Positions 1 to 64,000 of a DNA stretch of 64,000 nucleotides are shown here, piece after piece. The stretch is from Candidatus Xenobia bacterium. GTDB taxonomy: Bacteria; Acidobacteriota; Terriglobia; Acidiferrales; 2-02-FULL-67-57. Numbering within the stretch: position 1 is the stretch's first letter; each line of letters starts with the position of its first letter. The notes under the pieces are model-generated. The model did not search any database. It worked only from the letters and a program-made list of their open reading frames with translations, and was not told where the DNA came from. The stretch lies in NCBI GenBank assembly GCA_035573715.1, contig DATLZZ010000010.1, forward strand, positions 246,746-310,745, read 5' to 3'. The translations under genes were made by a program, and so were the position numbers.

Positions 1-1415
1 GTCATTCCCGTAGAGCCCCCGTTGGTGGTTCCGCCGCCCTGGTCAATCACCACGACTTTGTCGATGTTGCCGAGCGGCGCCGCCACCGCGCCGAACACTC
101 CGGTCGAAGATTCGATGATGGCCGGCAGCTTCTCCAGCACGGTTTGCAGCTTGGCGGCGTCGTTGAACTGCTTCCAGGCTTCCGCTTTGCGGAGAATGGC
201 CGCGGCCTCGGCGGTGCCCTGCGCTTCGATGGCCTTGGCCTGCGCGAGCCCGATGGCTTCAATCTTCGCCGCTTCGGCTTTACCTTCTGCTTCCACCGCC
301 GCGGCGCGACCCAGACCTTCCTTGCGCAGCTTTTCCTGCTCGGCTTCCGCCAATGCAATCATCGCCGACTTGCGCCCTTCGGCCTCCAGGATGGCGGCCA
401 TTTTGGCGGCTTCGGCGCGGACGATGGCGGCCTGGCGCTCGGCATCGGCTGGCTTGATGACCGTCGCCTCCAGTTCCTTCTGCTTGCGCAGGATCTCCTG
501 TTCCTGCACGGCGATCATTTCCTGGGTGCGGGTGCGGTCGACCTTGACCTCTTCCGCCACCACGCCCTGGCGCGCCTGCGCCTCCGAGAGCGGCCCAGCC
601 TGCGCGGCGCGGGCTTTCTGCGCCTCGACCTCCGCCTGATACTGCGCCTGGCGCACCGCGAAGTCGCGCTGCGCCTGGGCAATCTCCGCCTCCGCGGAGA
701 ATTTGGCGCGCTCGCCTTCCTGCAGTGCCAGGGCCGACTTGATCTTGGCGTCGCGCTGCGCTTCGGCTTCGCCAATGGTGGCGTCGCGCTTGACCTCAGC
801 CGTGCGCCGCTTGCCCAGCGCGTCCAGGTAGCCTTCTTCGTCGCTGATTTCCTGAATCGTCAGCACGTCCACGCCCAGTCCCATTTTTTCCAGGTCGGTG
901 GCGGCTTCCGAGGTCAGCTTCTGGGCAAAGCTCTGCCGGTCGCTGTTGATTTCCTCCACCGTCAGCGTGCCCAGGATGGACCGCAGGTGGCCTTCCAGCG
1001 TCTGGAAGATGACGCGCTGGATCTCCGGCTGTGTCATCCCCAGGAAGCGCTCGGCAGCGGCCCGCAGCGAAGCATCGTCGCTGCGAATCTTGACGTTGGC
1101 GACCGCCTTCACCGTGACCGGCACGCCCTTGAGCGTGTAGGCGCGGCGAATTTCCAGCGGGATCGTCAGGACGTTGAGCGAGATGTAGTCCACTCGCTCC
1201 AGCAGCGGGATGCGCAGCACCGCGCCGCCCGGCACCAGCCGATAGCCCACCACCCGCCCGTCGGCCAGCTTGCGCTTGCGCCCGCTGAGCACGGCAACCG
1301 TGTTGGGTGGCACCTTGATGTAGTTGCGGCTGAACAGCCAGGCGGCGATGAACAGGCCGAGTACGACCAGCAGGACAACGACCGGCAGAGCCAGCGCGCT
1401 CAGTTCCTGGAACAT
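1..1415 (-). CDS. Flotillin / SPFH (band 7) domain protein; 3' end runs off the window
   Basis: Absent from the ORF track because it is open at the window edge. Minus-strand translation from the ATG (complement of 1413-1415) gives MFQELSALALPVVVLLVVLGLFIAAWLFSRNYIKVPPNTVAVLSGRKRK...LTIPLEIRRAYTLKGVPVTVKAVANVKIRSD...GEAEAQRDAKIK... This is a TM helix, an SPFH core and an Ala/Glu-rich coiled coil. It lies directly downstream of nfeD. Confidence 0.85.
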   Translation of the reverse strand, partial: MFQELSALALPVVVLLVVLGLFIAAWLFSRNYIKVPPNTVAVLSGRKRKLADGRVVGYRLVPGGAVLRIPLLERVDYISLNVLTIPLEIRRAYTLKGVPVTVKAVANVKIRSDDASLRAAAERFLGMTQPEIQRVIFQTLEGHLRSILGTLTVEEINSDRQSFAQKLTSEAATDLEKMGLGVDVLTIQEISDEEGYLDALGKRRTAEVKRDATIGEAEAQRDAKIKSALALQEGERAKFSAEAEIAQAQRDFAVRQAQYQAEVEAQKARAAQAGPLSEAQARQGVVAEEVKVDRTRTQEMIAVQEQEILRKQKELEATVIKPADAERQAAIVRAEAAKMAAILEAEGRKSAMIALAEAEQEKLRKEGLGRAAAVEAEGKAEAAKIEAIGLAQAKAIEAQGTAEAAAILRKAEAWKQFNDAAKLQTVLEKLPAIIESSTGVFGAVAAPLGNIDKVVVIDQGGGTTNGGSTGM

Positions 1416-1433
1416 GACGCCCTCCCCGATGCT

Positions 1434-1988
1434 CTACTGCCGTCGGACGACGACAGTCTCCCCGAGCACCTCTTCAATCTTGACTCCCACGTTTTCCGGA
1501 ATCGGCTGGCCGTCCTGGGCCCGGGCAATCTTGTCCACCAGCGCCTCGCCGATCTGGCAGCGCACCTGGCCGAGCCCGCCGGCGGGAATGGCAACGATGA
1601 CCCGCGCCGACTGGCCCACCAGGTCGGCCGTCTTGACTTCGCTCGAAGCCTGCTGGCCGTAGAGGAACCGCGCGAAGCCGTAGATGATGGAGCCGAAGAC
1701 CAGCCCGCTGGCTGCGCCCACCAGTGACGCGCCTACGGTGGACATCCCGTAATGAACTCCGATGGCACCGAAGCCGCCGAAGGCCATCACGAAGACGCTG
1801 ATGACGCGGGTGCTGAAAAAACCCGGGCCGCCGTGGCCGAGGTCCCCGCCCGCGTCGTGGTCGGCCGAGATATCGGCGTGCTCAAAGATTTCGCCGAAGA
1901 GCAGGGAGATGATCAGAAACAGGAATCCTACCGCGCCGATGGCGAGGAATATCCCGAAAGCGGAGAACTGCGACAACCAGTCCGACAT
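1434..1988 (-). CDS. NfeD family membrane protein
   Basis: 184 aa. The N-terminal half is multi-TM and Gly-rich. The C-terminus looks like a soluble OB-like domain (GQSARVIVAIPAGGLGQVRCQIGEALVDKIAR). It forms the classic pair with the downstream SPFH gene. Confidence 0.8.
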   Translation of the reverse strand: MSDWLSQFSAFGIFLAIGAVGFLFLIISLLFGEIFEHADISADHDAGGDLGHGGPGFFSTRVISVFVMAFGGFGAIGVHYGMSTVGASLVGAASGLVFGSIIYGFARFLYGQQASSEVKTADLVGQSARVIVAIPAGGLGQVRCQIGEALVDKIARAQDGQPIPENVGVKIEEVLGETVVVRRQ

Positions 1989-2038
1989 GGGTCTACCCCG
2001 CGAGTGAAACTAGACTCTACGGAAACACCGCGGCGAAG

Positions 2039-2995
2039 TCAATTCGAATCCGACGGCTTATCGTCGGCGAGGCGGAAGGGAAGGAGCGGCTCGCGGCGGA
2101 CGCGGAGGTCGAAGATGTCGGGCCGGTTGTAGTGGCCGGCGACGTCGAGGGCGAGCTTTTCCTCGCTGAGCCGTTCGAGGTCGAGCTCCGCCGTCAGCAG
2201 TTCCTCTTTTTCATACACTGGCTCGACCACGTACTTCGCGTCCGGGCCGATGATGCAGGAACCGCCGATGAGAAGCTGCTCGGGCGCGTCCTTGAAGTCG
2301 TCGGCCAGCTCGAAATCGGCCGGCAGGTCGGACTTGCGCAGCACCGAGGCGGCTGCCAGAACGAACGCGCGGCCTTCGAAGGCGTAGTGTCGCGAGGCAA
2401 TCAAGTAGGTCTCGCGCAGATGCGGCCAGGCGGCCACGTGCACCTGCTCATCCGAGGCGTGCAGCACCTGGCGCGCCAGCGGCATCCAGTGCTCCCAGCA
2501 GACCAGCCCGCCGACCTTGGCGCCGTCGAAGTCGTAGGTGGTGAGGCCAGCGGCGTCGCCATAGCCCCACACCAGCCGCTCACCAAACGTCGGAACCAGT
2601 TTGCGGTGGCGGCCCGCGAGCTTACCCTCGGGCGAAATGAACATCAGCGTGTTGTAGAGCGAGCCGCTGTGCGGGTCGCGCTCGTTGATGCCGATGACCA
2701 CGCCGGTCTTGGCCGCCCGTGCCGCCTGGCAGAGCTTCTCCGTATCGCCCGAAGGGACTTGAACGCTCTCCCGTACCAGCCGCGCGTGCAGCTTCTTCGA
2801 CGGTCCGTGGTCCCATTTGCCGAACGACCCGGCGTCGCACCACAGTGGGTAGCAGGGAACCCAGGTTTCAGGAAAAGCGACCAGGCGTGCGCCGCGCCGG
2901 CCCGCCTCGGTAATCCATTGGCAGGCCTTGTCAATGGTGGCGGCGCGGTTGAGCACCACCGGCGCCGCCTGCGCAATCGCAACTGTGAGTTTCAT
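2039..2995 (-). CDS. Nitrilase (carbon-nitrogen hydrolase family, branch 1-like)
   Basis: I start at the internal ATG (complement 2993-2995), giving MKLTVAIAQAAP. The Glu-Lys-Cys triad context is present: AFPETW, HRKLVPT, LVCWEHW. The track ORF 2039..3163 has a non-homologous 56-aa leader. Confidence 0.85.
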   Translation of the reverse strand: MKLTVAIAQAAPVVLNRAATIDKACQWITEAGRRGARLVAFPETWVPCYPLWCDAGSFGKWDHGPSKKLHARLVRESVQVPSGDTEKLCQAARAAKTGVVIGINERDPHSGSLYNTLMFISPEGKLAGRHRKLVPTFGERLVWGYGDAAGLTTYDFDGAKVGGLVCWEHWMPLARQVLHASDEQVHVAAWPHLRETYLIASRHYAFEGRAFVLAAASVLRKSDLPADFELADDFKDAPEQLLIGGSCIIGPDAKYVVEPVYEKEELLTAELDLERLSEEKLALDVAGHYNRPDIFDLRVRREPLLPFRLADDKPSDSN

Positions 2996-3228
2996 GTGAT
3001 CCAAACTCGTAGCCCCAGGCTCCTGCCTGAGGGAAAACCGCTCCGGATTCAATTCCCGGAGGCGAAGCCCCCGGGCTACGGGGCGGGGTTCGCTGTTCGG
3101 TTTGATTCTAAGCCTTGTCTCGACTTCTTGCCAGCAGCACGGCCGCGCCGTATACTCGCGCATCCGGTGCGCGAGGGGAGCCAGCAGCGCGCCGCCGGAG
3201 TGCGGGTAAACCGAGGAGACAACGCCCG

Positions 3229-4494
3229 ATGGCCATCATCACCCCCGACAAAGAAATGGCTGTCTACGAAAACATGGGGGCGCGCTTTGACGTCGCCGCC
3301 GCCAGGCTGGGCCTCGATGAAGGCTTCCAGCACGTCCTGCGCAGCCCCAACAAAGAGATTACGCTTTACCTGCCGGTGGGGATGGATAACGGCAAGCTGG
3401 AGGTCTTTGTCGGCTACCGCGTGCAACACTCGATTGTGCGCGGGCCGGCCAAGGGCGGCATTCGCTACTCGCTCGACGTCACGCTCGACGAAGTCCGCGC
3501 CCTGGCCTCCTGGATGACCTGGAAGTGCGCGGTGGTCAACATTCCCTTCGGCGGCGCCAAAGGCGGCATCGTCTGCGACCCCAGCTCGCTGAGCCGGCGC
3601 GAGCTTGAGGCCATCACCCGGCGCTACACCGCCGAGCTGATGGACTTCCTCGGCCCCGAGCGCGACGTCCCCGCCCCCGACCTCGGCACCAACGAGCAGG
3701 TCATGGCCTGGGTGATGGACACCTATTCGATGCACATGCGCCACACCACCACGGCGGTGGTCACCGGCAAGCCGCTCGACCTCGGCGGCTCCCGCGGGCG
3801 CCGCGAGGCTACCGGGCGCGGCTGCCTCATCGTCACCGAGCGCCTGCTCAACAAGCTCAACCGGCGGCGCGAAGGCCAGCGCGTCGTCGTCCAGGGCTTT
3901 GGGAACGTCGGCTCGGTCTCCGCCAAGCTGATGGCCGAGGCGGGCTACAAGATTGTTGGCGTGGCCGACGTGCACGGGGCCATCTACAACCCCAAGGGCA
4001 TTGACGTGCCGAAGCTGATTGAGTACGCGCTGGAGACCGGCACGGTGAAGGACTTCCCCGGCTGCGACAAGGTCAACCGGAACGAAGTGCTCTTCCTCGA
4101 TTGCGACATCCTGGTGCCGGCGGCGGTCGAGAACGTCATCACCAGCCACAACGCCGACCGCATCAAGGCCTCCATCATCATCGAGGCCGCCAACGGGCCC
4201 ACCACCGCGCTGGCGGATGAGATTCTGGAAGACAAGAAGATTCACGTGGTGCCCGACATCCTGGCCAACGCCGGCGGCGTCACGGTCAGCTACTTCGAGT
4301 GGGTGCAGGACCGCGAAGGCTACTTCTGGCCGGAGTCGCTGGTCAACGACCGCCTCGAGCACATGATGATCGAGAGCTTCGAGGACGTATACGCCTACGC
4401 GCAACGCCACAACGTGAGCTTGCGCATCGCCGCCTATATGCTGGCGATTGACCGCGTCGCCTTCGCCCTCAAGCTCCGCGGCCTCTACGCCTGA
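3229..4494 (+). CDS. gdhA: Glutamate dehydrogenase
   Basis: ATG at 3229 is preceded by GAGGAG (3214-3219). Motifs [19 protein letters not shown] and a GFGNVG Rossmann loop. About 421 aa. Confidence 0.93.
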
Positions 4495-4498
4495 GATT

Positions 4499-4570
4499 GG
4501 CCACCAAGTCACAAAGACACAAAGCAGTGATGGTCGCGTTCTTCCTTTGTGCCTCCGTGTCTTTGTGGCC
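4499..4570. repeat. Imperfect inverted repeat built from tandem CACAAAG-type units
   Basis: Left arm is GGCCACCAAGTCACAAAGACACAAAG. Right arm is CTTTGTGCCTCCGTGTCTTTGTGGCC, with complementary termini GGCCAC/GTGGCC. It starts 5 nt after the gdh stop. Its architecture matches the 7360-7459 element. Confidence 0.6.
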
Positions 4571-5387
4571 CGCCCCCTTGTCGGCGCAGAAGCCGGTGGA
4601 CCGCGTGGAACTCGAGTATCGCCCACCGACGCTGCTGGTGGAAGCCAAGGTGAACGGCAAGGGGCCGTTCTGGTTCGCCTTCGATACCGGCGCCAGCACC
4701 AGCCTGATTGACGCTCGCGTGTCACAACGGCTGAAGCTGAAGCCCGAGCAGCGGCCCGATCGCGAAGGGCCGTACTTCACCCGCGCGCGCACGCTGGCGG
4801 TGGGGAGAGCTAAGGCGCGCGACTTGGAACTGGTCATCCGCGACTTCGCGCCGCTCTCGGAGCGCATCGGGCGCGAGGTGGCCGGCATCGTCGGCTACAA
4901 CTGGATGGAGCAGTTTGTGTTTGAGATTGATTACCGCAGCCTTCGGCTGACCATTTGGCCAAGCACCACAGAACTCATCCCGCGCGCGGACCAGTTTCCT
5001 GTGCCGCTCGAGCTGCGCTCGGTGCGCGGCCTCACCGGCGCCATCATTTATGTCCCGGCGCAGATGGAAGGCAAGCACCGCTGTCCGGCGGAAATTGACA
5101 CCGGAACCGACCTGGGAATACTCGGGCGGCAGATGGCGCTGGAGCTCGGCGTGGACGTCAACCGGCTCGGCGGGCAGCGGGAGCGCCCGCGGCATGAGGT
5201 GCGGCGGCTCGATGTCGCCGGGCGCACTTATGCGAATGTGCCCTTCTACGTCGACCCGCGCCGGGGCGCCGACGCCAATCCCTACGCCCAGTGCATCCTC
5301 GGCAACGAGGTGCTGAAAGAGTTTGTGCTGACAATTGACATCCCGCGCCGCCGCGCCTTCTTTCGCTGGCGACTGCCGCCGCCTTAG
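4530..5387 (+). CDS. Retropepsin-like aspartyl protease with two DTG lobes; start uncertain
   Basis: Two catalytic-type motifs, FAFDTGAS and AEIDTGTD. With ATG 4530 the N-terminus MVAFFLCASVSLWPAPLSAQ resembles a signal peptide, but it is encoded by the right arm of the 4499-4570 inverted repeat. The track uses TTG 4497. Confidence 0.7.
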   Translation: MVAFFLCASVSLWPAPLSAQKPVDRVELEYRPPTLLVEAKVNGKGPFWFAFDTGASTSLIDARVSQRLKLKPEQRPDREGPYFTRARTLAVGRAKARDLELVIRDFAPLSERIGREVAGIVGYNWMEQFVFEIDYRSLRLTIWPSTTELIPRADQFPVPLELRSVRGLTGAIIYVPAQMEGKHRCPAEIDTGTDLGILGRQMALELGVDVNRLGGQRERPRHEVRRLDVAGRTYANVPFYVDPRRGADANPYAQCILGNEVLKEFVLTIDIPRRRAFFRWRLPPP

Positions 5388-5440
5388 GCGACTCTTGCGA
5401 GGCGTGCGCGGTTTCGCTATGCTGCGCCTTCCGAAAGCCC

Positions 5441-6337
5441 ATGCCTGAGACTCTCAGTCCCGGAAAGCTGAAAACCGAGGACGAGCACCGCCGCGACATC
5501 TGCCTGGTCGGCCGCTGGATTCACGCCCGCGAGTACGTGGCCGCCACCGACGGCAACCTTTCGGTGCGGCTGGACAACCAGCGGGTCCTGGCCACGCCGA
5601 CGCTGATGTCGAAAGGCATGATGGAGCCCGACGACCTGGTGGTGGTCGATTACCAGGGCAACAAGCTCAGCGGGCGGCGCAACGCCTCCAGCGAAATCGC
5701 CATGCATCTGCTGATTTATCGTCGCCGCCCCGACGTGAACGCCGTCGTGCATGCTCACCCGCCCACCGCCACCGGCTACGCCGCCGCCGGGCTGGCGCTC
5801 AACCAGGCGCTCATCAGCGAAGTGGTGCTGGCGCTGGGCTGCATCCCGCTGGCGCAGTACGGCACGCCCGGCACGCCGGAGCTGTCCGATGCGTTGAGCC
5901 CGCTGGTCGGCAGCTACGACGCCCTGCTGATGGCCAACCACGGCGTCGTCACCTACGGCACCGACCTGCTCACCGCCTACATGCGGATGGAGACGGTGGA
6001 GCACTTCGCGCGCATTTCGCTGGTGACGCATCTGCTTGGCCGGCAGGTGCTGCTTTCCCGCGAGGAGGTGGAGAAGCTCGGCGAAGCGCGGCAGAAGTAT
6101 TTCGGCAGCCTGGGAGCGCCGGTGGCGCCGCTGACGGAGTCCTGCCCGGTGGCGGCGAATCCTTCGCCGCCGCCGGCCGTGGCTTCCCCTCCGGCGACGG
6201 AGCGGAAGCCGGCCCACCCGTCCGCGGGCGGACGGATTGGATCGGTGCCTCGCGGCCCGCGGGACCGTCTCTGGGTGACGCAGGACGAGCTTGAAGCTCT
6301 CATTGACGAAGCCGTGAAATCTGGTAGAGTTCGCTAG
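5441..6337 (+). CDS. Class II aldolase/adducin-family protein (fuculose/rhamnulose-1-phosphate aldolase-like) with C-terminal extension
   Basis: Catalytic and metal motifs SSEIAMH, VVHAHPP and MANHGVV. The aldolase domain ends near residue 220. It is followed by a Pro/Ala-rich linker and the terminal helix [19 protein letters not shown]. Confidence 0.85.
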
Positions 6338-6357
6338 ACCCGACAGGAGGAACCGGT

Positions 6358-6654
6358 ATGGGTGAAGCGCTGGGCATGATTGAGACTCGGGGGTTCGTGG
6401 CCATGATCGAGGCCTCCGACGCCATGGTGAAGGCGGCCAAGGTCACGCTGGTGGGCTGGGAGAAAATCGGTTCGGGCTACGTCACCGCGCTGGTGCGCGG
6501 CGACGTAGCGGCGGTGAAGGCCGCCACCGACGCCGGCGCTGCCGCGGCTCGCCGCGTCGGCGAACTGATTGCGGTGCACGTCATCCCGCGGCCGCACCCG
6601 TCGCTGGAAGACGTGCTGCCCATCGGCAAGGCCGCCGAGCTGGTCGCCCGCTAG
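6358..6654 (+). CDS. BMC-H shell protein (PduA/EutM/CcmK-type, single Pfam00936-like domain)
   Basis: [60 protein letters not shown]...[16 protein letters not shown] is a textbook BMC hexamer sequence. GGAGGA RBS upstream. Confidence 0.93.
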
Positions 6655-6753
6655 GCGCGCTGCTCCCTCCGCCCAGCGGCCACGGCCGCTGGGCCGCGCG
6701 GCCTTGTCGGGAGGGCACGACTCTTGTTGTGCCGTTCCGCGGGTTCTTTCTGT

Positions 6754-6767
6754 GGGGCTTTAGCCCC
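6754..6767. repeat. GGGGCTTTAGCCCC hairpin motif (member of the dispersed repeat family)
   Basis: 5-bp stem with TTTA loop, followed by TGAGGGTTTTT. The same string GGGGCTTTAGCCCCTGA recurs at 13112-13128. A variant GCGGCTTTAGCCGCTGA lies at 10221-10237. Confidence 0.6.
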
Positions 6768-6785
6768 TGAGGGTTTTTCAAGCCT

Positions 6786-7088
6786 ATGCTCCTCGCTCGA
6801 GTCGTCGGAACCGTCGTCGCCACCCGCAAAGACCCTCGCCTGGAAGGGAAGAAGCTGCTCATCGTGCGCACTATGACGCCGGACGGGAAAGAAGACGGCA
6901 ACTATCTGGTCGCGGTGGACACGGTCCACGCCGGCGCGGGCGAAAAGGTTCTCATCGTCCAGGGCGGCTCGGCCCGCATGGCCGACGGCTGCAAGGACCG
7001 CCCAGTGGACACCGCCATCATCGGCATCGTCGACACCGTCCGCCTCGACGAGCAGCCCGCCGCCGTCGCGGCCTCCGCCCCCAAGTAA
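6786..7088 (+). CDS. BMC-P pentamer/vertex protein (EutN/CcmL/PduN family), paralog 1
   Basis: MLLARVVGTVVATRKDPRLEGKKLLIV...AVDTVHAGAGEKVLIVQGGSAR...DTAIIGIVDTV shows the typical EutN/CcmL pattern. Confidence 0.9.
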   Translation: MLLARVVGTVVATRKDPRLEGKKLLIVRTMTPDGKEDGNYLVAVDTVHAGAGEKVLIVQGGSARMADGCKDRPVDTAIIGIVDTVRLDEQPAAVAASAPK

Positions 7089-7361
7089 ATGCTGCTCGGC
7101 AAAGTCATCGGCAACGTGGTTTGCACGGTGAAGAACCCTGTGCTGGAAGGAATCAAGCTGCTGGTGGTGCAGCCGCTCGACCGCGCCGGCAAGCCGAAAG
7201 GCAAGCCGATGATCGGGCTCGATGCCGTGGGCGCGGGCGCCGGCGAGACGGTTTACTGGTGCCGCGGGCGCGAGGCCAGCTTCGTCTGGTATCCCACCGA
7301 GGTGCCAACGGAGTGCACCATCGTCGCCATAGTCGACCGCGTAGAAACAGAGAAAGGGTAA
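7089..7361 (+). CDS. BMC-P pentamer/vertex protein, paralog 2
   Basis: MLLGKVIGNVVCTVKNPVLEGIKLLVVQPLD...GLDAVGAGAGETVYW...TIVAIVDRV. Its ATG immediately follows the TAA of paralog 1. Confidence 0.9.
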   Translation: MLLGKVIGNVVCTVKNPVLEGIKLLVVQPLDRAGKPKGKPMIGLDAVGAGAGETVYWCRGREASFVWYPTEVPTECTIVAIVDRVETEKG

Positions 7362-7459
7362 CCACAGATTCACACAGATGAACACAGATAAGGAACGCCG
7401 ACAAAAGCAGGGACTGTTTGTGTTTTTCCTCTGTGTGTATCTGTGTGCATCTGTGGTTT
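7360..7459. repeat. Inverted repeat whose arms each hold three 10-nt-periodic CACAGAT units
   Basis: Left arm AACCACAGATTCACACAGATGAACACAGAT (7360-7389). Right arm CTCTGTGTGTATCTGTGTGCATCTGTGGTT (7430-7459), a near-perfect reverse complement. The loop is about 40 nt. It sits between BMC-P2 and BMC-P3. Confidence 0.8.
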
Positions 7460-7469
7460 CGAATTCTCC

Positions 7470-7739
7470 ATGCTGATTGGCAGAGTCATCGGCGAGGTGT
7501 GGGCGACGCAGAAGACGCCCTCGCACGAGGCGCGCAAGTGCCTCTACGTGCAGCCGCTGGCGCTCGACGGCGCCGACCGCGGCGACCCGATCCTGGCGCT
7601 CGACGCGGTGGATGCCGGCGTGGGCGACCGCGTGCTGGTGGTCACTGAAGGCTACTCGGCCATGACGGCGGTGGGCCGCCCCAATTCGCCCATCGATATG
7701 GCCGTCGTCGGCGTCGTCGACGCGGTCGAGCTCGACTAG
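7470..7739 (+). CDS. BMC-P pentamer/vertex protein, paralog 3
   Basis: I start at ATG 7470, giving MLIGRVIGEVWATQKTPSHEARKCLYVQPL...ALDAVDAGVGDRVLVVTEGYSA...DMAVVGVVDAV. The track start at 7443 lies inside the repeat arm. Confidence 0.88.
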   Translation: MLIGRVIGEVWATQKTPSHEARKCLYVQPLALDGADRGDPILALDAVDAGVGDRVLVVTEGYSAMTAVGRPNSPIDMAVVGVVDAVELD

Positions 7740-7781
7740 CTGCTTGCCAGACTCGCGGGCCTCGCGCATAATCGCACGCGC

Positions 7782-8381
7782 ATGATTGGGTACCTGCGCG
7801 GAACCATCCTTTCCAAAAAGCCCTACGAAATTCTTCTCGATGTGAACGGCGTGGGTTACGAGCTGCGCGTGCCCTATTCGACCTCGCAACTCCCCGCCAG
7901 TGGCAGGGAGCTGAGCCTGGTGGTGCATACCCACGTGCGCGAGGATGCGATTACGCTCTACGGCTTCAAGACCGCCGCCGAGCGCGAAATGTTCCACCAG
8001 CTGCTGACGGTAAAAAACGTGGGGCCGAAGATGGCGCTGATGGTGCTGGCGGCGGTCGCACCGGCCGACATCACCAACGCCATCCGGCGCAACAACCCGC
8101 TGGCGCTGGTGGTGCCGGGCATCGGGCCGAAAACGGCCGAGCGCATCGTGCAGGAACTGCGCACCAGCTTGGTTTCGGTCGAGGCCGAGGCCACGCCGGC
8201 GCCGGGGCCGCCGCTCAGCGATGCGGCCGAAGAGGCTGTCTCGGCGCTGGAGAACATGGGATGTGACCCCAAGCTCGCCCAGAAGGCCGTGCGGGAGGTG
8301 CTACAATCGTCGAAGAGCGAAGCTGGATTCGAAGTGCTGATGAAAGGGGCGCTGCAGTGGCTACGAGAGAAAAGGCGATAG
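7782..8381 (+). CDS. ruvA: Holliday junction branch migration complex subunit RuvA
   Basis: MIGYLRGTILSKKPYEILLDVNGVGYELRVP...LYGF...ERE.F..L..V.GVGPK...PGIGPKTAERIV. Confidence 0.93.
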   Translation: MIGYLRGTILSKKPYEILLDVNGVGYELRVPYSTSQLPASGRELSLVVHTHVREDAITLYGFKTAAEREMFHQLLTVKNVGPKMALMVLAAVAPADITNAIRRNNPLALVVPGIGPKTAERIVQELRTSLVSVEAEATPAPGPPLSDAAEEAVSALENMGCDPKLAQKAVREVLQSSKSEAGFEVLMKGALQWLREKRR

Positions 8382-8411
8382 TCCCGCCCAGCGGAACGAT
8401 GGCGGCCTGAT

Positions 8412-9482
8412 ATGGGGAAGAGAAAGGAAGCCATCGAGGTCCGGCCGGCGGCGCCGCATCCGAGCGGAATTCTCTCGGGCGCGGCGCTGGACGACGACCG
8501 GCAATTCGAAGCCTCGGTCCGCCCGCAGCTTCTCAAGGACTTCATCGGCCAGGCGAAATTGAAGGAGAATCTCTCCATCGCTGTCGAAGCCGCGCGCTCG
8601 CGGGGTGATGCGCTCGACCACGTCCTGCTCAGCGGTCCGCCCGGCCTCGGCAAGACCACGCTCGCCTACGTGCTCGCCAACGAGCTGGGCGTGCGCATCG
8701 AAACCACCTCGGGGCCGGTGCTGGAGCGCCCGCTCGACCTCTCGACCATTCTCTCCGTGCTGGAGCGCCGCCAGGTGCTGTTCATTGACGAACTCCACCG
8801 TCTGTTGCCGGCCGTCGAAGAGATCCTTTATCCGGCGCTCGAAGATTTCAAAATCGACATGATTGTCGGCAAGGGTCCGGGCGCGCGCACGCAGGTCTAT
8901 CGCCTGGAGCGGTTCACGCTGGTGGGGGCGACGACCCGCACCGGGCTGGTCACCAAGCCGCTGCTCTCGCGCTTCGGGATCGTGCATCGGCTGGACTTTT
9001 ATCCCGTGGCCGACCTCCAAACCATTGTTACGCGCGCCGCGGGCATCCTGGGCATCGCGATTGACTCCGGCGGCGCGGAAGAGATTGCCCGGCGCTCGCG
9101 CGGCACCCCGCGCGTTGCCAACCGGCTGTTGCGGCGGGTGCGCGACTTCGCCCAGGTGCGCGCCGGCGGCAGCATCAACCGCACCGTGGCCAGGGACGCG
9201 CTGGCGATGCTGGATGTGGACGAGTACGGGCTCGACGAGCTTGACCGAAAGATTCTCTTGACGGTAATCGAAAAATACGGCGGCGGGCCGGTCGGTCTCA
9301 ACACCATCGCCGCCTCCATCAGCGAAGAGGCCGACGCGCTGGAAGAAGTCTACGAGCCCTACCTGATGCAGATTGGGTTCCTGAACCGCACCCCGCGCGG
9401 GCGGGTTGCGACCGAGCTGGCCTACAAACACTTCGGGAAGCTGCCTCCTACCCCCAGCGCTCCCCCCCTCTTCAGCTCCTAA
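8412..9482 (+). CDS. ruvB: Holliday junction DNA helicase RuvB
   Basis: Walker [23 protein letters not shown], and conserved TTRTGL.T.PL.SRFG. Confidence 0.95.
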
Positions 9483-9589
9483 CGCCTCCTTTTTACAAGT
9501 TTTTTACAAATGTTCACACTGCCGGTGTTTACTTGGCCCCGCGGCCTGGGTTCTAATCGGCGCGCCCAAAAAGGGGCGGGAGGAACGAA

Positions 9590-9955
9590 ATGAGGAATCG
9601 AATCCTGGCACTAGGTGTGGTGATGCTCTTGGCGGTCTCCGTGGCGTACGCCGGCGGCGACTCCAAGGGTGGCAAGATGGATCCGGCGGCGAAAGCGGCC
9701 TGGTTCCAGAAGGAGTTCGGGCTGACTGACACCCAGACCCAGCAGGTGCGAGCGTTGATCGAAGACACGCACGCGCGCTACGAGCAGGTCAAGACGCAAG
9801 GGCTCAGCGAGGAGGCGACGAAGGCGGAGAAGACCAAGATCAAGGCCGAGCACGACGCCAAGCTCAAGTCCATCCTCACCGCGGAGCAGTGGGCCAAGTT
9901 CGAGGCCTACCGCGCCGAGCACTACAAGAAGGAACAAGCCTCCAAGAAGCAGTAA
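9590..9955 (+). CDS. Periplasmic Spy/CpxP-like (LTxxQ motif) protein
   Basis: Signal peptide MRNRILALGVVMLLAVSVAYA. Two LTxxQ-type motifs (LTDTQTQQ, LTAEQWAKF). Small, helical and Lys/Glu-rich. GGGAGG RBS. Confidence 0.6.
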   Translation: MRNRILALGVVMLLAVSVAYAGGDSKGGKMDPAAKAAWFQKEFGLTDTQTQQVRALIEDTHARYEQVKTQGLSEEATKAEKTKIKAEHDAKLKSILTAEQWAKFEAYRAEHYKKEQASKKQ

Positions 9956-9972
9956 CCGACTCGTCGGTTCGA

Positions 9973-10011
9973 ACGGCGAGGGCGCCGGAGGGCCCCTCGC
10001 CGTTTTTTTTG
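9973..10011 (+). terminator. Rho-independent terminator after the Spy-like gene
   Basis: 10-bp stem ACGGCGAGGG (9973-9982) pairs with CCCTCGCCGT (9994-10003). The loop is 11 nt. A run of eight T follows. Confidence 0.8.
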
Positions 10012-10124
10012 TAAACCTCGCATTGCCTCCGAGCAGTGGACGAAGCTCGCCGCCTGGCGAGCGGAGAGGCCCAAGCAGCAAGCACAGGACAAACCCCAGC
10101 AATAATCCTCGCTTGAAGTCCATT

Positions 10125-10164
10125 TGCGGCGAGGAATCCCGCTCCATCGGGATTCCTCGCCGCA
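10125..10164. repeat. Perfect long hairpin (15-16 bp stem)
   Basis: GCGGCGAGGAATCCC (10126-10140), loop GCTCCATC, then GGGATTCCTCGCCGC (10149-10163). There are no mismatches and a T/A pair flanks the stem. Confidence 0.85.
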
Positions 10165-10173
10165 TTTGTCTTT

Positions 10174-10244
10174 GGAAGGGCGGGGTTTGAACCCCGCCGT
10201 TGCAAGGCGCAAGCCGCAAGGCGGCTTTAGCCGCTGAAGCCATC
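10174..10244. repeat. Dispersed two-hairpin repeat unit, copy 1
   Basis: GGAAGGGCGGGGTTTGAACCCCGCCGT...GCGGCTTTAGCCGCTGAAGCCATC aligns with the copies at 12980-13062 and 13066-13135. Confidence 0.75.
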
Positions 10245-10361
10245 CCTCGACCCGCAGGTTGCCCGCAGGCAACGTGCGCGCCCTCTCCCATGCGTTCCGA
10301 TGCGTTCCGGACGCATGAACCATGGGGGGCAGGGCATAGGCCTGCCGGGCCGGGAAGCCGC

Positions 10362-10367
10362 TACAAT
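10362..10367 (+). promoter_or_regulatory. Candidate -10 box (TACAAT), 7 nt upstream of the folK GTG
   Basis: GCTACAATAGGCGCTGTG. No Shine-Dalgarno in between, so a leaderless transcript is possible. Confidence 0.3.
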
Positions 10368-10374
10368 AGGCGCT

Positions 10375-10875
10375 GTGGCGCCTTGTTTCAAAACTGCGTT
10401 TCTCTCTCTAGGCTCGAACCTGGGAGACCGTGTGGCGCACATCGAGCGGGCGCTGGCCGCGCTCTCGCAGACTGATGTACTGGTTCTTCGCCGCTCCTCG
10501 CTCTATGAAACTGAGCCGGTTGGCACCAACGCGCAGCGCTGGTTTGTGAATTGCGTCGTGGAGGTGGAAACCGAACTCATGCCGCTGGCGCTGCTGCGTC
10601 TGCTCAAGCGCATCGAGCGCGAAATGGGAAGGAATCCGGGCGCCGGCGCGCAGCCGGTTGCGCGATCGATTGACCTGGACATTCTTGCCTACGGGCAATT
10701 GGTGGCGAACTCACCGGAACTGACCATCCCGCACCCGCGACTGGCCGAGCGCCGCTTTGTGCTCGAGCCGCTGCGCGAGCTGGCGCCCGATTGGCGCCAT
10801 CCCGTCACTCGCCTGAGCGTGGCCGAGATGTTGGTTGCCCTGCGCGATTCCGCCACCGTGCGCCGACTACGCTAG
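10375..10875 (+). CDS. folK: 2-amino-4-hydroxy-6-hydroxymethyldihydropteridine diphosphokinase (HPPK)
   Basis: AFLSLGSNLGDR...SSLYETEPVG...RSIDLDILAYG...LTIPHPRLAERRFVLEPL. I start at the in-frame GTG 10375. The track start at 10300 would put 25 codons inside repeat sequence. Confidence 0.85.
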   Translation: MAPCFKTAFLSLGSNLGDRVAHIERALAALSQTDVLVLRRSSLYETEPVGTNAQRWFVNCVVEVETELMPLALLRLLKRIEREMGRNPGAGAQPVARSIDLDILAYGQLVANSPELTIPHPRLAERRFVLEPLRELAPDWRHPVTRLSVAEMLVALRDSATVRRLR

Positions 10876-12032
10876 TGCCGGCGGCGCTGCATCGGCCGCG
10901 GCTCTTCTGCCGGCGGCGCCCACTTGCCCGAGCGCGCACCTTCCTTGCGCAGCTTGTTGAAGTGCAGCAGCGGCTCGCTGCGCTCGGTCAGCGAGGCGAG
11001 TTGAAAAATGCTGTAGCGCGGCGACTCAATCTGCACCAGGCGATACTCGCCCGGCTCGACTTCGATAATCTGTTTGCCCTGCTGCTCGCTGAGGAAGCGC
11101 TCGGCGTCGGCCACCGAGGCGCGCGCGTCCTCATAGGCCGGCACGCTCATCGCCTCCACCACGTAACTCCGCAGCAGCTTCGGCCAGTAGCGCTGGAACA
11201 AGCTCGAATCGGCGAACAGGTCGGCCCACACCACTTCGCCGTTGATGGCCACGACGACGCCGACCACGTTCTTGCCTTGCAGCGCGCCGCGCAGGGCTCG
11301 CTCGTACTCGCGCTGCAGGTTGGCGCTGGCGTCGTCAATGTGACGCTTGATGGTCGGCGAGGCTTCCATTTGCGCGTAGCTGCTCGACCCTTGCAGCTCG
11401 CGCTCTACCCGGCCGGGCTCCGCGCTCGGAACCGCGGCCGCGGCCACGCCCGAGCGCGACTCGGCCGTGGCGTCCCACACCTGCTGCTGGTTGCGCGCCA
11501 CGGCCGCTTTCTCGCGCACCTTGGGCGCCGCCATCAGGCTGGCGCCGAAACTTGCCGAGGCGCCGTGCCAGCGCCCGGGCTCGACGCAGAACACATCCAG
11601 CGGCAGCGGGTCGCCGCCCGGCGGGATGACGCGGTCCCTGGAAATCACCCGGTCCTGCTTGCCGCCGGTGACGATTTCCCCGGCCAGCAATATCAGCGGG
11701 CGGCTGGAGTGATTGATGAGCACCAGGCGGTTCACCTGCGCCTGGCCGAGCGGCAGCGAGCCGTGCCGCCGTCGCTGCAGCGCCGCGCCGAGCTCGGTCA
11801 CCTCGACTTCGCCCGAGCGCAACCCTTCGTCCAGCGTCAGGTAGTTGCGCGCATCGTGTTGGGCAGAGCTCGATACTGGAAACAACGCCAGGTTGGAGTA
11901 GAGAATCGGCGGGTGAACTTGCCAGTCGCGAACCTTCGGGATGCCCGCCGCAGCGGGTGGGCTGTCGTAGGTCAGAACCACCGTTGCCGCCGCGACAACG
12001 AAAACCAAAACCGGAAACCATCGTTTCAACAT
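10872..12032 (-). CDS. DUF6569 (ARPP-1-like) domain protein with N-terminal membrane anchor
   Basis: Start at ATG (complement 12030-12032), giving MLKRWFPVLVFVVAAATVVL. The core reads NLALFPV...YLTLDEGLRSGEVEVTEL...VNRLVLINHSSRPLILLAGEIVTGGKQDRV...PLDVFCVEPGRW. This matches my memory of the DUF6569 signature (YLTLDEA...V.E....G.V..L...N....PVLLL.GE...G.KQNR...PV.CVE.GRW). It needs an HMM check. Confidence 0.6.
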   Translation of the reverse strand: MLKRWFPVLVFVVAAATVVLTYDSPPAAAGIPKVRDWQVHPPILYSNLALFPVSSSAQHDARNYLTLDEGLRSGEVEVTELGAALQRRRHGSLPLGQAQVNRLVLINHSSRPLILLAGEIVTGGKQDRVISRDRVIPPGGDPLPLDVFCVEPGRWHGASASFGASLMAAPKVREKAAVARNQQQVWDATAESRSGVAAAAVPSAEPGRVERELQGSSSYAQMEASPTIKRHIDDASANLQREYERALRGALQGKNVVGVVVAINGEVVWADLFADSSLFQRYWPKLLRSYVVEAMSVPAYEDARASVADAERFLSEQQGKQIIEVEPGEYRLVQIESPRYSIFQLASLTERSEPLLHFNKLRKEGARSGKWAPPAEEPRPMQRRRH

Positions 12033-12220
12033 GAATTCGTCCTCCCTCTTTCGCCCCCGGCGTATCGGCCGAGGCGGGCCCCAGTCGGCGCGCTTCGTTG
12101 TGATGCCCGTCCCAGGAGGTGAGCGCGCCCGGGGCCCGCGACCGGCCCCTTGCACCTCTGCTATCGCCGCCGGCCGAGGAAAGTTCCCGGCTGTGCTCTT
12201 TTCATCTCTGCTGACTTGGG

Positions 12221-12226
12221 TATAAT
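12221..12226 (+). promoter_or_regulatory. Candidate -10 box (perfect TATAAT) for the deoxynucleoside kinase gene
   Basis: CTTGGGTATAATCCC lies 39 nt upstream of ATG 12265. GGGAGG RBS at 12256-12261. Confidence 0.4.
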
Positions 12227-12264
12227 CCCGGCGCTGGTGTCGGGTTCAGGAAGTCGGGAGGTCC

Positions 12265-12921
12265 ATGGGAACCGGGCCCAAGTTTGCGCCGCCCCGCTAC
12301 ATTGCTGTCGAAGGCCCCATCCGGGTCGGGAAGTCCACCCTGGCGCGCATCGTTTCGGAAAAGCTTCACGCGCGGCTCATCGCCGACCGCACCGACAATC
12401 CCCATCTCGCGGCGTTTTATCGCAGCGAGCCCGGCGCCGCCTTTCGCGCTCAGATGCACTTTCTGCTGGCGCGCTACCTCCAGTTGCGCGACCTGGCGCT
12501 CGAGCACGACCCCCGCACCATCGTCTGCGATTACCTCTTCGAGAAAGACCGCGTCTTCGCCACCCTCAACCTCAACGACGCCGAGCTTCAGGTCTACCAG
12601 CAGTACTTCGACCTCTTCCGCCCGCAGGTCGCGACGCCCGACCTGGTTATCTATCTGCAAGCCACGCCGGCGGTGCTGCGCAAGCGCCTGAAGCGCAGCC
12701 CGGCCGCCGCCTCCGAGCGCGACATCTCCGACGACTACCTCGAAGCCGTCGCCGAAGCCTACGACCATTTTTTCTTCCACTACTCGGCGTCGAACCTTCT
12801 CGTCATCAACACCAGCGAGATTGATTTCGTCGAGCGCTCCGAAGATTTGCAGGCGCTTCTTCGCCGCCTCGGCGAGCCCGTCAAAGGCACTCAGTACTTC
12901 CTCCCCCTCGGCCCGTCGTAA
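12265..12921 (+). CDS. Deoxynucleoside kinase family protein
   Basis: P-loop IAVEGPIRVGKSTLA. dNK-type pattern (DNP.L..FY, FEKDR.FA, LVIYL.A.P..L..R...R). 218 aa. Confidence 0.8.
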   Translation: MGTGPKFAPPRYIAVEGPIRVGKSTLARIVSEKLHARLIADRTDNPHLAAFYRSEPGAAFRAQMHFLLARYLQLRDLALEHDPRTIVCDYLFEKDRVFATLNLNDAELQVYQQYFDLFRPQVATPDLVIYLQATPAVLRKRLKRSPAAASERDISDDYLEAVAEAYDHFFFHYSASNLLVINTSEIDFVERSEDLQALLRRLGEPVKGTQYFLPLGPS

Positions 12922-12979
12922 GGGGTGCGTCGCCGGCCAGGATTGGAGCCGAGGGGATTTGCTTTGGCTCCTGAGGACA

Positions 12980-13135
12980 GGAAGGGAGGGCAGGGCGGGG
13001 TTTCGACCCCGCCGTAAGGCGCAGGGTAGAGGTGGGCCTTGGCCCCTACAGCCAAGAACCGAAGTGGAAGGGCGGGGGTTTCGACCCCGCCGTCACAGGT
13101 GCAAAAGACGCGGGGCTTTAGCCCCTGAAGCCACG
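12980..13135. repeat. Two tandem copies of the dispersed two-hairpin repeat unit (copies 2 and 3)
   Basis: 12980-13062 begins GGAAGGGAGGGCAGGGCGGGGTTTCGACCCCGCCGT. 13066-13135 reads GGAAGGGCGGGGGTTTCGACCCCGCCGT...GGGGCTTTAGCCCCTGAAGCCACG. Confidence 0.8.
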
Positions 13136-13250
13136 GTCGTCGGGCATCTCCGGTCGTTCTCCTCCGACACTTTCTTGTTGCCAAACCAGCCCCACCGTTA
13201 TCTAATCTCCCTAGGGACTGCACCCCCAGGGGCGGTACCCGGAGGACAAC

Positions 13251-14147
13251 ATGAGCACCCTTCCGAACTCCCGCTCGGCGGGAACCGGACGGGACACCAA
13301 GAAGGTGACCGTACCGGAGATTCTCCGAAAGAAATCGAACGGCGAGCGCATCACCTGTCTGACAGCTTACGACTATCCGACCGCGCGCATCCTCGACGCC
13401 GCCGGCGTGGACATCCTCCTCGTCGGCGACTCGCTGGGCATGGTCGTGCTCGGCTACGAGAACACCCTGCCGGTCACGATGGAGGAAATGCTCCACCACA
13501 CCCGCGCCGTGCGCCGCGGCACGGAGCGCGCCCTGCTGGTCGCCGACATGCCCTTCGGGAGCTTCCACCTCGACCCCACCGTGTCGGTCGAGAACGCCGT
13601 GCGCTTCGTCAAAGAAGCCGGCGCCGAAGCGGTCAAAATTGAGGGCGGGGAAAAGCGCCTCGAGCTCATCCACCGCCTGGTCGAAAACGACATCCCCGTA
13701 ATGGGCCACATCGGGCTCACCCCGCAATCCATCCACGCCTTCGGCGGTTTCAAAGTGCAGGGCAAGACGCTGGAAGCCGTCGAGCGATTGCTGCGCGACG
13801 CCCACGCCGTCGAAGCCGCCGGGGCCTTCTCGCTCGTGCTGGAAAGCATTCCCGCCGAGGTCGCCGAGCTCATCACCCGCGAGCTCCGCATCCCCACCAT
13901 CGGCATCGGCGCCGGGGCCGGCTGCGACGGCCAGGTGCTGGTCTGGCACGACCTGGTCGGGCTGAGCTTCGGCGTCCAGCCCAAGTTCGCCCGCCGCTAT
14001 ATGGACCTGCGCGCCGCCCTGGAAGAGGCCGTGCGCCGGTTCTGCGACGACGTCAACCGCGGCGAGTTTCCCGCCGAGGCCGAGACCTACCATCTCCCGC
14101 CGGAGGTGGCCCGGGCGCTGGCCCAGCGCGCGGCGCGCTCGCGGTAG
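13251..14147 (+). CDS. panB: 3-methyl-2-oxobutanoate hydroxymethyltransferase
   Basis: LTAYDYPTARILDAAGVDILLVGDSLGMVVLGY..T.PVTMEEMLHHT.AV.RG...ADMPFGS; GGAGGA RBS. Confidence 0.95.
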   Translation: MSTLPNSRSAGTGRDTKKVTVPEILRKKSNGERITCLTAYDYPTARILDAAGVDILLVGDSLGMVVLGYENTLPVTMEEMLHHTRAVRRGTERALLVADMPFGSFHLDPTVSVENAVRFVKEAGAEAVKIEGGEKRLELIHRLVENDIPVMGHIGLTPQSIHAFGGFKVQGKTLEAVERLLRDAHAVEAAGAFSLVLESIPAEVAELITRELRIPTIGIGAGAGCDGQVLVWHDLVGLSFGVQPKFARRYMDLRAALEEAVRRFCDDVNRGEFPAEAETYHLPPEVARALAQRAARSR

Positions 14148-14162
14148 TCAGGAGCGCTCTCA

Positions 14163-14660
14163 ATGATTTCGCTCGCCACTTTCCACGAGCTCTACAACTA
14201 CAACTGGTGGGCCCGCGACCGGCAGCTCGAGGCCTGCGCATCGCTCAGCGAAGAGCAATTCCTTCGTCCCGTCGGCGGCAGCTTTCCCTCGGTGCGCGAC
14301 ACGCTCGCGCACCTGGTCGCCGCCGAGTGGCTCTACCTGGAGCGCTGGCAGGGCCGCTCGCCCACTTCGATGCCGGCGGCCTCCGAGTTTCCCACTCTCG
14401 ACTCTATCCGCGAGCGCTGGCGCGGCATCGAAGTGCTGCTTCGCGCCGTGCTGGCCGGGCTCGACGACCACCGGCTCGCCCGCCCCATCACTTACACCAA
14501 CATTCGGAAGCAAACCAAGACGCTGCTGATGTGGCAGATGATGTACCACCTGCTCAACCACCAGAGCTACCACCGCGGCCAGGTCACTACCCAGCTTCGG
14601 TTGCTCGGCGCCGCGCCGCCCGCCGTGGATTTCTACGTCTACGTTGACTCCCGCAAGTAG
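14163..14660 (+). CDS. DinB/YfiT-like metalloenzyme family protein, paralog 1
   Basis: LYNYNWWARDRQLEAC..LSEEQFLRP...SVRDTLAHLV.AEW.YL.RW...NHQSYHRGQVTT. Confidence 0.85.
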   Translation: MISLATFHELYNYNWWARDRQLEACASLSEEQFLRPVGGSFPSVRDTLAHLVAAEWLYLERWQGRSPTSMPAASEFPTLDSIRERWRGIEVLLRAVLAGLDDHRLARPITYTNIRKQTKTLLMWQMMYHLLNHQSYHRGQVTTQLRLLGAAPPAVDFYVYVDSRK

Positions 14661-14691
14661 CCGGGTGCATCGGATACGCGAGGAGGCTTCC

Positions 14692-15207
14692 ATGGTTCCG
14701 TTACCGGTCTTGCAGACGCTCTACGACTACAACTACTGGGCGCGCGACCAGCAGCTCCGCGCCTGCGCCGCCCTGAGCGAAGAGAAGTTCCTCCGCCCGC
14801 TCGGCAGCAGCTTTTCGTCCGTCCGCGACACCCTCGCCCACCTGGTCGCTGTGGAATGGGTCTGGCTGGAGCGGTGCAAAGGACACTCGCCCACGCGAGC
14901 CGAAGCCGCGCCCTGGGCGGCTGAAACATTTCCCACCCTTGCGGTTGTCGAGCAGCGTTGGCGCGACACTGAGCGCGGCTGGCGCGACTACCTCCGCACC
15001 CTTACGCCGGAACAGCTTCTCCAACCCCTCAGCTACACCAATATCGCCGGCAAGCAGTGGACCTATCCCCTCTGGCAGATCCTCATTCACCTCGTCAACC
15101 ACCAGACCTATCACCGCGGCCAGATTACGACCCTGCTTCGCCAGCTCGGGGTGCCCGCCACGGAAGTCGACTTACTCGTCGCCTTCGACTCCGGTCAGGT
15201 GAAGTGA
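14692..15207 (+). CDS. DinB/YfiT-like metalloenzyme family protein, paralog 2
   Basis: ATG 14692 is preceded by AGGAGG (14681-14686). MVPLPVLQTLYDYNYWARDQQLRAC...SVRDTLAHLVAVEW...NHQTYHRGQITT. By eye it is clearly a paralog of the preceding gene. Confidence 0.85.
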   Translation: MVPLPVLQTLYDYNYWARDQQLRACAALSEEKFLRPLGSSFSSVRDTLAHLVAVEWVWLERCKGHSPTRAEAAPWAAETFPTLAVVEQRWRDTERGWRDYLRTLTPEQLLQPLSYTNIAGKQWTYPLWQILIHLVNHQTYHRGQITTLLRQLGVPATEVDLLVAFDSGQVK

Positions 15208-16076
15208 AAACTCTCACCACCATCGCGGAAATGCAGACGGCGGTCGCCGGGCTGCGCGGCCTCGGCCAGCGCATCGGCTTCGTGCCGACGATGGGCGCGC
15301 TGCACGAGGGTCATCTCTCGCTCGTGCGCCGCTCCAAGCAGGAAACCGACGTGACGGTCGTCTCCATCTTCGTCAACCCGGCCCAGTTCGGCCCCCACGA
15401 GGACTACCTGCGCTACCCGCGCGACCTGGAGCGCGACTCCGCGCTTCTTCTCCGCGAAGGCGCCGACCTGCTCTTTGCGCCCTCGGTCGAAGAGATGTAC
15501 CCGAACGATTTTCAGAGCTACGTGAGCGTGGAGCGCGTCGCCACGCCGTTCGAAGGCCAGTTCCGCCCGGGACACTTCCGCGGCGTCGCCACGGTGGTGC
15601 TGAAGCTCTTCAACATCGTGCAGCCCCACCGCGCCTACTTCGGCCAGAAGGATGCCCAGCAGTGCGCCGTGGTGCGCCAACTGGTGCGGGACTTGAGCCT
15701 GCCGGTTGAAATCATTGTGTGTCCCATCGTCCGCGAGCCCGACGGCCTGGCGATGAGCTCCCGCAACGCCTACCTCAAGCCCGACGAGCGCCAGGCGGCC
15801 CTGGTGCTTTCGCGCAGCCTGGCGCGCGCCCGCGAATTGATCGAAGCCGGCGAGCGCCGCGCCGAAGTCCTGGCTCAGCAGGTACGCAACGTTATCGAGC
15901 AGGAACCCAAGGCGCGCATTGACTACGTGGGGGTCGCCGACGCCGACACCTTCGAAGCGCGCGACACCCTCGCCGGCCGCACCGTCATCGCCCTGGCGGT
16001 CTGGATCGGCGGCGCCCGCCTGCTCGACAACCTCATCGTCGAAGAGACCCCCGCCGGCCTGCAATTTCGCGCATAA
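15204..16076 (+). CDS. panC: Pantoate--beta-alanine ligase
   Basis: The GTG at 15204 overlaps the dinB2 stop (GTGA). VKTLTTIAEMQTAV...GFVPTMGALHEGHLSLV...VSIFVNP.QFGP.EDY..YPR... Confidence 0.93.
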   Translation: MKTLTTIAEMQTAVAGLRGLGQRIGFVPTMGALHEGHLSLVRRSKQETDVTVVSIFVNPAQFGPHEDYLRYPRDLERDSALLLREGADLLFAPSVEEMYPNDFQSYVSVERVATPFEGQFRPGHFRGVATVVLKLFNIVQPHRAYFGQKDAQQCAVVRQLVRDLSLPVEIIVCPIVREPDGLAMSSRNAYLKPDERQAALVLSRSLARARELIEAGERRAEVLAQQVRNVIEQEPKARIDYVGVADADTFEARDTLAGRTVIALAVWIGGARLLDNLIVEETPAGLQFRA

Positions 16077-16131
16077 TTCTCGCTGCGCTCAGGCAGCCGG
16101 AACCGCCCGGCTCGCTATCAAAGTAAGAGAC

Positions 16132-19100
16132 ATGGCGATGCGCCGGCGAAGACGAGTGGCAGTAGTTGTCTTCGTCCTGGGTGTGTTGCTGACCACCGTT
16201 TTCCTGTGGGTCTTTGTTTCTTCCACCGGGCAGGAAGCTGTCCGCCGGGCTCTCGAGCAGCAGACCGGCCTGACGGCGCGCGCGCAAAGTGTTGAGAGGC
16301 TGTGGCTGCCTCCCGGCGTCCTGATTCATGAAGTAGAGCTGGAAAGCGCCGGCCTCAGCCTCAAGGCGCGCGCGATGGAGGTTCGTGTAGCCTGGCTGCC
16401 GTTGCTGTGGGGCGAAGTCCGCGCCGGCGACATTCGCCTCACCGATGCCCGCCTCCACCTGAGTCCTCAGAGGGACGCCGCGGCCGCAGCCTCCGGCTTG
16501 CCGCGGGGCGCCGACTGGGAACTGAACAACCTTGACCTTTGGACGACCGTTGACGGCACTGAGAGGCAACTGTTGCACATTGACAGGGCCTCCTGGTCGC
16601 CCAGCCTGACGGAGAAGAGCCGTCTGGAGCTCTCCGGCTCCGCCGGTGACTCCGAGAGCTCGCGCATTCATATTCTGGGCGAAGCCACCGCCTGGCGCCC
16701 GCCGGCGCTCCCGGACGGCCGGCTCCAGCTCGAGCTCACGGAGTTTCCCGCACAGCCGTTGCTCGGACAAGTTGTCGGCGACTCCCGCCTGCTGGGTGCG
16801 GCGCGCTTGAACGGCAAGCTCACGGTGAACAGCAACACCGGCGCGGCCGAAAGCCAGGGCGCTTTGCAGGCAACGACGCCGGAAGGCGCGCAGCTCATCG
16901 CGCTCGACTTCAGGGCGCGCGCCACGCCGGCCCTGCTCACGCTCGACTCCGCTGCGGGCGAGCTGGCGGGAAACCGCTTCGAAGCCGCGGGCACCGCCGA
17001 CGGCTGGCAGGGAAGCGACCGCAAGACGGAACTTACGCTTCGCCTGCCCGATGCCCGCTTGGAGAAGGAGACGCGGTCGCAGATTCGCGCTGTGCTGGGT
17101 CGGGAGACGCTCGGCTTTGCTGAGAATGTCCGCGGGCGCTTCGCCGCCGAGCTGAAGCTGACGGAATCTGCCGGCCGCGCCCGCGTCGGCGGCCGCGCCG
17201 ACCTCAACGGCCTCACCTACGCCCGCAAGGGGATGCCGGCGCTGGAAGATATTCGCGGCCGGCTGGCGCTTGCGGGCGACGCAGTAGTGTTTGAGCAGGT
17301 CACGGCCAAGGCGTTCGACACGCTGACGCGCATCACCGGCCAGGCCCGCGGCGACCAGTTGGCGCTGCGCCTGGAGACTGACGACGTTCCCGCCGAGCGC
17401 ATCCTCGCCGAGCTGGCGCCCGACCTTCACTTGGCCGGCGTGCACGGCGTTGCGCGCTTGGAAGTCGACGTTGTTGGCCCGGCTGACCAGCCCACCCTCG
17501 CCGGCCGCGCTCACATCCGCGGTGTGGGCTTCGATCTGCGCCAGTTGCCGGTTCGCGGCGTCGAGGGCGAAGCTGCTTTTAACTCCGACCGGGTTCACTT
17601 CGAGTCGCTGCGCGGCCGCGCCGGCGGCTGCGAGGCGCGCGCCAGCGGCGAGACGCTGTTGGCGGCTTGGAGCAGCGGAACCATCGGCCAGGTCACGCTG
17701 CCGGAATGCGAGATCGCGCAAGTAGCCCATGTTGCCGAACTGGCGGGCATCGGCCGTTTCCCCGGCCTTGAGCCGGAGACGCTCGAAGGCCGCGGCACTG
17801 TGGCTCTCAGCTACGCGCACGAGCGTTGGCGCGCGGAACTGATGGTTCCTGGCGCGCGCTGGAGTCCTGCCTGGTTGGCCGCGCCGCTGGAAGATGTACG
17901 CGCCTCGGTGCGCATTGACCCCGAGGCCGTCCAGATTCGCAACCTCAGCGGGCGCTTCGGCTCCTCGCCCGTTCGCCTGCATGGCGAGGTCGGGCTGCGC
18001 GGAGCCGAGTCGGCCCCCTGGCAGATGGACCTTGAAGCTCATCTGACGCCGCAGGATGCCGAATCCCTCGTCCCCTCGCCTTGGCGCCGGTGGGTGCGCC
18101 TTGTGAATGAAGTGGAAGCGCGCGGCCGCCTGCGCGGCCAGCCCGAGGCCGTCACGCTCGAGGCCCAGATTCAAACCAACCCAACGCTGACCGCGTCGGC
18201 TGTTCCCGTTCCCGTGCCGGAGGCCGTGCCGGCCACCATTGACATTCGCGCTCGCTGGGACGATGTGGGCTTTGCGCTCGAGCGGTTCTCCGCTCGCTTT
18301 GGCAACACTGAGTTCAGCGGGCGTGGCTCACTCGAGCACAGTTCCGAACCTCAACTCGACTTCCACTTGCAGGCGCCGCCGGGCAGCTCGCTGGAAGAGC
18401 TGCTGGCGCTGGTCCGCTTGCCCGCGCCGTTGCAGTCGGCGCGCGGCAAGGCCGCAGTGGATCTCACCTTGCGAGGCTCGCTCGCCAACCCCCAATGGGC
18501 CGGCATGGTCGAACTGGCGGAAGTCTATCTGCCGAATGTGCTCGCTGAGCCGGTGCAGATGAAGGGTCGCCTGCTCCTCTCGGCCGACGGCCTTAGCCTC
18601 GACCGTGTGCGGATCACACAACCTTCCGGCGAGCTGGCAGTCAACGGGCGGCTGCGCTCCGAAGGGGTGTCCACGATCGAGATCGCCGGCGCCGCGGCCA
18701 ACCTCGACGACTTCTTCAGCCAGTGGCAGGGCGGTTCATTCAACTGGTCGGAGCAAACTTTTCTGCGCGAGCATCCCTTCCAGGTTTCGCTGGCGCTGGA
18801 GCGCGCGCAGTTTCTGGACCTCACCTTCACCCACGTGCGCGGGCGGCTCGAGCAGTCGGAGGGGAAGCTCAGCCTGAGCATCCCCCATTTCGGGCTGGGC
18901 TCGGGTCACGGCCGGCTGGAGGGAAGCGTCGAGCCGGCGGACGACCAGTTGCGCGCCAGCCTGGAACTGAACCAGGTTCCCGTCGAAATGCTGCTGGGCG
19001 ATTTCCTCAAAGCCCAGCGCATCGTCACCGGCCCACTCGACCTCCACGTGGAGCTGACCGGCCCCGTGGGCTCGCGGCAGGACTACTTGCGCACCGCCAG

Positions 19101-19566
19101 CGGCCTGGCTCGCTTCACCGTCACCCAGGGCCGCATTCAGAAGGGCACGCTGCCGGAACGTCTGTTCGCCCTGGCCGTGCTGCTGCGCGAGGGTCCCTTC
19201 GGCTGGGGCCTCTTGAGCCTGGGCAAGGTCTGGAACCCGCCCAACCTGCGCAAGTTCGACACCTGGAGCGGAACGCTGGAGCTGAGGGAAGGGAAGGCGG
19301 AGCTGGTGGAGAGCAATCTGGTTTCGAACACCTACAACGTGAACCTGCAAGGCGAAGTGGATATGCAGGCCGGCACGATGCAACTGCACGGCGAGGGCAA
19401 CTTCCACCCGCCTTACCAGTTCGACTTCAGCATCAAGAGCATGGTAGAAGGCCTAGGGCGGCTCTTCCAGATTGTGCGCGGGCGTAAGGGACACAACTTT
19501 GAATTCGACGTCGCCGGCGAACTGGCCGGCACCAAGCGCATCGAAAACTTCCGCTTCAAGGATTGA
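16132..19566 (+). CDS. AsmA/TamB-like giant envelope protein
   Basis: ATG 16132 gives MAMRRRRRVAVVVFVLGVLLTTVFLWVF (N-terminal anchor). It is followed by about 1100 aa of repetitive beta-rich sequence of the AsmA-family type. The track start at 15919 overlaps panC. Confidence 0.6.
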   Translation: MAMRRRRRVAVVVFVLGVLLTTVFLWVFVSSTGQEAVRRALEQQTGLTARAQSVERLWLPPGVLIHEVELESAGLSLKARAMEVRVAWLPLLWGEVRAGDIRLTDARLHLSPQRDAAAAASGLPRGADWELNNLDLWTTVDGTERQLLHIDRASWSPSLTEKSRLELSGSAGDSESSRIHILGEATAWRPPALPDGRLQLELTEFPAQPLLGQVVGDSRLLGAARLNGKLTVNSNTGAAESQGALQATTPEGAQLIALDFRARATPALLTLDSAAGELAGNRFEAAGTADGWQGSDRKTELTLRLPDARLEKETRSQIRAVLGRETLGFAENVRGRFAAELKLTESAGRARVGGRADLNGLTYARKGMPALEDIRGRLALAGDAVVFEQVTAKAFDTLTRITGQARGDQLALRLETDDVPAERILAELAPDLHLAGVHGVARLEVDVVGPADQPTLAGRAHIRGVGFDLRQLPVRGVEGEAAFNSDRVHFESLRGRAGGCEARASGETLLAAWSSGTIGQVTLPECEIAQVAHVAELAGIGRFPGLEPETLEGRGTVALSYAHERWRAELMVPGARWSPAWLAAPLEDVRASVRIDPEAVQIRNLSGRFGSSPVRLHGEVGLRGAESAPWQMDLEAHLTPQDAESLVPSPWRRWVRLVNEVEARGRLRGQPEAVTLEAQIQTNPTLTASAVPVPVPEAVPATIDIRARWDDVGFALERFSARFGNTEFSGRGSLEHSSEPQLDFHLQAPPGSSLEELLALVRLPAPLQSARGKAAVDLTLRGSLANPQWAGMVELAEVYLPNVLAEPVQMKGRLLLSADGLSLDRVRITQPSGELAVNGRLRSEGVSTIEIAGAAANLDDFFSQWQGGSFNWSEQTFLREHPFQVSLALERAQFLDLTFTHVRGRLEQSEGKLSLSIPHFGLGSGHGRLEGSVEPADDQLRASLELNQVPVEMLLGDFLKAQRIVTGPLDLHVELTGPVGSRQDYLRTASGLARFTVTQGRIQKGTLPERLFALAVLLREGPFGWGLLSLGKVWNPPNLRKFDTWSGTLELREGKAELVESNLVSNTYNVNLQGEVDMQAGTMQLHGEGNFHPPYQFDFSIKSMVEGLGRLFQIVRGRKGHNFEFDVAGELAGTKRIENFRFKD

Positions 19567-19631
19567 GAGAGGTGCTGATGCATCTTTTACTGGCACTGAA
19601 CCCATCTAATAATGCGAATGAGGGAAAAGCT

Positions 19632-19934
19632 ATGAGCCGACGCGACCGCAAGGTTATTATCCTGGCCGCCCTGATGGCCGCTCTGCTGAGCCTGGCCGCG
19701 GCCGTGGCTGTCTTTGCCAAGGCCACCGAAGACGACGTGGCCAAGGTCAAGCCGGGCATGTCCCGCGCCGAAGTGCTCGACATCATGGGCAAGCCCGACA
19801 AGGACCAGGAAGTGAAGGACGAGGGCGAGCTTTGCCGGCTCCTTGCCTACAAGTCGGTCGGCCGCTACAGGGTCGTCAACATCTGGTTCGACTGCGCCGA
19901 CAAGGTCAAAGCCGTCGACAAAGTCGCTCGCTAA
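19632..19934 (+). CDS. Small membrane-anchored BamE/SmpA-OmlA-like protein
   Basis: MSRRDRKVIILAALMAALLSLAAAVAVFA followed by VKPGMSRAEVLDIMGKPD, the signature of BamE-like domains. Confidence 0.55.
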   Translation: MSRRDRKVIILAALMAALLSLAAAVAVFAKATEDDVAKVKPGMSRAEVLDIMGKPDKDQEVKDEGELCRLLAYKSVGRYRVVNIWFDCADKVKAVDKVAR

Positions 19935-20013
19935 CCCCCCTGCTGTCTTCCTGAGCGGAGTCCGGGCCGCCGCAGGCGGGTCGGCGAAGGCGAAGGATCT
20001 GCCTTTCCATCTC

Positions 20014-20472
20014 CTACTCCAGCGAGGCCAGAACCTCCGCCGCGTGTTTCCCGGGTCTCACCTTGTCGAACACTTTCTTCACTTTGCCGTCCGGCCCGAT
20101 GAGCACCGTCGTGCGCACGATGCCCATGAACTTCCTCCCCAGAAAACTCTTCTGCTGCCACACGCCATAGGCCTTGAGCATTCCCTTCTCGGGGTCGCTC
20201 AGCAGCGTGAAGTTCAGCTTGTGTTTCTTCTTGAACTTCGCCAGCGTCTCCGGCTTGTCCGCCGAGCAGCCCAGGACGATGGCGTTCTTGCGGGCAAAGG
20301 CGTCGCGGGCGTCACGAAACTCGTGCGCCTCAATGGTTCACCCCGGCGTCATCGCTTTGGGGAAGAAAAACAGGACCACGTGGTGCCCCTTGAAGTCGCT
20401 CAGTTTGAGGCTCGTCCCTTCGTCGGTCGTCAGCCTAAACGCCGGCGCCGCCGCCCCTTCCTTCAACCCCAT
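20014..20472 (-). CDS. bcp: Bcp-type peroxiredoxin with in-frame TGA at the peroxidatic Cys position (candidate selenoprotein, or a pseudogene)
   Basis: Absent from the ORF track. My translation is MGLKEGAAAPAFRLTTDEGTSLKLSDFKGHHVVLFFFPKAMTPG[TGA]TIEAHEFRDARDAFARKNAIVLGCSADKPETLAKFKKKHKLNFTLLSDPEKGMLKAYGVWQQKSFLGRKFMGIVRTTVLIGPDGKVKKVFDKVRPGKHAAEVLASLE*. Codon 45 (complement of 20338-20340) replaces the Cys of the universal TPGCT motif. GAGGAGGG RBS upstream. Confidence 0.8.
20308..20329 (-). promoter_or_regulatory. SECIS-like hairpin downstream of the Bcp UGA
   Basis: The mRNA reads UGA-ACCAUUGA-GGCGCACGA-GUU-UCGUG-A-CGCC. That is a 5-bp plus 4-bp stem with a bulged A and an apical loop beginning with G. 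The loop G is about 20 nt from the U of UGA. Confidence 0.45.
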
Positions 20473-20496
20473 CGGAGTCCCTCCTCAACGCGGATT

Positions 20497-20868
20497 CTAC
20501 CACTTCCCGTTTCGCCGCCGGGCGAACCGCAGCCCGTGTACGCCCAGGATTGCTAGGCAGATCGCCACCGCCACCCACGTCAACAATTGCTGCGACACGT
20601 CGGGGTAGATGACCGACTCGAGATAGTGGATCAGGAAGGATTCCGTGTAGGGCGTTTGGCCCGCGCGCTGGAGCGACCAGTTTTCGAGCAGCGTCAGCGG
20701 GCACGGCCACAGCAACAGCTCAATGAGAATCCCGTAGACCACCGAGCCGATGTGCAGCCAGCGCAGCAGCGGTCGCCCGCGGGTCGCCAGCCATCCCAGC
20801 AGCACCCACAGAATCCACGCCGCGTGCAGCGTAAACGCCGCTATCGCCAGAACGTGGTAGATTCTCAC
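20497..20868 (-). CDS. DUF2784-like small membrane protein
   Basis: VRIYHVLAIAAFTLHAAWILWVLLGWL...LHIGSVVYGILIELLLWPCPLTLLENWL.R. I prefer the GTG start at 20868 because the track start at 20949 would overlap the divergent permease gene. Confidence 0.6.
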   Translation of the reverse strand: MRIYHVLAIAAFTLHAAWILWVLLGWLATRGRPLLRWLHIGSVVYGILIELLLWPCPLTLLENWSLQRAGQTPYTESFLIHYLESVIYPDVSQQLLTWVAVAICLAILGVHGLRFARRRNGKW

Positions 20869-20907
20869 GGCCGTTGAACCGATTGTATCCCGTCGGAGGC
20901 TCGCTCG

Positions 20908-22221
20908 ATGGCTGAATTCTTGCGCCGCTTCTTCCAGCTCGACGCCCACGGCACCACGGTGCGCCGCGAAGTCGTCGCCGGCGTCACCACCTTCGTCACC
21001 ATGGCCTACATCATCGTGGTCAACCCGGCGATTCTCTCCGCCGCCAAGATTCCCGCCGGACCTTCAATGGTGGCGACGATTCTCACCGCTGTCTTTGGCA
21101 CGCTGCTGATGGGCTTCTTCGCCCGCCGCCCCTTCGCCATCGCCCCCTACATGGGCGAGAACGCCTTCATCGCCTACACAGTTGTCGTGGGGCTCGGTTA
21201 CACCTGGCAGCAGGCTCTCGCTTCGGTCTTCCTCGCCGGTGTGCTATTCATCCTCTTGACCGTGGCGCGGGTGCGCCAGTGGCTGGTCGAAGGCGTCCCG
21301 GCCGGCCTGCGCTACAGCTTCGCGGTCGGCGTCGGCCTGTTCATGACCTTCATCGGCTTGAACGAAACCGGCATCGTGCGCCTCGGCGTCGAAGGGGCGC
21401 CGGTGCGCATGGGCGCGTTCACGTCCGCGCCGGTATTGATCTCGCTCCTCGGTTTTGTGCTGATCGTGGCGATGATGATTCTCAAGCTGCGCGGCGCCAT
21501 GCTTCTCGGTGTGCTGGCGACCGCCGCCATCGCCTTCGCCACCGGTGTCGCCCAGGCGCCCGATGCCTGGCTCAGTGCCCCGCCCAGCCTCGCGCCCATC
21601 TTCTGGCAGCTTGATTTCTCCGCGCTCTGGAGCGTCGGGTTTCTGGCGGTGATGCTGACGACGTTCGTGATGGCGTTCGTGGATACGATGGGCACGCTCA
21701 TCGGCGTCTCTGCTCGCGCCGGATTCCTCGACGCCGAAGGCAATCTGCCGCAGATTGAGCGCCCCATGCTGGCCGATGCGCTCGCCACCACGTTCGCTGC
21801 CGCGGTGGGAACGACTACCGCCGGCGCTTACATCGAATCCGCCACCGGCGTCGAAGCCGGCGGCCGCACCGGCTTGACCGCCATCGTCACGGCGCTGCTG
21901 TTTTTGCTGGCGCTCTTCTTCGCGCCCGTTGTCGCCGCCATTCCGCCGCAGGCCTACGGCCCGGCGCTGATCGTGGTTGGCTTGCTGATGGTCAGTCCGA
22001 TTACTCGCGTCAACTTTGATGACCTCACAGAATTGGTGCCTGCGTTCGCTACCGTCGCGCTGATGAGCTTCAGCTTCAACATCGGCGTCGGCATGACCGC
22101 CGGCTTCGTGCTCTATCCTTTTTGCAAGCTGGTCGCGGGCCGCGCTCGCGAAATCAAGCCCGGCCTCTGGGTTCTCTTCGCGCTCTCGCTGCTCTTTTAC
22201 GCCTTCTATCCCTATCGCTAA
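20908..22221 (+). CDS. NCS2/AzgA-family purine (adenine/guanine/hypoxanthine) permease
   Basis: MAEFLRRFFQLDAHGTTVRREVVAGVTTFVTMAYIIVVNPAILS... Multi-TM, 437 aa. Confidence 0.88.
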   Translation: MAEFLRRFFQLDAHGTTVRREVVAGVTTFVTMAYIIVVNPAILSAAKIPAGPSMVATILTAVFGTLLMGFFARRPFAIAPYMGENAFIAYTVVVGLGYTWQQALASVFLAGVLFILLTVARVRQWLVEGVPAGLRYSFAVGVGLFMTFIGLNETGIVRLGVEGAPVRMGAFTSAPVLISLLGFVLIVAMMILKLRGAMLLGVLATAAIAFATGVAQAPDAWLSAPPSLAPIFWQLDFSALWSVGFLAVMLTTFVMAFVDTMGTLIGVSARAGFLDAEGNLPQIERPMLADALATTFAAAVGTTTAGAYIESATGVEAGGRTGLTAIVTALLFLLALFFAPVVAAIPPQAYGPALIVVGLLMVSPITRVNFDDLTELVPAFATVALMSFSFNIGVGMTAGFVLYPFCKLVAGRAREIKPGLWVLFALSLLFYAFYPYR

Positions 22222-22270
22222 GGGAAGAAGAAGCGCCCGGAGTGGGGTGTCCGGGGCCGTGAGTAAGCGG

Positions 22271-22345
22271 TGGCTGGGGCGCCTGGATTCGAACCAGGAC
22301 CTCTGGATTAACAGTCCAGCGTGCTGCCAGACGCACTCCGCCCCA
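22271..22345 (-). tRNA. tRNA-Asn (anticodon GTT), CCA encoded
   Basis: The reverse complement folds as a cloverleaf. Acceptor TGGGGCG/CGCCCCA, D stem GTGC/GCAC, anticodon stem CTGGA/TCCAG with loop CTGTTAA, T arm CCTGG-TTCGAAT-CCAGG, discriminator G, CCA. 75 nt. Confidence 0.93.
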
Positions 22346-22347
22346 AA

Positions 22348-23040
22348 CTAGAGGTCGGGCTTGCCGTCCCGCGTCACCATCTTGCGCAGGTCAAACGTAG
22401 CCTCGATCTCGTTCTTGCCCACGCGGCAGTGGAACTCAACCTTGTTTTCTGTCGCCGGAATCACCGGCTTGCCCTCGGCCTCGCGGGGGAAAAAGATGAA
22501 GACCTGCGCCAGCCGCCCGCCGGGCCGGAAAAACTGCACCTGGTCAGGCGTTACGCGCATCTTGCTCGATTTGAGTTCCAGATACGCTGCCGCCTTCGTG
22601 CCTTCTTCCTTTATTTCTTCGAACCCGGTCATATTCGATCCAAGCACTGACAGAATGTAGGAGGGCGGCGCCGCGGCTAGCATCGCCTTGGAGTTTTCCG
22701 GATCCTCGCGCCCGGCCAATTGCGCGCTCCGCACCTGCGCCTGGCGCATCGTCAGGGCCGACGCCCACTGCACCAGATACCTGGCTTGTACTTGCGGCCC
22801 GGCGGTGTCGCTCATCGGCTTGGTGCCGGAAACTTCCGAGCGCGCAATCGCTCCTTCGCCGGGTCCGCTTGTGCCCAGCACTTCGATCAGGCGCGCCCAG
22901 GGGGAGTCCTGGACGACTCTCTCCACCTCCTTCTGCGTCCATTCCGTGTAGGGCTTGTCCTTCCACGGCTCGGCCGCCCACAGCAGCCCGACACAGAGGA
23001 GAACAAGTAGTGCAACCCGTCCCGCCTGTTCCACCTTCAT
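22348..23040 (-). CDS. Secreted hypothetical protein
   Basis: Signal peptide MKVEQAGRVALLVLLCVGLLWAA, then EPWKDKPYTEWTQKEVERVVQDSPWA. The composition is protein-like. I recognise no family. Confidence 0.6.
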   Translation of the reverse strand: MKVEQAGRVALLVLLCVGLLWAAEPWKDKPYTEWTQKEVERVVQDSPWARLIEVLGTSGPGEGAIARSEVSGTKPMSDTAGPQVQARYLVQWASALTMRQAQVRSAQLAGREDPENSKAMLAAAPPSYILSVLGSNMTGFEEIKEEGTKAAAYLELKSSKMRVTPDQVQFFRPGGRLAQVFIFFPREAEGKPVIPATENKVEFHCRVGKNEIEATFDLRKMVTRDGKPDL

Positions 23041-23083
23041 CGCAATCCTCCTCGTTTCAACCTAGCTGGCACGGCCGGTTCTG

Positions 23084-23554
23084 TCAATCGCGCCTCAGGC
23101 GAGGAATCCAGCGCGGCACGCGCCGGCAGTACTGGCGGTACTTCTCGCCGAAGCGCCGCTCCATGTCCGGTTCTTCGTAGTAGGGAACGAACAGCGAGAG
23201 AAACAGAACGAACAGCGCCAGGCCGAACCATAGGCCCAGCGAGCCTAGCCCCAGCGCCAGCCCCGTCAGAATAGCGCCCACGCCGTACATCATCGGGTTG
23301 CGCACGTAGCGGTACGGCCCGGCTATCACCAGGCGCCTGGTCTTGGCGGTGAACGGATGCGCCGTGCCTTTGCCGATGTCTATAAAAAGCAGGTTGCACC
23401 AACCTGCCAGCAGGCTCCCCCCCGCCACCAGCAGGAATCCGGCCGTGGGATAGTGGGGCCCGCGCCAGCCCATCCGCCGGTCCAACCACAGCCAGAAAAA
23501 AACCAGCGACACGACCAGGGCGGGGAACCAGACGAACTGAAAGAACGCTTTCAT
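23084..23554 (-). CDS. Isoprenylcysteine carboxyl methyltransferase (ICMT)/PEMT-family membrane methyltransferase
   Basis: Start at ATG (complement 23552-23554), giving MKAFFQFVWF. Signature GPYRYVRNPMMYG...EEPDMERRFGEKYRQYCRRVPRWIP. Confidence 0.8.
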   Translation of the reverse strand: MKAFFQFVWFPALVVSLVFFWLWLDRRMGWRGPHYPTAGFLLVAGGSLLAGWCNLLFIDIGKGTAHPFTAKTRRLVIAGPYRYVRNPMMYGVGAILTGLALGLGSLGLWFGLALFVLFLSLFVPYYEEPDMERRFGEKYRQYCRRVPRWIPRLRRD

Positions 23555-23565
23555 CGCGTCTCGGA

Positions 23566-25038
23566 CTACGCGAGCAGGCGTTTCAGGGTGTCGTTGACCA
23601 GTTGCGGGTTGGCCTGCCCGCGCGAGGCCTTCATCACTTGGCCGACAAAGAACGCGAACAGCGCCGTCTTGCCCTTCTTGTAAGCCTCGACCTGTTGCGG
23701 GTTCGCTTCCAACGCCTGCCGGCAAAGCTTTTCAATCTCGCCTGCGTCGGTGACCTGCTCCAGCTTCTCGGCGGCGATGATTTCCTTGGCCGAGTTGCCG
23801 GTGGAGAACATCTTCGCGAAGACAGTTTTCGCCATCTTTCCGGAGAGCGTCCCGGCCTCCACCAGGCCAAGCAGCTCGCCCACAGCAGCCGGCGCGACCG
23901 GGGACTCCGTTATCTCTTTGCCCGCTTCCTTCAGCAACGCCAGCAGCTCCGATTGAATCCAGTTGGCTGCCGCCTTGGCATTCGGCGACGCTTGGGCCGC
24001 CGCCTCGAAGTAGTCGGCCAGCGCCCGCGTAGCGGTCAACACGCCGGCGTCGTAGTCCGTCAGTCCGTAGTCGCGCACAAACCGCGCCCGCCTGGCCGCG
24101 GGCAGCTCCGGCATCTCGCGGCGTATCTTCTCCCGCCAGGCGGCGTCAATCACCGGCGGCAGCAGGTCAGGCTCGGGGAAGTAGCGGTAATCGTGCGCGA
24201 ACTCCTTCGAGCGCATCGGCTCGGTGCGCCCAGCGGCCACGTTGAAGAGCCGCGTCTCCTGCTCCACCGTGCCGCCGTTTTCCAGCAGCGTCACCTGGCG
24301 GTCAATCTCGTACTCCAGCGCCCGCACCAGATACCGGAACGAGTTCAGGTTCTTGACCTCCGTTTTGACGCCGAACTTTTCCGCGCCCCGCCGCCGCACG
24401 CTCAGGTTGGCATCGCAGCGCAGCGAGCCTTTCTCCATATCGCAGTCGCTGACTTCGATGTATTCGAGGATTTGCTTCAGAGTGGTCAGATACTCGTAGG
24501 CCTCCGCGGGCGAGCGCAGGTCGGGCTCGCTGACGATTTCAATCAGCGGCACCCCGCAGCGGTTGAAGTCAAGGTAGGTGTTGCGGTCGGAGTCAGGGAA
24601 ACCCTCGTGCAGCGACTTGCCCGCGTCCTCTTCCAGGTGCACGCGCGTAATCCCCACCCGCTTTATGCCGTCGTTGAGCCGGATTTCCAACCCGCCGCGC
24701 TCGCTGAGCGGCAGCTCGTACTGAGAAATCTGGTAGCCCTTCGGCAGGTCGGGATAGAAATAATTCTTGCGCGCAAAGCGCGACCGCTCTCGCACCTCGC
24801 AGTTCAGCGCCAGCGCCGCTCGCACGGCCAGCTCCAGCGCCTGCTGGTTCAGCACCGGCAGCGAGCCCGGCAGGCCAAGACACACCGGACAGACGTTGGT
24901 GTTGGGCGGGTCACCGAAGCGCGTCGAGCAACCGCAGAAAATCTTCGACGCCGTCCTGAGCTGGACGTGCACCTCCAGCCCAATAACCGGCTCGTAGTCT
25001 TGCGCCACCGTCGCGAGTTGTTCCCGCGTCAACCCCAT
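23566..25038 (-). CDS. gatB: Asp-tRNA(Asn)/Glu-tRNA(Gln) amidotransferase subunit B
   Basis: Start at ATG (complement 25036-25038). [35 protein letters not shown]...[19 protein letters not shown]. Confidence 0.95.
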
Positions 25039-25044
25039 TGCAGA

Positions 25045-25050
25045 ATTATA
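25045..25050 (-). promoter_or_regulatory. Candidate -10 box (TATAAT), 6 nt upstream of the gatB ATG
   Basis: The minus strand reads CGGCTATAATTCTGCAATG. No Shine-Dalgarno can fit in the gap. Confidence 0.35.
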
Positions 25051-25142
25051 GCCGAAGCTCCAACCGTTGCCCGGCCGGCTTGCCCGAGCTTGTCGAAGGG
25101 GAGGCTCTCGCCCCCAAAGAAAGAGAATCCCACCTGCACAGA

Positions 25143-26003
25143 CTAGGCCGACGTTCCGCGCTGCCTCAGGTAATCCGCCAGGGCTTGCTGCCAGGGGCGC
25201 ATCTCCGGAAAGCCCGCGGCGCGATAGTTGGCATTGTCGAGCACCGAGTAGGCTGGGCGACGTGCCTTGCGCGCCAGCGCTTCGCTGGTGGTGGGTTGCA
25301 GTGCCGGCGAAAGTCTGGCCAGACGAAAAATCTCCTGCGCGAATTCGAACCATGAACACTGGCCGGTATTGGTCAGGTGGTAAAGCCCGAAGCGATCGGT
25401 GTGAATCAACGGATTGAGCGCCCTTGCTAGATCGGCGCTGCTGGTCGGCGTGAGCACCTGGTCGGTCACCACCCGGATGGGCTTGTTTTCCGCCGCGAGC
25501 TGCAACATGGTCTCGACGAAGTTGGTTCCTTTGCCGCGCCGGTTGGCCAGCCCGTAGAGCCCGCAGGTGCGGATGAGAAAGTAGCGCTGGCAGCAGCGTT
25601 GCACGATGAGCTCCCCAGCGCGTTTTGAGAGCGCATAGACCGACTGCGGGTTGGGCGCGTCGGCCTCCACGTACGGCGAACCCTTGATTCCATCGAAAAC
25701 ATAGTCGGTGCTGAAGTGCACCAGCACTGCGCCAATCTCAGCCGCCGCTCGCGCCAGGTGGTAGACGCCGACCGCGTTCACAGCGAAGGCCTGCTCGGGC
25801 TGGTCTTCGCAGTCGTCCACGCGATGGAAGGCCGCGGTGTTGATAATAGCGTCGGGGCGCATATTGAGGACGCGGCTGCGCACGGTGGCGGCGTCGGCGA
25901 TGTCGAGTTCTCCGTGGGTAAACGGAAAAAGTTTGTCGCCGGTCAGTGTGGCCAGCAGGTCGGTGGCGAGTTGGCCGCCGGCGCCCAGCAGCAGTATGCG
26001 CAT
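25143..26003 (-). CDS. rfbD: dTDP-4-dehydrorhamnose reductase
   Basis: Start at ATG (complement 26001-26003). [13 protein letters not shown]...INTAAF..VD.CE......A.NA.G...LA......[12 protein letters not shown]....Y.E.D..NP..VY..SK..GE. The upstream 322 codons of the track ORF are an antisense shadow of the GT2 gene. Confidence 0.9.
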
Positions 26004-26090
26004 AGGATGGTTGTCGCGGGCGGCCCATTGTAACAGCATTGTGGAAGCCAAGTGGGTGCCTGCGAGCCGCGTGGTATACTTTTCCTGCAG

Positions 26091-27035
26091 ATGGGGTGTT
26101 CCGGCTCGATTGTCATCGTCACCTTCAACTCCGCAGCGCATATTGAAGCGTGCCTGCAGAGCGTGCGCTCGTCTGGGTGGGAAGTCATCGTGGTGGATAA
26201 CGGCTCGACGGACGATTCGGTAGCTCGCGCTCGTGCCTTCCCCGACCTGGTTGTCTTGACCAATTCCCAGAACCGCGGCTTCGCGGCCGCTGCCAACCAG
26301 GGAGTGAAGGCCGCACGGGGTGACTGGGTGCTGTTGCTGAATCCCGACGCCGCAGCCGAGCCGGGCGCATTGGATGCGCTCACGTCGGTCGCCAGCGAAG
26401 TCAACGCTGAAGCCGCCGGCGGACGTCTCCTCAATCCCGACGGCACCACCCAGGTAGGTTTTACTCTGCGGCGCCTGCCGCGCTTGCCCGATATGCTGGC
26501 TGAAGTCCTGCTTCTCAATCGCGTCTTTCCGCGAAACCCGTGGAACCGCCGCTACCGTTGTCTGGACATGAGCTGCGAGGTCGCGGCCGAAGTCGAGCAG
26601 CCGGCCGGCGCCTGTCTGCTGGTCAAGCGGCAGGTGTGGGAAGAACTGGGCGGGATGGACGAAAGTTTCTTTCCATTGTGGTTCGAGGATGTGGACTTCT
26701 GTCGAAGGCTTCGCCAACGCGGTGGACGGATCGTGTATGCGCCGCAGGCGCGGTTCCGTCATCGCGGTGCGCACAGTGTGAAATCGCTTCCCGCCGCGGA
26801 ACGCCAGCTTGCCTGGTATCGAAACCTGCTGCGTTACTTTCGAAAACACCACGGACTTGTGGCCGCGGCGATTCTGCGTCTGGGCATTGTCGCCGGAGCC
26901 CTGCTGCGCCTCTTGGCCACGGCGATTGGCGCGCGGCCGGAGACGGGCACGCGGGCGGAGGCGATTCACGCCTGCGCCGGCGTGGTGCGCTGGAGCCTGC
27001 TGGGTGAGACTACGGCCACGGCGGTGCGCGCATGA
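26091..27035 (+). CDS. Family 2 glycosyltransferase
   Basis: IVIVTFNSAAHIEACLQSV...VIVVDNGSTDDS...NRGFAAAANQG...LLLNPD. The ATGA overlap with the next gene suggests translational coupling. Confidence 0.85.
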   Translation: MGCSGSIVIVTFNSAAHIEACLQSVRSSGWEVIVVDNGSTDDSVARARAFPDLVVLTNSQNRGFAAAANQGVKAARGDWVLLLNPDAAAEPGALDALTSVASEVNAEAAGGRLLNPDGTTQVGFTLRRLPRLPDMLAEVLLLNRVFPRNPWNRRYRCLDMSCEVAAEVEQPAGACLLVKRQVWEELGGMDESFFPLWFEDVDFCRRLRQRGGRIVYAPQARFRHRGAHSVKSLPAAERQLAWYRNLLRYFRKHHGLVAAAILRLGIVAGALLRLLATAIGARPETGTRAEAIHACAGVVRWSLLGETTATAVRA

Positions 27036-29131
27036 AGAGAGTCGCCGCTACCGTCGTGACTCATCACAGCGGACACTATATCCGGCGCTGTCTGGACTCC
27101 GTCTTCGCCCAGTCGGGTGTTGAAGTGGAAGTGGTGGTCGTGGACAACAGCTCGTCGGACGATACCATCGCTCGCCTTGAGCCTTTCCGCGGTCGTATTC
27201 GCCTGCTGCGCAACGAAACCCAGGTCGGTTTCGCGGCGGCTCAGAACCAGGCTATTCGTGAAACACACGCCGAGTGGATCCTTTGCCTGAATCCGGATGT
27301 CGAGTTGGAGCGCGACTTCATTCGGCGACTCCTCGAAGCCGTCGAGCCCCGCTCCCGCGTCGGCGTGGCTTGCGGCAAGCTGCTGCGGATGGCGCCCGAC
27401 CGGCGCCGCCGCATGCCCCAGCTTCTTGATTCGACCGGCATCTACTTTACTCCCACGCTGCGCCACTTCGATCGCGGCTCCAACCAGCCCGACGTCGGGC
27501 AATACGACAAGCTGGAATATGTCTTCGGCGCTACCGGCGCGGCGGCCTTCTACCGCCGCGCGATGCTGGAAGACATTGCCGTCGGCGGAGAGTTTTTCGA
27601 CGAAGACTTCTTTGCCTACCGCGAAGACGCCGACCTGGCCTGGCGCGCGCAACTGGCTGGCTGGCGCTGCCTCTACGTTCCCCAGGCCGTGGGCCGGCAT
27701 GTGCGCCGCGCCTTTCCGCAGAACCGGCGCCAGTTGCCGGACTTCATCAACTGTCACACCACGAAAAACCGCTTCTTGATGCGCGCCAAGAACATGGGCT
27801 GGCCGCTTTACTGGCGGATGTTTGTTCCGATGAATCTGCGCGACCTGGGCATCCTCGCCTACTGCCTGTTGCGCGAGCGCACCTCGCTGCCGGCCTTCGC
27901 CTGGCTGTGGCGCAATCGAAAGCGAATCTGGGAAAAGCGCGCCGCCGTGCAGGCCAAGCGCCGCGTGAGCGATATCGAGCTGGCGCGCTGGTTCCGCTTC
28001 CGTCCCGTCAGCCTGCGGGCCGAGCCGCTCCCGATGCGCCTCGCCATTGTCGGCACCCGCGGCGTGCCCGCCAACTATGGCGGCTTTGAAACTCTGGCCG
28101 AGGAGCTGGGCGCGCGCCTGGCGGCGCGCGGCCACGAGGTCACCGTCTACGGCCGGCGACCTCAAATACGGTACGACAAGCCCACCTATCGCGGCATGCG
28201 TATCGTGCTCTTGCCCACGCTGGCATGGAAGTACTTCGACACCGTGGTACACACGTTTCTCTGTGCTTTTCACGTGGCCTTCAGCGACGTCGAGGTGGTT
28301 TTTCTGTGCAACGTCGCTAACAGCCCCTTCGCCTGGATCCCGCGCCTGGCCGGCAAGCCGGTGGCGCTCAACGTCGACGGGCTTGATCGCCGTCGCCGGA
28401 AATGGAACTGGCTCGGCCGCGCCTACTTGTGGCTGTGCGAGTGGCTGGCGCTGGTGACGCCCACCGCGATGGTCACCGACGCGCAGGTGATGCAGGACTA
28501 CTACCGCGAGCGCTACGGCAAGTGGTCGACCCTCATCGCTTACGGCGCCGAACCGCGCGATGCGGGCGACGGTAAGGCGACACTCGAGCAGGCCGGGCTC
28601 AAACCCGGCCGCTACGTCCTCTATGTCAGCCGGCTCGAACCCGAGAACAACCCCGAACTTGTCATCCGCGGCTTCGAGAAAGTCAGCACCGACTGGCGGT
28701 TGGCCGTGGTGGGCGGTAATTCGTATCGCCCCGAGTATGTCGAGCAGCTCAAGCAGACCCGCGACCCGCGGATCGTTTTCACCGGACCCATCTACGGCGA
28801 GGGCTACTGGCACCTGCAGCGCAACGCCGGCGCTTACGTCCACGCCACCGAAGTGGGAGGAACCCATCCGGCGCTCATTGAGGCCATGTCGTGCGGCAAT
28901 GCCGTGCTCTACCTGAACACACCGGAGAACGTGGAAGTCGCCCGCGACGCGGGCGTTCCCTTCGAACCTTCGGCCGACGACCTGGCGCAGAAACTTGAGC
29001 GGGTGCTCACGAATCCGCAGTTGCGGCAGGAGCTTGCCGTCCGCGCCCACGGCCGCGCCCGTGAGAGGTACAACTGGGACGAGATTACTTCCGAGTACGA
29101 GTACTTGTTCACGCGGCTGCTGCATTCATAA
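27032..29131 (+). CDS. Fused glycosyltransferase: N-terminal GT2 domain plus C-terminal DUF1972/GT4-like domain
   Basis: N-terminal part VVTHHSGHYIRRCLDSV...VVVVDNSSSDDT...GFAAAQNQ...NPD. C-terminal part from about residue 345: MRLAIVGTRGVPANYGGFETLAEELGARLAARGHEVTVYG...EPENN...ATEVGGTHPALIEAM. Confidence 0.8.
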   Translation: MKRVAATVVTHHSGHYIRRCLDSVFAQSGVEVEVVVVDNSSSDDTIARLEPFRGRIRLLRNETQVGFAAAQNQAIRETHAEWILCLNPDVELERDFIRRLLEAVEPRSRVGVACGKLLRMAPDRRRRMPQLLDSTGIYFTPTLRHFDRGSNQPDVGQYDKLEYVFGATGAAAFYRRAMLEDIAVGGEFFDEDFFAYREDADLAWRAQLAGWRCLYVPQAVGRHVRRAFPQNRRQLPDFINCHTTKNRFLMRAKNMGWPLYWRMFVPMNLRDLGILAYCLLRERTSLPAFAWLWRNRKRIWEKRAAVQAKRRVSDIELARWFRFRPVSLRAEPLPMRLAIVGTRGVPANYGGFETLAEELGARLAARGHEVTVYGRRPQIRYDKPTYRGMRIVLLPTLAWKYFDTVVHTFLCAFHVAFSDVEVVFLCNVANSPFAWIPRLAGKPVALNVDGLDRRRRKWNWLGRAYLWLCEWLALVTPTAMVTDAQVMQDYYRERYGKWSTLIAYGAEPRDAGDGKATLEQAGLKPGRYVLYVSRLEPENNPELVIRGFEKVSTDWRLAVVGGNSYRPEYVEQLKQTRDPRIVFTGPIYGEGYWHLQRNAGAYVHATEVGGTHPALIEAMSCGNAVLYLNTPENVEVARDAGVPFEPSADDLAQKLERVLTNPQLRQELAVRAHGRARERYNWDEITSEYEYLFTRLLHS

Positions 29132-29180
29132 TGCTTGACTCGGCGCGCCAACCGACCTAGCATCAACACCAGAGGGGAGC

Positions 29181-29516
29181 ATGGGGACGACCGGCACATA
29201 TGCTTCCGGAATCGACCGGCGGGAAGATCACCGCACCACTTTTTTTGCCGAAGCGGAATATGAGTGGGGCGGCAACAAAATGCGCGCCCGCATCCTCAAC
29301 CTCAGCCTGGGCGGAATGCTGATGGAGACGCGCGCCCCGCTTCCGGCGATGGCCCAGTTCGTCGCCACGCTGCATCTGGCGGAAGGGCCGCCGCTGGAAG
29401 CAATCTGCGTGGTGAAGCGCCTGGTGCCTGGCGTGGGCATGGGGGTGGAGTTCGTCGACCTCAAGCCCTCCGACCACATCCGCCTGCGGCGCATCGTCGA
29501 ATCCCTGCCGCACTAG
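29181..29516 (+). CDS. PilZ domain protein (putative c-di-GMP receptor)
   Basis: RxxxR motif (RREDHR) and D/NxSxxG motif (NLSLGG). About 111 aa, single domain. Confidence 0.7.
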   Translation: MGTTGTYASGIDRREDHRTTFFAEAEYEWGGNKMRARILNLSLGGMLMETRAPLPAMAQFVATLHLAEGPPLEAICVVKRLVPGVGMGVEFVDLKPSDHIRLRRIVESLPH

Positions 29517-29528
29517 CCGGAACGCGGC

Positions 29529-30920
29529 TCAGAGACCTGAGTAGGTATTCCGCTTGAGGAAGCGCCCGGCACCCGGTTTGCCGACGAACTTTCCGTTGTC
29601 AATCACGACGCGGCCGCCCACCAGCACTTGCCGCGGCATCCCTTTCACTTTGATGCCCTCGAACATCGAGTAGTCCACCCGCATGTGGTGCGTCTTGGCG
29701 CTGATGACTTCTTCCTTGTCGGGATCCCACAGCACCAGGTCGGCGTCGGAGCCGACCGCGATGGTGCCTTTGCGGGGGTAGAGCCCGAAGAGTTTCGCCG
29801 GCGCGGTGGAAACCAGCTGCACGAAGCGGTTGATGTTGAACCGCCCGCCGCCCACCCCGCCGGTGTAGACCAGGCTCAAACGGTGCTCGATTCCCGGTCC
29901 GCCGTTGGGAATCTTGGTGAAGTCGTCCCTGCCCATCTCCTTCTGTTCCTTGAAGCAGAACGGGCAGTGGTCGGTGGAGACGACTTGCAGGTCATCTTTC
30001 GCCAGGCCCGCCCAAAGCTTGTCCTGGTGCCACTTTTCGCGCAGCGGTGGCGTGAAGACGTACTTGGCTCCTTCGAAGCCCGGCACGTCGAAGTTGTCGA
30101 TCGAAAGGAAGAGGTACTGCGGGCAGGTTTCGGCGTAGGCGGGCAGGCCGCGGTCGCGCGCCTCGCGCACCTTCTCCAACGCGTCGTTGCAGGAGAGGTG
30201 AACGATGTAGACGGGCGCCCCGGCCATCTCGGCCAGCGCAATGGCCCGCGCAGTGGCTTCAGCCTCGGCGGTCGTCGGGCGCGTCAGCGCATGATACTTG
30301 GGCGCTGTCTTGCCCTCCGCCAGCGCCCGCTTGACGATGACGTCAATCGCTCCGCCGTTTTCGGCGTGCATGCAAATCAGGGCCCCGCTCTTCGCTGCCT
30401 GGCTCATCGCCTTGAAGATGAGCGCGTCCTCCACCATGAAGACGCCCGGGTAGGCCATGAACAGCTTGAAGCTCGACACGCCCTCTTGCACCAGCGCGTC
30501 CATCTCTTCCAGCCGCGCGTCCGGCAGGTCGGTCACGATGCAATGGAAGGCGTAGTCGGTCACCGCCTTGTTGTGCGCCTTCTTCATCCAGGTGTCGAAC
30601 GCCTCGCGCAGCGTCTGGCCCTTGTACTGGATGGCGAAGTCAATCAGCGTCGTCGTGCCGCCGTGGGCGGCGGCGATGGTGCCGCTCTCAAAATCATCGG
30701 CGCTGGTAGTGCCGCCGAAGGGCATGTCAAGGTGGGTGTGAACGTCGATGCCACCGGGCATGACGTAAAGCCCGCGGGCGTCGAGCACCTGCTTGGCCGA
30801 CTCGCGCGGCAAGCTGGCGGCAATGGCGGCGATGCGGCCGTCGCTCAGACCGATGTCGGATGCGTAGGTGTCGGACGCGGTGACGACGGTGCCGCCCTGA
30901 ATCAGCGTGTCAAATTGCAT
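29529..30920 (-). CDS. Dihydropyrimidinase / D-hydantoinase
   Basis: MQFDTLIQGGTVVTA...GGIDVHTHLDMPFGGT...DDFESGT.AAA.GGTT..IDF...FK.FMAY; 463 aa. Confidence 0.92.
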   Translation of the reverse strand: MQFDTLIQGGTVVTASDTYASDIGLSDGRIAAIAASLPRESAKQVLDARGLYVMPGGIDVHTHLDMPFGGTTSADDFESGTIAAAHGGTTTLIDFAIQYKGQTLREAFDTWMKKAHNKAVTDYAFHCIVTDLPDARLEEMDALVQEGVSSFKLFMAYPGVFMVEDALIFKAMSQAAKSGALICMHAENGGAIDVIVKRALAEGKTAPKYHALTRPTTAEAEATARAIALAEMAGAPVYIVHLSCNDALEKVREARDRGLPAYAETCPQYLFLSIDNFDVPGFEGAKYVFTPPLREKWHQDKLWAGLAKDDLQVVSTDHCPFCFKEQKEMGRDDFTKIPNGGPGIEHRLSLVYTGGVGGGRFNINRFVQLVSTAPAKLFGLYPRKGTIAVGSDADLVLWDPDKEEVISAKTHHMRVDYSMFEGIKVKGMPRQVLVGGRVVIDNGKFVGKPGAGRFLKRNTYSGL

Positions 30921-30972
30921 GTTCGTCTCCCCTGCGGTGCGAGCGTATGGTAGTGGCGCGCCCGCAGAGGTG

Positions 30973-30990
30973 TCAACGCAGATGCGTTGA
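30973..30990. promoter_or_regulatory. Palindrome TCAACGC-AGAT-GCGTTGA in the divergent dihydropyrimidinase/preT promoter region (candidate operator)
   Basis: Perfect 7-bp arms with a 4-nt spacer. It overlaps a TTGATG -35-like hexamer (30987-30992) and lies upstream of a TAGAAT -10-like hexamer (31012-31017). Confidence 0.35.
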
Positions 30991-31034
30991 TGCGCGCGCG
31001 AGGCGCTGTGCTAGAATCCGCTCCACGAGCGGCC

Positions 31035-32375
31035 ATGCGGGAAACAGCCCCCAAGCTGACGCCGGAGCAGTATGAGCGCAACTTTGCCGACATCGCCCCG
31101 CCGCTCACCCGCCAGCAGGCGCTGCTCGAAGGCGCCCGCTGCCTCTTCTGCTACGACGCGCCCTGTATTCAGGCCTGCCCCACCCGCATTGATGTTCCTT
31201 CGTTCATCAAGAAGATCCTCACCGGCAATCTGAAGGGTTCGGCGCGGGTCATCCTCAGCGCCAACATCCTCGGCCAGAGCTGCGGGCGCGTTTGCCCGAC
31301 GGAGGTGCTGTGCGAAGGCGCCTGCGTGCTCAATCGCGAGGGCGAAAAGCCGGTTGAGATTGGCCGCCTGCAGCGCTACGCCGTGGACTATGTGCTCGAG
31401 AACAACATCCGCGTGCTTCACGCCGGCGCCAGAAACGGCAAGCGAGTGGCCTGCATCGGCTCGGGGCCGGCCTCGCTCGGCTGCGCCTCCGAGCTCGCCC
31501 AGCGCGGCTACGAGGTTGTTATTTACGACAAGAACGAGCTCCCCGGCGGTCTCAATACCTATGGCATTGCCGCCTACAAGACTCGGGCGCACGAGAGCGT
31601 GCGCGAGGTGAAACTGGTCGAAGACCTCGGCGTGAAGATTCACCAACGCGTCGAGGTGGGCAGGGACATCTCTCTCTCCGAACTGGAGGCCAAGTTCGAC
31701 GCCATCTTCATCGGCATCGGCCTGGGAGAGACCTGGGCGCTCGACCTGCCGGGAGAAGACCTGCGCGGCGCCTTTGGGGCCATGGACTTTATCGAGCGCA
31801 CCAAGAAGGAACCCTTCCACAAGGTCGACGTCGGCAAGCGCGTCGCCGTCATCGGGGCGGGGAACACAGCCGTCGACGTCGCCACAGCGGCGCGGCGCCT
31901 GGGAGCGGAGTGGGTGGCGATGATTTATCGCCGCGGCGAGCGCGAGATGCCGGCGTTCAAGTACGAGCGCGAACTGGCGCAGAAAGACGGGGTGACATTC
32001 ATGTGGAACACCCAGCCGGTGCGCATCGTCGGCAACGGCGTGGTCGAGGGGCTGGAGTGCGTGCGCACGCGGCTGCACGGTGACGGCCGCCGCGCCCGCG
32101 TCGAGCCCATCCCCGGCACCGAGTTCACCCTGCCGGTGGAAATGGTCGTGCGGGCGCTGGGTCAGCAGCCGGTGCTCGAGCTGCTCCGCAGTGTTTCGGG
32201 CATCCTGATCAAAGACGATTGTGTGGTTGTTGACCCCGACACTGGCCAGACAGGGAACCCGAAGTACTTCGCCGGCGGCGACTGCGTTAACGGCGGCAAG
32301 GAGGTGGTGGACGCTGTGGCGGAGGGCATGAAAGCGGCCAGAGGAATCGATGCGTACTTACGCAGGGCAAGCTAG
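31035..32375 (+). CDS. preT: NAD-dependent dihydropyrimidine dehydrogenase subunit PreT (GltD-like)
   Basis: ATG 31035. Fe-S motifs CLFCYDAPCIQACP and CGRVCPTEVLCEGAC, followed by the FAD/NAD fold CIGSGPASLGCA. Confidence 0.88.
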   Translation: MRETAPKLTPEQYERNFADIAPPLTRQQALLEGARCLFCYDAPCIQACPTRIDVPSFIKKILTGNLKGSARVILSANILGQSCGRVCPTEVLCEGACVLNREGEKPVEIGRLQRYAVDYVLENNIRVLHAGARNGKRVACIGSGPASLGCASELAQRGYEVVIYDKNELPGGLNTYGIAAYKTRAHESVREVKLVEDLGVKIHQRVEVGRDISLSELEAKFDAIFIGIGLGETWALDLPGEDLRGAFGAMDFIERTKKEPFHKVDVGKRVAVIGAGNTAVDVATAARRLGAEWVAMIYRRGEREMPAFKYERELAQKDGVTFMWNTQPVRIVGNGVVEGLECVRTRLHGDGRRARVEPIPGTEFTLPVEMVVRALGQQPVLELLRSVSGILIKDDCVVVDPDTGQTGNPKYFAGGDCVNGGKEVVDAVAEGMKAARGIDAYLRRAS

Positions 32376-32383
32376 GAGGCGTC

Positions 32384-33670
32384 ATGGCGGATCTTAGTAT
32401 CAACCTGGCAGGAATCAGGAGCCCGAATCCGTTCTGGCTGGCGAGCGGGCCACCGACCAACACCGGTGGGCAGGTAATGCGCGCCTTCGAAGCCGGCTGG
32501 GGCGGCGCGGTGTGGAAGACGGTGGGCGAGCCCATCATCAACACCGTCTCGCGGTACGGCGGCATCGACCTCGGCCCGCAGAAGCTGATGGGACTGAACA
32601 ACATCGAGCTCATTAGTGACCGGCCGATTGAAACCAACCTGCGGGAGATCGCCGAGGTCAAGAGGCGCTTCCCCAGGCACGCGGTGGTCGTGTCGCTGAT
32701 GGTGGAGTCGAGGCGCGAGGTCTGGCACGACATCGTCAAGCGCACCGAAGCCACCGGCTGCGACGGGCTGGAGCTCAACTTCGGCTGTCCGCACGGCATG
32801 AGCGAGCGCGGCATGGGCTCGGCGGTGGGCCAGGTGCCCGAGTACACCACCATGATCACCGAGTGGGTGAAAGAGGTGGCGCGCACGCCGGTGCTTATCA
32901 AGCTCACCCCGAACTGCACCGATGTGGCCCGCATGGCGGAAGCCGCGGCGCAGGGCGGCGCCGACGGTATCTCGCTCATCAACACCCTCAATAGCGTCAT
33001 GGGAGTGGATCTCGACACCTTCGCGCCACGGCCCGCGGTGCGCGGCTGGTCGTCACACGGCGGCTACTGCGGCCCGGCGGTCAAGCCGATTGCGCTCCAC
33101 ATGGTCTCGGCCTGCGCCAAGCGTGTGCGCATTCCCATCAGCGGCATTGGCGGCATTTCGACCTGGCAGGACGCGGCCGAGTTCCTCGCGTTGGGCGCGA
33201 CCTCGGTTCAGGTGTGCACCGCGGTGATGCATTACGGCTTCCGCATCGTCGAAGACATGATAGATGGGCTGGCGAATTACCTTGATGCGAAGGGCTTCGC
33301 CAGCGTCAACGACCTGCGCGGGCGCGCCCTCGACAATGTGCGCGATTGGGGCGAGCTCGACCTCAACTACAAAATCATCGCCACGATTGACCCCGCGAAA
33401 TGCATCGGCTGCCACCTCTGCTACGTTGCCTGCGAGGACGGCGCCCACCAATGCATAGAAGAATACCCCGCCGGCGGCAACGGCGGGATGCGCGTCCCGC
33501 GCGTGATTGAAGACGAGTGCGTCGGCTGCAATTTGTGCGCGCTGGTCTGCCCGGTCGAAAGCTGCATCACGATGACGGAAGTAGAGACGGGCAAGTCGCC
33601 GATGTCGTGGAACGACCTGATGAAGCAGGGCGGCCAGTCGCCCGGTTGCGCGCTGCCCTCGGGCGACTAG
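32384..33670 (+). CDS. preA: NAD-dependent dihydropyrimidine dehydrogenase subunit PreA (DHOD-like domain plus 2x[4Fe-4S])
   Basis: NLAGIRSPNPFWLASGPPTN...LNFGCPHGM...SLINT, with a C-terminal ferredoxin part CIGCHLCYVACEDG and CVGCNLCALVCP. Confidence 0.9.
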   Translation: MADLSINLAGIRSPNPFWLASGPPTNTGGQVMRAFEAGWGGAVWKTVGEPIINTVSRYGGIDLGPQKLMGLNNIELISDRPIETNLREIAEVKRRFPRHAVVVSLMVESRREVWHDIVKRTEATGCDGLELNFGCPHGMSERGMGSAVGQVPEYTTMITEWVKEVARTPVLIKLTPNCTDVARMAEAAAQGGADGISLINTLNSVMGVDLDTFAPRPAVRGWSSHGGYCGPAVKPIALHMVSACAKRVRIPISGIGGISTWQDAAEFLALGATSVQVCTAVMHYGFRIVEDMIDGLANYLDAKGFASVNDLRGRALDNVRDWGELDLNYKIIATIDPAKCIGCHLCYVACEDGAHQCIEEYPAGGNGGMRVPRVIEDECVGCNLCALVCPVESCITMTEVETGKSPMSWNDLMKQGGQSPGCALPSGD

Positions 33671-33691
33671 GCTCGAACGCTCCCAAAACTT

Positions 33692-35557
33692 GTGGATAGC
33701 CTGCCGAAGGAACTCGCCGCCGTTCACGCGCGCTGGGCACCGGTGGACGAGCGCGTGCGGGAAATCCTCGAAAACATTCAGCAAGCGTGCGCCGCCCGGC
33801 TGCCGGGGGAGGGCTGGAATCGGGCCAACGAGCGCCAGGTCGAGCGGTTCATTACTCAGCTTCGGGAAGATTTTCCCGGGCGCGTGTACGAAGTGGTACG
33901 CGGAGAGACGACCGATCCCCAGCAGAATGCGGAGCGCTGGGAGCAGGGACGTCGGCGCCGGGATGCGTCCTGCGTGGTGGTGGAGCGGCAGCGGTTGGGC
34001 CGCTGGGCCCTCCGCACCACGCAATGGAATTTCGTCTTCACCGTCCCCGGGGAAAGCCGCGAAACGTTTCTGCTGGTGGCGCACTACGACACCTGGCGCG
34101 GGCCGGGCGCCGATGACAACACTACGGGCGAAGAAGTGCTGAAGCAGTATCTGCTCGCCGACTTGCGCGCCGCCACCCGCCCGCGGCTGACGCACGTGTA
34201 TTTCCTCGCCGGCTCGGAGGAATGCGGCTTGGTCGGGCTGGCGTCGCAGTTGCTGTTGGCCGGCGGACTCATCGCCGCCATCCAGGCGTGGCTGCAAGGG
34301 GACTGGCTGTACGGTGCGATCGCGCTGGCGCTCTGCCCGCTGGCCAGCTACCGCTTCGGCGTCAGCGGCTCGCGCGAGTTCGTGCGGGCGCTCAAGCCCG
34401 AGGAGCTCAGCTCGATTCGCGCCGTCGTGTCCGTGGATTCGGTGGGCGAAGGCCGAATGTTCATCCCGCGCAGCACGCTGGGCGCCGACTTTATCCGCGC
34501 GCTCATTCCCTACGGCCACTACAGTGCCTTCACCGAAGTGCTGGAGGAGGGCGCGCACCTGCACGGGATCAAGTACAACAACTACCTGGCCGGAGGCACC
34601 ACCGACCATCTGTCTTTCATGGAGGTGAACAACGGCCTGTGGGCGCGCGCGCGCGATATCGTGGCGCGCGCCTGGGCGTGGGCAGCGGGACGAGAGCACA
34701 GGGCGGCGCGAGTAATCCCCGCTTCTGCTCTTGTTACGATGACGCCGGGTAAAGCCTCCCCAGTGGTTTTCGGGGGCAAGATTCACACAGCCAACGATGT
34801 CCCGGCTCGTGTTTATCCCGAGCCGCTGCGCGACGCGCTGCTGATTCTCGATTACGTGTTTCACATTGTTGAGGGTAACGCCCGCTTGCGAACCCCGCGG
34901 CGTCTCGAGGACTGCCATTACGCGCGTCTCTACGAAGTCAGCGCGGCCGGCAATGGCGGTGTCGAATACTGGCTCGCGCTGAAAGACGCGCTCGAGCCCA
35001 ACCGACGCAACCTCAACGTAATCTTTCGCGCCCACGCGGATGTCGATGCGGAAAGGAAAGAGGCGCGGGTGCGAGTGGGCGAGCCCGTCGGCTGGGGCGT
35101 CGAGTCACGTCTGCGCGAGGAAGTAGCCAAGCAGTGTCGCAAGCGCGGCAAGAAGTATCGGCGAGTGCGCATGGACAAGTTGGTGGTGACCGACGGGGAG
35201 CACGAGATGACGTTCGGGCGTCAGCTGACATTCGCCGACCACCTGCGACGCCTCTACCATCGCTGGGCGGGACGCCTGGGCCGCCTGGCCGGCCGTTTCA
35301 GCTTTCTGACTTTCCTCGGCGTTGCCTACGCGCTGGCCTGGGTGATTGGTCGGGCCTTGGAGTGGGGCTTCGACTACCGCTACGCCTTTCAGGAGTGGTT
35401 CTTCCGCTACCAGATTTGGACTGTTTCAGTAGTCCTGGTTTTTCAGTTGGCGGTTCTTGGCTATCTGATGGCGCGCGCCATTCCCGCCTGGATTGATAAC
35501 CACTACAAACACGACAACCGCGACGACAACATGGGCAGCCTGCGCAAACTCTCGTAG
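33692..35557 (+). CDS. Membrane-embedded M28-family metallopeptidase-like protein
   Basis: GTG start. M28 ligand motifs appear in order: HYDTW, GADDNTTG, GSEECGLVG, VDSVGEG, GGTTDHLSF. A hydrophobic segment (LLLAGGLIAAIQAWLQGDWLYGAIALALCPLASY) is inserted after the EE motif. The C-terminus has TM helices (FSFLTFLGVAYALAWVIG, IWTVSVVLVFQLAVLGYLMA). Confidence 0.65.
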   Translation: MDSLPKELAAVHARWAPVDERVREILENIQQACAARLPGEGWNRANERQVERFITQLREDFPGRVYEVVRGETTDPQQNAERWEQGRRRRDASCVVVERQRLGRWALRTTQWNFVFTVPGESRETFLLVAHYDTWRGPGADDNTTGEEVLKQYLLADLRAATRPRLTHVYFLAGSEECGLVGLASQLLLAGGLIAAIQAWLQGDWLYGAIALALCPLASYRFGVSGSREFVRALKPEELSSIRAVVSVDSVGEGRMFIPRSTLGADFIRALIPYGHYSAFTEVLEEGAHLHGIKYNNYLAGGTTDHLSFMEVNNGLWARARDIVARAWAWAAGREHRAARVIPASALVTMTPGKASPVVFGGKIHTANDVPARVYPEPLRDALLILDYVFHIVEGNARLRTPRRLEDCHYARLYEVSAAGNGGVEYWLALKDALEPNRRNLNVIFRAHADVDAERKEARVRVGEPVGWGVESRLREEVAKQCRKRGKKYRRVRMDKLVVTDGEHEMTFGRQLTFADHLRRLYHRWAGRLGRLAGRFSFLTFLGVAYALAWVIGRALEWGFDYRYAFQEWFFRYQIWTVSVVLVFQLAVLGYLMARAIPAWIDNHYKHDNRDDNMGSLRKLS

Positions 35558-35560
35558 GCG

Positions 35561-36667
35561 TTAATGCAATCGTTCCATCGCGAGGGCAGCCACGGAGCGG
35601 GCGAGCGAGGCCGCGGCCGTGAGTCCCGGGGACTCGATGCCGACCAGATGGATGATCTGCGGGAAGCGCGGATCGGGCTCGACTACAAAGTCCTTGATGC
35701 CGCGGTGGCCGGGCGGCGCCAGCTTTGCTCGCAAGCCGGAGTAGCCGGGGCGCAGGTCGTCCGGTTGAAGTTGTGGCAGCAGCTTCTGCGCTCGAGCGCA
35801 GAACGACTCGCGCGGTTCGAGGTCGTGTTCGTAGTCGTCCTTGCGCTCGACGTAGCGCGCGTTGGGGCCAAGCAGCAGCGTTCCCCAGAGCGTCTTCGTG
35901 AAATGCACCCCAAGGCTGAGTCCGCTCGGGTCGGGCGCCGGATAAACAAGCCCGGTCACGAGGTGGGCCTTTTCCGGCGCCACTTCCCAGTACTCTCCGC
36001 GGCAGGGATAGATTGTGTAGTTGTTGTTTCCAGCCATGGCTGCCACTTCGTCGGCGAAAAGTCCGGCGGCGTTGACGAGTACGCGCGCTGCAATCTCGCC
36101 CACGTTGGTCGCTACCGCGCGCACGAGGTCGCCTTGTGGCTCGAGACGCTCCAGGCGCGCCTCGGTGGCGATGTAGGCGCCGCGAGATTGGGCCAGCGCC
36201 GCGAAAGCCTTGACGAGCCACTCGCTTTCCACGAGGCCGGTTGAGGGCACCCAGAGCGCGGCGCGGCCGGCTATGTGCGGCTCGCGCGCCTTGAGTCCCG
36301 CGCTCGAGAGCATCTCCAGGCCTTTCACACCGTTTTCCCGGCCGCGCTCCCGAAGCGCTTGCAGCTCGCTCTCTTCCTCAGGCGTGGTGGCCACAACAAT
36401 TTTTCCGGTGCGCTTGCAGGGAACGTCGTGGGCGGCGCAGAACTCATAAGTGAGCCGGTTGCCTTCGACGCAGTGGATGGCTTTGAGCGAGCCGGGGGTA
36501 TAGTAGATGCCGGAGTGGATGACGCCGCTGTTGCGCGTGCTGGTGAGCATTCCCACGCGCGGCATTTGTTCGAGCACGAAGACGTCGCTCGTGCGCGCCG
36601 CCAGCTCGGCGGCGATGGCGCAGCCGACAACCCCTCCTCCGACAATCACGACGCGGGCCTGTTCCAC
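35561..36667 (-). CDS. lhgO: L-2-hydroxyglutarate oxidase-like FAD-dependent oxidoreductase
   Basis: VVIVGGGVVGCAIAAELA...SGVIHSGIYY.PGSLKA...YPCRGEY...VGIESPGLTA. Confidence 0.7.
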   Translation of the reverse strand: MEQARVVIVGGGVVGCAIAAELAARTSDVFVLEQMPRVGMLTSTRNSGVIHSGIYYTPGSLKAIHCVEGNRLTYEFCAAHDVPCKRTGKIVVATTPEEESELQALRERGRENGVKGLEMLSSAGLKAREPHIAGRAALWVPSTGLVESEWLVKAFAALAQSRGAYIATEARLERLEPQGDLVRAVATNVGEIAARVLVNAAGLFADEVAAMAGNNNYTIYPCRGEYWEVAPEKAHLVTGLVYPAPDPSGLSLGVHFTKTLWGTLLLGPNARYVERKDDYEHDLEPRESFCARAQKLLPQLQPDDLRPGYSGLRAKLAPPGHRGIKDFVVEPDPRFPQIIHLVGIESPGLTAAASLARSVAALAMERLH

Positions 36668-36676
36668 AAGACCTTC

Positions 36677-37408
36677 CTACCGCCCGGCAAAGGTAAACGG
36701 CAAGCGGAAGAGTTGCGACACGCGGCGGATGTGGAAGCGGGCACGCTCAGCGGGTCGCGCCGGGCGGGCGCGGGCAAACTCGCCCCCGACACGGCGCACC
36801 GCCCACATCCCGAGCTCGCGGGCGGCGCGGATTTCGCTGTCGGGTCGATCGCCGACGACCAGCACGCGGCGCGGGTTCGGTTCGTGGCGCAGCAGGCGAC
36901 GCAGGCGCTGCTTCTTGCCCCGGCCGCCGGTCAGCCCCGTGTAGAGGATGCGGCGCACGTAAGGCGAGCGGTCGAGGCCGAGAATGCGTGTCTTGGCGCG
37001 CTGGATGCGGAGGTGGCCGGCAGTGATGATATAGATGCGGACACCCAGCCGATGCAGGCGGCGCAGCGTGGGCATGGTGTCCGGAAACAAGCGCAGGTTG
37101 CGGACCGGAAGGCTGAAGTAGGCGTCGCGCCCGACGTGCGCCAGATGGCGCCCGACCTGCCCGCCGACTTTGAGGCGGGCGAGGAGGCGGCGGTCGAGCG
37201 TGTCGAGGTTCCGCTCTTCGCGAAAAAGTCGAAGCCTGAGAGCAGTGAGAGAGCGCAGCGTGAGGCGGCGTCGCGCGTGGCGGTTCAATCCAGCCTCCAG
37301 AAGCTTCCGGCTGGCGTAGCGGTGGGCTTCCAGAACCCGCTGGCGGAAGCAGTCATAGAGGGTGTCGTCGAGGTCGAAGACCACGGTGGTGATTCGCGGT
37401 CGGGGCAT
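36677..37408 (-). CDS. HAD-superfamily hydrolase
   Basis: Motif I VVFDLDDTLY and motif IV VVGDRPDSEI. The stop of the upstream NCS1 gene abuts its start. Confidence 0.75.
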   Translation of the reverse strand: MPRPRITTVVFDLDDTLYDCFRQRVLEAHRYASRKLLEAGLNRHARRRLTLRSLTALRLRLFREERNLDTLDRRLLARLKVGGQVGRHLAHVGRDAYFSLPVRNLRLFPDTMPTLRRLHRLGVRIYIITAGHLRIQRAKTRILGLDRSPYVRRILYTGLTGGRGKKQRLRRLLRHEPNPRRVLVVGDRPDSEIRAARELGMWAVRRVGGEFARARPARPAERARFHIRRVSQLFRLPFTFAGR

Positions 37409-38824
37409 CTAGGGACGCGAGCGCATCAGGACAAGATAGGCCAGAAAAGCAATGCAGAAGCCTACGAACCAGGCGTAGTCATAGAGGGGGCGCAGAGTTG
37501 GCACGAGAAGGCCCACCAGTGCGGTAAGGATTCCTGCCGCCAGGGCGATCACGGCGTTCCAATTGAAGCCGTGCTGGAACTCGTAGAAGCCGCCGCGCTG
37601 GTAGAGGTCTTCGACCAGGATGATCTTCTTCCGCAGCACGTAGTAGTCGGCAATCATCACGCCGGCGATGGGGCCGAGGAAGCTCGAATAGCCGACCAGC
37701 CAGCCAAAGATGTAGTTGCTGTAGTTGGCCAGGAGGTACCAGGGCTGCATCGCCAGGCCGAACAGGCAGGTGAGGATGCCGCCGAGCTTGAAGCTGATGC
37801 GGCGCGGGTAGACGTTAGAGAAATCGTTGGCGGGCGAAACGACGTTGGCGGCCACGTTGACGTTGAGGGTCGCCAACAGCAGTGCCACCATCGCCACTGC
37901 CACCGCCAGCGGATGGCCGAGGCGGCTGAGCACCTCCACCGGATTCCACAGCGCCTCCCCGAAAATGACGACGGTGGCCGACGTGACCGCGACGCCGATG
38001 AAGGAAAAGAGCGTCATCGTGGTCGGCAGGCCCAACGCCTGACCGAGCGCCTGGTCGCGCTGGCTGCGGGCGTAGCGGGTGAAGTCGGGAATGTTGAGCG
38101 CCACCGTGGCCCAGAACGCCACCACGCCGGTGAGCGAGGGAATGAAGAACCGGAAGAATTCGCCGAAGCTATGGAACTTTGAGGGCGAGGCCAGCATGGG
38201 TCCGAAGCCGCCCGCTTTCTGCCGCGCCCAGAACAGCAGAGCCAGGCCGATGACCAGCAGAAACGGCGCCGTGATGCCTTGCAGGAAGCGAATGGTCTCA
38301 ATGCCGCGTACGATAACGTAGAGGTTGAGAATCCAGAAGAGCGCGAAGCAGAGCGCCTCGCCCATCGCCCAGCCGCTCCAACCGGGCACCAGCGCCACCA
38401 GCAAGGAGTTGATGGCCTGGCCGCCGATCCAGGTTTGAATCCCGAACCAGCCGCAGGCCACCAGCGCGCGCAGCAGCGCCGGGATATTGGCGCCCAGCAC
38501 GCCGAACGACGCCCGCGCCAGAACCGGGAAGGGAATCCCGTAGCGCGCCCCGGCGTGGCCGTTGAGAATCATCGGCACCAGCACGATGAGATTGCCGAGA
38601 AAAACGGTGAAGATGGCCTGCTTCCAGTTCATCCCGCCGGCAATCATCCCGCTGGCCAGCATGTAGGTGGGAATGTTGACGCTCATCGCCACCCAGAGCG
38701 CGGCGTAGTTGTAGGTGCCCCAGGAGCGCCGCTCGGCAGGGATGGCGGCGAGGTCGGGGTTCCACAGCCAACTCCGCATCTGCGGAGCGGCTTCGGCGGC
38801 CGGAGCGGTGGCGGCTTCGCTCAA
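37409..38824 (-). CDS. NCS1-family nucleobase:cation symporter (uracil/hydantoin/allantoin-type)
   Basis: ERRSWGTYNYAALWVAMSVNIPTYMLASGMI..GMNW.QA...GN....P..LN.H.G..YGIPFPV.AR.SFG; 12-TM type, 471 aa. Confidence 0.88.
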   Translation of the reverse strand: MSEAATAPAAEAAPQMRSWLWNPDLAAIPAERRSWGTYNYAALWVAMSVNIPTYMLASGMIAGGMNWKQAIFTVFLGNLIVLVPMILNGHAGARYGIPFPVLARASFGVLGANIPALLRALVACGWFGIQTWIGGQAINSLLVALVPGWSGWAMGEALCFALFWILNLYVIVRGIETIRFLQGITAPFLLVIGLALLFWARQKAGGFGPMLASPSKFHSFGEFFRFFIPSLTGVVAFWATVALNIPDFTRYARSQRDQALGQALGLPTTMTLFSFIGVAVTSATVVIFGEALWNPVEVLSRLGHPLAVAVAMVALLLATLNVNVAANVVSPANDFSNVYPRRISFKLGGILTCLFGLAMQPWYLLANYSNYIFGWLVGYSSFLGPIAGVMIADYYVLRKKIILVEDLYQRGGFYEFQHGFNWNAVIALAAGILTALVGLLVPTLRPLYDYAWFVGFCIAFLAYLVLMRSRP

Positions 38825-38845
38825 CGGGTTGGTGTCGGCAATCCG

Positions 38846-40348
38846 CTAGTAGATGTTGGTTTCGCGCTTGCGACCCGTGTAGTCCACGTAGACGATCTTC
38901 AGCTCGCTGTAAAAATCAATCGCGGTGGAGCCGGTTTCGCGCTCGCCAATGCCGCTGGCCTTGAGGCCGCCGAAGGGCACGTGGGCCTCCCCGCCGACGG
39001 TGGGCGAGTTGATGTGGACAATGCCGCACTCGACCCGGTCGGCAAATTCGAACACCTTGTTGGCGTCGGTGGTGAAGATGGAGGCCGCCAGACCGTAACG
39101 GATGCCATTGGCGACGGCTATGGCTTCCTCGAAGTCCTTGACGCGGATGACCGCCAGCACCGGCCCGAAGATTTCCTCCTGAGCGATGCGGGAGTCGGCT
39201 GAGACGTGGTCGAAGATGGTGGGCGCGGTGAACCAGCCTTTGTCGCAGGCGCCGCCGCGGGCTCTTTCGCCGCCGCAGACCAGCTGGCCCTCGCGTTTGC
39301 CGATTTCGAGGTACTCCTGGACTTTGTTGAACTGGTTTTCATCCACCGACGGGCCGACGTTGGTGCCGGCCTCGGTGCCCTTGCCGACCTTGAGCTTGCG
39401 GGCGCGCTCGGCCAGCATGGCGACGAACTTGTCGGCGATGGAGTTCTCGACGATGACGCGGCTGGTAGCGGTGCAGCGCTGGCCGGTGGAGCCGAAGGCG
39501 CCCATGAGGGTGCACTCGGCGGCCAGCTCCAGGTCGGCGTCAGCCAGCACCACCACGGGGTTCTTTCCGCCCATCTCGCACTGGACTTTCTTCATTGTGC
39601 GCGCCGCCTTGGCGTAGATGAGCGCGCCCACTTCGCAGGAGCCGGTGAAGCTGATGGCGCGCACGTCGGGATGCTCGACCAGCTCGTCGCCCACCTCTTC
39701 GCCGGCGCCGTTGACCATGTTGAACACGCCCGCGGGGACTCCCGCGCGCGCGAAGATATCCACCACGTAACGCGAGGTGAACGGCGTGAGCTCCGACGGC
39801 TTCCAGACGATGGTGTTGCCGCAGACCAGCGCGGGCGCGATCTTCCAGACCGGAACAGCGACGGGAAAGTTCCACGGCGTAATGAGACCAACCACGCCCA
39901 GCGGCTGGCGAATGGTGTACACGATGTTCTTCGGCAGCTCGGAGGGCAGCGTTTCGCCGGTCAGGCGGCGCGCTTCACCGGCCGTGTATTCGAGAATGTT
40001 GACCGTCCGCAGGATTTCGCCCAGCGCCTCGCTTACCGTCTTGCCTTCCTCGCGGCTCATCAGGCGCGCCAGCTCATCCTTTTCGTCGGCCATTAGGCGT
40101 GCGGCTTGCATCACAATGCGGCCGCGCACCGGCGCCGGGGTGGCCCGCCAGGTGGGGAAGGCGCGCTTGGCGGCTTCGATGGCCTCGCGCATCTCTTCGC
40201 GCGTGCTGAGCGGGGCAAGGCCGACGATGTCATCGAAGTCGGCGGGGTTGAGCCGCGGCAGCTTTCCTTCGGAGCGCGACTTCACCCACTGCCCGTTGAC
40301 GTAGTTGGGACAAACCTCTGCTGTCTTTACCTGAGTTGCCGTAGCCAT
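38846..40348 (-). CDS. NAD(P)-dependent aldehyde dehydrogenase (candidate malonate/methylmalonate-semialdehyde dehydrogenase, by context)
   Basis: ITPWNFP, FTGS, CEMGGKNP, GQRCTATSR and EEIFGPV. The substrate assignment rests only on its position between the aminotransferase and the permease. Confidence 0.85.
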   Translation of the reverse strand: MATATQVKTAEVCPNYVNGQWVKSRSEGKLPRLNPADFDDIVGLAPLSTREEMREAIEAAKRAFPTWRATPAPVRGRIVMQAARLMADEKDELARLMSREEGKTVSEALGEILRTVNILEYTAGEARRLTGETLPSELPKNIVYTIRQPLGVVGLITPWNFPVAVPVWKIAPALVCGNTIVWKPSELTPFTSRYVVDIFARAGVPAGVFNMVNGAGEEVGDELVEHPDVRAISFTGSCEVGALIYAKAARTMKKVQCEMGGKNPVVVLADADLELAAECTLMGAFGSTGQRCTATSRVIVENSIADKFVAMLAERARKLKVGKGTEAGTNVGPSVDENQFNKVQEYLEIGKREGQLVCGGERARGGACDKGWFTAPTIFDHVSADSRIAQEEIFGPVLAVIRVKDFEEAIAVANGIRYGLAASIFTTDANKVFEFADRVECGIVHINSPTVGGEAHVPFGGLKASGIGERETGSTAIDFYSELKIVYVDYTGRKRETNIY

Positions 40349-40369
40349 GATTGCTATCGAGCCTCCTTC

Positions 40370-41662
40370 TTACCGAATCTCGGAAAAAGAATTGTCGAGC
40401 AGGCGGATGCCCTCGTCTACGTCGGCCTTGCTGATGTTGAGCGGGGGCGAGAGGCGGACGACGTTGCCGAACAGCCCGCCCTTGCCGATGAGCAGGCCGT
40501 TCTCGCGTGAGCGCTCCAGGAGTTGCGACAGCTCGGCAGCCGCCGGCTCCTTGGTTTTCCTGTCCTTGACCAGCTCGAGGCCCTGCATCAGCCCCATGCC
40601 GCGGACGTCGCCGATGAGCGGATACTTCTGCTGAAGTTCTTCAAGCTTCTGGCGGAAGTAGGCGCCAACGGTGTGGGCGTTCTCGAGCAGCTTCTCCTCT
40701 TCGATGACTTCGATGGTGGCCCGGGCGGCCACGGCGGTGACGGGATTGCCGCCGAAAGTGGAGATGGTCAGCCCCTGGAACGCGTCCGCCAGCTCCGGCG
40801 TGGCGATGGTGAGGCCGACCGGTGCGCCATTGGCCATGCCCTTGGCGCTGGTGAGTATGTCGGGCTCGACCTCCCACTGCTCGATGCCGAACCACTTCCT
40901 GCCGGTGCGCCCGAAGCCGGTCTGCACTTCGTCGGAAATGAAGACGCCGCCGTACTGCTTGACGATCTTGAAGACAATCTTGAAATACTCCGGCGGGGGC
41001 GTGATGAATCCGCCGACACCCTGGATGGGCTCAGCGAGAAAAGCTGCGATGCGGCCCGACGTACAGGTCTGGATGACGGCCTCGACGTCTTTCGCGCAGG
41101 CCACGCCGCAGTCGGGATAGGTCATCCCCAGCGGGCAGCGGTAGCAATACGGGTTCATCGCGTGGGTGATGCCGAAGCTGACCACGCCGCCGCGCCGCCA
41201 GGGCGCCTGGCCGGTGAGCGACTTGGCGATGAGCGAGCCACCGCTGTAGCCGTGGCGCAGCGCAACCACCTCGAAGCTGCCGGTTGCCATCCGCGCCAGC
41301 ATCACCGCCGCCTCGTTGGCTTCGGTGCCGCTGTTGGTGAAGAACGACTTCTGGAGGCGTCCAGGGGTGATCTGCGCCAGCTTCTCGGCCAGCGCGACGA
41401 TGGCCTCGTTGGGGTAGAGCGTCGAGGTGTGTTGCAGTTTTTCGACCTGCGCCTTGACCTTGCTGGTCACTTTGGAGTTGCAGTGACCGACGCTGATGGT
41501 CAGGATGCCGCCGAAGAAGTCGAGGTAGCGCTTGCCCTCGAGGTCCCAGAGGTATTGCATCTGGCCGCGCTCGGCCACCAGGGGCTGCTGGTAGTAGTTG
41601 GCCACCGCCGGCCACAGGTACTTCTTGTGCCTTTCGCGTACTTCGTCGGGTGTCATAGTCAA
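40370..41662 (-). CDS. Class III (omega) aminotransferase, beta-alanine/3-aminoisobutyrate-pyruvate transaminase-like
   Basis: FFTNSGTEANE...DEVQTGFGRTG...TSAKG.ANG; 430 aa. Confidence 0.85.
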   Translation of the reverse strand: MTMTPDEVRERHKKYLWPAVANYYQQPLVAERGQMQYLWDLEGKRYLDFFGGILTISVGHCNSKVTSKVKAQVEKLQHTSTLYPNEAIVALAEKLAQITPGRLQKSFFTNSGTEANEAAVMLARMATGSFEVVALRHGYSGGSLIAKSLTGQAPWRRGGVVSFGITHAMNPYCYRCPLGMTYPDCGVACAKDVEAVIQTCTSGRIAAFLAEPIQGVGGFITPPPEYFKIVFKIVKQYGGVFISDEVQTGFGRTGRKWFGIEQWEVEPDILTSAKGMANGAPVGLTIATPELADAFQGLTISTFGGNPVTAVAARATIEVIEEEKLLENAHTVGAYFRQKLEELQQKYPLIGDVRGMGLMQGLELVKDRKTKEPAAAELSQLLERSRENGLLIGKGGLFGNVVRLSPPLNISKADVDEGIRLLDNSFSEIR

Positions 41663-42561
41663 TTGGCGGCAGCGTCGGAGCGGGCCGCGGCTTCGGTTTG
41701 CGAGATGGGGCCGTAGCTTTCCGGCCGGCGGTCGCGGAAGAACTGCCAGGTGGCCCGCACCTGGCTGATCATGTCGAGGTCGAGGTCGGCGACGAGGGCT
41801 TCGTCGTTGTCGCGGCTGGCCTGGGCGAAAATCTTTCCGCGCGGGTCGCAGAAGTAGCTCTTGCCGTAGAACTCGCCGATGTCCCAGGGAGTTTCGTGGC
41901 CGACGCGGTTGATGGCGCCGACAAAGTAGCCATTGGCCACGGCGTGCGCGGGCTGCTCGAGCTCCCAGAGGTGCTCTGAAAGGCCGGCCACCGTGGCCGA
42001 GGGATTGAACACAATCTCAGCGCCGTTCAGCCCGAGGATGCGCGCCCCCTCGGGGAAGTGGCGGTCATAGCAAATGTAAACGCCGATGCGGGCGTACCGC
42101 GTCTGAAACACCGGATAACCGAGGTTGCCGGGCGTGAAGTAGAACTTCTCCCAGAATCCCGGGTGGCAGTGCGGGATGTGGTGCTTGCGGTACTTGCCCA
42201 GGTAGCGGCCGTCGGCGTCAATCACCGCGGCGGTGTTGTAAAACACGCCCGCCTGCTCGACTTCGTAGACCGGCACCACCATCGCCATTTTGTGCTTCTT
42301 TGCCAGGCGCTGCGCCCACTGCGTGGTGGGGCCGGGGACGGGCTCGGCGATGTCGTACCATCGAGTCTGCTGCTCGGCGCAGAAGTAGGGTCCGTAGAAA
42401 AGCTCCTGCAGGCAGAGGATCTTGGCGCCCTTGCGCGCCGCCGGGGCGATGAGTTTTTCGTGCTTGGCGATCATCGCCTTCTTGATCTTTTCCAGCGGCA
42501 TCCTGGCCGGCGACCACTCGCAGCGCGCCTGAATCAATCCGCAACGAACCACCCGTGGCAT
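41659..42561 (-). CDS. Beta-ureidopropionase (nitrilase-superfamily N-carbamoyl-beta-alanine amidohydrolase)
   Basis: LCLQELF.GPYFC...YRKHHIP...YICYDRHFPE...FNPSAT. The 4-nt overlap with the next gene suggests coupling. Confidence 0.88.
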   Translation of the reverse strand: MPRVVRCGLIQARCEWSPARMPLEKIKKAMIAKHEKLIAPAARKGAKILCLQELFYGPYFCAEQQTRWYDIAEPVPGPTTQWAQRLAKKHKMAMVVPVYEVEQAGVFYNTAAVIDADGRYLGKYRKHHIPHCHPGFWEKFYFTPGNLGYPVFQTRYARIGVYICYDRHFPEGARILGLNGAEIVFNPSATVAGLSEHLWELEQPAHAVANGYFVGAINRVGHETPWDIGEFYGKSYFCDPRGKIFAQASRDNDEALVADLDLDMISQVRATWQFFRDRRPESYGPISQTEAAARSDAAAN

Positions 42562-42679
42562 GGCTCACCTCTCATTCTCGGAGAAGGCTGCCGACGGAAA
42601 CAAAAACTGCTTTGCTGCCAGCAGGCTCTACGAGTACACTCCGCGCATCATACTCGAAACGTCGGGCGGCTAGCAAACT

Positions 42680-43564
42680 GTGAGCCCCATGGCCACCAGC
42701 AGTCCCCAGGCCCCGAGCAAGCCCTACGTGCGCCTGATTACGCGGGCCATCGGGCACGCCGTCTACAACACGGTACGAGCCGGCTCGCTGCTGCATGCCC
42801 AGGCCGTTGCGTTCAACATGTTCATGGCGTTTTTCCCGGCCCTGCTGTTTCTGGCGGGCATTGTGGCCTATGCGACGCCGGAGGTGGAGGACTTCCTGAA
42901 TGGGGTGCGCGTGTTGCTCCCGCCGGGGAGCCGCCGCGCGGTGGTCGAATCGTTGCTGCGTATTTCCCAGAATCCAGGGAGACTCCTGTGGCTTGGGGCC
43001 ATCGGAACGCTGCTGATCGGCTCGCAGTTGATGTTCTCCCTCCGGCAGGTGTTCGCCATCATCTACGACCGCGAAGACCGGGGGCCGTTCTGGCGTCAGC
43101 AAGTGGAGTCGTTTGCCATGGTGCTCATAACCGTGGTGCCTTGGGTTGCGGTGAGCTTGCTGGTGGTTTTCGGGCGCTTGCTGCGGACGCGGCTGAGCGC
43201 CGAATTGGGCGTGGATTTGAACGTCGGGATGAAGCTGCTGTGGAACGCGGGCTACTTCTCGCTGGCGATTGTAACCGCCACGCTGGTGCTGGCGACGCTC
43301 TACTATTTCTTGACACCCAATGTGCGGCGGCGTTGGAACGATGTTCTGCCCGGCGCGGCGTTGGCGATGGGCCTGTGGTGGATCGTCACTGCCAGCTTTG
43401 GACTCTATGTCACCCGCCTGGCTGTGTATGACGTCCTGTACGGCACGTTTGGCGCGGCCATCGGCTTGTTGGTTTGGATGTATCTGACTGCCGTGGTCAT
43501 TTTGATTGGAGCCCAGTTCAACGCCGAGATGGCCAGCTTGCGGGTGCGATACGACTTGTACTAG
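42680..43564 (+). CDS. YihY/BrkB-family inner membrane protein
   Basis: AQAVAFNMFMAFFPALLFL..., six predicted TM helices, C-terminal LLVWMYLTAVVILIGAQFNAE typical of YihY. Confidence 0.8.
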   Translation: MSPMATSSPQAPSKPYVRLITRAIGHAVYNTVRAGSLLHAQAVAFNMFMAFFPALLFLAGIVAYATPEVEDFLNGVRVLLPPGSRRAVVESLLRISQNPGRLLWLGAIGTLLIGSQLMFSLRQVFAIIYDREDRGPFWRQQVESFAMVLITVVPWVAVSLLVVFGRLLRTRLSAELGVDLNVGMKLLWNAGYFSLAIVTATLVLATLYYFLTPNVRRRWNDVLPGAALAMGLWWIVTASFGLYVTRLAVYDVLYGTFGAAIGLLVWMYLTAVVILIGAQFNAEMASLRVRYDLY

Positions 43565-43573
43565 GAAGAGCTC

Positions 43574-44266
43574 CTAGCGGGGTTTGGAGCCGTTGCCGGC
43601 GGCCTTGGGCATGTCGGGAATCGAGAGGGCCACGCCGCGGTCAATCCGCATCACGATGCCGGTGCCGGCCGGCAGTGTAACTTCCTTGCCCTTCCAGAAA
43701 ATGAACGCAGCGGCTGCGCCGGCCGCCACGCCAATGGCTGCGCCGGTACCGCCCCCCACAGCCGCGCCGATCCCCGCGCCACCCGCGGCGGTGCCGAGGC
43801 GCTTAATCTTGCTGGCTCCGCCTCCCTTGATCTCCCCTTCCTCGCCCAGCTTCAGATCCTTGGTCTGTTTCTTGTCTTCTTCGAGTTCGGGGTCATAGAG
43901 ATCAACCAGACTGCCGCTGATGGGCACGCTGCCAGCCCCGGGCACCTCAATGGACTCGAAGGTCAAAACCATCTTGCCGCCCTTGCCGAAGCGACCCGGC
44001 TTCTGGATATCGCCGATGCGGCCGTGGACGCGAGTGCCGACGGGAATCACTTCCACGTTGTCCACGGCCACCGGCTCTTCCACGGTGCAGATGATGCGAT
44101 CGCCTTTCTGGTTGAACTTGGTGTCCACGCTGGTGCGCAGCCGCATGGCCACCTCAGTTCCTTCTTCGAGGAAGAAGTCCCGCGCAAGCAATAGCGTCGC
44201 CCCGGCGAGCGCCATCACGCACACTAGAATTGCGATGCCCTTTCGGCTGACTCTGGAAGTTTGCAT
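43574..44266 (-). CDS. Membrane-anchored hypothetical protein with C-terminal glycine-zipper segment
   Basis: N-terminal anchor IAILVCVMALAGATLLLA. A beta-rich middle part. Then GTAAGGAGIGAAVGGGTGAAIGVAAGAAAAFIFW. I cannot name a family with confidence. Confidence 0.6.
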   Translation of the reverse strand: MQTSRVSRKGIAILVCVMALAGATLLLARDFFLEEGTEVAMRLRTSVDTKFNQKGDRIICTVEEPVAVDNVEVIPVGTRVHGRIGDIQKPGRFGKGGKMVLTFESIEVPGAGSVPISGSLVDLYDPELEEDKKQTKDLKLGEEGEIKGGGASKIKRLGTAAGGAGIGAAVGGGTGAAIGVAAGAAAAFIFWKGKEVTLPAGTGIVMRIDRGVALSIPDMPKAAGNGSKPR

Positions 44267-44425
44267 CCTTGAGCCCTGAGCCCTCCCGGCTACGGCCGGT
44301 AACCACCCTCTGCCGCTCTGTATTGTATATGAAGATGGTGTTCCGCGGTCAAAGGTTTTCTCGACGACCCGGGGAGTCGGGTTGCGCCGCTGCGGCTTCT
44401 CCGACTAGAATCTCTGAGTTTTTAC

Positions 44426-45241
44426 GTGAGCACGACGGAGTCTATGAGCGCGCCCGCAACCGAGTCCGGCATGGCCCCCCGTGGTATCACGGTGGAGCTG
44501 GAACATGCCACTGTGGCGGCCTTCGAGCAGGCCCTGGCCGTGGTCCGCCAGCACCCGACCTGCCAGGAGTTCGGAGAAGGGAAGACGCTGCGCGTGCGGG
44601 CTACCTACCAGTTCGACGAGCTGGATGCCTTGAACGAGGTCAAAGAAGCCGCCTGGGAGCTACGCCACAAGCGTTGCTGGATTGACGGCAAGGAAGTTCC
44701 CTGGCACGAGATGGCCGAAATTACTTACTGCTTCCGCGAGTACTTGCGCAAGCCGAAGCGTGACCACTGTTTCTTCGACGGGAATTTCTGGAGCAATTGG
44801 GGCTGCAAATACGCGGTCTGCAATCTGGCCGACCGCATCAACACCGAGTGGCTGACCTTCGGGCAACTGGACGGAGACGGCGCCTGGGTGTTCGATAAGG
44901 CTCGAATTGCCGAGCGCGTACGCCAGCGCCTCCACACCAGCTTCCATCTCTGCCCGGCCTTTGATGAGGAATTCCTGAACCATGTGTTGGAGGTTTTTCC
45001 CGAGCGGGTCGACCCGGTTGCCGACGACCGCTGGCGGTATGTGCGCAATCGGCAGGGACAGATCATCTACGTCGGCCCGAAGGACGTGGACTCGGCGAAA
45101 AAGATTGTCCAGGAGCTTCAAGAAAAAGTCCGCCAGCGCCGTTCCGGGGAGAATGTGGCCGAGAACGGGAAGCGACCGGTTCCTGAGAGTTACCTCCGCC
45201 GTTATGGCCAGGACGTCAAGCAGAGAGCGGCGAAGAAGTAG
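44426..45241 (+). CDS. Hypothetical protein (Cys/Trp-rich, no recognised family)
   Basis: 271-aa ORF (GTG start) with balanced, protein-like composition, e.g. CWIDGKEVPWHEMAEITYCFREYLRKPKRDHCFFDGNFWSNWGCKYAVCNLADR. Basic C-terminal tail. Confidence 0.6.
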   Translation: MSTTESMSAPATESGMAPRGITVELEHATVAAFEQALAVVRQHPTCQEFGEGKTLRVRATYQFDELDALNEVKEAAWELRHKRCWIDGKEVPWHEMAEITYCFREYLRKPKRDHCFFDGNFWSNWGCKYAVCNLADRINTEWLTFGQLDGDGAWVFDKARIAERVRQRLHTSFHLCPAFDEEFLNHVLEVFPERVDPVADDRWRYVRNRQGQIIYVGPKDVDSAKKIVQELQEKVRQRRSGENVAENGKRPVPESYLRRYGQDVKQRAAKK

Positions 45242-45252
45242 GATCGGACCGC

Positions 45253-46089
45253 CTAGACGACGATATCGGGAACCTCCACCTCACCCTTCCGTAAGGCAAT
45301 CAGAAAGGCGTCCACCACTCGTGGATCGAAGTCGGTGCCCGATCCCTTGACGATGATGTCGCGCGCCTCCTGGGGGGAGATGGCTTTGCGGTAGGGGCGG
45401 TCTCTGGTCAGGGAGTCGTACACGTCGGCGACTGAAATGATGCGCGCTTCCAGCGGGATCGCTTCACCTTGATTCGGGTTGTAGCCGCTGCCGTCGAATT
45501 TGTCGTGGTGGGAGAGAACGATGGGCAGCACTCTTCGCGGCGAGCCGCCTACCGGCTTCAGCATTTCCGCTCCCAGTTCCACGTGCCTCTGCATCTCTTT
45601 GTATTCAGCTTCGCTGAGCCGGGCCGCCTTATAGAGAATGTCGCGGCTGATATCGAGCTTGCCGATGTCATGCAGCAACGCGGCGGCGTGGACATCTTCT
45701 ATGCGCTCGGGGTCAAGGCCCATGTAGGTGGCAATCTTGGCGGCGTAGACCGCGACGCGGTAGGAGTGATTCTGAGTATACTTGTCCTTGGAGATGAACT
45801 GGCGCAGGATGATCAGGATCCCGTGGTAGGTTTCTCGCAACTCCTGGATATGAGCTTCCTTGGCCTCGTAGAGACTCCCCATGGCGTAACCGGTGACCAG
45901 CAAGCTGCCGGCCCAGACCGCTAGGTCGTACCAATACTGCTGCGAAACTCCTCCGCCGCTGGCGGCGAGTTCAGGATTGAATCGAACCACCAGGGCAACC
46001 AGCAAGGCGCTGGCCAGCGCCGTGAGCGTGGCCTGGCGGCGGCCGTAGTAGTACGCGGAGTACAACGTGGGCAGGAAGTACAGCGACAA
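45253..46089 (-). CDS. HD-GYP domain protein (c-di-GMP phosphodiesterase-like); N-terminus apparently disrupted
   Basis: HSYRVAVYAAKIA...AALLHDIGKL...HHDKFDGSGYN...ADVYDSLTRDRPYRKA. The track start is a TTG immediately after an in-frame stop. Membrane helices precede the HD domain. Confidence 0.85.
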   Translation of the reverse strand: MSLYFLPTLYSAYYYGRRQATLTALASALLVALVVRFNPELAASGGGVSQQYWYDLAVWAGSLLVTGYAMGSLYEAKEAHIQELRETYHGILIILRQFISKDKYTQNHSYRVAVYAAKIATYMGLDPERIEDVHAAALLHDIGKLDISRDILYKAARLSEAEYKEMQRHVELGAEMLKPVGGSPRRVLPIVLSHHDKFDGSGYNPNQGEAIPLEARIISVADVYDSLTRDRPYRKAISPQEARDIIVKGSGTDFDPRVVDAFLIALRKGEVEVPDIVV

Positions 46090-46099
46090 CAGAACGCGG

Positions 46100-46258
46100 T
46101 TAGGAGGCCACTAGGAAGTTCAATAGCCCGGCGATGACAAACAGGGACAGAAGCAGCCACAGCTCCTTGTTGACCTTCTCGAGGACGTTGCGTTTGGACC
46201 GTTGGCGGGCCGACGCACGCTGCTCACTCCGACGCTCCTGTTGCCAGGGTAGTTTCAT
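46100..46258 (-). CDS. 52-codon ORF encoding a basic leader plus one TM helix; probably the detached N-terminus of the HD-GYP gene
   Basis: MKLPWQQERRSEQRASARQRSKRNVLEKVNKELWLLLSLFVIAGLLNFLVAS*. It ends at TAA (complement 46100-46102), 1 nt out of frame with the downstream reading NRVLLSLYFLPTLY. Confidence 0.45.
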   Translation of the reverse strand: MKLPWQQERRSEQRASARQRSKRNVLEKVNKELWLLLSLFVIAGLLNFLVAS

Positions 46259-46365
46259 GGTCGACCCCAAAGCGTGAGCGAAAGCCTACACACCTGCTGG
46301 CGGGATTGCAACCCCATCGGGCGCTTGTGGGAGCCGCGGCAGGCTGGTAGGCTGGACGAGGGAAC

Positions 46366-46602
46366 TTGAGAATGCGGTTGCGGGTCGAGTGCCACTCGGG
46401 CTACAAGGCCGAGCAGCGGCCGCAGCGGTTCTTCCTGCGCGAGCGTCGCTTTGAAGTTTTGGAAGTGCTCGACCACTGGTACGGCCCCGAGGATTTCTTT
46501 GTGCGCCTGCGGGCCGACGACGGCAACGTCTATATCCTCCGGCACCGCGAGAATCCCAATCAGGACTTCTGGACGCTGGAGTCGTTCCGCCGCGCCCGCT
46601 AG
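46366..46602 (+). CDS. Small conserved-looking hypothetical protein (78 aa)
   Basis: MRMRLRVECHSGYKAEQRPQRFFLRERRFEVLEVLDHWYGPEDFFVRLRADDGNVYILRHRENPNQDFWTLESF. Globular composition. I recall similar small proteins but no name. Confidence 0.55.
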   Translation: MRMRLRVECHSGYKAEQRPQRFFLRERRFEVLEVLDHWYGPEDFFVRLRADDGNVYILRHRENPNQDFWTLESFRRAR

Positions 46603-47129
46603 CTCTTCACTGCTTCCAACCAGAACTCCATTACTTTCCCGCGAATGACGAAGCAGAGGTATTGCTCCCAGAACTTGCGGAAGGGACGGGAGTGGTTGAC
46701 CAGCAACTCGAAGCCCAGCCATCGCCACAAGCGCAGCAACTGGATGCGCAGGCTCAGCTCGCGGAAGCGGGCGGGGGAGTAAAAGCCGTAGTCTTCGCGC
46801 CCCGTGAAATAGGTGAAGGACTGGCTGGTGAGGTGCCAGCGGTGCGTGGGGTCGGTGTAGGAGCTGATGTCGCTGCAATGCGGCGTAACCAGGTAGAGCC
46901 GGCCGCCGGGGCGCAGCAGCCGGTGGACTTCCTCCAGGAAGCGGATTACGTTCTCAGTGTGCTCGACGACGTGCACGGCGCGAATCTCGTCGAAAGAGTT
47001 ATCGGCGAAAGGATAGGGTGGGCGGTCGAGATCGCAGAGCACCTCGGCGGCGCTGCGGGGGTTCTTGTCGACTCCGACGGCGCCGGGGAACTTGTTGCGT
47101 CCGCAGCCGAGATCAAGCACGCGCGGCAT
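46599..47129 (-). CDS. Class I SAM-dependent methyltransferase
   Basis: VLDLGCGRNKFPG (motif I), FDEIRAVHVVEH, LLRPGGRLYLVTP. Confidence 0.8.
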   Translation of the reverse strand: MPRVLDLGCGRNKFPGAVGVDKNPRSAAEVLCDLDRPPYPFADNSFDEIRAVHVVEHTENVIRFLEEVHRLLRPGGRLYLVTPHCSDISSYTDPTHRWHLTSQSFTYFTGREDYGFYSPARFRELSLRIQLLRLWRWLGFELLVNHSRPFRKFWEQYLCFVIRGKVMEFWLEAVKS

Positions 47130-48606
47130 TGTCTGCCTCGTTGGAGCTGTTGTGCTCCAGCCAGAGCGCGATGCCCATCAGCAGCCAGAACAGCATCACA
47201 ACTTCAGAATCGCCGAAGTTGTAGTGCAGCAGGCCGCTGGCCAGGAAGCCGAGTGTTGCGCCGAGCGTGCCGAGAGTCAATCCTCGAATCCACCAATCGC
47301 CCGGCAGCGGTCGCAGCAGGCGTCGAAGCAACAGGAGCACATAGGTGGCCATGAGCCAGAGCCACGCGCCGAGAGCTGGCAGGCCGCGCTCGACCGCGAG
47401 TTGAATGGGTGTGGAGTGAAAGTGGCTGTGCAGGCCCATGCTGTCGTAGGCGCGGATGCCAAGCTGGCGGTAGCGCACCTTCACCGAATCCATGCCGATG
47501 CCGAGCAGCGGGTGCTCGCCCACCAGCCGCGCGCCGTCCTGCCACATCAGCCGGCGGTACTGCATGCTGAGGTCGTTGGGATTGTAGAACCCCACGCCGC
47601 GCTTGGCGATAAGAAGCTGGTTCATGCCAAGTATCACAACTACTGCCAGCGCGCCGGTCGCGATGCGCGCCCACCATTTGACGCTCAGCCACAGCATAAC
47701 GAGCGAGGCGAGCAATAAAGCCGCCCAAGAGGCGCGAGTAAACGTGGCGGTAAGCGCTGCCGCCAGGAGCAGGCCGAGCAAGACCAGCACCGCGCCTTGG
47801 GTTCTCCACCGTCGCGGGCAGGCCAGCCACAACCCGCCGACCAGCGCCGCCAGTTGCATCAGCACTTCGGCGTACGTAGTGAAGTGGCTGTAGGTGCCGC
47901 GGGCGCGAATGCTGCGGGAGCGGCGGAGCTCGGCGCCATCCAGCGCCCGCATCAGGGAATCGGCCGGCAGCTCGAATTCGTAGAGGTCGGCGCCGCCGCG
48001 ATAGGCGCGGCACTTGAGCGGCAGCGGCGAGATGTGGACGGCAAGCGCGGCCGCGAGCTCCTTGGGCGAGTCGGTCAGGTGCGGGCCACAGGCGATAATC
48101 GTGTCATGCTCGACGACGTTGGCTTGCGCCAGCACGCTCCCCGGGGCGAGCTTCACAACTTCGACGCCGCGCCCGACAATCTTCTGCCACACCGTTTGCC
48201 CCGCCGTCGCCGCGGCCGACAGGAGCAGCACCACGACAAGAATCTTGATCTGTCGAAGCGTTCTCAGCGTTCCGGCGACAACGGGGACGATGGCAATCAG
48301 AGCCACGCCGCGCAGTTTGTCGAGGCTGGTGGCCGGCTCAAGAGAAAAAATTGAAGAAATCAACGTGAGCAGCAGAAAACCTGCCATCGGCCAGCTCAGC
48401 GGCGTCAGCAGCCCGTGCGGGTGGCGCCGCTGGCGGGCCAATTCAACGAGCCAAAAGAGCCCAGCCAGCCCGACGGCGATTTGCGACGCGGCAATCGAGT
48501 GCGGCAGAGCCGCGGCGAAGACCAGGAAGAAAGCAAAAGACAGGCGGTCGAAAACCGAACTCGCCGGGGCAGGCGCGGGTTCGGGTTTCGAGTCGGGTGC
48601 GGCCAC
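47113..48606 (-). CDS. O-antigen ligase/polymerase (Wzy_C)-family membrane protein
   Basis: About 12 TM helices. A large loop precedes the characteristic region HSHFHSTPIQLAVERGLPALGAWLWLM. GTG start. 17-nt overlap with the downstream methyltransferase gene. Confidence 0.75.
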   Translation of the reverse strand: MAAPDSKPEPAPAPASSVFDRLSFAFFLVFAAALPHSIAASQIAVGLAGLFWLVELARQRRHPHGLLTPLSWPMAGFLLLTLISSIFSLEPATSLDKLRGVALIAIVPVVAGTLRTLRQIKILVVVLLLSAAATAGQTVWQKIVGRGVEVVKLAPGSVLAQANVVEHDTIIACGPHLTDSPKELAAALAVHISPLPLKCRAYRGGADLYEFELPADSLMRALDGAELRRSRSIRARGTYSHFTTYAEVLMQLAALVGGLWLACPRRWRTQGAVLVLLGLLLAAALTATFTRASWAALLLASLVMLWLSVKWWARIATGALAVVVILGMNQLLIAKRGVGFYNPNDLSMQYRRLMWQDGARLVGEHPLLGIGMDSVKVRYRQLGIRAYDSMGLHSHFHSTPIQLAVERGLPALGAWLWLMATYVLLLLRRLLRPLPGDWWIRGLTLGTLGATLGFLASGLLHYNFGDSEVVMLFWLLMGIALWLEHNSSNEADNAARA

Positions 48607-48673
48607 GCGCTCGGGAGTCTATTCACCGCCCACGCAGCGTGTCAATCAGGGTCGTTGGTACCAGCGGCGGGCG

Positions 48674-48703
48674 TTGACAAAAATCCGCTCCCGCTTGTAA
48701 ACT
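48674..48703 (+). promoter_or_regulatory. Candidate sigma70-type promoter of rplM-rpsI
   Basis: TTGACA (48674-48679), an 18-nt spacer, then TAAACT (48698-48703) preceded by TG. Confidence 0.45.
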
Positions 48704-48708
48704 TAGTT

Positions 48709-48729
48709 GTTTGCGGCTGGCCCGCAAAC
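48709..48729 (+). promoter_or_regulatory. 5'-leader hairpin upstream of rplM
   Basis: GTTTGCGG-CTGGC-CCGCAAAC (8-bp stem) followed by CTTTTCT. It lies between the candidate -10 and ATG 48743. No clear Shine-Dalgarno. Confidence 0.4.
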
Positions 48730-48742
48730 CTTTTCTGTATAT

Positions 48743-49180
48743 ATGCGAACGTACTACCCAAACGGCAAAGAGTCTGCCCAGATGCGGCAAGGGAAGTGGT
48801 ATCTGGTGGACGCCCGCGGCCAAGTGCTGGGGCGGCTGGCGACCCGTGTCGCCTGGCTGCTGATGGGCAAGCACAAGGTGCGCTACACGCCGGCGGTGGA
48901 GTCGGGCGACCACGTCGTGGTCATCAACGCCCGCGACATCCGCCTGACCGGCAAGAAGCTCGACCAGAAAGTCTATCGCTGGCACTCCGGCTACCCCGGC
49001 GGGTTCAAGGAAGAGAGGGCCAGCCACCGCTTGCGGACTAAGCCGGAGCTGATGGTCCGGGAGGCCGTCCTGGGAATGCTGCCCAAGAACAAGCTGCGCG
49101 CCCGCCGGGCGAAGAAGCTGCGGGTTTACGCCGACGACAAGCACCCGCACGCCGCCCAACAACTCGAAGCCTTTACCTGA
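48743..49180 (+). CDS. rplM: 50S ribosomal protein L13
   Basis: MRTYYPNGKESAQMRQGKWYLVDARGQVLGRLAT.VA..L.GKHK..YTP....GD.VVVINA; start at ATG 48743. Confidence 0.95.
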   Translation: MRTYYPNGKESAQMRQGKWYLVDARGQVLGRLATRVAWLLMGKHKVRYTPAVESGDHVVVINARDIRLTGKKLDQKVYRWHSGYPGGFKEERASHRLRTKPELMVREAVLGMLPKNKLRARRAKKLRVYADDKHPHAAQQLEAFT

Positions 49181-49194
49181 AACTAGGAGGGGAA

Positions 49195-49773
49195 GTGGGA
49201 GATTCGGAGAACAACGAACTGACGACCCCGCCCGCGGGCGAGACGTCCCGGCCGGCTGAGCCGGCTGCCGAAGCGGCGGCACCTACGGCAGAAGCCGCAG
49301 CGGCGCCCGAGGCAGAGGTTGGCGCAGCGCCAGCTGGCGAGCCAGTGGCGGAGCCGCAGGTTGAAACGCCGGCGCCGAGCAATGGCGGCGGGCCTTTCTA
49401 CGGTACCGGCCGGCGGAAGACTTCGGTGGCGCGGGTTTTTCTGCGCTCGGGCAGCGGCCAACTGCGAGTGAACGGTCGCCCGCTGGATGAGTATTTCACG
49501 GTTCCGGCCTGGCGCAAGGAAGCGCGCAGCCCGCTGGCGTTTCTGGGCGTGGCCGAGCAGTACGACGCCGAGATTACGGTCAAGGGCGGCGGGCCCAACG
49601 GTCAGGCCGGGGCGGTGCGGCTGGGATTGGCCCGCGCCGTGGCGCAGGCCAATCCGGCGCTGCGTCCCAAGCTCCGCCAGACCGGGTATCTGACCCGCGA
49701 CCCGCGCATGAAGGAACGCAAGAAGTACGGCCAGAAGGGGGCGCGCAAGCGCTTCCAGTGGACGAAGCGCTGA
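49195..49773 (+). CDS. rpsI: 30S ribosomal protein S9 with about 65-aa Ala/Pro/Glu-rich N-terminal extension
   Basis: GTG start after AGGAGG. The core begins at [18 protein letters not shown]...VNGR and ends at [16 protein letters not shown]. Confidence 0.92.
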
Positions 49774-49786
49774 GCGAAGGAGAACT

Positions 49787-50719
49787 GTGGCGACCTTAAC
49801 AATGAAGGAGCTGCTGGAAGCCGGAGTCCACTTCGGCCACCAGACACGGCGCTGGAACCCGAAGATGAAGGAGTACATCTTCGGCGAGCGCAACGGGATT
49901 TACATCATCGACCTCCAGAAGACGCTGAAGATGTTCAAGGACGCCGCGGCGTTTGTGACCAACCTGACGGCGCAGGGCAAGACAATCCTGTTTGTCGGCA
50001 CCAAGCGCCAGGCGCAGGAAGCGATTGCCGAGGAGGCGCGGCGCTGCGGAATGTACTACGTCAACCACCGTTGGCTGGGCGGGACGCTGACCAACTGGGC
50101 GACCATCCAGAAGTCCATCAAGCGCTTCAAAGAGCTGGAAGCGATGGAGCAGGACGGCCGCCTGGAGGCGATGCCCAAAAAGGAAGCCACCCGCGTGCGC
50201 CGCGAGCTGCGTCACCTGCGGGAGAATATGGAAGGCATCAAGGAGCTGCCAAACCTGCCCGACGCGCTTTTTGTGATTGACTCGAACAAGGAACAGATTG
50301 CGGTGCAGGAAGCGCGCAAGCTGGCTATCTCGGTGGTGGCGGTGGTGGACACGAACTGCGACCCGGACATGGTCGACTACGTCATCCCGGGCAACGACGA
50401 TGCGCTGCGCGCCATCCGCCTCTTTACCTCCAAGATTGCCGACGCTGCGGCCGAAGGCCGGGCGCTCTACGAGCAGGCGCAACTCGAGGCCGCCAAGGCT
50501 GCCGAGGCGGAAGCCGCGGCAGCGCTGGGCGAGTCCGCGCCCGAGTACGCCGGCACACCGGAAGAGCTCGAGCAGTTGGCCGAAGTGTATGACCAGGATG
50601 AGGCCCTGCCGCCGCATTTGCGCCCGCGCGCCGTGCCGGAAGGCGAAGAGTTGCCCGAAGCGCTGGCTGAAGAAGGCGCCGAGGGCCCGGCGGCAGGCTA
50701 CCCCGAGCAGCCGCAATGA
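49787..50719 (+). CDS. rpsB: 30S ribosomal protein S2 with acidic C-terminal extension
   Basis: [49 protein letters not shown] start after AAGGAG. Confidence 0.95.
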
Positions 50720-50797
50720 GCGACCCAGACAGATCTTCCTGCCGGCCGGAGAGCCTGAAGGCCGGCATATTTTTTTTTGCCCTATTGAGGTGACTCA

Positions 50798-51466
50798 GTG
50801 AACCCCGTGAAACCCGAAGAGAATACGCCCGCGGCCGGCGTGAGCGCGCAGCAGGTGAAGCAGCTGCGCGAAGCCACCGGCGCCGGCTGGATGGATTGCA
50901 AGGCGGCGCTGGCGGAGTGCGGCGGCGACGTCGAGCAGGCTATCGCCTGGCTGCGCAAGAAAGGCATGGCGACGGCGCAGCGCAAGGCGGGGCGCACCAC
51001 CAGCGAAGGCTGCGTGGCCAGCTACGTCCACGCCGGCAGTAAGATCGGCGTCATGCTGGAGCTCAACTGCGAGACCGACTTTGTCGCCCGCACCGAAGAG
51101 TTCCGCCAACTGGCGCACGACCTGGCCATGCACGTGGCCGCCGCCGAGCCCCGCTTCATCCGCCGCGAGGACGTCGGCCGAGAGATGCTCGACAAAGAGC
51201 GCGAAATCTACCGCGCCCAGGTCATCGCCGCCGGCAAGCCGGAGAAGGTGGCCGATAAGATTGTCGAAGGCAAGCTGGAGAAGTTCTACGAAGAGAACTG
51301 CCTCTACGAGCAGCACTTCATCAAGGACGATAAGCTGACCGTGAAGGAACTCATCGACGCCGTCATCGCCAAAGTGGGCGAGAACGTGACGGTGCGGCGC
51401 TACGTGCGCTTCAAGCTGGGCGAGCCGGTGCTGGTGGCGGAAGCGTCCACGCAAGCGCAGGGATAG
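50798..51466 (+). CDS. tsf: Translation elongation factor Ts (short form)
   Basis: [37 protein letters not shown]...[18 protein letters not shown] start after GAGGTG. An alternative GTG lies at 50840. Confidence 0.92.
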
Positions 51467-51470
51467 GACC

Positions 51471-52190
51471 GTGGCCGAGACTGCTGTCTTCAAGCGCATC
51501 CTGCTGAAGCTGAGCGGGGAAGCGTTTGCCGGGCCGCAGGGCTTCGGGATTGACGACGATGCCATTGCCACTATCGCGCGCGAAGTGAAAGACGTGCACG
51601 CGCTGGGCGTGCAGGTAGGCATCATCGTCGGCGGCGGGAACATCTTCCGCGGTCGCACGTCGGTGGCCCGCGGGCTCGACCGGGTGACCGCCGACCAGAT
51701 GGGCATGCTGGCCACGGTCATCAACGGCCTGGCGTTGCAAAGCGCCTTGGAAAAAACCGGCACGGTGACGCGGCTGATGACGGCTGTCGGCATCCACGCC
51801 ATGGCCGAGCCTTTTATCCGCCGCCGCGCCCTGCGCCACCTGGAGAAGGGGCGCGTGGTGGTCTTCGCCGGCGGCACCGGCAACCCCTACTTTTCCACCG
51901 ACACCGCAGCGGCACTCCGCGCCATGGAAATCGGCGCCGACGTGATCCTCAAGGCCACCAAGGTGGACGGCGTGTACGACGCCGACCCCAACAAGGTCTC
52001 GACCGCCAAGATGATCGACCGGATTTCCTACCTGGACGTGATTTCCAAGTCGCTCTCGGTGATGGACTCGACCGCCATCTCGCTCTGCCGCGACCACAGC
52101 CTGCCCATCGTGGTCTTCAACCTCACCCGGCCGGGCAACATCAAGCGCGTGGTGCTGGGCGAGAAGGTGGGCTCGCTGGTCACCGCCTAG
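51471..52190 (+). CDS. pyrH: UMP kinase
   Basis: [13 protein letters not shown]...[10 protein letters not shown]...[10 protein letters not shown]...[20 protein letters not shown]. Confidence 0.95.
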
Positions 52191-52206
52191 CGCCGTCGGA
52201 GTTGCC

Positions 52207-52779
52207 ATGCACACCATCGCCAGTCTCAAGGATGCCCAGACCCAAACCAAGGTGCGGATGGACAAGACGGTGGAGGACTTCCGCCGCGAACTCTCGCACC
52301 TGCGCACCGGGCGCGCTTCGGTGACGCTGCTGGAGGACGTCAAGGTGGACTACTACGGCCAGCCGACGCCGTTGAATGCGCTGGCCAAGCTGGCGACCCC
52401 GGAGCCGACGCTCATCGTCGTGCAGCCGTTCGACCCCTCGATGATGCAGGCGGTGGAGAAGGCCATCCGGTCGGCCGAGCTGGGGCTGAATCCGGTGAAC
52501 GATGGCAAGGTGATTCGCGTGCCGATACCGGCGCTGACCGAAGAGCGGCGCAAGGAGTTGGTCAAGCACCTGCACACGGTGCTGGAGAACCACAAGACGG
52601 CGCTGCGCAACATCCGCCGCGACATCAAGGAAGCCATCGAGGCGCTGTTCAAGGACAAGAAAATCAGCGAAGACGACAAGATGCACGCCATCAAAGAGCT
52701 CGACAAAGTCACCCACGACTACACTGAAAAGCTCGATACCCTCTCCAAAGCCAAAGAAAAAGAAATCCTCGAACTCTAG
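52207..52779 (+). CDS. frr: Ribosome recycling factor
   Basis: LRTGRASVTLLEDVKVDYYG.PTPLN.LA....PE...I.VQPFD......EKAI..S.LGLNP...G..IRVPIPALTEERRKEL.K. Confidence 0.95.
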   Translation: MHTIASLKDAQTQTKVRMDKTVEDFRRELSHLRTGRASVTLLEDVKVDYYGQPTPLNALAKLATPEPTLIVVQPFDPSMMQAVEKAIRSAELGLNPVNDGKVIRVPIPALTEERRKELVKHLHTVLENHKTALRNIRRDIKEAIEALFKDKKISEDDKMHAIKELDKVTHDYTEKLDTLSKAKEKEILEL

Positions 52780-52855
52780 GCACAACAAAAGAGCAGATTC
52801 TTCACCCATCCTTCCTTTGAGAGGGCGGGATTCGGAATGAGCGGCGCTGCGTGCG

Positions 52856-53836
52856 TCAGGGCGGGGAGAATTGCAGGGCGAAGCGGGCGGCGCCGTAGAG
52901 GGCGGCCTGGTCGTTGAGGATGACGTGGATGGGGATGGCTTCCAGCAGGGGCGCCAGCCGGGCTTTGTCGCGGAAGGCGGCGAGGAAGGTGCCGTCGGTG
53001 AGCTTGGGGAGAATCTTCGGGGCGATGCCGCCGCCGAGATAGACGCCGGCGGTGGCCAGCGCCTTCAGGGCCAGGTTGCCGGCTTCGGCGCCGAAGCATT
53101 CCACCCACAGATGAAGGGCCTTTCGGCAGAGCTCACTGCGCCCTTCGAGCGCGGCGCGCGAGATGGCTGCGGCGGGATCGTCGTCCTTCGAAATCTCCTC
53201 GTGCACCGGCGCCGGTTCGGCCGAGCCGGACTCGCGCAGGTAGTTGTAAATGTTCACCAGCCCTTTGCCGCTGACGATGCGGTCGAAGCTGACGTGATGG
53301 TACTTCCGCAGGAGATACCGTAGCAGGCCGATTTCAATCTCGTTGCGGGGTGCGAACGAGCAGTGGCCGCCTTCGGAGGCCGAGGGCCGGTGCATCTTTC
53401 CGTCCCAGAACAGAATGCACTCGCCCAGCCCGGTGCCGGGCGCGATGAGCGCGGCATTGCCCGTCGCCGGCTTGCCCGGGTGGAGGCAGTGGAGCTCTTC
53501 GGGGCGCAGCGTGGCGATACCGTAGGCTTTGGCTTCGAGGTCGTTGAGCAGGACAACCTCGGCGTCCAGCGCCTGGCGCAACTCGGTGGCGTCCACGGTT
53601 TCCCACGGCAAGTTCGGCGTGACGCTGCGGCCTCCGACGACTGGCCCGGCAATACCGAGGCAGGCGAAAGTCACTTTTTCCCTGGCGGCGTCGAGGAAAT
53701 CCTTGAGGCAATCGCTGAGCCGCGAGTACTCGCGGCTCGGTAGACTCCGGCCGTGAACCGGCCGGCGCGGGTCGCCTCCGGGCGGATAAAGGGCAAGCAG
53801 CGATTTCGTCCCGCCGATGTCGCCGGCGAGAATCAT
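52856..53836 (-). CDS. glk: Glucokinase
   Basis: MILAGDIGGTKSLLAL...CLGIAGPV......TPNLPW......L......V.LLNDLEA.AYG...GTGLGE. Confidence 0.88.
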   Translation of the reverse strand: MILAGDIGGTKSLLALYPPGGDPRRPVHGRSLPSREYSRLSDCLKDFLDAAREKVTFACLGIAGPVVGGRSVTPNLPWETVDATELRQALDAEVVLLNDLEAKAYGIATLRPEELHCLHPGKPATGNAALIAPGTGLGECILFWDGKMHRPSASEGGHCSFAPRNEIEIGLLRYLLRKYHHVSFDRIVSGKGLVNIYNYLRESGSAEPAPVHEEISKDDDPAAAISRAALEGRSELCRKALHLWVECFGAEAGNLALKALATAGVYLGGGIAPKILPKLTDGTFLAAFRDKARLAPLLEAIPIHVILNDQAALYGAARFALQFSPP

Positions 53837-54588
53837 TGACTCACCCCGGCCGGCACCAGTTCAACGCGCAAACCTTTCAGCCGTCCCACCGCCGCGGAAT
53901 CAGTCAGCCAGAGCAGCTCGCCCTTTTTCGGGTGCACCAGTTGGGCGGGCAGATGCCCCGAGCCTTCGACCGCCACCCGCAACGCCGTGGCTTTGTTTTC
54001 CCCCGAGACCAGGAAATGCACGCGGCGCGCGGCGTTGAGCACCGGCAGGGTCAAGGTAATGCGCGCCGGCAGGTGCGGTGGCTGGTGGCTGACCACCCAG
54101 CGCTGCTTCTCGTGCAGCGCGGGGGCGCCGGGAAAAAGTGAAGCCACATGCCCGTCATCGCCCAGGCCGAGCAGAATCAAGTCGAACTCCGGCCAGCCCC
54201 AGCGGCGCCCGAAGTGACGCCGCAGCTCCTGCTCGTACTCCGTTGCCGCCTGCGCCGGTGGCAGGGTAGCGGGAACCGGATGGACGTTCTTAGGCGGGAT
54301 GCGCACGTGCTTGAGCAGCGACTCGCGCGCCAGCTTGTAGTTGCTTTGCGGGTGATCGGGCGGAACCATGCGTTCGTCGCTCCAGAAGATGTGCACCCGC
54401 TCCCAGGGAGTGCGCCGCTGGAATTCGGCCGAGGCCAGCAGCTCGTAGAGCCGCCGCGGCGTGCCGCCGCCGGAGAGCGCCACGCGGAAGGGCCGGCGGC
54501 CGCTGGCTTCCGCCGCCGAGGCGAAGCGGCGGGCCGCCTCCAGACTGAGGCTTTCGTAGTCGGCGCAGATGATGAGCGTGCCGCGCAT
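53833..54588 (-). CDS. pgl: 6-phosphogluconolactonase
   Basis: VALSGGGTPRRLYELLA......W..VHIFWSDERMVPPDHPQSNY....E.LL; 4-nt overlap with glk. Confidence 0.9.
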   Translation of the reverse strand: MRGTLIICADYESLSLEAARRFASAAEASGRRPFRVALSGGGTPRRLYELLASAEFQRRTPWERVHIFWSDERMVPPDHPQSNYKLARESLLKHVRIPPKNVHPVPATLPPAQAATEYEQELRRHFGRRWGWPEFDLILLGLGDDGHVASLFPGAPALHEKQRWVVSHQPPHLPARITLTLPVLNAARRVHFLVSGENKATALRVAVEGSGHLPAQLVHPKKGELLWLTDSAAVGRLKGLRVELVPAGVSQ

Positions 54589-54603
54589 CGGGTGCGGGCG
54601 AAA

Positions 54604-55500
54604 CTACTTCTTCTTGATTTCGTGGCCGCCGAATTCGTGGCGCAGGGCGGCGATGAGCTTGGCGCTGAAGGAGTCCTTCTGGCGCGAGCGGAAGCGGGAA
54701 AAAAGCGCCAGCGCCAGGGCCTGCGCGGGCACGCCGCGCTCCAGGGCTTCGCGCACCGTGCCGCGGCCGTAGCCGGAATCTTCAACCCAGCCCTTGACCC
54801 CGCGCAGGCGCGGGTCTTTGCGGAGCGCGGCTTCGGTGAGCTCCAGAAGCCAGGAGCGGACGACACTGCCGCGATTCCACAGCCGGGCGAGCTGGTAGAG
54901 GTCGAGCTTGTAGTCGGACTGCGCCAGCAGCTCGAACCCTTCCCCGTAGGCTTCCAGCAAACCATACTCGATGCCGTTGTGAATCATCTTGACGAAGTGG
55001 CCGGCGCCGCTGGGGCCGACATGGGCGTAGCCGTCCCGCGGCGCGAGCGCCTTGAAGAGCGGCTCGGCGCGGCGGAAGGCCTCGCGTTCGCCCCCCACCA
55101 TCAGGCAGAAGCCGTGAGTGGCGCCCCAAACGCCGCCGCTGGTGCCGACGTCGAGGAAGTGGATGCCTTCCTGGCGCAGCACGCGGGCGCGGGCAACCGA
55201 GTGGCGGTAGTCGGAGTTGCCGCCGTCAATCACGATGTCGTCGGCATGGAGGTAGGACTCGAGGCCGCGAAGGACGGCGCCCACCGGTCCGCCGGCGGGC
55301 ACCATCAGCCAGACGATGCGCGGCGGCTTGAGCTGCTCGAGCACGCCGCCCAGCGTGGCGGCGCCCCGGGCGCCCTTGCGGGTGAGGGCTTTGACGCGTT
55401 CAGCTTCCTGGTCATAGGCGACGACCTGGTGTCTGGCGTGGAGCAGGCGCGCCACCATTGCGCTGCCCATGCGTCCCAGGCCGACGAATCCAACTTGCAT
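54604..55500 (-). CDS. gnd: 6-phosphogluconate dehydrogenase, decarboxylating (short, GntZ/YqeC-like form)
   Basis: MQVGFVGLGRMGSAMV..L......V.AYD...IDGGNS.Y......A......GI.F.DVGTSGG.WG...G.C.MVGG...GAGHFVKM.HNGIEYG. Confidence 0.9.
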   Translation of the reverse strand: MQVGFVGLGRMGSAMVARLLHARHQVVAYDQEAERVKALTRKGARGAATLGGVLEQLKPPRIVWLMVPAGGPVGAVLRGLESYLHADDIVIDGGNSDYRHSVARARVLRQEGIHFLDVGTSGGVWGATHGFCLMVGGEREAFRRAEPLFKALAPRDGYAHVGPSGAGHFVKMIHNGIEYGLLEAYGEGFELLAQSDYKLDLYQLARLWNRGSVVRSWLLELTEAALRKDPRLRGVKGWVEDSGYGRGTVREALERGVPAQALALALFSRFRSRQKDSFSAKLIAALRHEFGGHEIKKK

Positions 55501-55559
55501 GATTCACCTCAGCTGACGGCACGCCTGAAAGCGTGCCTTGACGAAAGCACCGCCTCGAC

Positions 55560-55712
55560 TCACGACCCAGCCTTGCCTTTGAGCGAGTCTTTCAAGGAGC
55601 GGAGTTCATCGGCCAGGCGCTTCTGGCGCAACGACAAATTGAGCACGTACCCAATGTGCAGGGCCCAGACAAGCGCGAAGGCGTAAAAGAGATGCTTCAG
55701 GCCGATGTCCAT
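55560..55712 (-). CDS. ccmD: CcmD-like small heme exporter protein (50 aa)
   Basis: Absent from the ORF track. My translation is MDIGLKHLFYAFALVWALHIGYVLNLSLRQKRLADELRSLKDSLKGKAGS*. GGGAGG RBS. One TM helix plus a basic tail. It sits immediately after ccmC, the usual ccmD position. Confidence 0.65.
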   Translation of the reverse strand: MDIGLKHLFYAFALVWALHIGYVLNLSLRQKRLADELRSLKDSLKGKAGS

Positions 55713-55730
55713 CGGTCCTCCCTTGTGAGT

Positions 55731-56420
55731 TCAGGCGCGAACACGGCGATAGAGTTCGTTCAGCTCGTGACTCAGCGTTTCCAGCCGGTAGCGCTGCAAG
55801 AACAGCAGCAAGCCGAGGGCGTGCAGCGCCACGAGGCACCAAATCAGCCCAACCCACATTTCCGGGGCCAGCCCGGAGCCTTCGCCGCCGCCGATAACGG
55901 GCTTGGGGTGCTGGCCGCGAAAGCGGTTGGCGATGTAGACGATGGGCACGTCGACAAAGCCGATGATGCCAACCACGGCCGAAAGCAGGGCGCGGCGGTT
56001 GGGGTCTTCAACGTAGACCCGCAGCATCAGGTAGCCGACGAAAATCAGAAAAAGGATCAGCGTGGTGGTCAGGCGCGGGTCCCAGGCCCACCAGATTCCC
56101 CAGACGGGCTTGGCCCAGAGCGGGCCGGTGATGAGCACCGCAGCACAAAAGATGGTTCCGACCTCGGCGGCGGAGACAGCGACGCGGTCCCAGCCCAGGC
56201 GCCGGGTGCGCAGGTACGCGATGCTGCACACGAAGACGACGAAAAAGAGATTGAACGAAACCACGGCTGACGGCATGTGGATGTAGAAGATGCGCTGCAC
56301 GACGCCCATCGTTTTCTCGGTAGGGACGACGAAAAAGACCTGATAGAGAGCGACCAGCAGCAGCACCAGGGTGGCGGCCACGAGCGCAGGCGTCAGGCGT
56401 TGATAGGTGGACTCGCTCAA
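55731..56420 (-). CDS. ccmC: Heme exporter protein CcmC
   Basis: Trp-rich WWD motif WAKPVWGIWWAWDPRLTTTLI, flanked by conserved His residues (IHMP). Confidence 0.93.
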   Translation of the reverse strand: MSESTYQRLTPALVAATLVLLLVALYQVFFVVPTEKTMGVVQRIFYIHMPSAVVSFNLFFVVFVCSIAYLRTRRLGWDRVAVSAAEVGTIFCAAVLITGPLWAKPVWGIWWAWDPRLTTTLILFLIFVGYLMLRVYVEDPNRRALLSAVVGIIGFVDVPIVYIANRFRGQHPKPVIGGGEGSGLAPEMWVGLIWCLVALHALGLLLFLQRYRLETLSHELNELYRRVRA

Positions 56421-56426
56421 ACGCTC

Positions 56427-57104
56427 CTATTCCTCCACCACGTATCCGAAGAGCAGCCAGCAGAGCAGCGTGAAGATAATATCAAAACCCACCAGTAACC
56501 TGAACTGAAGGCCGGCAAAGGCGAGCGGCAGGTCGGCGAGCAAGGTGGCGGTGAGGTCAACGGTGGCGACCAGCACCGGCACGGTCAGCGGCAGCAGCAG
56601 CAGCGGCAGCATCAGCTCCTGCATACGCGTGTTGGCGCTGACGGCGGAGAACATCGTGCCCAGCGCCGTGAGCCCCCAGGTGCCGAGAAGAAGAATCAGC
56701 AGCAGCGAGCCTGGGCGGTTCCACAACGACAGGTTGAAGAAAAGCCCGAATACGGGCAGCAGCACGAGCTCGGCAATAAAGAGCAGCAGCAGGTTGCTCA
56801 GCAACTTGCCGAGATAGATGGCGCCAGGGTCGGCGGGCGCCAGGCGCAGGCCGGCGAGGCAGTCGTTGGCGGTCTCGCGGGCGAAGCCGCGGTTCAGGCC
56901 GAGAATCGACGCGAAAAGAAACGCCAGCCAGAGCAATCCGCCGGCGATGACGCGCGCTTCGTCGGCCGTCGGCTCGAAGGCGAAAGTGAAAGCGACCGAA
57001 ACCGTGAAGCCGAAGAGCAGCACCCCGGTCAGAACATCCTTGGTGCGCCACTCTGAGAGCAAGTCCTTGCGGAGGATGGCCGCGGCGACCCGCCAGGTGC
57101 TCAT
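56427..57104 (-). CDS. ccmB: Heme exporter protein CcmB
   Basis: 225 aa with six TM helices. ILRKDLLSEWRTKD... Located between ccmA and ccmC. Confidence 0.88.
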   Translation of the reverse strand: MSTWRVAAAILRKDLLSEWRTKDVLTGVLLFGFTVSVAFTFAFEPTADEARVIAGGLLWLAFLFASILGLNRGFARETANDCLAGLRLAPADPGAIYLGKLLSNLLLLFIAELVLLPVFGLFFNLSLWNRPGSLLLILLLGTWGLTALGTMFSAVSANTRMQELMLPLLLLPLTVPVLVATVDLTATLLADLPLAFAGLQFRLLVGFDIIFTLLCWLLFGYVVEE

Positions 57105-57835
57105 CGCGCAGCCGCCACTAGGCGGGCTTTAAGCTCGTCCGCCAGTCCGGGAGAGTTGGGCCCATCGAACAGCACGGCGCCTTTTTCCAGCAGCAGCACG
57201 CGCGAAGCGGGGCGCAGGCTTTCGGCGAGGTCGTGCGAGCTGAGAATGACGGTGCGGCCGCTGCGATGGCAACCGGCCAGCCAGGCGTGAAGGCGCTCGC
57301 GGGTGGGAGCGTCGAGACCGGTGGCGGGCTCATCGAGCAGCAGGACGTCAGGCCGATGCAACCAGGCGCGGGCCAAGGCGAGGCGTTGCTTCAGGCCGCG
57401 CGAGAGGCTGCGAGCACGGCTGCCGGCCCGGTCGGCGAGGCCCATTTCTTCGAGCACTTCCGGCACGCGGCGGGCAGCGTCGGCCAGGCCGTAGAGGCGG
57501 GCATAGAAGTGGAGGTTTTCTTCCGCCGTCAGCTCGTCGTAGAGCGCCAGGTCGTGACCGCAGAAGCCGAGGCGCTGCTTGAAGCTCGTCGGTAGGCGGC
57601 GCGCGGGTTGGTCGTCGAAGAGCAGCTCACCTTCGGAGGGAGGTTGAAGGAGGGCGAGGGTGCGAAGCAGCGTGGTCTTGCCGGCGCCATTGCGGCCGAG
57701 CACGACGAGAAACTCGCCCGGCTCGATGCCGAAGCGCAAGCGATCGAGCGCCACGAAGCGCCCAAAAAACCTGCTGACCGATTCGAGCGTGATTCGAGGG
57801 CTACTTGGCGGCGCGGGAGCTGCGGGCGCTGGCAT
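57101..57835 (-). CDS. ccmA: Heme ABC exporter ATP-binding protein CcmA
   Basis: Walker A GRNGAGKTTLLR, signature LSRGLKQRLALA, Walker B LLLDEP. I start at ATG (complement 57833-57835), which overlaps the upstream gene by 35 nt. The start is uncertain. Confidence 0.88.
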   Translation of the reverse strand: MPAPAAPAPPSSPRITLESVSRFFGRFVALDRLRFGIEPGEFLVVLGRNGAGKTTLLRTLALLQPPSEGELLFDDQPARRLPTSFKQRLGFCGHDLALYDELTAEENLHFYARLYGLADAARRVPEVLEEMGLADRAGSRARSLSRGLKQRLALARAWLHRPDVLLLDEPATGLDAPTRERLHAWLAGCHRSGRTVILSSHDLAESLRPASRVLLLEKGAVLFDGPNSPGLADELKARLVAAAR

Positions 57836-58979
57836 GGATGGCTTGGGCCGCCGCGGGCGGCAACGAGTACAGATAAAACAGGCCGAGCAACAGCACGGCA
57901 AGCGACAGGCCGACAATATACCACTGAGCGCGGTTGGCGGGCTGGGGGACGATGATGACGGTGGACTCCGCCTCCTGCGGGGCGCCGGGCGCGGGTTGAG
58001 CCGAGGCCGACTCGGCCGCCTCCAGCGCGGCGGGGTTGACCTTCACTTTCACGTTCAGCTCTTTCACGCCTTCGATGCGATACACGCGGGCCTGCGGAAC
58101 TTGCGTCTGCTCGATTTCCTTGAGGCCGGGGCCTTGCACTTCGACACTGGCGCGCGGAGCCGCCAGATGTCGGCGCTCGGTCTGGTGCGGGAGCGGGAGT
58201 CGCAGGTCCATCTCGCTGCCGCTCAACGGCAGAACGTAGCTCACCTGAATTTCACTCTCGCCGGGGTAGAGCGGGAAGTTGATGGCGTAGGTGTTGGTTT
58301 GGTCGGTTTCCTGCGGCTGCTGGCGGAGCTGCATTCCGGTGGCCCGAGCCGCGCTGACCTGGAGGTCGCCGACCAAGCCGGGGAGCGTAAAGCGGAAACT
58401 GCCTTCGTCGGGCGCGTAGGTTCGCTTGGGCTCAGAGGTGTTGCGCAGGGCGTAGTACTCGTTGATGCGCATGTGGTCGGGGCGCGGCTCAAGCACGATG
58501 GTCTGGGCTTCGACGCGGATGTCTTCCGGGCGCGCGCCGGTTTCGTAGACCTCGATGTCGACGGTGATGCGGTCGCCGGTGGCCAGCATCGCGGGTTTGT
58601 TGTAGTTCACGCCGCGGAAGGGAACCTGGACGAGGAAGCGCTCGCTGGGATTGGCGGCGACCACGAAGCGGTAGCTGCCGTCGGCCGCCGTAACGGTGTC
58701 GCGCACGGGAACCATCTGGCCGCGGAGAGCGACGAGGTTCACCGACTGGTCGGCCACCGGCTTGCCGGTGGTGGCGTTGATGACCCGCCCGGAAATGTCG
58801 ACGGCGTGAGCCTCGGGGGTCAGGAACAACAGGGCGACGAACACAAGCAGACTCGCAACCGCGCCTCTGGCCGGCGGGGCCAGGCTCCTGCGTGGGGGAA
58901 ATACGAAGCCCGTTTGCCCGGAGGCAGCAGCCTCCGGGCTATGGAGGATGGGCCACGCGCGAGAAAGGTCGTCGCTCAT
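57801..58979 (-). CDS. Carboxypeptidase-regulatory-like (CarboxypepD_reg) domain protein with C-terminal TM anchor, embedded in the ccm operon
   Basis: Signal/anchor AVASLLVFVALLFLTPEAHA. Then ISGRVINATTGKPVADQSVNLV...DGSYRF, a typical Ig-like CarboxypepD_reg motif. C-terminal helix WYIVGLSLAVLLLGLFYLY. Its start overlaps the stop of the upstream gene (TGATG). Confidence 0.65.
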   Translation of the reverse strand: MSDDLSRAWPILHSPEAAASGQTGFVFPPRRSLAPPARGAVASLLVFVALLFLTPEAHAVDISGRVINATTGKPVADQSVNLVALRGQMVPVRDTVTAADGSYRFVVAANPSERFLVQVPFRGVNYNKPAMLATGDRITVDIEVYETGARPEDIRVEAQTIVLEPRPDHMRINEYYALRNTSEPKRTYAPDEGSFRFTLPGLVGDLQVSAARATGMQLRQQPQETDQTNTYAINFPLYPGESEIQVSYVLPLSGSEMDLRLPLPHQTERRHLAAPRASVEVQGPGLKEIEQTQVPQARVYRIEGVKELNVKVKVNPAALEAAESASAQPAPGAPQEAESTVIIVPQPANRAQWYIVGLSLAVLLLGLFYLYSLPPAAAQAIHASARSSRAAK

Positions 58980-59365
58980 CAGGCATTCTCCGAGCGGGGG
59001 AGCTCGGCCCCGCAGGCGCCGCAGAAGCGGTTGTCGGCCGGGTTGTCGCGACCGCAGCGGGTGCAGCGCCCCGGGACGAACACCGGCGCCTCGGCGGCGC
59101 CGCCCAGCTTTTCCATTTCGTGCAGCAGCAGGGCGAGCTCTTCCTGGTAGCGGGCTTTGGTTTGCTGGTAGTCGGCGTCGGAGAGCTTCCCCATACGGAA
59201 TTCGAGGTGCAGGTCGCGCAGGTTATCGTAAAGGACGTCGCGGCGCTGTTCGAGGAACTCGCGGTCGCGCTCCAGCGGGGTCTTCACCCGCACCGGCTCG
59301 GGCGTGAGCCAGAACACGTAGAGCAGGGCGGCCAGCGTGAGCGCGGCGCAAGCGAAGACGATCAT
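58979..59365 (-). CDS. CcmI-N-terminal-like membrane protein with C-terminal zinc ribbon
   Basis: TM helix MIVFACAALTLAALLYVFWL. A helical segment LEQRRDVLYDNLRDLHLEFRMGKLSDADYQQTKARYQEELALLLHE resembles the CcmI N-terminal module. A CxxC...CxxC ribbon (CTRCGRDNPADNRFCGACG) replaces the usual TPR domain. Confidence 0.55.
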   Translation of the reverse strand: MIVFACAALTLAALLYVFWLTPEPVRVKTPLERDREFLEQRRDVLYDNLRDLHLEFRMGKLSDADYQQTKARYQEELALLLHEMEKLGGAAEAPVFVPGRCTRCGRDNPADNRFCGACGAELPRSENA

Positions 59366-59369
59366 CGGG

Positions 59370-59861
59370 CTACTCTTCCAGCTTCTTCATTTCGCGCTCG
59401 AGATTGGCGCGGTAGCGTTCGAGCAGGTACGGGTCGGGGGCGGTAGCCTTGCGCCGCCCCAGCCAGCGCCGGGCGACGTAGTAGACCAGCGCCAGCCCCA
59501 GCAGCAGCGCCACGAACGGCATCACCCAGGCGGTCAAGTTGAATCCTTCCGCCGGGGGCGCGGCCAGGATGGCCGGGCCGAACTCGGCCACCATCGCTTC
59601 GAGAATCTGCGGCTCGCTCTTGCCGGCCGCCAGCCCTTCGCGAATCTTGGCGCGCAGCACCGGCGCCGAGGGACATTGCAGGTGCGGGCAGACCGTCAAG
59701 CCGTAGTTGCAGCCGCACTGGCAGATGAGCTTGTCGGAGATGCGCCGGAAGGCTGCTTCGCCCGCGTCGGCGGGCGCCGGCTGCTGCGCGAACAGGGCCG
59801 GGCCGAAGGCGGCGGCAACCGTCAACGCCAACGCCAGAAGGGTTCTACGCGGCGACTTCAT
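59370..59861 (-). CDS. ccmH: CcmH/NrfF-family cytochrome c biogenesis protein, variant Cys motif
   Basis: Signal peptide, then LICQCGCNYGLTVCPHLQCPSA in place of the canonical LRCxxC. Conserved downstream pattern (LRAKIREGLAAGKSEPQILEAMVAEFGPAIL..PP) and a C-terminal TM helix. Confidence 0.75.
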   Translation of the reverse strand: MKSPRRTLLALALTVAAAFGPALFAQQPAPADAGEAAFRRISDKLICQCGCNYGLTVCPHLQCPSAPVLRAKIREGLAAGKSEPQILEAMVAEFGPAILAAPPAEGFNLTAWVMPFVALLLGLALVYYVARRWLGRRKATAPDPYLLERYRANLEREMKKLEE

Positions 59862-61899
59862 GGCGCTCCTTGGCGGGCTTGCGACGGCGCAGAGGCCGCC
59901 CGGGCTCCGGCGGGCGGCTGGGAACCAGAGCGATGAGCGTGCCCAGCACCATGACGACGCCGCCCAGCCAGACCCACAGCACCAGCGGGTTGATATAGAC
60001 CTGAATGACGGCGCGCTGGTTGTCGTCGCTCATCCCGGAAAACACCAGGTAGATGTCGGCGTTAGGGTGGCGGAGAATCTCCAGCGGCTTCGAGAGGTGC
60101 GGCCAGATGGCCACTTCGGTCGTGGGTTGCTGGCTGGCCTTGTAGAAGCGCCGCTCCGGCTCCATCGTCGCCAGCAGGCTGCCGCCTTTATAGACGTCAA
60201 TGCGGGCGCGGCTGGCGATGTGGTTGTCGGTTTCGTCCTGGTCGATGCCCTGGATGACGAAGCGGTAGTCGCGCACGTTGATTTCGTCCCCGGGCAGCAC
60301 TTCGGCCTGCTCGTGTACGCCAAAGGCGTTGCCAACGAAGCCGATAAAGAGCAGCGCAATGCCGAAGTGGATGACGTAGCCGCCGTAGCGCCGGGTGTTG
60401 CGGCGGGTCAGCTCGACCATCGCCCCCGCCCAGCCCAGCTCTTCCTTCTGCCGGATGACGCGGGCGCCCCGGAAAAACTCCATCGCGATGGTGCCGATGA
60501 CGAAGAAGGCCAGGAAAATGGTCATCAGGGCGTAGAAGTTGCGCGCGCCGAAGAGGAAGGCGACGATGGCGACCAGAGCGCCGAACAGCAGCGGCCGGGT
60601 GAAGTTGCGCTTCAGGCTGTCAAACGAGGTGCGCCGCCAGGCGAACAGCGGGCCGACGCCGGTGAGAAACAGCAGGAACAGCCCGATGGGAATCTGCACT
60701 TTGTTGAAGTAGGGCGCGCCCACGCTGATCTTGACCCCGCGCACGGCCTCCGACAGCAGCGGGAACAGCGTCCCCCACAGCACCGCGAAGCAGGAGGCCA
60801 GCAGGATGAGGTTGTTGAAGAGGAAGCTGGATTCGCGCGAGGCCAGCGAGTCGAGCTGGTTCTCGCTCTTCAGGAAATCCAGGCGCCAGAAAAGCACCGC
60901 GCTGGTCAGCACCAGCAGGCCGGTAAGGAAAACCGAGAAGTAGGGGCCGATGGCGGATTGCGCGAAGGCGTGCACCGAGCTCAGCACGCCCGAGCGCGTC
61001 AGGAAGGTTCCGAAGATGCAGAGCAGGAAGGTGGCGAAGATGAGCACCATGTTCCACACCTTCATCATGCCGCGCTTTTCCTGCATCATCACCGAGTGCA
61101 GGAACGCGGTGCCGGTGAGCCATGGCAGCAGGGAAGCGTTCTCGACCGGGTCCCAGCCCCAGTAGCCGCCCCAGCCCAGCACGGCGTAGGCCCAGCGCCC
61201 GCCGAGCAGGATGCCGATGGTGAGGAACATCCAGGCAATCATTGTCCAGCGGCGGGTGATGTGAATCCACTGCTCGCCTTTGGTGCGGGTGATGAGCGCC
61301 GAGAGCGCAAAAGCAAACGGCACGCTGAAGCCGACGAAGCCGAGGTAGAGCATCGGCGGATGGATGACCATGGCCGGGTGTTGCAGCAGCGGGTTCAGGC
61401 CGCCGCCGTCCGGCGGCGAAAAAATCTGCGGCCCGTGCGGCGTCTGCATGGCGAGCAGCGCGAAGGGGTTGACGACGAAGTTGTTGAGCACCAGGAAAAA
61501 GCCCAGCACCGTCATCAGCATCGCCACCGCGTAGGGCATCAGGTGCGGGTGCGTGCGGCGGTTGACGCTCACCGCCGTGGCCGCAAACAGCGCCATCAGG
61601 CAGCTCCACCACAGCAGCGAGCCTTCCTGGCCCGACCACAGCGCCGCGAACTTGAAGTAAATCGGCAGGGCGCGGTTGGAGTGGGAAGCGACGTAGGCCA
61701 CCCGGAAGTCGTCCCGCAGCAGCAGCACCGCCAGGCAGAACGTGGCCACCACCACCAGGCCAGTCACCGCCACCACGGCCCGCTCGCTGCTCTGTTGCAG
61801 CAGCGGTTTCTGCTTCCAGTGGCCGATCAGCGCCGCCAGAATGGCGTAGATACAAAACCCGAAGGCGAGGAGGAGGGAATAGCTGCCGAGGGCATCCAT
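59845..61899 (-). CDS. ccmF: Cytochrome c-type biogenesis protein CcmF (heme lyase component)
   Basis: 684 aa, multi-TM. WWD-type motif WGGYWGWDPVENASLLPWL. AALWSGQEGSLLWW. Confidence 0.93.
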   Translation of the reverse strand: MDALGSYSLLLAFGFCIYAILAALIGHWKQKPLLQQSSERAVVAVTGLVVVATFCLAVLLLRDDFRVAYVASHSNRALPIYFKFAALWSGQEGSLLWWSCLMALFAATAVSVNRRTHPHLMPYAVAMLMTVLGFFLVLNNFVVNPFALLAMQTPHGPQIFSPPDGGGLNPLLQHPAMVIHPPMLYLGFVGFSVPFAFALSALITRTKGEQWIHITRRWTMIAWMFLTIGILLGGRWAYAVLGWGGYWGWDPVENASLLPWLTGTAFLHSVMMQEKRGMMKVWNMVLIFATFLLCIFGTFLTRSGVLSSVHAFAQSAIGPYFSVFLTGLLVLTSAVLFWRLDFLKSENQLDSLASRESSFLFNNLILLASCFAVLWGTLFPLLSEAVRGVKISVGAPYFNKVQIPIGLFLLFLTGVGPLFAWRRTSFDSLKRNFTRPLLFGALVAIVAFLFGARNFYALMTIFLAFFVIGTIAMEFFRGARVIRQKEELGWAGAMVELTRRNTRRYGGYVIHFGIALLFIGFVGNAFGVHEQAEVLPGDEINVRDYRFVIQGIDQDETDNHIASRARIDVYKGGSLLATMEPERRFYKASQQPTTEVAIWPHLSKPLEILRHPNADIYLVFSGMSDDNQRAVIQVYINPLVLWVWLGGVVMVLGTLIALVPSRPPEPGRPLRRRKPAKERHEVAA

Positions 61900-61904
61900 C
61901 TAGG

Positions 61905-62336
61905 TCAGTAGGAGCTCGATGGCTTCTGTTCCGGCTTCGCGCCCGGCGGCAGCGCCTCGTACTTGGAGGCGCACTTGGCCTGCACCTGCTGGGCGACGAA
62001 CTGGCGCTCCGGCGTGTAGCGCCCGGTGACAATGGCCTGAGCGTTGTCCACAAACGTGTCGGGCAGCGGATCGCGGCCGACGTAGACCACGTCAAGCGTC
62101 TGCTTCTCCTGATGGAGCTGGAAATAGACCTTCCCCTGCTCGCGGCGGATGGATCCGGGCGTGACGTCGCCGGCGACTCGCAGGCGCATATCGTAGGCCG
62201 CGTCGCCCTTGGCATACAGCTCCGGGATGGTGACGTAGTAGGTCTTGCTCTCCTGCACCCCGCTCACCCCCAGCCACGCCAGCACACCCAGGATGATTAC
62301 CGCGCTGCCGATGAACTTGAGATTCTTGGTTCGCAT
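61905..62336 (-). CDS. ccmE: Heme chaperone CcmE, CxxxY variant
   Basis: Start at ATG (complement 62334-62336). MRTKNLKFIGSAVIILGVLAW anchor and OB-fold core (LRVAGDVTPGSI...VYF.L....Q.L.V.Y.G..PDTF......VTG). The heme-binding site reads QAKCASKYEALPP where canonical CcmE has AKHDE.Y.P. The Cys codon TGC is the complement of 61971-61973. Confidence 0.88.
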   Translation of the reverse strand: MRTKNLKFIGSAVIILGVLAWLGVSGVQESKTYYVTIPELYAKGDAAYDMRLRVAGDVTPGSIRREQGKVYFQLHQEKQTLDVVYVGRDPLPDTFVDNAQAIVTGRYTPERQFVAQQVQAKCASKYEALPPGAKPEQKPSSSY

Positions 62337-62639
62337 AGTCGTCGCCTCAGGTCGTCGGACGAGCAAGTGGGCTTCCAGAACCCACACCTGACTATAGACC
62401 GGGCTTTTGCAGACTGTCAACGAAAGTCGGCTGTGGTTTCAATGTGTTGGCGCCGTCTGGATGAGCCGCAAGGTTGGTGAAGGCCTCCCTCACCCCGCCT
62501 CCCTGAGGCTACCTGCGGTTTTTCTCAACAACGTCGGGCAAAAGTCGCAGGGAGGCCAGCCGACCCGCGCCTCGAGAAATAACGCCGTAGCTCCCAGGCT
62601 GCTGCCTGGAGGCAGAGCATTCTCTCAGGGCGCGCCCAG

Positions 62640-63803
62640 CTAGAGTTCCTCGAAGGGTTCCTCAGGAGTTTTGAGTTCGCGCACCTTCAGCGATAGCTCA
62701 AAGTCGCGGGCCTTCAGGTCGGCGAGCACGGCGCGGCGGAGGTCGGGCGGCAGGGCTTCGGGCGGATGGACGCCCCAGAGGTCGCGCGGAAAGCGCTTGA
62801 GGATGGCCGCCGCCACCTGAGCGGTGGCGTAGGCAATCGGCGTCGCCAGCAGGCCGCGCTGGCGGAGCTGGTAGAGGCTGGGAACCATGCAGGTCCAGCG
62901 ATGCTCGACCCGCTGCCCCTTGCGCTCCCCCCGGATGACCACGGCGGCGGCAAAGCGCGCGTTGGAAAGAATCCCGCGGCGGATGAGCCGGGCCACCTGG
63001 CGCGGCGTGGGCGTTCGCGGGAAATGGTCGGTCGGTGGACGGCGGGCCGGGCGCAGCCGCCCGCGACGATAGAGGCGCCGCAGTCGCGCGATTTCATTGC
63101 CGCCGATTTTGACGTCCAGCTCGCGCATCGGCGCCAAGCGCGGCAGGGTGCTGACTTCGTCCTGCGCCGCCAGCACCACGCGGGCGCGGCCGATGGGCTC
63201 GGGAAAGGTGAACCACTCCGGCTCGGAGAACCGCGGCGCGAAGGCGAAGCGGCCGTTGCGGTACACGCGCGGGCGGGAGACCGCTTCATCAAAGGCCGAC
63301 TCGGGCGACCACTGCGAAATGGGGTCGCGCGACTCGGTGCTTTCGTAGAGGCGAATGTGGACGGACTCAACCTTGTCGAGCCGCTCGACGCTGGCCGCCA
63401 CCAGCAAGTTGGTCAGCCCGGGCGCCACGCCGGCGTTGATGAGCGCCACGCGGCGCTTGGCCAGAAACGCGCGCTGGTAGCGGAACTGCTCCGGCTTGAA
63501 GGGATGCCGGCGCAGGTTGGACGCCATATCGAAGTAGTGGGCGCGCAGTCGCAGCGCGGCGCGGAGGACAATCTGGTTGAACATGGCCGGAACGGCGTTG
63601 ACGATAAGGTGCGAGCCGCGCGCCGCCCGCACAAGGGCCCAGAGGTTGCGAGCGTTCACCTCTTCGCAGGGCACCTCGCGGCCCAGGAAGCGCCGGGCGC
63701 GCTCCGGGTCGCGGTCACCGCAACGGATTTCGTGCCCCTGGCGCTCCAGAAGCTGCGCCAGCAGGCCGCCCGTCGCCCCGACTCCCAGCACGAAGATGCG
63801 CAT
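62640..63803 (-). CDS. Saccharopine dehydrogenase-like NAD(P)-binding oxidoreductase
   Basis: N-terminal Rossmann MRIFVLGVGATGGLLAQLL. 387 aa. The overall pattern resembles the saccharopine dehydrogenase family. Assigned from memory. Confidence 0.55.
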   Translation of the reverse strand: MRIFVLGVGATGGLLAQLLERQGHEIRCGDRDPERARRFLGREVPCEEVNARNLWALVRAARGSHLIVNAVPAMFNQIVLRAALRLRAHYFDMASNLRRHPFKPEQFRYQRAFLAKRRVALINAGVAPGLTNLLVAASVERLDKVESVHIRLYESTESRDPISQWSPESAFDEAVSRPRVYRNGRFAFAPRFSEPEWFTFPEPIGRARVVLAAQDEVSTLPRLAPMRELDVKIGGNEIARLRRLYRRGRLRPARRPPTDHFPRTPTPRQVARLIRRGILSNARFAAAVVIRGERKGQRVEHRWTCMVPSLYQLRQRGLLATPIAYATAQVAAAILKRFPRDLWGVHPPEALPPDLRRAVLADLKARDFELSLKVRELKTPEEPFEEL

Positions 63804-63944
63804 GATCCGCCTTAGCCTATCACCCTGAACGATGCCCCGACCGCGGCCGGGCGATGTCGAAGGGTCGGGCTGACTCTAGTCGGGATTGCGCCCGGAGGCA
63901 AGCCGGCGGAGGGGGCTGGTAGGGGAAGGCGGCAGGTATCCGTT

Positions 63945-64000
63945 ATGCGTTCTGAACGCGTTCGAACGCATGGGAGGGCCATCCCCTGGCAGGGCCGGGA
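63945..64000. repeat. Nested-palindrome repeat related to 10290-10355
   Basis: ATGCGTTCTGAACGCGTTCGAACGCATGGGAGGGCCATCCCCTGGCAGGGCCGGGA. It shares ATGCGTTC, GCGTTC, ACGCATG and the terminal GGGCCGGGA with 10290-10355. It is cut by the window edge. Confidence 0.55.

Follow-up and report, generated by a model that had tools for sequence, protein, structure and literature searches.

A five-gene aldolase and shell-protein locus corresponds to the conserved core of the ACI microcompartment type

What kind of microcompartment, if any, would be served by a locus that encodes one enzyme and four shell proteins? Positions 5441–7739 on the plus strand of the window (the whole 64-kb stretch analysed here, part of a 338-kb contig) encode a class II aldolase, one BMC-H and three BMC-P proteins. 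A first-pass annotation of this DNA had described these five genes, their flanks (gdh and a retropepsin-like protease upstream, ruvAB downstream) and a missing metabolosome core. All five gene calls passed the Pfam gathering scores, so the shell and aldolase assignments hold under the very models that the annotation had proposed as a check (PF00936, PF03319 and PF00596); all five ORFs are intact, and gdh, Asp_protease_2, ruvA and ruvB were located at the expected sides (Table 1). For the third BMC-P, a GTG start at 7443 was considered and rejected, as the ATG at 7470 gives the product on record (HXE75384.1).

Table 1. Features of the aldolase and shell-protein locus and its flanks, in window coordinates.
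Feature	Position	Strand	Basis or note
gdh	3115-4494		5' flank of locus
Asp_protease_2	4497-5387		5' flank of locus
Class II (FucA-like) metal-dependent aldolase-family enzyme, 298 aa	5441-6337	+	PF00596 Aldolase_II, E 7e-47, aa 19-193
Pro/Ala-rich flexible linker of the aldolase, aa 222-274, after conserved Cys-Pro-Val motif (C235)	6104-6262	+	homologue alignment
C-terminal amphipathic helix of the aldolase, aa 275-293, presumed encapsulation peptide	6263-6319	+	conservation, hydrophobic moment
AGGAGG Shine-Dalgarno site, 7 nt 5' of BMC-H start codon	6345-6350	+	read from sequence
BMC-H hexamer shell protein, 98 aa	6358-6654	+	PF00936 BMC, E 3e-30
BMC-H/BMC-P1 intergenic region, structured	6655-6785	+	MFE -73.4 kcal/mol, z = -3.9
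BMC-P paralogue 1 (P1), 100 aa	6786-7088	+	PF03319 EutN_CcmL, E 7e-31
BMC-P paralogue 2 (P2), 90 aa	7089-7361	+	PF03319 EutN_CcmL, E 3e-26
Near-perfect hairpin of CACAGAT repeats, 95 nt, P2/P3 spacer	7362-7456	.	MFE -48.8 kcal/mol, z = -7.1
BMC-P paralogue 3 (P3), 89 aa	7470-7739	+	PF03319 EutN_CcmL, E 1e-24
ruvA	7782-8381		3' flank of locus
ruvB	8412-9482		3' flank of locus

The missing core was confirmed for the 64 kb by phmmer and Pfam searches. Searching all six-frame ORFs of the window with the five proteins (phmmer) returned no further BMC, EutN or aldolase genes, and no tandem BMC domain (BMC-T) was found in the window. In the roughly 60 window proteins that were scanned, Pfam identified no PduL, Fe-ADH, acetate kinase or 2-Hacid_dh, and the 64 kb contain no aldehyde dehydrogenase (AldDH) bearing an encapsulation peptide (EP) and no PF06130, PF00871 or PF00465 protein. 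The only PF00171 protein in the window (38849–40348, minus strand) has its domain at residues 21–486 of 500, without a terminal extension, and lies among genes for a beta-ureidopropionase-like protein, a class III aminotransferase, a cytosine/uracil permease, a dihydropyrimidine dehydrogenase-like protein and a dihydropyrimidinase-like amidohydrolase. This AldDH is a pyrimidine-pathway enzyme, as the first-pass annotation had already read it.

The aldolase is the cargo, or signature enzyme, of the locus. It is 100% identical to NCBI HXE75380.1, and its best relatives in the PDB are FucA 6btd (95 bits), 4c24 and 6voq, the last deposited as 'Aldolase' (87 bits). The FucA and OtnC models scored it about equally, and neither NCBIfam equivalog cut-off was reached (OtnC 126/250, FucA 118/264). 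Across 36 homologues E85, H104, H106 and H167 are invariant; as judged from this alignment, the metal and catalytic site is intact. The linker, about 50 aa with 12 Pro and 9 Ala per 50 residues, varies freely in length and sequence among homologues, although C235-P236-V237 is at least 90% conserved in the same 36, and AF2 gives it no secondary structure (pLDDT <50). The C-terminal helix, in contrast, is conserved across the 36 homologues, with E283, L284 and E285 invariant and I288, E290 and A291 at least 90% conserved. Residues 275–293 have a hydrophobic moment of 0.53, and AF2 predicts a helix at 281–293. Conservation, amphipathicity and predicted structure thus uphold the targeting helix suggested in the first reading. 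An HMM of this helix matched aldolases only (window and 84 related loci) and detected no second protein with an EP-like helix in the 64 kb or in ~1.3 Mb of related flanks.

This gene set closely resembles a catalogued microcompartment type, ACI, described from 125 loci found in Acidobacteria only (Sutter, Melnicki, Schulz, Woyke & Kerfeld, 2021, Nat Commun 12:3809). The main locus of this type includes an aldolase with a C-terminal EP, a BMC-H and an adjacent BMC-P triplet (PMC8217296, Supplementary Data 2). As references we used two loci with the complete ACI gene set of the catalogue, L100 and L101, both with the gene order unk97-ALD-H-P-P-P-unk69-2-Hacid_dh. The window genes follow the same order, with identities to these references of 89% for BMC-H (L101), 65% for P1 (first BMC-P of L101), 55% for P2, 46% for P3 and 52% for the aldolase. 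P2 has its best match in the second BMC-P of L101, at that same 55%; the orthology of P3 is weak, as the third BMC-P of L101 scores nearly equally against P1. With ACI the window locus has in common its PF00596 aldolase and that enzyme's C-terminal helix, a single BMC-H bearing the standard motifs, adjacent BMC-P paralogues that number three and keep their order, a main locus lacking AldDH and an acidobacterial host lineage. The helix motif is common, as a variant, to the reference ACI aldolases; the EP motif is a lineage variant, the window aldolase differing from the ACI reference IRLTYRELSALIEEAV. On gene order and homology, then, the locus represents the conserved core of the ACI type; it belongs to a kind already known and does not amount to a new design. 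The first-pass annotation had raised the possibility of an Acidobacteria-restricted catalogue type, and the collinearity and orthology bear this out; its phrase 'functionally undescribed design' was too strong, since ACI has stood in the catalogue, without an assigned function, from 2021 on. We found no follow-up literature on ACI organelles, including imaging or assays.

The window locus differs from the ACI references in lacking both a hydroxyacid dehydrogenase (PF00389/PF02826) and the small unknown proteins. In the reference loci unk97 (~97 aa) has a hydrophobic segment at its N-terminus along with a Cys motif, and unk69 (~69 aa) is Cys-rich. With tblastn, unk97, unk69 and unk117 of L100 and L101 matched neither the window nor any of the Terriglobia loci, and the intergenic gaps of 131 and 108 bp in the window are too short for the small ACI proteins. 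The hydroxyacid dehydrogenase was found neither in the 64 kb (phmmer seed and Pfam) nor in the fetched Terriglobia flanks. Within the reference clade it is present in L100 and L101 but missing from three of five loci (L099, L102 and JGI 3300047160 contig), indicating that it is accessory and not an invariant part of the type. ACI accessory genes were absent from all 38 of the 38 cassette-bearing Terriglobia species-representative loci, and with no Terriglobia homologues of these genes the lineage may run a different or shorter pathway.

A further difference lies in the host, a member of the Terriglobia (Ca. Acidoferrales); in the catalogue, ACI is mainly a type of Acidobacteria subdivisions 4 and 6 (PMC8217296). 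The NCBI label of the source MAG, 'Candidatus Xenobia' (Vulcanimicrobiota), clashes with a type confined to Acidobacteria, and the kinship of the housekeeping proteins contradicts it: cluster mates of RuvB, S2 and RRF (at least 90% identity) are labelled Acidoferrales or Acidobacteriota. A genome scan, from which we kept 79 GTDB species-representative loci, pointed the same way. All 79 loci, the 120 homologues among the matches listed and the cluster mates are acidobacterial, bar a few oddly labelled MAGs, and the relatives are assigned to Acidobacteriota, Terriglobia or Ca. Acidoferrales (also spelt Acidiferrales). From these protein relationships we judge the label 'Candidatus Xenobia bacterium' to be a binning or labelling error.

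PVM loci, as Erbilgin et al. are said to have described in 2014, hold an AldDH, a PduL-type phosphotransacylase and further enzymes in one locus. The first-pass annotation had leaned towards a PVM or PVM-like fucose/rhamnose locus, and the core (AldDH, PduL, kinase or reductase) might on that account lie just outside the window. A signature enzyme of the PF00596 family with a C-terminal EP and a BMC-P triplet are also typical of PVM (PMC8217296), the nearest solved enzymes to our aldolase are fuculose-phosphate aldolases, and aldolytic release of an aldehyde inside a shell is probably a shared logic. We nevertheless consider a PVM assignment highly unlikely: gene order and orthology match the ACI reference loci, the relatives are acidobacterial on all three counts given above while PVM loci belong to other phyla, no AldDH lies within ±10 kb of any of the 79 related loci, and no PduL occurs in the window or in the gene tables of nine relative contigs. 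Nor is the triplet beside an EP-bearing aldolase the PVM hallmark that it was taken for, because ACI and HO also combine a triplet with a PF00596 aldolase, and triplets are the second most common state of BMC-P over all types (PMC8217296). The catalogue treats the ACI aldolase as distinct and groups it closest to HO/MIC3, not PVM (PMC8217296).

For the shell proteins themselves, the nearest solved relatives are of the HO type. BMC-H carries, as read from its sequence, a canonical GSG pore and the K25 and PRPH edge motifs, scores 147 bits against NCBIfam EutM (cut-off 133), has its best PDB matches in Haliangium ochraceum HO-5815 (5djb) and EutM, and is 96–100% identical to its counterparts in close relatives, against 89% for L101. 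P1 is the most canonical pentamer, with the HO BMC-P 5v74 as best PDB match (81 bits; P2 63 bits, P3 46 bits). HO is the source of these nearest solved shell proteins (5djb, 5v74), and it shares with the window locus a BMC-P triplet, a PF00596 aldolase linked to BMC-P and a likewise unknown function. The locus might accordingly be read as an HO-type satellite, an aldolase and BMC-P module serving a main locus with AldDH and BMC-T elsewhere: in HO type I genomes an aldolase and two BMC-P share a satellite locus (PMC8217296), and all four shell proteins of the window have their best solved relatives in H. ochraceum. We regard this as extremely unlikely. HO is found mostly in Deltaproteobacteria; its main locus encodes BMC-T trimers together with an AldDH whose EP is N-terminal; in HO type I the BMC-H belongs to the main locus with the AldDH, but in the window it stands with the full triplet beside the aldolase; most HO aldolases lack a C-terminal extension (PMC8217296); and the window is directly collinear with ACI loci.

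Could one hexamer gene and three pentamer genes build a closed shell? The first-pass annotation had called the 1 H : 3 P gene ratio and the single hexamer type unusual for a closed shell. Pairwise identity among the three BMC-P is 40–45% (P2 is 40% identical to both P1 and P3), the P2 start codon directly abuts the P1 stop codon, and the order P1-P2-P3 is preserved in 41 of 45 shell-bearing loci. We conclude from sequence comparison that these paralogues diverged anciently. The translation signals favour BMC-H: at 41 of 47 loci, 5 nt or more of Shine-Dalgarno match lie ahead of this gene, compared to 2/44 for P1, 2/45 for P2 and 6/45 for P3. The predicted fold of the BMC-H/BMC-P1 spacer was equalled by 0 of 200 shuffles, and the spacer contains a terminator-like hairpin (6753–6769) followed by a T-run (to 6779), which could possibly act as an attenuator lowering BMC-P expression. 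The strong Shine-Dalgarno site, the hairpin after BMC-H and the weak or missing sites on the BMC-P genes suggest that BMC-H would be made in large excess over BMC-P. Minimal HO shells have a tile ratio of 60:20:12, with 12 pentamers per shell (bioRxiv 10.1101/2024.10.31.621445). Closed pT=4 shells form from a single BMC-H and a single BMC-P in the GRM2 choline shells of Klebsiella pneumoniae, whose locus also lacks BMC-T (Kalnins et al., 2020; PMC6971018; PDB 6QN1); these particles measure 25 nm. As such one-H-one-P particles close, the shell gene set in the window is sufficient in principle, and the gene ratio is no obstacle. GRM2 differs in having a glycyl-radical choline lyase as cargo, a single BMC-P with several BMC-H paralogues, and a proteobacterial host.

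The P2/P3 spacer holds a second folded element, in which the CACAGAT-repeat motif occurs 4 times against 0.07 expected. The element was also seen at other intergenic sites of L005, L052, L003, L031 and L063. It is a dispersed palindromic repeat and probably lies outside the organelle system.

How the cassette is inherited bears on whether it still makes a compartment. The bare order ALD-H-P-P-P, with neither AldDH nor 2-Hacid_dh within ±10 kb, was found at 38 of the 79 species-representative loci and in no fewer than five housekeeping settings (gdh/ruvAB, rhomboid/flagellar, queA/TonB-dependent receptor, DegT/MiaB-like and TPR/HhH-GPD). Sixteen genes of the window are collinear with L002 at 55–100% identity (13 of the 16 at 87% or more), and the BMC genes have diverged in step with their neighbours gdh, ruvB, dNK and panB. 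These comparisons show the five genes to have been inherited vertically at their present chromosomal site and under constraint. Alternatively, the shell genes could be relics of a lost organelle, with no compartment made. Related loci do show stepwise loss at the same site (H without P in L035; H with two P in L009 and L013), 38 lack shell genes, nine have tail-less aldolases, and selfish genes and the palindromic repeat have inserted between BMC-P genes. We find decay very improbable for the window locus: its five ORFs are all intact, BMC-H is 100% identical to that of L002 and 89% identical to a distant ACI reference, P1–P3 are 90–93% identical to those of L002, level with ruvB and gdh, and both the paralogue order (41/45 loci) and the Shine-Dalgarno pattern are conserved. 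The parts of the cassette can also separate. EP-bearing aldolases without a shell gene within 10 kb occur at 29 species-representative loci, where selection retains the C-terminal helix, which may have a shell-independent role. The shell genes can stand alone as well, in an H-P-P-P cassette whose ±6 kb flanks hold no aldolase. In this group it is thus normal for cargo genes to lie apart from those of the shell.

Where, then, are the partner enzymes? No AldDH lies within ±10 kb of any of the 79 related loci, and the Pfam gene tables of nine relative contigs with ±10 kb flanks list neither AldDH nor PduL. The first-pass annotation had treated the missing AldDH as an anomaly. It is not one for this type, because the catalogue consistently assigns the ACI AldDH to a satellite locus, its EP lying near the C-terminus ahead of a ~50-aa domain (PMC8217296); as it is distal by rule, its absence nearby carries no weight. 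The 64 kb covered here, out of the 338-kb contig, showed no such satellite for this genome. The locus is probably an ACI-type split metabolosome, its main locus pared to aldolase and shell and its partners encoded elsewhere. In such an organelle BMC-H hexamers would tile the facets and BMC-P pentamers would cap the 12 vertices, and the aldolase would be docked by its C-terminal helix to the luminal side of the assembling shell. Within the shell this enzyme would split a phosphorylated (deoxy)ketose, of the fuculose- or rhamnulose-1-phosphate kind, to yield DHAP and an aldehyde, and this aldehyde would be consumed by partners encoded elsewhere in the genome, the leading candidate being the ACI satellite AldDH with its own EP.

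The first-pass annotation had set a split locus against a shell enclosing only an aldolase, and this was the right pair to weigh. An organelle in which the Terriglobia ACI shell holds the aldolase alone, with no AldDH or other luminal partner anywhere in the genome, seems to us unlikely. It would account for ALD-H-P-P-P being the sole co-inherited unit over at least five neighbourhoods, for the lack of any other EP-like helix in the 64 kb or in ~1.3 Mb of related flanks, and for accessory ACI genes without homologues in the window or fetched Terriglobia flanks; moreover, the satellite AldDH is reported in 'most', not all, ACI genomes (PMC8217296). However, an aldehyde released in a shell without a consumer has no obvious benefit, the ACI AldDH is distal anyway, and the unlinking of aldolase and shell genes in relatives makes linkage a poor guide to cargo content. 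Nor does cargo always need a recognisable EP: CutC336-1128 entered recombinant GRM2 particles although it has no identifiable one (PMC6971018). If true, this would be a metabolosome-derived organelle without the metabolosome-defining enzyme, built from one hexamer and three pentamer types.

Acidobacteria make up a potentially large share of soil bacteria, and ACI is one of the largest microcompartment types of unknown function. The window adds no new type but sharpens the working definition of ACI: what stays constant is aldolase(EP)-H-P1-P2-P3, and the hydroxyacid dehydrogenase and small Cys-rich proteins are accessory. In Terriglobia this cassette stands alone in housekeeping neighbourhoods and is even splittable into aldolase and shell parts. 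The same five genes offer a minimal construct for expression and imaging, and they frame a clean genomic question: whether an EP-tagged AldDH always accompanies the cassette would distinguish a dispersed metabolosome from a one-enzyme organelle.

Pfam searches matched all five genes of the locus, with PF00596 hitting the class II aldolase, PF00936 the single BMC-H and PF03319 the three BMC-P (P1–P3), so the gene content and shell gene calls made in the first-pass annotation hold (see table for coordinates and E-values). PGAP had already named these genes. As previously read, the five co-directional genes lie between gdh and a secreted Asp-protease-like gene on one side and ruvAB on the other. 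Gene calls used a GC3-based filter; for P3, we rejected a GTG start at 7443 in favor of the ATG at 7470, and the record gives the 89-aa product. With the five proteins as phmmer queries, the complete set of six-frame ORFs from the 64 kb gave no further shell or aldolase gene. The remaining proteins among the ~60 of the window examined with Pfam are housekeeping, including ribosomal proteins, EF-Ts/UMP kinase-type/RRF proteins, cytochrome c maturation, pentose-phosphate enzymes, GatB and glycosyltransferases. This set of ~60 proteins contains neither a PduL nor an Fe-ADH, acetate kinase, BMC-T or 2-hydroxyacid dehydrogenase, in agreement with the earlier claim that the 64 kb carry no metabolosome core. 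The one PF00171 dehydrogenase has its domain at residues 21–486 of 500, without an extension, and lies within a reductive pyrimidine-catabolism cluster, where it had been placed before. This cluster, unrelated to the microcompartment, includes a dihydropyrimidinase-like amidohydrolase, two-subunit dihydropyrimidine dehydrogenase-like genes, an M28 peptidase, an FAD oxidoreductase, a HAD hydrolase, a cytosine/uracil permease, the aldehyde dehydrogenase, a class III aminotransferase and a beta-ureidopropionase-like CN hydrolase. Rfam returned only sub-threshold miRNA-model matches on hairpins in 5000–8200, which we took as chance, and promoter-like hexamers at 6303–6330 and 7744–7772 are consensus matches alone and were not counted as evidence.

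Coordinates of features in the window and in related loci (L numbers) fetched for comparison
Feature	Sequence	Position	Strand	Remarks
Class II aldolase, 298 aa	window	5441–6337	+	PF00596, E 7e-47
AGGAGG preceding BMC-H	window	6345–6350
BMC-H, 98 aa	window	6358–6654	+	PF00936, E 3e-30; also above NCBIfam EutM cut-off
Terminator-like hairpin and T-run	window	6753–6779
P1, EutN/CcmL, 100 aa	window	6786–7088	+	PF03319; P1–P3 E 7e-31 to 1e-24
P2, EutN/CcmL, 90 aa	window	7089–7361	+	PF03319; E range as for P1
CACAGAT-repeat hairpin, 95 nt	window	7362–7456		z = -7.1
P3, EutN/CcmL, 89 aa	window	7470–7739	+	PF03319; E range as for P1
Pyrimidine-catabolism cluster	window	29532–42561
PF00171 dehydrogenase	window	38849–40348	-
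CACAGAT element, other sites	L005	4927–5019, 5312–5394		intergenic
	L052	6225–6322, 12676–12755		intergenic
	L003; L031; L063	12062–12078; 14294–14310; 15137–15153		intergenic
Selfish-gene insertions	L002; L003	6801–7001; 12090–12566
	L087; L089	8292–8720; 8080–8508
Aldolases without amphipathic helix	L068; L084	4033–4815; 993–1700		Terriglobales
ACI accessory protein, ~97 aa	L101; L100	9711–10004; 3–299
ACI accessory protein, 69 aa	L101; L100	12261–12470; 2355–2564
Tandem cassettes	L034	10001–12462, 14881–17341		Terriglobia
BMC-H without BMC-P	L035	10900–11172
Shell-only cassette	L093	6001–7250
Aldolases of helix-bearing shell-less loci	L024, L033, L038, L039, L041–L046, L048–L051, L053–L055, L058, L059, L061, L064, L069–L071, L074, L076, L077, L079	near 10001–10800		fetched with full flanks

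The window's proteins are identical to HXE75380.1–HXE75386.1 and others (to HXE75430.1), which come from a contig of 338,477 bp in an NCBI TPA metagenome-assembled genome (MAG) labeled 'Candidatus Xenobia bacterium' (phylum Vulcanimicrobiota). In a contig look-up, the exact aldolase was present on a Logan contig of 2.1 kb and no other. This label is probably wrong for this contig, through a binning or labeling error, because cluster mates of RuvB, ribosomal protein S2, RRF, BMC-H and P2 at ≥90% identity are labeled Ca. Acidoferrales/Acidiferrales or Acidobacteriota, and because 16 consecutive genes are collinear with the Acidoferrales-like locus L002 at 55–100% amino-acid identity (13 of the 16 at ≥87%). 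The aldolase locus, with its synteny, is also present in other oddly labeled MAGs (Bacillota, Baltobacteraceae, Verrucomicrobiia, Rugosimonospora; three of the four are SMAG assemblies), which may likewise be mislabeled. Divergence of the BMC genes parallels that of the flanking core genes, as seen for gdh, ruvB, the aldolase and P1–P3, respectively, against L002 (89%, 94%, 87% and 90–93% identity), L003 (80%, 80%, 73% and 65–79%) and L023 (65%, 67%, 58% and 64–73%). Because of this parallel, the cassette is taken to be long-standing, vertically inherited and under purifying selection, not recently transferred, and it is very unlikely that the five genes are the decaying remnant of a former organelle.

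The catalytic domain of the aldolase resembles fuculose-phosphate aldolases, its best solved relatives being 6btd (95 bits), 4c24 and 6voq ('Aldolase', 87 bits); the corresponding score for E. coli FucA is 61 bits. NCBIfam equivalog thresholds are not reached for either OtnC (126 of 250 bits) or FucA (118 of 264). The metal/catalytic positions E85, H104, H106 and H167 are invariant across 36 homologues and align with the 6btd motifs SSE..MH, VH.H and ANHG. Past residue 221, a conserved Cys-Pro-Val leads into a Pro/Ala-rich linker of ~50 residues, which varies freely in length and sequence among the 36 homologues, and then into a C-terminal helix that is near-invariant across them. The helix has a hydrophobic moment of 0.53, among the highest in the protein, and an AlphaFold2 model (low confidence, mean pLDDT 60), used for tail secondary structure only, shows an isolated helix at 281–293 after an unstructured stretch. 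This tail of linker and helix is built in the manner standard for an encapsulation peptide (EP) of microcompartments, as defined in PMC8217296. An HMM of the helix matched aldolases only, and no other protein with such a helix, in the window and ~1.3 Mb of related flanks.

Many distant EP-bearing class II aldolases (40–50% identity; P0252, P0267, P0297, P0299, P0309, P0371, P0372, P0386) have a Cys-rich motif, CxxC or CxxCxxC, between catalytic domain and linker, where the aldolases of Terriglobia and of the Acidobacteria BMC type (ACI) have the single Cys-Pro-Val. Such a motif could serve metal binding or redox chemistry in connection with encapsulation. Two Terriglobales loci, L068 and L084, have a full shell cassette and aldolases that lack the amphipathic helix and still end in the lineage-typical ...KRRW.

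The ACI type comprises 125 loci, found in Acidobacteria only (Sutter et al., 2021; PMC8217296), and our literature search found no paper on it that goes beyond this catalogue. We searched exhaustively with HMMER for divergent aldolases bearing an EP, ran a profile search with those found and looked up the context of the hits; this recovered two loci with exactly the catalogued ACI composition, L100 and L101. Both have the order unknown ~97-aa protein, aldolase, BMC-H, three BMC-P, unknown 69-aa Cys-rich protein and 2-hydroxyacid dehydrogenase. At the same positions, the window is 89% identical to L101 in BMC-H, 65% in P1, 55% in P2, 46% in P3 and 52% in the aldolase, and the C-terminus of the reference ACI aldolase is a variant of the window's helix: IRLTYRELSALIEEAV. 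Given this collinear orthology and shared helix, the window very probably holds an ACI-type core locus. The first-pass assignment to the PVM type of Planctomycetes and Verrucomicrobia fails, and is highly improbable, because the host lineage is wrong, the locus contains no core enzyme and its orthology is to ACI. The catalogue describes the ACI aldolase as 'most similar to that of HO/MIC3' (Sutter et al., 2021, main text/Supplementary Data 2; PMC8217296); that the five genes form a satellite of the HO type is scarcely credible.

In contrast to L100 and L101, the window contains no homologue of the hydroxyacid dehydrogenase or of the small unknown proteins. The ~97-aa protein combines a hydrophobic N-terminal segment with the motif C-G-x(n)-FFCSDAC, and the 69-aa protein ends in CxxxxxxxCxxCxxC-like Cys residues; both match a comment in the catalogue that metal binding could be important in ACI (Sutter et al., 2021; PMC8217296). 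Neither has a homologue in the Terriglobia loci. Within the ACI reference clade itself, the dehydrogenase occurs in two of five places (L100, L101) and is missing from L099, L102 and a JGI contig, where synteny is otherwise identical. The missing accessory genes are therefore not peculiar to the window.

To gauge the wider family we scanned one genome per GTDB species and fetched 79 loci that encode a close relative of the aldolase, with flanks of up to 10 kb per side. Aldolase, BMC-H and three BMC-P occur together in 38, three have partial shell sets and 38 have no shell gene. No PF00171 or 2-hydroxyacid dehydrogenase gene was found in these flanks, bar an unrelated PilZ-fused dehydrogenase upstream of the aldolase in L010; we rejected it as an ACI accessory given its 37% identity to the ACI enzyme, its unrelated N-terminal domain and a long antisense ORF in between. 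A phmmer search of the ~1.3 Mb of related flanks, seeded with the window's own PF00171 protein from the pyrimidine cluster, found no aldehyde dehydrogenase. The housekeeping settings of the cassette differ by lineage: gdh ... ruvAB as in the window, rhomboid ... flagellar genes, queA ... TonB-dependent receptor, DegT ... MiaB-like, or TPR ... HhH-GPD. Most loci that bear shell genes (41 of 45) retain the order P1-P2-P3, and BMC-P orthologues have a median identity of 64–75%, versus 40–45% for paralogues, indicating that the triplet is ancient and each member maintained. The stripped-down form is the ordinary state in Terriglobia. With ACI catalogued since 2021 and its members abundant (>7900 aldolase homologues; at least 8000 BMC-H homologues, in clusters of up to 3323 members), the window adds no new type. 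Variants include L034, with two tandem copies of the whole cassette, L035, which keeps BMC-H and no BMC-P, and L009 and L013, with two BMC-P only, apparently different stages of duplication and stepwise loss at one site.

The ratio of one BMC-H to three BMC-P genes and the single hexamer type had been called unusual for building a closed shell. Three points answer this concern. Pentamers are needed at the 12 vertices only, and minimal HO shells have 60:20:12 H:T:P tiles (bioRxiv 10.1101/2024.10.31.621445). In GRM2-type shells, one BMC-H and one BMC-P suffice for closed 25-nm pT=4 particles, and the source locus has no BMC-T (PMC6971018, PDB 6QN1). Finally, expression signals are asymmetric, and conserved in being so: BMC-H is preceded by a Shine-Dalgarno match (≥5 nt) in 41 of 47 loci, versus P1 in 2/44, P2 in 2/45 and P3 in 6/45. 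The spacer after BMC-H is strongly structured (z = -3.9), and its hairpin may lower BMC-P output.

The P2/P3 spacer of the window is filled by a near-perfect hairpin of CACAGAT repeats, which recurs at other intergenic sites in related genomes and resembles a REP- or MITE-like palindrome dispersed in this lineage. In several relatives, small genes of selfish or toxin-antitoxin type (HicB-like antitoxin, 23S rRNA intervening-sequence protein, PIN) have inserted between the BMC-P genes and left them intact, so that the triplet's spacers seem to be favored sites of insertion.

The 38 shell-less loci bear on where partner genes might lie. Nine have lost the whole aldolase tail and 29 still encode the C-terminal helix, including L067, which ends at a contig edge and is uninformative. 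No BMC-H or BMC-P lies within 10 kb of the aldolase in these 29 loci, yet the helix is strongly conserved (xRITLTRRELEALV[DE]EAV) across groups with unrelated linkers. The explanation is either shell genes at another site or a second role for the helix. In most of the 29, the Cys of the pre-linker CPVT motif is replaced (EFPVT, VSPVT, ESPVT). Conversely, one lineage (L093–L098) has a cassette of BMC-H and three BMC-P only, and an aldolase is absent up to 6 kb away. The neighbors of this cassette in L093 are a peptidase M13 gene and, on the opposite strand, genes for a 200-aa hydrophobic protein and for a GAF/sigma-54 activator, the latter a candidate regulator; L094–L098 share the arrangement. 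In this family, then, cargo genes can demonstrably occur apart from shell genes, as seen in these separate loci. This makes a split organization plausible and removes the force of the first-pass argument that nothing else is nearby, which had led to the choice between a split locus and an aldolase-only shell; we consider a true aldolase-only organelle, the main alternative, unlikely.

Beyond the conserved parts, the tail anatomy, the ACI orthology and the vertical inheritance, we propose with reasonable confidence a split metabolosome. BMC-H would tile the facets, the vertices would be capped by the BMC-P proteins of all three types, and the aldolase would be recruited to the lumen via its helix. 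There it would cleave a phosphorylated ketose to give DHAP plus an aldehyde, the latter to be taken over by partner enzymes encoded elsewhere, chiefly an ACI satellite aldehyde dehydrogenase, which the catalogue leads us to predict in the window's genome. The interest of the locus lies not in its rarity but in what ACI organelles do and in the testable possibility that its shell houses an aldolase only.

Follow-up and report, generated by a model that had tools for sequence, protein, structure and literature searches.

What does the C-terminal extension of a class II aldolase do when the gene for the enzyme lies directly ahead of genes for a bacterial microcompartment (BMC) shell? In the stretch of DNA analyzed here (64 kb, hereafter the window), such an aldolase carries an extension of 77 residues. 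A sequence-only reading of the locus had proposed that this extension, a linker followed by a short amphipathic helix, has the layout by which BMC cargo is targeted to shells, a description that agrees with published C-terminal encapsulation peptides (PMC4594438, PMC8217296). Our analysis makes it likely that residues 222-298 are an extension of the encapsulation-peptide type that places the aldolase in the compartment encoded by the adjacent genes; a further role, independent of the shell, is possible.

To delimit the catalytic part of the protein, we used Pfam and solved homologues. Aldolase_II (PF00596) matches residues 19-193 (E 7e-47), and the metal ligands H104, H106, H167 and E85 are invariant among 97 homologues. 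The nearest solved relatives are fuculose-phosphate aldolases, whose alignment spans residues 16-220, and none of the solved class II aldolases compared aligns past about residue 220, leaving the tail uncovered. Nearly all solved homologues are 200-313 aa long, the exception being two adducin chains of more than 720 aa. FucA (PDB 6btd, 4c24, 1fua) shares the fold over residues 16-220 and keeps the zinc-ligand histidines and the glutamate, but it stops at about 215 aa, without the linker and terminal helix that the window aldolase has. Both Pfam and the solved homologues thus agree with the earlier placing of the end of the fold near residue 220. The coordinates then given for the extension, 6104-6334, are exact codon boundaries in the open reading frame 5441-6337: nt 6104 opens codon 222 and nt 6334 is the last sense base, so that the interval holds codons 222-298. 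Third-position G+C of the gene is 0.85, typical of real genes. Relatives are 77-90% identical to the window protein, and the named protein matches all come from metagenome-assembled genomes (MAGs) of Acidobacteriota/Terriglobia. In NCBIfam, the aldolase falls under the cut-off of every equivalog and has no substrate match.

Table 1. Features of the aldolase gene and the adjoining shell genes (window coordinates)
Feature	Nucleotides	Strand	Size or residues	Basis
Class II aldolase gene	5441-6337	+	298 aa + stop	Pfam PF00596
Conserved post-fold segment	6104-6154	+	residues 222-238	alignments of 45 and 97 homologues
Invariant Cys235-Pro236	6143-6148	+	residues 235-236, within segment 222-238	alignments of 45 and 97 homologues
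Variable Pro/Ala/Gly/Ser-rich linker	6155-6265	+	residues 239-275	composition, non-conservation, pLDDT <50
Conserved terminal module	6266-6334	+	residues 276-298	AlphaFold2, hydrophobic moment, conservation, dN/dS
Amphipathic helix (predicted)	6281-6331	+	residues 281-297	both AlphaFold2 runs
Shine-Dalgarno-like AGGAGG	6345-6350	+	7 nt before BMC-H start	sequence reading
BMC-H shell hexamer gene	6358-6654	+	98 aa	Pfam PF00936, E 3e-30
BMC-P (EutN/CcmL) vertex gene 1	6786-7088	+	100 aa	Pfam PF03319, E 7e-31
BMC-P vertex gene 2	7089-7361	+	90 aa	Pfam PF03319, E 3e-26
BMC-P vertex gene 3	7470-7739	+	89 aa, from ATG 7470	Pfam PF03319, E 1e-24

The tail has three parts rather than two: a conserved segment directly after the fold, a variable linker and a conserved terminal module (Table 1). 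In the first of these, both alignments show C235 and P236 without exception and V237 in at least 90% of the sequences. Residues 222-276 had been described as a single low-complexity linker; this holds for residues 239-275, which are disordered and variable, but not for the conserved residues 222-238. Proline accounts for 27% and Gly/Ala/Ser for 38% of the linker proper (23% and 37.5%, respectively, across the 56 residues 221-276), and both its sequence and its length, from about 10 to about 80 residues, vary across homologues. The terminal block 276-298 is nearly invariant in the close family while the linker varies (120 homologues). L284 is invariant, conservation reaches 90% or more at R276, E283, E285, E290 and A291, and the very strongly conserved helix of the family has the consensus (D/E)R-x-x-(V/L)-(T/S)-R-x-E-L-E-A-L-(I/V)-(D/E)-E-A-V.

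AlphaFold2 predicted a helix at residues 281-297 with moderate confidence in each of two runs: pLDDT was about 65 with 45 sequences, and with 97 it reached 76 and 66 in the two final blocks of ten residues. Residues 231-274 were disordered (pLDDT <50) in both runs. Mean pLDDT of the whole protein was 55 in the first run and 63 in the second, low because the alignments contain close relatives only; the models suffice for the secondary structure of the tail and are too weak to judge docking of the helix on the core. L284, L287, I288, A291 and V292 form the hydrophobic face of the helix, and in helical hydrophobic moment the tail comes third to fourth among about 285 windows of the protein and exceeds 91-97% of same-residue shuffles. 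Prediction and hydrophobic moment therefore both bear out the short amphipathic C-terminal helix of the sequence-only reading.

Such a tail is an already-described layout and will not surprise a specialist. In a survey of encapsulation peptides (Aussignargues 2015, PMC4594438), 21 of 23 class II aldolases of BMCs carried one of about 17 aa at the C terminus. The ranges published there for aldolases are 12-17 aa, 34.2±8.4% I/L/V and 38.2±7.8% hydrophilic residues, with non-conserved linkers of 23-81 aa. At 35% I/L/V and 41% charged or polar residues, and with no proline, the window helix (taken as 277-293) lies inside these ranges; the 56-aa linker does so in length and is richer in proline than the tables of the survey. 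The PVM, PVM-like and GRM5 aldolases of the survey share with the window an amphipathic helix of about 17 aa as the last element of the protein, a PF00596 catalytic domain and a gene adjoining shell genes. Unlike them, the window aldolase has an acidobacterial host, and its family has a helix very strongly conserved in sequence and an invariant Cys-Pro at the start of the linker. Differences from the PVM and PVM-like systems extend to gene content, the window locus being without aldehyde dehydrogenase, phosphotransacylase, acetate kinase and DeoR regulator, and to hosts, which are Planctomycetes, Verrucomicrobia or Firmicutes for those systems and Acidobacteriota for the relatives of the window.

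The aldolase stop codon lies 20 nt ahead of the ATG of the BMC-H gene, and the gene order is GDH - aldolase - [BMC-H, three BMC-P] - ruvA - ruvB - folK. The BMC-H protein matches an EutM-like NCBIfam model above its cut-off (147 bits) and is 89-98% identical between related loci, with the sole exception of one divergent locus, L071 (73%). For the third BMC-P gene, the mechanical open reading frame opens at GTG 7443; the PF03319 domain begins at residue 10 of this long frame, and tblastn homology to other BMC-P genes starts at 7470. tblastn found no further BMC-H, BMC-P or aldolase gene in the window. Its sole Aldedh (38846-40348, minus strand) belongs to a pyrimidine/beta-alanine catabolic cluster and is without a terminal extension. 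When all six frames of the window and of 79 flanking regions were scanned for the helix motif, no further cargo of this kind emerged; such a scan would overlook a dissimilar encapsulation peptide, and its one non-aldolase match was rejected as unrelated.

The closest described counterpart by content is the ACI type, restricted to Acidobacteria, which combines an aldolase bearing a C-terminal encapsulation peptide with BMC-H and a BMC-P triplet (Sutter 2021, PMC8217296). With it the window shares acidobacterial origin, a PF00596 aldolase with such a peptide, one BMC-H with standard motifs and three adjacent BMC-P genes. The ACI main locus also has a 2-hydroxyacid dehydrogenase (PF00389/PF02826), which is missing among the 18 window proteins scanned, a protein of about 80 aa that bears three cysteines and an encapsulation peptide at its N terminus, for which the interval 5441-7782 is too full, and a histidine-rich protein of unknown function, likewise absent from the window locus. 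Unlike ACI, the window module is wedged between GDH and ruvAB, its flanks being GDH, an aspartyl-protease-like gene, ruvA and ruvB. Subdivisions 4 and 6 account for most reported ACI loci; among the relatives of the window, Terriglobia or 'Acidoferrales' MAGs predominate. The satellite locus of HO-type systems (Haliangium ochraceum-like BMCs) is, like the window, a small module of class II aldolase and BMC-P; compared by description, it differs in phylum, and the window module includes a BMC-H gene and the complete set of three BMC-P genes. According to Sutter et al., the ACI aldolase is closest to that of HO/MIC3 (PMC8217296). These comparisons suggest that the window module works like, and is probably derived from, ACI/HO-type aldolase modules, and is not a full ACI main locus.

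To relate the helix to shell genes beyond the window, we scanned 79 species-representative loci, nearly all from Acidobacteriota/Terriglobia MAGs, extending each aldolase to its stop codon and searching for shell genes 10 kb to each side. Locus content was read from tblastn-anchored genes, as longest-frame calls gave many antisense artefacts in these G+C-rich loci. Two truncated loci were left out, and the informative set, window included, comprised 78 species-level loci. Helix and adjacent shell genes occurred together in 30 loci including the window, the helix was absent beside shell genes in one (L071), both were absent in 24, and the helix was present with no shell genes within 10 kb in 23. 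Thus 30 of 31 shell-adjacent aldolases have the helix and 24 of 47 shell-less ones lack it (Fisher p = 4e-6, a value that ignores phylogeny). The 24 helix-less aldolases of shell-less loci are more distant relatives and stop at 214-254 aa. The first three classes fit the prediction for an encapsulation peptide; the fourth, 23 of the 53 helix-bearing orthologues with sufficient flanks, does not. The claim that the tail ties the enzyme directly to the adjacent shell genes is accordingly supported by the 20-nt spacing and by the 24 shell-less aldolases without a helix, and weakened by the 23 shell-less ones with it. The same tail in genomes lacking BMC genes had been expected to count against targeting, and at the scale of 10 kb these 23 orthologues go part of the way to such a finding.

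In 22 of these 23 loci, ruvA lies a short distance downstream of the aldolase, and in most GDH lies just upstream. Because this is the GDH-aldolase-ruvAB layout of the window, the shell genes are missing in place. From aldolase stop to ruvA there are 79-217 bp in four such loci (L050, L057, L035 and L040), which for L050 was confirmed from its open reading frames. We found no shell pseudogene remnants between aldolase and ruvA in the 22 loci (tblastn, 303 shell queries, E < 0.1); the sole weak match was antisense (E 0.006) and was dismissed. In a neighbor-joining tree built on the catalytic core, helix-bearing proteins from shell-less loci fall into at least three to four groups interleaved with shell-adjacent ones, which points to repeated loss of the shell genes.

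Selection on the helix was estimated as Nei-Gojobori (NG86) dN/dS on codon alignments, using helix codons 279-293. In shell-less clade III, dN/dS was 0.06 for the helix and 0.07 for the catalytic core, and in shell-less clade I it was 0.16 and 0.13, respectively; in three shell-adjacent clades the helix had values of 0.12-0.22 and the core 0.11-0.16. Helix dN/dS over the five clades is thus 0.06-0.22, figures to be read with synonymous differences close to saturation (pS about 0.6). In two large clades without adjacent shell genes, purifying selection therefore constrains the helix as tightly as it does the core, which implies that the helix is still used where the neighboring shell genes are gone. 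It is possible that the shells of these lineages are encoded elsewhere in the genome; it is also possible that the helix has a shell-independent role, and clustering of cargo would fit.

A second element of the tail behaves differently from the helix. Of the helix-bearing proteins, 29 of 30 beside shell genes and 2 of 23 in shell-less loci carry the motif CP[VIL] (Fisher p = 1.6e-11, again ignoring phylogeny), and Cys235 discriminates between shell-adjacent and shell-less orthologues better than any other of the 298 positions. Cys235-Pro236, which precedes the tether, seems to be a second tail element linked to the presence of a shell. Cys134 follows a similar pattern, in 29 of 30 shell-adjacent and 13 of 25 shell-less orthologues; it lies within LGCIPLA, six residues ahead of Tyr140, which we take to align with the active-site loop of FucA. 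Relaxation of the cysteines would not be predicted had the shells merely moved elsewhere, and this mildly favors a real functional change in the shell-less lineages. That Cys-Pro serves as a redox, metal or haem ligand is speculation. A fuller scheme, in which the job of the helix survives loss of the shell (through shell-less assemblies or another partner) while Cys235-Pro236 and Cys134, perhaps as a switch that responds to redox state, metal or haem, are needed only by the encapsulated enzyme, seems to us unlikely. In the 2015 survey, aldolase linkers were the richest in cysteine (5.5%); the word 'cysteine' is absent from its text, and a Cys-Pro at the start of the linker is not discussed there (PMC4594438). 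Sutter et al. raise the possibility that metal binding matters in ACI loci (PMC8217296).

The anatomy of the tail, the purifying selection on it, its operon-like linkage to BMC-H and three BMC-P genes and its absence from distant shell-less aldolases are all observed; that the tail physically binds shell proteins and brings about encapsulation is what we infer from them. On this reading, a 17-residue amphipathic helix would hang on a disordered tether of about 37 residues, rich in proline, and its hydrophobic face would bind the lumenal side of the shell tiles encoded by the four downstream genes. Alternatively or in addition, the helix would cluster aldolase tetramers into a cargo core that is then enclosed by the shell, and in either case the aldolase and the aldehyde it releases would be located inside the compartment. 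Encapsulation peptides described elsewhere cause cargo to aggregate and also dock in the grooves that separate shell tiles (PMC11585597), and the literature searched holds no binding or other experimental test for aldolase encapsulation peptides of this type. Against encapsulation stand the aldolase of L071, which lies beside shell genes and has no helix, the lack of a second helix-bearing cargo in the regions scanned, the absence of shell remnants from the gaps ahead of ruvA in shell-less loci, and the moderate confidence of the predicted helix. So do the observations that favor a mainly shell-independent helix, one that would serve in self-association of tetramers, in binding a partner enzyme or in regulating the active site, with encapsulation secondary or absent and Cys235-Pro236 as the shell-coupled element: selection on the helix that equals in strength the selection on the core, seen in two or more large clades whose shell genes are missing from the same chromosomal position, the shift in CP[VIL], Cys235 and Cys134, and the capacity of encapsulation peptides to aggregate proteins without shells (PMC4594438). 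Several points nevertheless make this account rather doubtful. Shell genes may sit elsewhere in these genomes, satellite loci being common in this BMC class and the ACI aldehyde dehydrogenase always sitting on one (PMC8217296, Supplementary Data 2). One locus outside the conserved gene order, L032, keeps both Cys-Pro motif and helix with no shell genes nearby, and the distant shell-less aldolases are entirely without the helix. A disordered tether of such variable length is typical of a targeting tag and not of a docked element, and the statistics that support a shell-independent role ignore phylogeny.

We also considered whether conservation of the last ten or so codons reflects, instead of a protein function, a DNA signal that serves expression of the shell genes: either a promoter inside the coding sequence or a stretch free of structure on which ribosomes load. 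A promoter-like TTGACG-16-TAGAGT lies at 6303-6330, with TG before the second hexamer, and four such sites were observed in 4.1 kb where 0.2 were expected. A or T is the third base in five of the six final codons (AAA TCT GGT AGA GTT), in a gene otherwise marked by its high third-position G+C, and the hexamers are the same in the nearest relatives, L001 and L002. In these closest relatives the site may indeed be a promoter or loading zone for the shell genes. It cannot explain the wider conservation of the helix, because distant loci differ in DNA throughout (pS about 0.6) and keep the peptide; moreover, shell-less loci, which need no shell promoter, retain the helix, and a signal of this kind would account for the final codons of the closest relatives at most. 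As an explanation of the conservation of these codons we therefore hold it very improbable. High-G+C DNA yields many long spurious reading frames, from which one might suspect a tail that is chance low-complexity read-through or a frame artefact. The chance of this is negligible, since the third-position G+C is that of real genes, and the reading is refuted by a conserved tail common to more than 120 homologues and by dN/dS far under 1.

By itself the tail confirms a textbook rule of microcompartment cargo tagging and adds little. What is new is a helix under selection with or without shell genes, a shell-coupled Cys-Pro and a minimal module. Dozens of soil Acidobacteria share this chromosomal site, some with the four shell genes and some without them, and this comparative pattern offers a direct route to roles of encapsulation peptides beyond shell binding. 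If the four shell genes were indeed repeatedly deleted in place and the tagged cargo retained, these lineages would be a natural experiment in organelle loss. For the Cys-Pro element and the Cys-rich linkers of microcompartment aldolases, surveys give composition data and no interpretation.

The architecture is also found much more widely. A search of 1.84 billion representative proteins, clustered at the 50%-identity level, returned many divergent class II aldolases in which the fold is followed by an often Cys-rich stretch, a linker and a terminal amphipathic helix, and many distant representatives have CxxC-type clusters at the Cys-Pro spot; this comparison covers sequences alone, apart from taxonomy and gene context. 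The window locus is a stripped five-gene module of one cargo, one hexamer and three pentamers, attractively minimal for engineering. Between BMC-H and the first BMC-P gene, at 6753-6769, there is a terminator-like hairpin that could reduce expression of the pentamers.

Orthologous loci in related species-representative genomes, L050 and the others in the table, cleanly lack all four shell genes, and at these loci the terminal helix of the aldolase is retained under purifying selection. Judged by the neighbour-joining tree of the aldolase catalytic core, the shell genes appear to have been lost independently at least three or four times.

Features, loci and homologues considered (positions are those of the window unless a locus is named)
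Feature	Location or members	Remark
Aspartyl-protease-like gene (PF13650)	4497-5387	GDH on one side, aldolase on the other
Cys134 codon	5840-5842	
Cys235-Pro236 codons	6143-6148	
Promoter-like site TTGACG-16-TAGAGT	6303-6330	TG ahead of second hexamer; inside last tail codons of aldolase
Terminator-like hairpin, then T-run	6753-6769	Within 131-nt gap between BMC-H and first BMC-P
Pyrimidine/beta-alanine catabolic cluster	29529-42561	
Shell-less orthologous locus	L050 8674-12578	Counterpart of window GDH-aldolase-ruvA-ruvB region
Further shell-less orthologous loci	L057, L035, L040, L022, L025, L028-L031, L034, L036, L038, L039, L041, L042, L045, L049, L055, L066, L068	Same GDH-aldolase-ruvA-ruvB region
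Aldolase C-termini, KRRW ending	L012, L018, L023, L024, L033, L032, L065, L071	
Homologues with extra linker Cys/His clusters	P0035-P0055, P0059-P0071, P0075-P0104, P0274, P0297, P0303, P0313, P0362	

Over the whole aldolase, the position that best discriminates shell-adjacent from shell-less proteins is Cys235, which is present in 29 of the 30 aldolases with adjacent shell genes, whereas those without such neighbours mostly carry Ser, Phe, Gly or Asp in its place. Cys134 shows a similar but weaker pattern. These cysteines may belong to a disulfide, metal or haem site that is relevant only inside a shell.

The aldolase C-termini vary in other ways. Many homologues carry additional Cys/His clusters in the linker (for example HTCACGNH, HHAGCGC, CHSCGGC and CVDCPDCGCP), which suggests that a metal-binding element is general in the tails of microcompartment aldolases. 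In one clade the protein ends in a conserved (G)KRRW that follows the helix. Both the shell-adjacent aldolase of L071 and the shell-less one of L065 have lost the helix and kept CPVT and KRRW, hinting at a second terminal motif besides the helix. Two close homologues of 257-260 amino acids, P0073 and P0074, lack the helix and end directly after a Cys-rich stretch (…CQCDLHGQHRGRPS); they come from contigs about 2 kb long and may be frameshifted or truncated variants.

The last codons of the aldolase tail end in A or T unusually often for this genome, and the promoter-like site within them is also kept in the related loci L001 and L002. Such a site could promote shell-gene expression or make it easier, and the hairpin downstream could attenuate transcription and so hold pentamer levels low.

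Among the loci compared, only the window, L001 and L002 have the aspartyl-protease-like gene; in the other relatives the aldolase lies directly downstream of GDH. The mechanical ORF start of the third BMC-P gene (7443-7739) is a GTG at 7443, and its true start is probably the ATG at 7470 (MLIGRVIGEV...), because both the homology and the Pfam domain begin there. At L023 (10001-16900), the entire module of aldolase, BMC-H and three BMC-P genes is duplicated in tandem: a second aldolase of 284 amino acids lies between the two shell-gene sets, and the second BMC-H starts about 5.0 kb past the first aldolase.

The catabolic cluster bears no relation to the microcompartment module. Pfam confirms a class III aminotransferase, a CN-hydrolase, an aldehyde dehydrogenase that bears no extension, a DAO-type oxidoreductase and a HAD hydrolase. 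A putative dihydropyrimidinase and a putative dihydropyrimidine dehydrogenase are suggested by the ORFs at about 29.5-33.7 kb.

Follow-up and report, generated by a model that had tools for sequence, protein, structure and literature searches.

A bcp gene with UGA at its peroxidatic codon: a probable selenocysteine peroxiredoxin from an Acidobacteriota-like lineage

The 64-kb stretch of DNA analysed here (referred to below as the window) includes on its minus strand, at 20014-20472, a gene which, by its sequence, belongs to the Bcp/PrxQ class of peroxiredoxins and in which the codon for the peroxidatic residue is UGA. We consider this bcp to be a genuine selenoprotein gene with selenocysteine (Sec) at codon 45, and place the probability of this reading at about 0.9. 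Comparison with homologs indicates that the position of the stop at the peroxidatic codon is certainly beyond chance, because 19 further homologs have TGA in the same column.

Bacterial peroxiredoxins containing Sec (Sec-Prx) were already known, as the initial annotation had pointed out. Forty-three Sec-Prx genes from the Sargasso Sea were placed under COG1225, which is Bcp (PMC1088965), 12 genes were reported from finished genomes together with several inferred Cys-to-Sec conversions (PMC1794560), and Table 1 of a 2026 review includes Prx (PF00578, TxxU) among the selenoproteins with experimental support, with reference to Sohling et al. 2001 (PMC13188914). The bacterial Sec-Prx family (TxxU/PxxxTxxU, PF00578, COG1225) and the window Bcp share the domain, the motif and the position of Sec; both have widespread Cys homologs and a hairpin in the coding region after the UGA. 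The window bcp is a further member of this family, which was established between 2001 and 2005, and conceptually it brings nothing new to selenoprotein biology. It differs from Sec-Prx in general in its Acidobacteriota-like lineage and in belonging to a sub-group with the signature (F/Y)FFPKA(M/D)TPGU, half of which carries a Cys at CP+24 (positions are counted from the peroxidatic residue, CP). PrxU of Eubacterium acidaminophilum (Sohling et al. 2001, as cited in PMC13188914) resembles the window Bcp in having a peroxidatic Sec and provides an experimental precedent for the production of Sec-Prx proteins. It represents a different Prx subfamily, and membership of the window protein in PrxU (NF040737) was rejected, since it scores 37.5 bits where 270 are required.

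Read from 20472 to 20014, the minus strand translates as MGLKEGAAAPAFRLTTDEGTSLKLSDFKGHHVVLFFFPKAMTPG*TIEAHEFRDARDAFARKNAIVLGCSADKPETLAKFKKKHKLNFTLLSDPEKGMLKAYGVWQQKSFLGRKFMGIVRTTVLIGPDGKVKKVFDKVRPGKHAAEVLASLE* (asterisks, stop codons), with a single internal TGA (features are listed in Table 1). The active-site residues are Pro38, Thr42, Sec45 (predicted) and Arg120, and Cys69 is the sole Cys elsewhere in the protein. The initial annotation had described a hidden, full-length Bcp of 152 residues on this strand, with TGA exactly at the peroxidatic Cys. Translation and profile scores bear this out, and the TGA stands in the place of the residue that follows TPG in PxxxTxxC. The gene had also been thought to be unannotated: indeed, the mechanical ORF list contains only an N-terminal fragment of 44 aa and a C-terminal fragment of 55 aa, and the public assembly calls fragments of these same two sizes.

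Table 1. Features of the bcp locus (window coordinates)
Feature	Coordinates	Strand	Description and basis
Sec-type Bcp/PrxQ peroxiredoxin CDS (predicted)	20014..20472	minus	complete, 152 codons + TAG stop; translation
In-frame UGA, predicted Sec45 (peroxidatic, TPG-U-T)	20338..20340	minus	homolog column, dN/dS, Logan contig L163
Terminal stop TAG of bcp	20016-20014	minus	translation
Shine-Dalgarno GGAGG	20480..20484	minus	7 nt 5' of ATG at 20472-20470; direct sequence reading
Putative bacterial SECIS hairpin	20308..20329	minus	two stems (lower, 4 bp; upper, 5 bp) with a bulged A; apical loop GUU
Cys69 TGC codon (CP+24, VLG-C-SAD)	20266..20268	minus	candidate resolving residue
DUF2784 membrane-protein gene	20497..20868	minus	upstream of bcp; Pfam DUF2784 5.1e-22; gene call in L163

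For profile scoring, Cys was put in place of the TGA. The Pfam AhpC-TSA domain (PF00578) spans the TGA and extends over residues 6-133 (E=3.3e-37; 127.6 bits against a cut-off of 26), and the NCBIfam Bcp equivalog NF006960 covers residues 3-151 with a score of 165.6 bits (cut-off, 140). The nearest solved structures by sequence in the PDB are those of X. campestris Bcp/PrxQ (5iph, 5iiz and 3gkk; E=5e-24, residues 12-151), and the window protein is like this enzyme and the E. coli-type Bcp (NF006960) in class, size and the Thr/Arg pair. The PxxxTxxC motif is present as P38-K-A-M-T42-P-G-U45 together with R120, with Sec in the Cys position. In the homolog alignment (A2), P38, T42, G44, C/U45 and R120 are invariant, and the window protein retains all family-invariant residues.

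The X. campestris enzyme has a peroxidatic Cys and a resolving Cys in alpha3, whereas the window Bcp has a predicted Sec and, in the alignment to X. campestris PrxQ, a Lys at the alpha3 position. The alpha2 position (CP+5), which holds a resolving Cys in ~60% of PrxQ members (PMC4749874), is His in the window Bcp, as had been noted at the outset, so that a resolving Cys is absent from both alpha2 and alpha3. This does not disqualify the protein as a PrxQ, since the resolving Cys is optional in this class and about a third of its members have none (PMC4749874).

The homolog set comprised 80 loci from species-representative genomes and 80 from metagenomes, in which the codon for residue 45 was read by tblastn; one locus left this site uncovered. 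With the window counted, the peroxidatic column contains TGA in 20 of 160 sequences, TGC or TGT in the other 140 and TAA or TAG in none. The alignment of orthologs thereby upholds the Sec/Cys pair that the initial annotation had proposed. By source, TGA occurs at 13 of 79 genome loci and at 6 of 80 metagenome loci. The three nearest relatives (L001, L002 and L003; 69-74% identity), all from Acidiferrales/Terriglobia MAGs, have TGA, and the other carriers include further Acidobacteriota, Gemmatimonadota, one deltaproteobacterial MAG and Chloroflexota (Caldilineaceae). Judged by its nearest relatives, the window probably comes from a member of the Acidobacteriota. In TGA-type genes the frame 3' of the TGA remains open for 106-112 codons up to a normal stop, L003 reaching a contig edge.

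These comparisons also bear on the possibility that the window bcp is a decaying Cys-type gene, inactivated when a nonsense mutation turned its TGC or TGT into TGA. Such a conversion takes one base change, gene callers handle bcp as broken, and Sec machinery was not seen within the 64-kb window. We nevertheless regard decay as very unlikely: across several phyla, homologs have TGA at the same codon and never another stop there, bcp still has its invariant residues and its ribosome-binding site, and the 107 codons downstream are intact. Additional lesions, which had been named in advance as the mark of a decaying pseudogene, are absent. Values of dN/dS for the region 3' of the TGA are 0.12, 0.21 and 0.26 in comparison with L001, L002 and L003, respectively, with dS of 0.7-1.2. 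As measured by these values, this part of bcp is under purifying selection across about one synonymous substitution per site.

An error of sequencing or assembly that replaced a real TGC or TGT by TGA is extremely improbable. The two codons are again one base away and the window is probably metagenome-assembled, but an independent assembler provides the same sequence: in the Logan assembly of public run SRR7882662, a contig of 5,891 bp (L163) is 100% identical to window positions 15281-21171, TGA included. The contig is perhaps derived from the same reads as the window, so that it rules out a mistake made in assembly but not one made in sequencing. The orthologs settle the latter point: the three nearest relatives, which stem from separate MAG projects, have TGA too, and the TGA of the window is accompanied by the features of Sec-type genes (Phe at CP-8, Ala at CP-5, no Cys at CP+5 and GCG as the codon for Ala+4).

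A third alternative is that the UGA is read without selenium, either by near-cognate readthrough with Trp or Cys or by a Cys-charged tRNA(Sec). This would agree with evidence for a SECIS that is only moderate, and with the lack of visible Sec machinery in the 64 kb. Trp or Gly at the essential nucleophile would abolish activity, yet purifying selection is strong; a Cys product gives no reason to keep TGA over a dS of ~1; and TxxU is a documented Sec form of the Prx family. Moreover, TGA functions elsewhere in the window as an ordinary stop, for 9 of the 28 long coding-like ORFs. Selenium-free decoding is accordingly judged very unlikely. Genome-wide reassignment of UGA was rejected on the same count of ORFs ending in TGA. 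With pseudogene, sequencing error and code change all rejected, site-specific recoding therefore remains.

A neighbour-joining (NJ) tree suggests at least 9 Sec/Cys switches. This figure is probably an overestimate, because proteins of 150 residues resolve poorly and Sec-type genes have a common FFP-KA signature, and also because some Cys-type genes carry the Sec-type signature. The latter are few (L041, L049, L076, L079 and L100).

The machinery for Sec insertion was sought in the sequences at hand. E. coli SelA, SelB and SelD probes gave no tblastn match in the 64-kb window or in the 160 locus flanks, and ARAGORN detected no tRNA-Sec in the window (where it found tRNA-Asn only) or near any Sec-type locus. 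No second TGA-interrupted coding region was found in the 64 kb, which contained ordinary gene ends only. The absence of sel genes from 64 kb says little about a multi-megabase genome. Acidobacteria were credited with selenoproteins in 2006 (PMC1794560), and we infer that the source genome carries selABCD; the window bcp can be used as a marker that it should.

The initial annotation had also proposed a SECIS-like stem-loop downstream of the UGA. This hairpin, GGCGCACGA-GUU-UCGUG-A-CGCC (20329-20308), begins 8 nt after the A of the UGA (11 nt from the U). In the bacterial SECIS (bSECIS) model given in Fig. 2 of PMC13188914, the loop is 3-9 nt long and has a G at its first or second position, the upper stem comprises 4-16 bp, UGA and loop are 16-37 nt apart, and the MFE is at most -7.5 kcal/mol. 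With its GUU loop, 5-bp upper stem, 17 nt spacing and -13.0 kcal/mol, the window hairpin agrees with the model on 4 of 4 criteria, and the same putative element is present in L001, L002, L003 and L160. Like the E. coli fdhF-type SECIS and the bSECIS consensus, it lies directly 3' of the UGA within the coding sequence, at a spacing in the 16-37 nt range, and includes a bulge and a small loop starting with G-U. It has no sequence similarity to the fdhF-type element.

Position, shape and spacing of the proposed element thus stand, but the strength attributed to this evidence does not: the folding energy is unexceptional and the specificity of the model is low. Compared with shuffled sequence, the hairpin is unremarkable in energy (z = -0.27 over 66 nt and z = -1.05 over 39 nt). 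In our own implementation of the strict bSECIS model, 8 of 20 Sec-type and 35 of 140 Cys-type genes pass (p=0.13), so the model does not separate the two types and accepts 25% of Cys-type homologs. RNAalifold applied to 14 Sec-type sequences returned no consensus structure, covariation for this hairpin was not above that of shuffles, and Rfam searches at gathering and at permissive thresholds returned only tRNA and noise, with no model matching the hairpin.

Pairing in the register of the hairpin is 77%, versus 31-50% for slid registers. Sec-type genes form on average 6.85 of the 9 pairs and Cys-type genes 5.49 (p=2.6e-4). Since the hairpin overlaps a conserved peptide, E-A-x-E-F-R-D-A, the comparison was also restricted to genes encoding the FRD motif, with a similar outcome (7.19/9 versus 5.77/9, p=2e-4). 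The pairs of the lower stem are present in 94-100% of Sec-type and in 30-56% of Cys-type genes. At Ala+4, the codon GCG, whose third-base G pairs with the C of GAC, is used by 14 of 17 Sec-type genes versus 39 of 134 Cys-type genes (p=3e-5), and at Arg+8 the codon CGT is used by 8 of 17 versus 11 of 98 (p=1e-3). Sec-type genes appear in this alignment to maintain the lower stem through synonymous codon choice, the pairing and codon statistics and their p values being ones that ignore shared ancestry. The hairpin at 20308-20329 is very probably a SECIS; this assignment draws on model fit and codon choice, not on covariation.

Inside bcp, just 5' of the UGA (20372-20389, minus strand), a stem with a T-run after it (GTTTTTCTTC) resembles a terminator; the sequence there encodes VVLFFFP. 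One terminator-like site was found and 1.3 are expected by chance. The stem most likely results incidentally from the Phe-rich motif.

From these features we infer the following scheme for synthesis and catalysis. SelB with Sec-tRNA(Sec), recruited by the coding-region hairpin 8 nt 3' of the UGA, would recode codon 45, yielding an enzyme of 152 residues instead of a stub of 44. The Sec45 selenolate, activated by Thr42 and Arg120 in the PxxxTxxU context, would attack the hydroperoxide and be converted to a selenenic acid, which could then be reduced either through a Sec45-Cys69 selenenylsulfide or directly by a thioredoxin-type reductant. The classical PrxQ positions, occupied by His (CP+5) and Lys (alpha3), would be unusable for recycling. 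In the second of these routes the protein would act as a "1-Sec" peroxiredoxin, with a thioredoxin-like partner as its direct reductant. A second Cys is absent from five Sec-type homologs, which therefore must work as this "1-Sec" type, and for the same reason a partner Cys is clearly not obligatory in Sec-type Bcp.

The first route is raised by the distribution of Cys69. A Cys at CP+24 occurs in 9 of 18 Sec-type proteins and in 0 of 140 Cys-type proteins, and only where the Cys at CP+5 is missing. The carriers besides the window are L001, L002, L008, L009, L010, L012, L093 and L098. At the position aligned with Cys69, X. campestris PrxQ has the Val of its LGVSRD sequence, and the "gisg" segment, which holds CP+24, is part of the active-site-proximal signature of PrxQ (PMC4749874). 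The five resolving positions recognised in Prx are located at the N-terminus, the C-terminus, alpha2, alpha3 and alpha5 (PMC4749874), and CP+24 is not among them. Sec-type proteins also differ from Cys-type proteins at two other positions: CP-8 (20362-20364, minus strand) is Phe in 17 of 18 Sec-type proteins versus Tyr in 134 of 140 Cys-type proteins, and CP-5 (20353-20355, minus strand) is Ala in 17 of 18 Sec-type proteins, whereas 93 of 140 Cys-type proteins have Asp there.

It is conceivable, although we give the idea rather little credence, that Cys69, located where strand beta4 (the strand after helix alpha2) ends, serves as a dedicated partner of Sec45 and forms an intramolecular selenenylsulfide with it in an Acidobacteriota-type sub-group of Sec-Bcp. 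If so, it would represent a sixth resolving position in the Prx fold, occurring only together with selenocysteine. The nine cases of a CP+24 Cys may have arisen in just one to three evolutionary events, and a Sec-specific resolving role for this residue may be taken as a lead only, the association being correlational. In a non-exhaustive literature search we met no earlier description of the CP+24 Cys or of the Sec-type sub-group, and the Sec-linked CP+24 Cys is the sole point here which is possibly new.

The practical value of the present analysis is one of annotation correction. Sec-type Bcp genes vanish from protein databases because standard gene callers split or drop them. In L163, for example, gene calling gives a 44-aa stub with AhpC-TSA/Redoxin Pfam hits and a 55-aa orphan without a hit. 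Among the matches listed from a database of 5.8 billion sequences, no full-length protein exceeds 61% identity to the window Bcp, and all are Cys-type, despite the presence in genomes of TGA-type relatives at 72-74% identity. Proteomes of such Acidobacteriota-like bacteria from soil and sediment thus under-report an antioxidant enzyme and hide a probable use of selenium.

The DUF2784 gene and bcp are probably co-transcribed, since the stop of the former lies 24 nt before the ATG of bcp. None of the 160 related loci shows this pairing, and relatives do not share the synteny of bcp with the DUF2784, BamE-like and permease genes.

Stop usage in the 28 long coding-like ORFs of the window, a small sample, is TAG 14, TGA 9 and TAA 5. 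In genomes of 65% GC, TGA is usually the dominant stop, so that usage dominated by TAG looks unusual.

In two of the nearest relatives, a tRNA-Asn(GTT) gene is located directly upstream of bcp and in the same orientation (L002, 1983-2058; L003, 2833-2908). The corresponding tRNA-Asn(GTT) gene of the window (22271-22345, minus strand) lies 1.8 kb upstream of bcp, with the DUF2784 gene and a gene for a permease of the xanthine/uracil family in between, an arrangement which suggests an insertion or rearrangement beside the tRNA-Asn gene in the window.

Follow-up and report, generated by a model that had tools for sequence, protein, structure and literature searches.

In the textbook model organisms, as in the E. 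coli operon, canonical CcmH goes together with a CcmE of the His type. The original definition of the variant System I*, given in 2006, reportedly included the absence of CcmH. Stevens et al., who use the name System I* in their 2011 review, no longer take the absence of CcmH as defining (PMC3601427). They place the Cys-type CcmE in delta-proteobacteria, Chloroflexi, and Firmicutes, with the motif CPSKY in 25 of 36 genomes, and report CcmH in about one-third of the bacteria that have a Cys-type CcmE (PMC3601427). Cytochromes are matured in E. coli by a Desulfovibrio operon that has neither CcmH nor CcmG, and the CcmE of D. desulfuricans binds haem covalently through its Cys (PMC3601427). In M. 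acetivorans, the changes C120A and C120H both abolish holo-CcmE and holocytochromes, and in E. coli CcmE the change H130C gives a protein that binds haem and does not pass it on (PMC9084895). In work on the D. vulgaris protein cited in PMC3884852, ferric haem was reportedly bound non-covalently in vitro via C127, so that a thioether is likely in these systems and neither universal nor certain. Finally, the genome paper of Geoglobus ahangari mentions in passing CcmH-like proteins of archaea (Archaeoglobales) that lack LRCXXC and have LX[S,N]C[E,D,H]C (PMC4600277). They set a precedent for a CcmH of the CxC type next to a CcmE of the Cys type.

How haem leaves CcmE and is ligated to the apocytochrome is the step of System I that is still understood least. 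The question is all the sharper for Cys-type systems, since a thioether would be expected to resist cleavage. Here, we describe a Cys-type ccm operon found in a 64-kb stretch of bacterial DNA (the window).

A Cys-type CcmE at the head of a ccm operon

The gene ccmE (61905..62336, minus strand) encodes a haem chaperone of 143 aa when its start is taken as the ATG at 62336, which gives the length of the closest database homologues. The protein matches Pfam PF03100 with 80.6 bits (cutoff 24.6). It scores below the cutoff of every one of the NCBIfam CcmE equivalog models, and is thus a divergent member of the family. Its AlphaFold2 (AF2) model (pLDDT 80) has a transmembrane (TM) helix at residues 4-26, a beta-barrel at 32-121, and a disordered, low-confidence tail that starts at C122. 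The best Foldseek matches are the CcmE structures 8ce8_E, 1lm0, and 1sr3. The predicted architecture is therefore that of an N-terminal membrane anchor, an OB-fold barrel, and a flexible C-terminal tail.

The original prediction was that the haem-binding His of the HxxxY motif is replaced by Cys in this protein, and the alignments bear it out. The motif CASKY (C122 to Y126; 61959..61973, minus strand) reads TGC GCC TCC AAG TAC from 61973 to 61959, with the Cys codon at 61973-61971 and the Tyr codon at 61961-61959. The His of canonical System I (His130 in E. coli) is absent and Cys122 stands in its place. This placement was obtained in three ways. A phmmer search against PDB chains, which also matched the solved Shewanella CcmE chain, sets the E. 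coli segment 'vlakHdenY' opposite 'vqakCaskY' (8ce8_E, E=6e-7). A global pairwise alignment with E. coli K-12 CcmE pairs H130 with C122 and Y134 with Y126, and a MAFFT alignment with 13 other CcmEs gives the same correspondence. A misalignment, or the use of a nearby His as ligand, had been named beforehand as grounds for giving up the assignment. Both are excluded by the agreement of the three independent alignments and by the variability of H75, the lone His of a protein whose lone Cys is C122. When the window CcmE was aligned with 119 homologues (55-94% identity), C122 and Y126 were kept in 120/120 sequences, position 75 varied (H in 56, Y in 53, R in 6, K in 4), and the window protein has no conserved His. 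A second, His-type ccmE elsewhere in the genome, with this copy non-functional, had also been listed in advance as a reason to doubt the assignment, and no other CcmE-like ORF was found in the 64-kb window. Since changing TGC into a His codon (CAY) takes two base changes, sequencing error is not a sensible explanation either.

The gene ccmE is the first of nine genes on the same strand, which overlap or are separated by gaps of at most 18 nt and together span about 6.8 kb. Their order is ccmE, ccmF, a ccmH-like gene, a CcmI-like/Zn-ribbon gene, a beta-sandwich gene, ccmA, ccmB, ccmC, and ccmD. A putative promoter, TTGACA-18-TATAGT (62391..62420, minus strand), precedes the ATG of ccmE by about 55 nt and was recognised purely by its match to the sigma-70-like consensus (11/12). 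The haem lyase subunit CcmF (684 aa; 59845..61899, minus strand) matches the Pfam families CcmF_C (230.7 bits) and Cytochrom_C_asm (124.4 bits). When mapped against E. coli CcmF, it has an intact WWD motif (WGGYWGWD) and keeps all four His residues, with H180, H268, H310, and H511 corresponding to H173, H261, H303, and H491. The remaining ccm genes are also on the minus strand. For the ABC ATPase gene ccmA (57101..57835; Pfam ABC_tran), we adopted the start called on a public contig of identical sequence, where the product has 244 aa. The gene ccmB (56427..57104) matches Pfam CcmB (PF03379, 109.5 bits). The product of ccmC (55731..56420; Pfam Cytochrom_C_asm), mapped on E. coli CcmC, has the WWD motif WGIWWAWD and the haem-ligand residues H48 and H171 (E. 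coli H60 and H184). The last gene, ccmD (55560..55712), encodes 50 aa of an alternative CcmD family (NCBIfam TIGR04391, CcmD_alt_fam; 28.6 bits, cutoff 24). Pfam and NCBIfam matches, together with the mapping of residues, thus agree with the earlier proposal that a Cys-type ccmE, ccmF, a CcmH-family gene, and ccmABCD are joined in one operon.

The operon shows no sign of decay, and CcmF and CcmC retain all their catalytic residues. One could suppose that ccmE itself is decaying or non-functional, its His having been lost by mutation. Nothing beyond the missing His speaks for this. The constancy of C122 and Y126 among homologues, the finding of Cys-type CcmE in 95 loci from many phyla (see below), and the integrity of the operon and of its catalytic residues make it extremely improbable.

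Neither a CcmG-like ORF nor a c-type cytochrome gene was found in the 64-kb window, and a CcmG-like ORF was present in just 3 of 160 related loci. The flanking genes are housekeeping genes. A saccharopine-dehydrogenase-like gene lies upstream, and rpsB-tsf-pyrH-frr are found farther on downstream. Immediately downstream of the operon, at 52856-55500 on the same (minus) strand and after a gap of 60 nt from ccmD, are genes for a short-form 6-phosphogluconate dehydrogenase, a 6-phosphogluconolactonase, and a glucokinase. These sugar-phosphate genes may be co-transcribed with the ccm operon.

A CcmH with a multi-cysteine motif

The ccmH-family gene (59370..59861, minus strand) encodes a protein of 163 aa with a signal peptide, a periplasmic three-helix domain, a TM helix, and a cytoplasmic tail. 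It matches PF03918 with 73.4 bits (cutoff 25) and the CcmH structures 2kw0 and 2hl7 by sequence with E of about 3e-3. In the AF2 model (pLDDT 86), the helices are at residues 33-44, 65-78, and 83-94, and the TM helix is at 109-136. The sole confident Foldseek matches are again 2hl7 and 2kw0 (prob 1.0, TMt 0.69/0.65). The CcmH of the operon thus has a canonical fold; its alignment indicates that it is itself a non-canonical member of the family, a point that had previously been missed. The canonical 'LRCpkCqn' falls opposite 'LICqCgCn', there is no Cys at i+3, and LRCxxC is absent. In place of the canonical CxxC, the loop carries a five-Cys motif, CQCGCNYGLTVCPHLQC (C47, C49, C51, C58, H60, C63; 59673..59723, minus strand), with the pattern CxCxC-x6-CxHxxC.

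The pattern CxCxC-x6-C-x4-C is common to 116 of 120 homologues retrieved from a word-indexed search. When 1.84 billion representatives were searched exhaustively with HMMER, 5327 clusters were found at E<=1e-3 and 1034 at E<=1e-10, which puts the size of the multi-Cys family at about 1000 clusters when sequences are clustered at 50% identity. Among 147 newly returned representatives, 145 have at least four Cys in the loop and 104 have the exact spacing CxCxC-x6-C-x4-C; the minor variants include CxCxxC, CxCx3C, and loops that end in ...CxC. Judging from these alignments, the motif is a family trait of this CcmH and not a quirk of one copy. A description of a bacterial multi-Cys CcmH family, or of its strict pairing with Cys-type CcmE, was not found in the literature searched.

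The sequence 'SPRRTLLAL' in the window CcmH led us to consider export by the Tat pathway. We rejected this because, upon inspection, the aligned homologues do not share the twin-arginine.

The Cys cluster could bind a metal (Zn, Cu, or Fe-S) in a structural or redox role instead of acting as a dithiol/disulfide centre. Five Cys and a nearly invariant His within 17 residues would suit such a site, an odd number of conserved Cys fits poorly with disulfides alone, and the loop is modelled confidently (pLDDT about 88). However, the His is replaced in many members of the family, for example in those with CPMLRC and CEC endings, and the distance from the second Cys to the third is not constant (C1C1C, C1C2C, C1C3C). 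Moreover, the lack of conservation of the twin-arginine-like signal means that cofactor-loaded export is not indicated. We therefore regard a metal site as unlikely.

The CcmF and CcmH of the operon also raise the question of a dedicated lyase, analogous to NrfEFG and devoted to an unusual haem motif instead of general maturation, because CcmF scores on NrfE models and CcmH scores weakly on the NrfF model. These NCBIfam scores are far under the cutoffs (433 vs 927 for TIGR03145 and 30.8 vs 159.2 for TIGR03147). The genomic context also argues against this explanation, since the operon has its own ccmABCDE and neither nrfA nor a cytochrome gene is nearby. We rejected it as very improbable.

The CcmI-like and beta-sandwich genes

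Between ccmH and ccmA are two genes on the minus strand. The first (58979..59365) encodes a small CcmI-like membrane protein of 128 aa that starts with a TM helix, continues with a helical segment resembling the N-terminus of CcmI, and ends in a zinc ribbon (Pfam Zn_Ribbon_1). It has one TM helix and lacks the second one of CcmI, and a Pfam search gave no match to the TPR domain that CcmI has in the periplasm. Its match to TIGR03142, the model of the TM/leucine-zipper-like N-domain of CcmI, is weak (E=0.0024; 18.2 bits, under the cutoff of 29.3). The CcmI-like proteins of the 80 genome loci described below share the recurring motif 'vYeNLrDLefEyrmGKLs..DY', and the zinc ribbon is present in 0-3 copies in homologues from other phyla. 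The second gene (57801..58979) encodes an uncharacterised protein of 392 aa with an N-terminal CarboxypepD_reg/transthyretin-like beta-sandwich (Pfam PF13620) and a C-terminal TM helix. Profile searches of PDB and Pfam returned generic transthyretin/Ig-like matches for this protein and no informative relative.

Distribution of the cassette and co-occurrence of its components

We searched one genome per GTDB species with the CcmH alignment as query, which identified 482 relatives, and kept the best 80 loci. These are found in Acidobacteriota/Terriglobia, Chloroflexota/Dehalococcoidia/Anaerolineae, Binatia, Latescibacterota, Krumholzibacteriia, Thermodesulfobacteriota, Myxococcales, Ignavibacteria, Spirochaetes, Gemmatimonas, Nitrospirota, and Actinomycetota. 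The order that recurs across the best 80 loci is ccmE-ccmF-ccmH-(ccmI-like)-(beta-sandwich)-ccmABC(D). Within this set of the best 80 of 482 relatives, CcmH is multi-Cys in 80/80, a CcmI-like homologue follows ccmH in 79/80, and a beta-sandwich gene separates the ccmI-like gene from ccmA in 48/80. A detectable ccmE is present in 64 of these 80 loci and is of the Cys type in 64/64, with the pattern C[AP][ST][KR][YF].

A second scan, of metagenomes, was centred on the Cys-type CcmE and provided another 80 loci. A CcmH ORF is present in 31 of them, the other 49 being mostly contigs too short to include ccmH; it is multi-Cys in 31/31 and has LRCxxC in 0/31. In both samples (64/64 and 31/31), the multi-Cys protein is thus the sole form of CcmH that accompanies a Cys-type CcmE, although these loci were picked by their similarity to the query proteins and the counts ignore kinship. 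It appears to be the normal partner of bacterial Cys-type CcmE.

These results change the reading of the locus. The presence of CcmH in a Cys-type operon had been taken as a possible sign of an intermediate, or of a distinct flavour of the pathway. This interpretation is not supported: the published frequency of about one-third (PMC3601427) means that the combination is not an intermediate, and ccmE(Cys)-ccmF-ccmH is the layout of nearly every surveyed bacterial Cys-type locus with adequate flanks, in more than 10 phyla. The window locus has a CcmH-family gene and falls outside the 2006 definition of System I* in this respect. The suggestion that it represents a different lineage stands weakly, in that Acidobacteriota are outside the 2011 list but these proteins already carry the names CcmE and CcmH in public records. 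In summary, the pairing of a Cys-type CcmE with CcmH is common and already reported, and the locus adds a soil-bacterial phylum to a picture that is unchanged.

The taxonomic label of the sequence deserves a comment. A CcmH identical to that of the window is labelled 'Candidatus Xenobia bacterium' at NCBI, of the phylum Vulcanimicrobiota, and the close relatives of CcmE and CcmH (up to 87-94% identity) are all labelled Acidobacteriota or Terriglobia. The conflict may reflect a mis-binned or mislabelled MAG.

Some loci showed peculiarities of their own. In one metagenome contig (Ga0154808_148; L118:3574-3999, plus strand), a second CcmE-like ORF lies just upstream of a normal Cys-type ccmE. It matches E. 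coli CcmE with E=2.7e-9 (phmmer), and its last residues, '...KPASWCSVCH', contain a CxxCH motif for c-type haem attachment in the position expected for the [HC]xxxY tail. An Actinomycetota MAG (L069:7051-7969) has two overlapping or tandem Cys-type CcmE-like ORFs upstream of ccmF, with the motifs VLVKCPSKYLP and LLAKCPSKYQA. A contig labelled 'uncultured Enterobacteriaceae bacterium' (CAZCWX010000683.1) carries a System I* operon with a CcmE of motif MTSCPSKY and a multi-Cys CcmH. This operon is typical of the Binatia/delta-proteobacterial clade, and the taxonomic label is probably wrong.

Possible co-inheritance or co-adaptation

Two long metagenome loci, L085 and L161, have the order ccmE-ccmF-ccmAB(C) and no ccmH within 10 kb. 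Their CcmE motif is MTKCPSKY, as in Desulfovibrio, and they probably represent the Desulfovibrio-type arrangement. In a rough neighbour-joining tree of CcmF rooted on E. coli, they branch below all the loci that bear CcmH. The subtypes of the CcmE motif (QAKCASKY, TSCPSKY, and [AP]KCPSKY) track the clades of this tree, and the window falls in the QAKCASKY clade. This suggests that the cassette evolves as a unit.

The association of the two proteins could nevertheless result from functional co-adaptation and not from shared ancestry, if a multi-Cys CcmH were needed because CcmE uses Cys. The extra thiols might resolve the thioether between CcmE Cys and haem, or the protein might merge the reducing roles of CcmH and of the missing CcmG. 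In agreement with this idea, the association is strict both ways in our samples, with no canonical CcmH beside a Cys-type CcmE; CcmG-like ORFs are almost absent from the related loci and none is in the window; the five Cys are conserved over the roughly 1000 clusters of the family; and E. coli CcmE with H130C is unable to hand haem to the canonical CcmFH (PMC9084895). However, Desulfovibrio and archaeal Cys-type systems work without CcmH (PMC3601427, PMC9084895), which means that CcmH is not generally needed for the release of haem from a Cys-type CcmE. The two long loci also lack ccmH, and the motif subtypes track the CcmF phylogeny, as plain co-inheritance predicts. On balance, co-adaptation is rather doubtful. 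We prefer to explain the pairing of CcmH and CcmE by shared descent, with the E-F-H-I(-X)-ABCD cassette as one Ccm lineage, because L085 and L161 fall outside the ccmH-bearing clade of the CcmF tree and because the motif subtypes follow that tree.

Probable function of the operon

The gene identities, residue conservation, synteny, and co-occurrence observed here are best explained if this operon encodes a working System I* for the maturation of c-type cytochromes in an Acidobacteriota-like bacterium, an explanation to which we give a probability of about 0.8. CcmABCD would load haem onto the membrane-anchored CcmE. There, C122 would replace His130 and hold a vinyl group of haem, most probably by a thioether bond, and Y126 would take the part of Tyr134 and serve as iron ligand. 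CcmF, whose b-haem and WWD ligands are intact, would then, with the variant CcmH and the small CcmI-like protein, transfer haem to the CxxCH motifs of the apocytochrome. By analogy with the results in D. desulfuricans and M. acetivorans, the Cys should be required for the formation of haem-bound CcmE. The covalent chemistry between haem and C122 in this host, and the involvement of the multi-Cys CcmH, are what we infer from these comparisons.

What is added here to previous descriptions is the multi-Cys CcmH subfamily, its pairing with the Cys-type CcmE, the linked gene for a truncated CcmI-like protein, and, often, the beta-sandwich protein. Most bacterial Cys-type systems, as sampled here, have a distinct multi-Cys CcmH and a truncated CcmI-like partner. 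One may speculate that the multi-Cys CcmH, the zinc-ribbon mini-CcmI, and the beta-sandwich protein form an undescribed module for the handling of apocytochrome and haem that co-evolved with the Cys-type CcmE, even if we find this rather unlikely. Were it the case, the Cys cluster would have a chemistry beyond that of the classical CcmH and CcmG: its thiols could assist in freeing haem from the thioether on CcmE, or it could act as a self-contained redox relay in place of CcmG or as a metal centre. As a modest lead, it is the multi-Cys CcmH of this locus that merits testing. The operon offers concrete residues for mutation and could be tested in E. coli like the Desulfovibrio operon.

Comparison with known systems

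The closest described systems are the System I* of Desulfovibrio desulfuricans and D. vulgaris (Allen et al. 2006 and Goddard et al. 2010, as reviewed in PMC3601427), which share with the window a CcmE with Cys-x3-Tyr, CcmABCD, CcmF, a CcmI-like protein, and the lack of a linked CcmG. The window motif is CASKY, whereas the majority motif is CPSKY. The window operon has a CcmH-family gene and the Desulfovibrio operon has none. The window also differs from Desulfovibrio in the CcmI-like protein, which has 128 aa, a single TM helix, a zinc ribbon, and no TPR, in the extra beta-sandwich gene, and in the phylum.

Among archaea, the CcmABCEF system of M. acetivorans (PMC9084895) also has a Cys-type CcmE, whose Cys is required there for the attachment of haem. 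Archaea lack CcmD, CcmH, and CcmI and have scattered genes, whereas the window has variants of all of these in one operon. The CcmH-like proteins of Geoglobus and Ferroglobus (PMC4600277), which we liken to the window CcmH by description, from a remark in a genome paper, lack LRCXXC, contain Cys-x-Cys, adjoin ccmF, and occur in organisms with a Cys-type CcmE. They differ in being archaeal and in having two copies that flank a duplicate ccmF.

With respect to the canonical System I of E. coli and Pseudomonas (8ce8, 2hl7, 2kw0), His130 is replaced by Cys, the CxxC of CcmH is replaced by CxCxC-x6-CxHxxC, the operon is without ccmG, and its genes run E-F-H-I-X-A-B-C-D where the canonical order is A-B-C-D-E-F-G-H. 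What the window shares with the canonical systems is the fold of CcmE, that of the periplasmic domain of CcmH, the WWD motifs and His residues of CcmC and CcmF, and the overall logic of the pathway.
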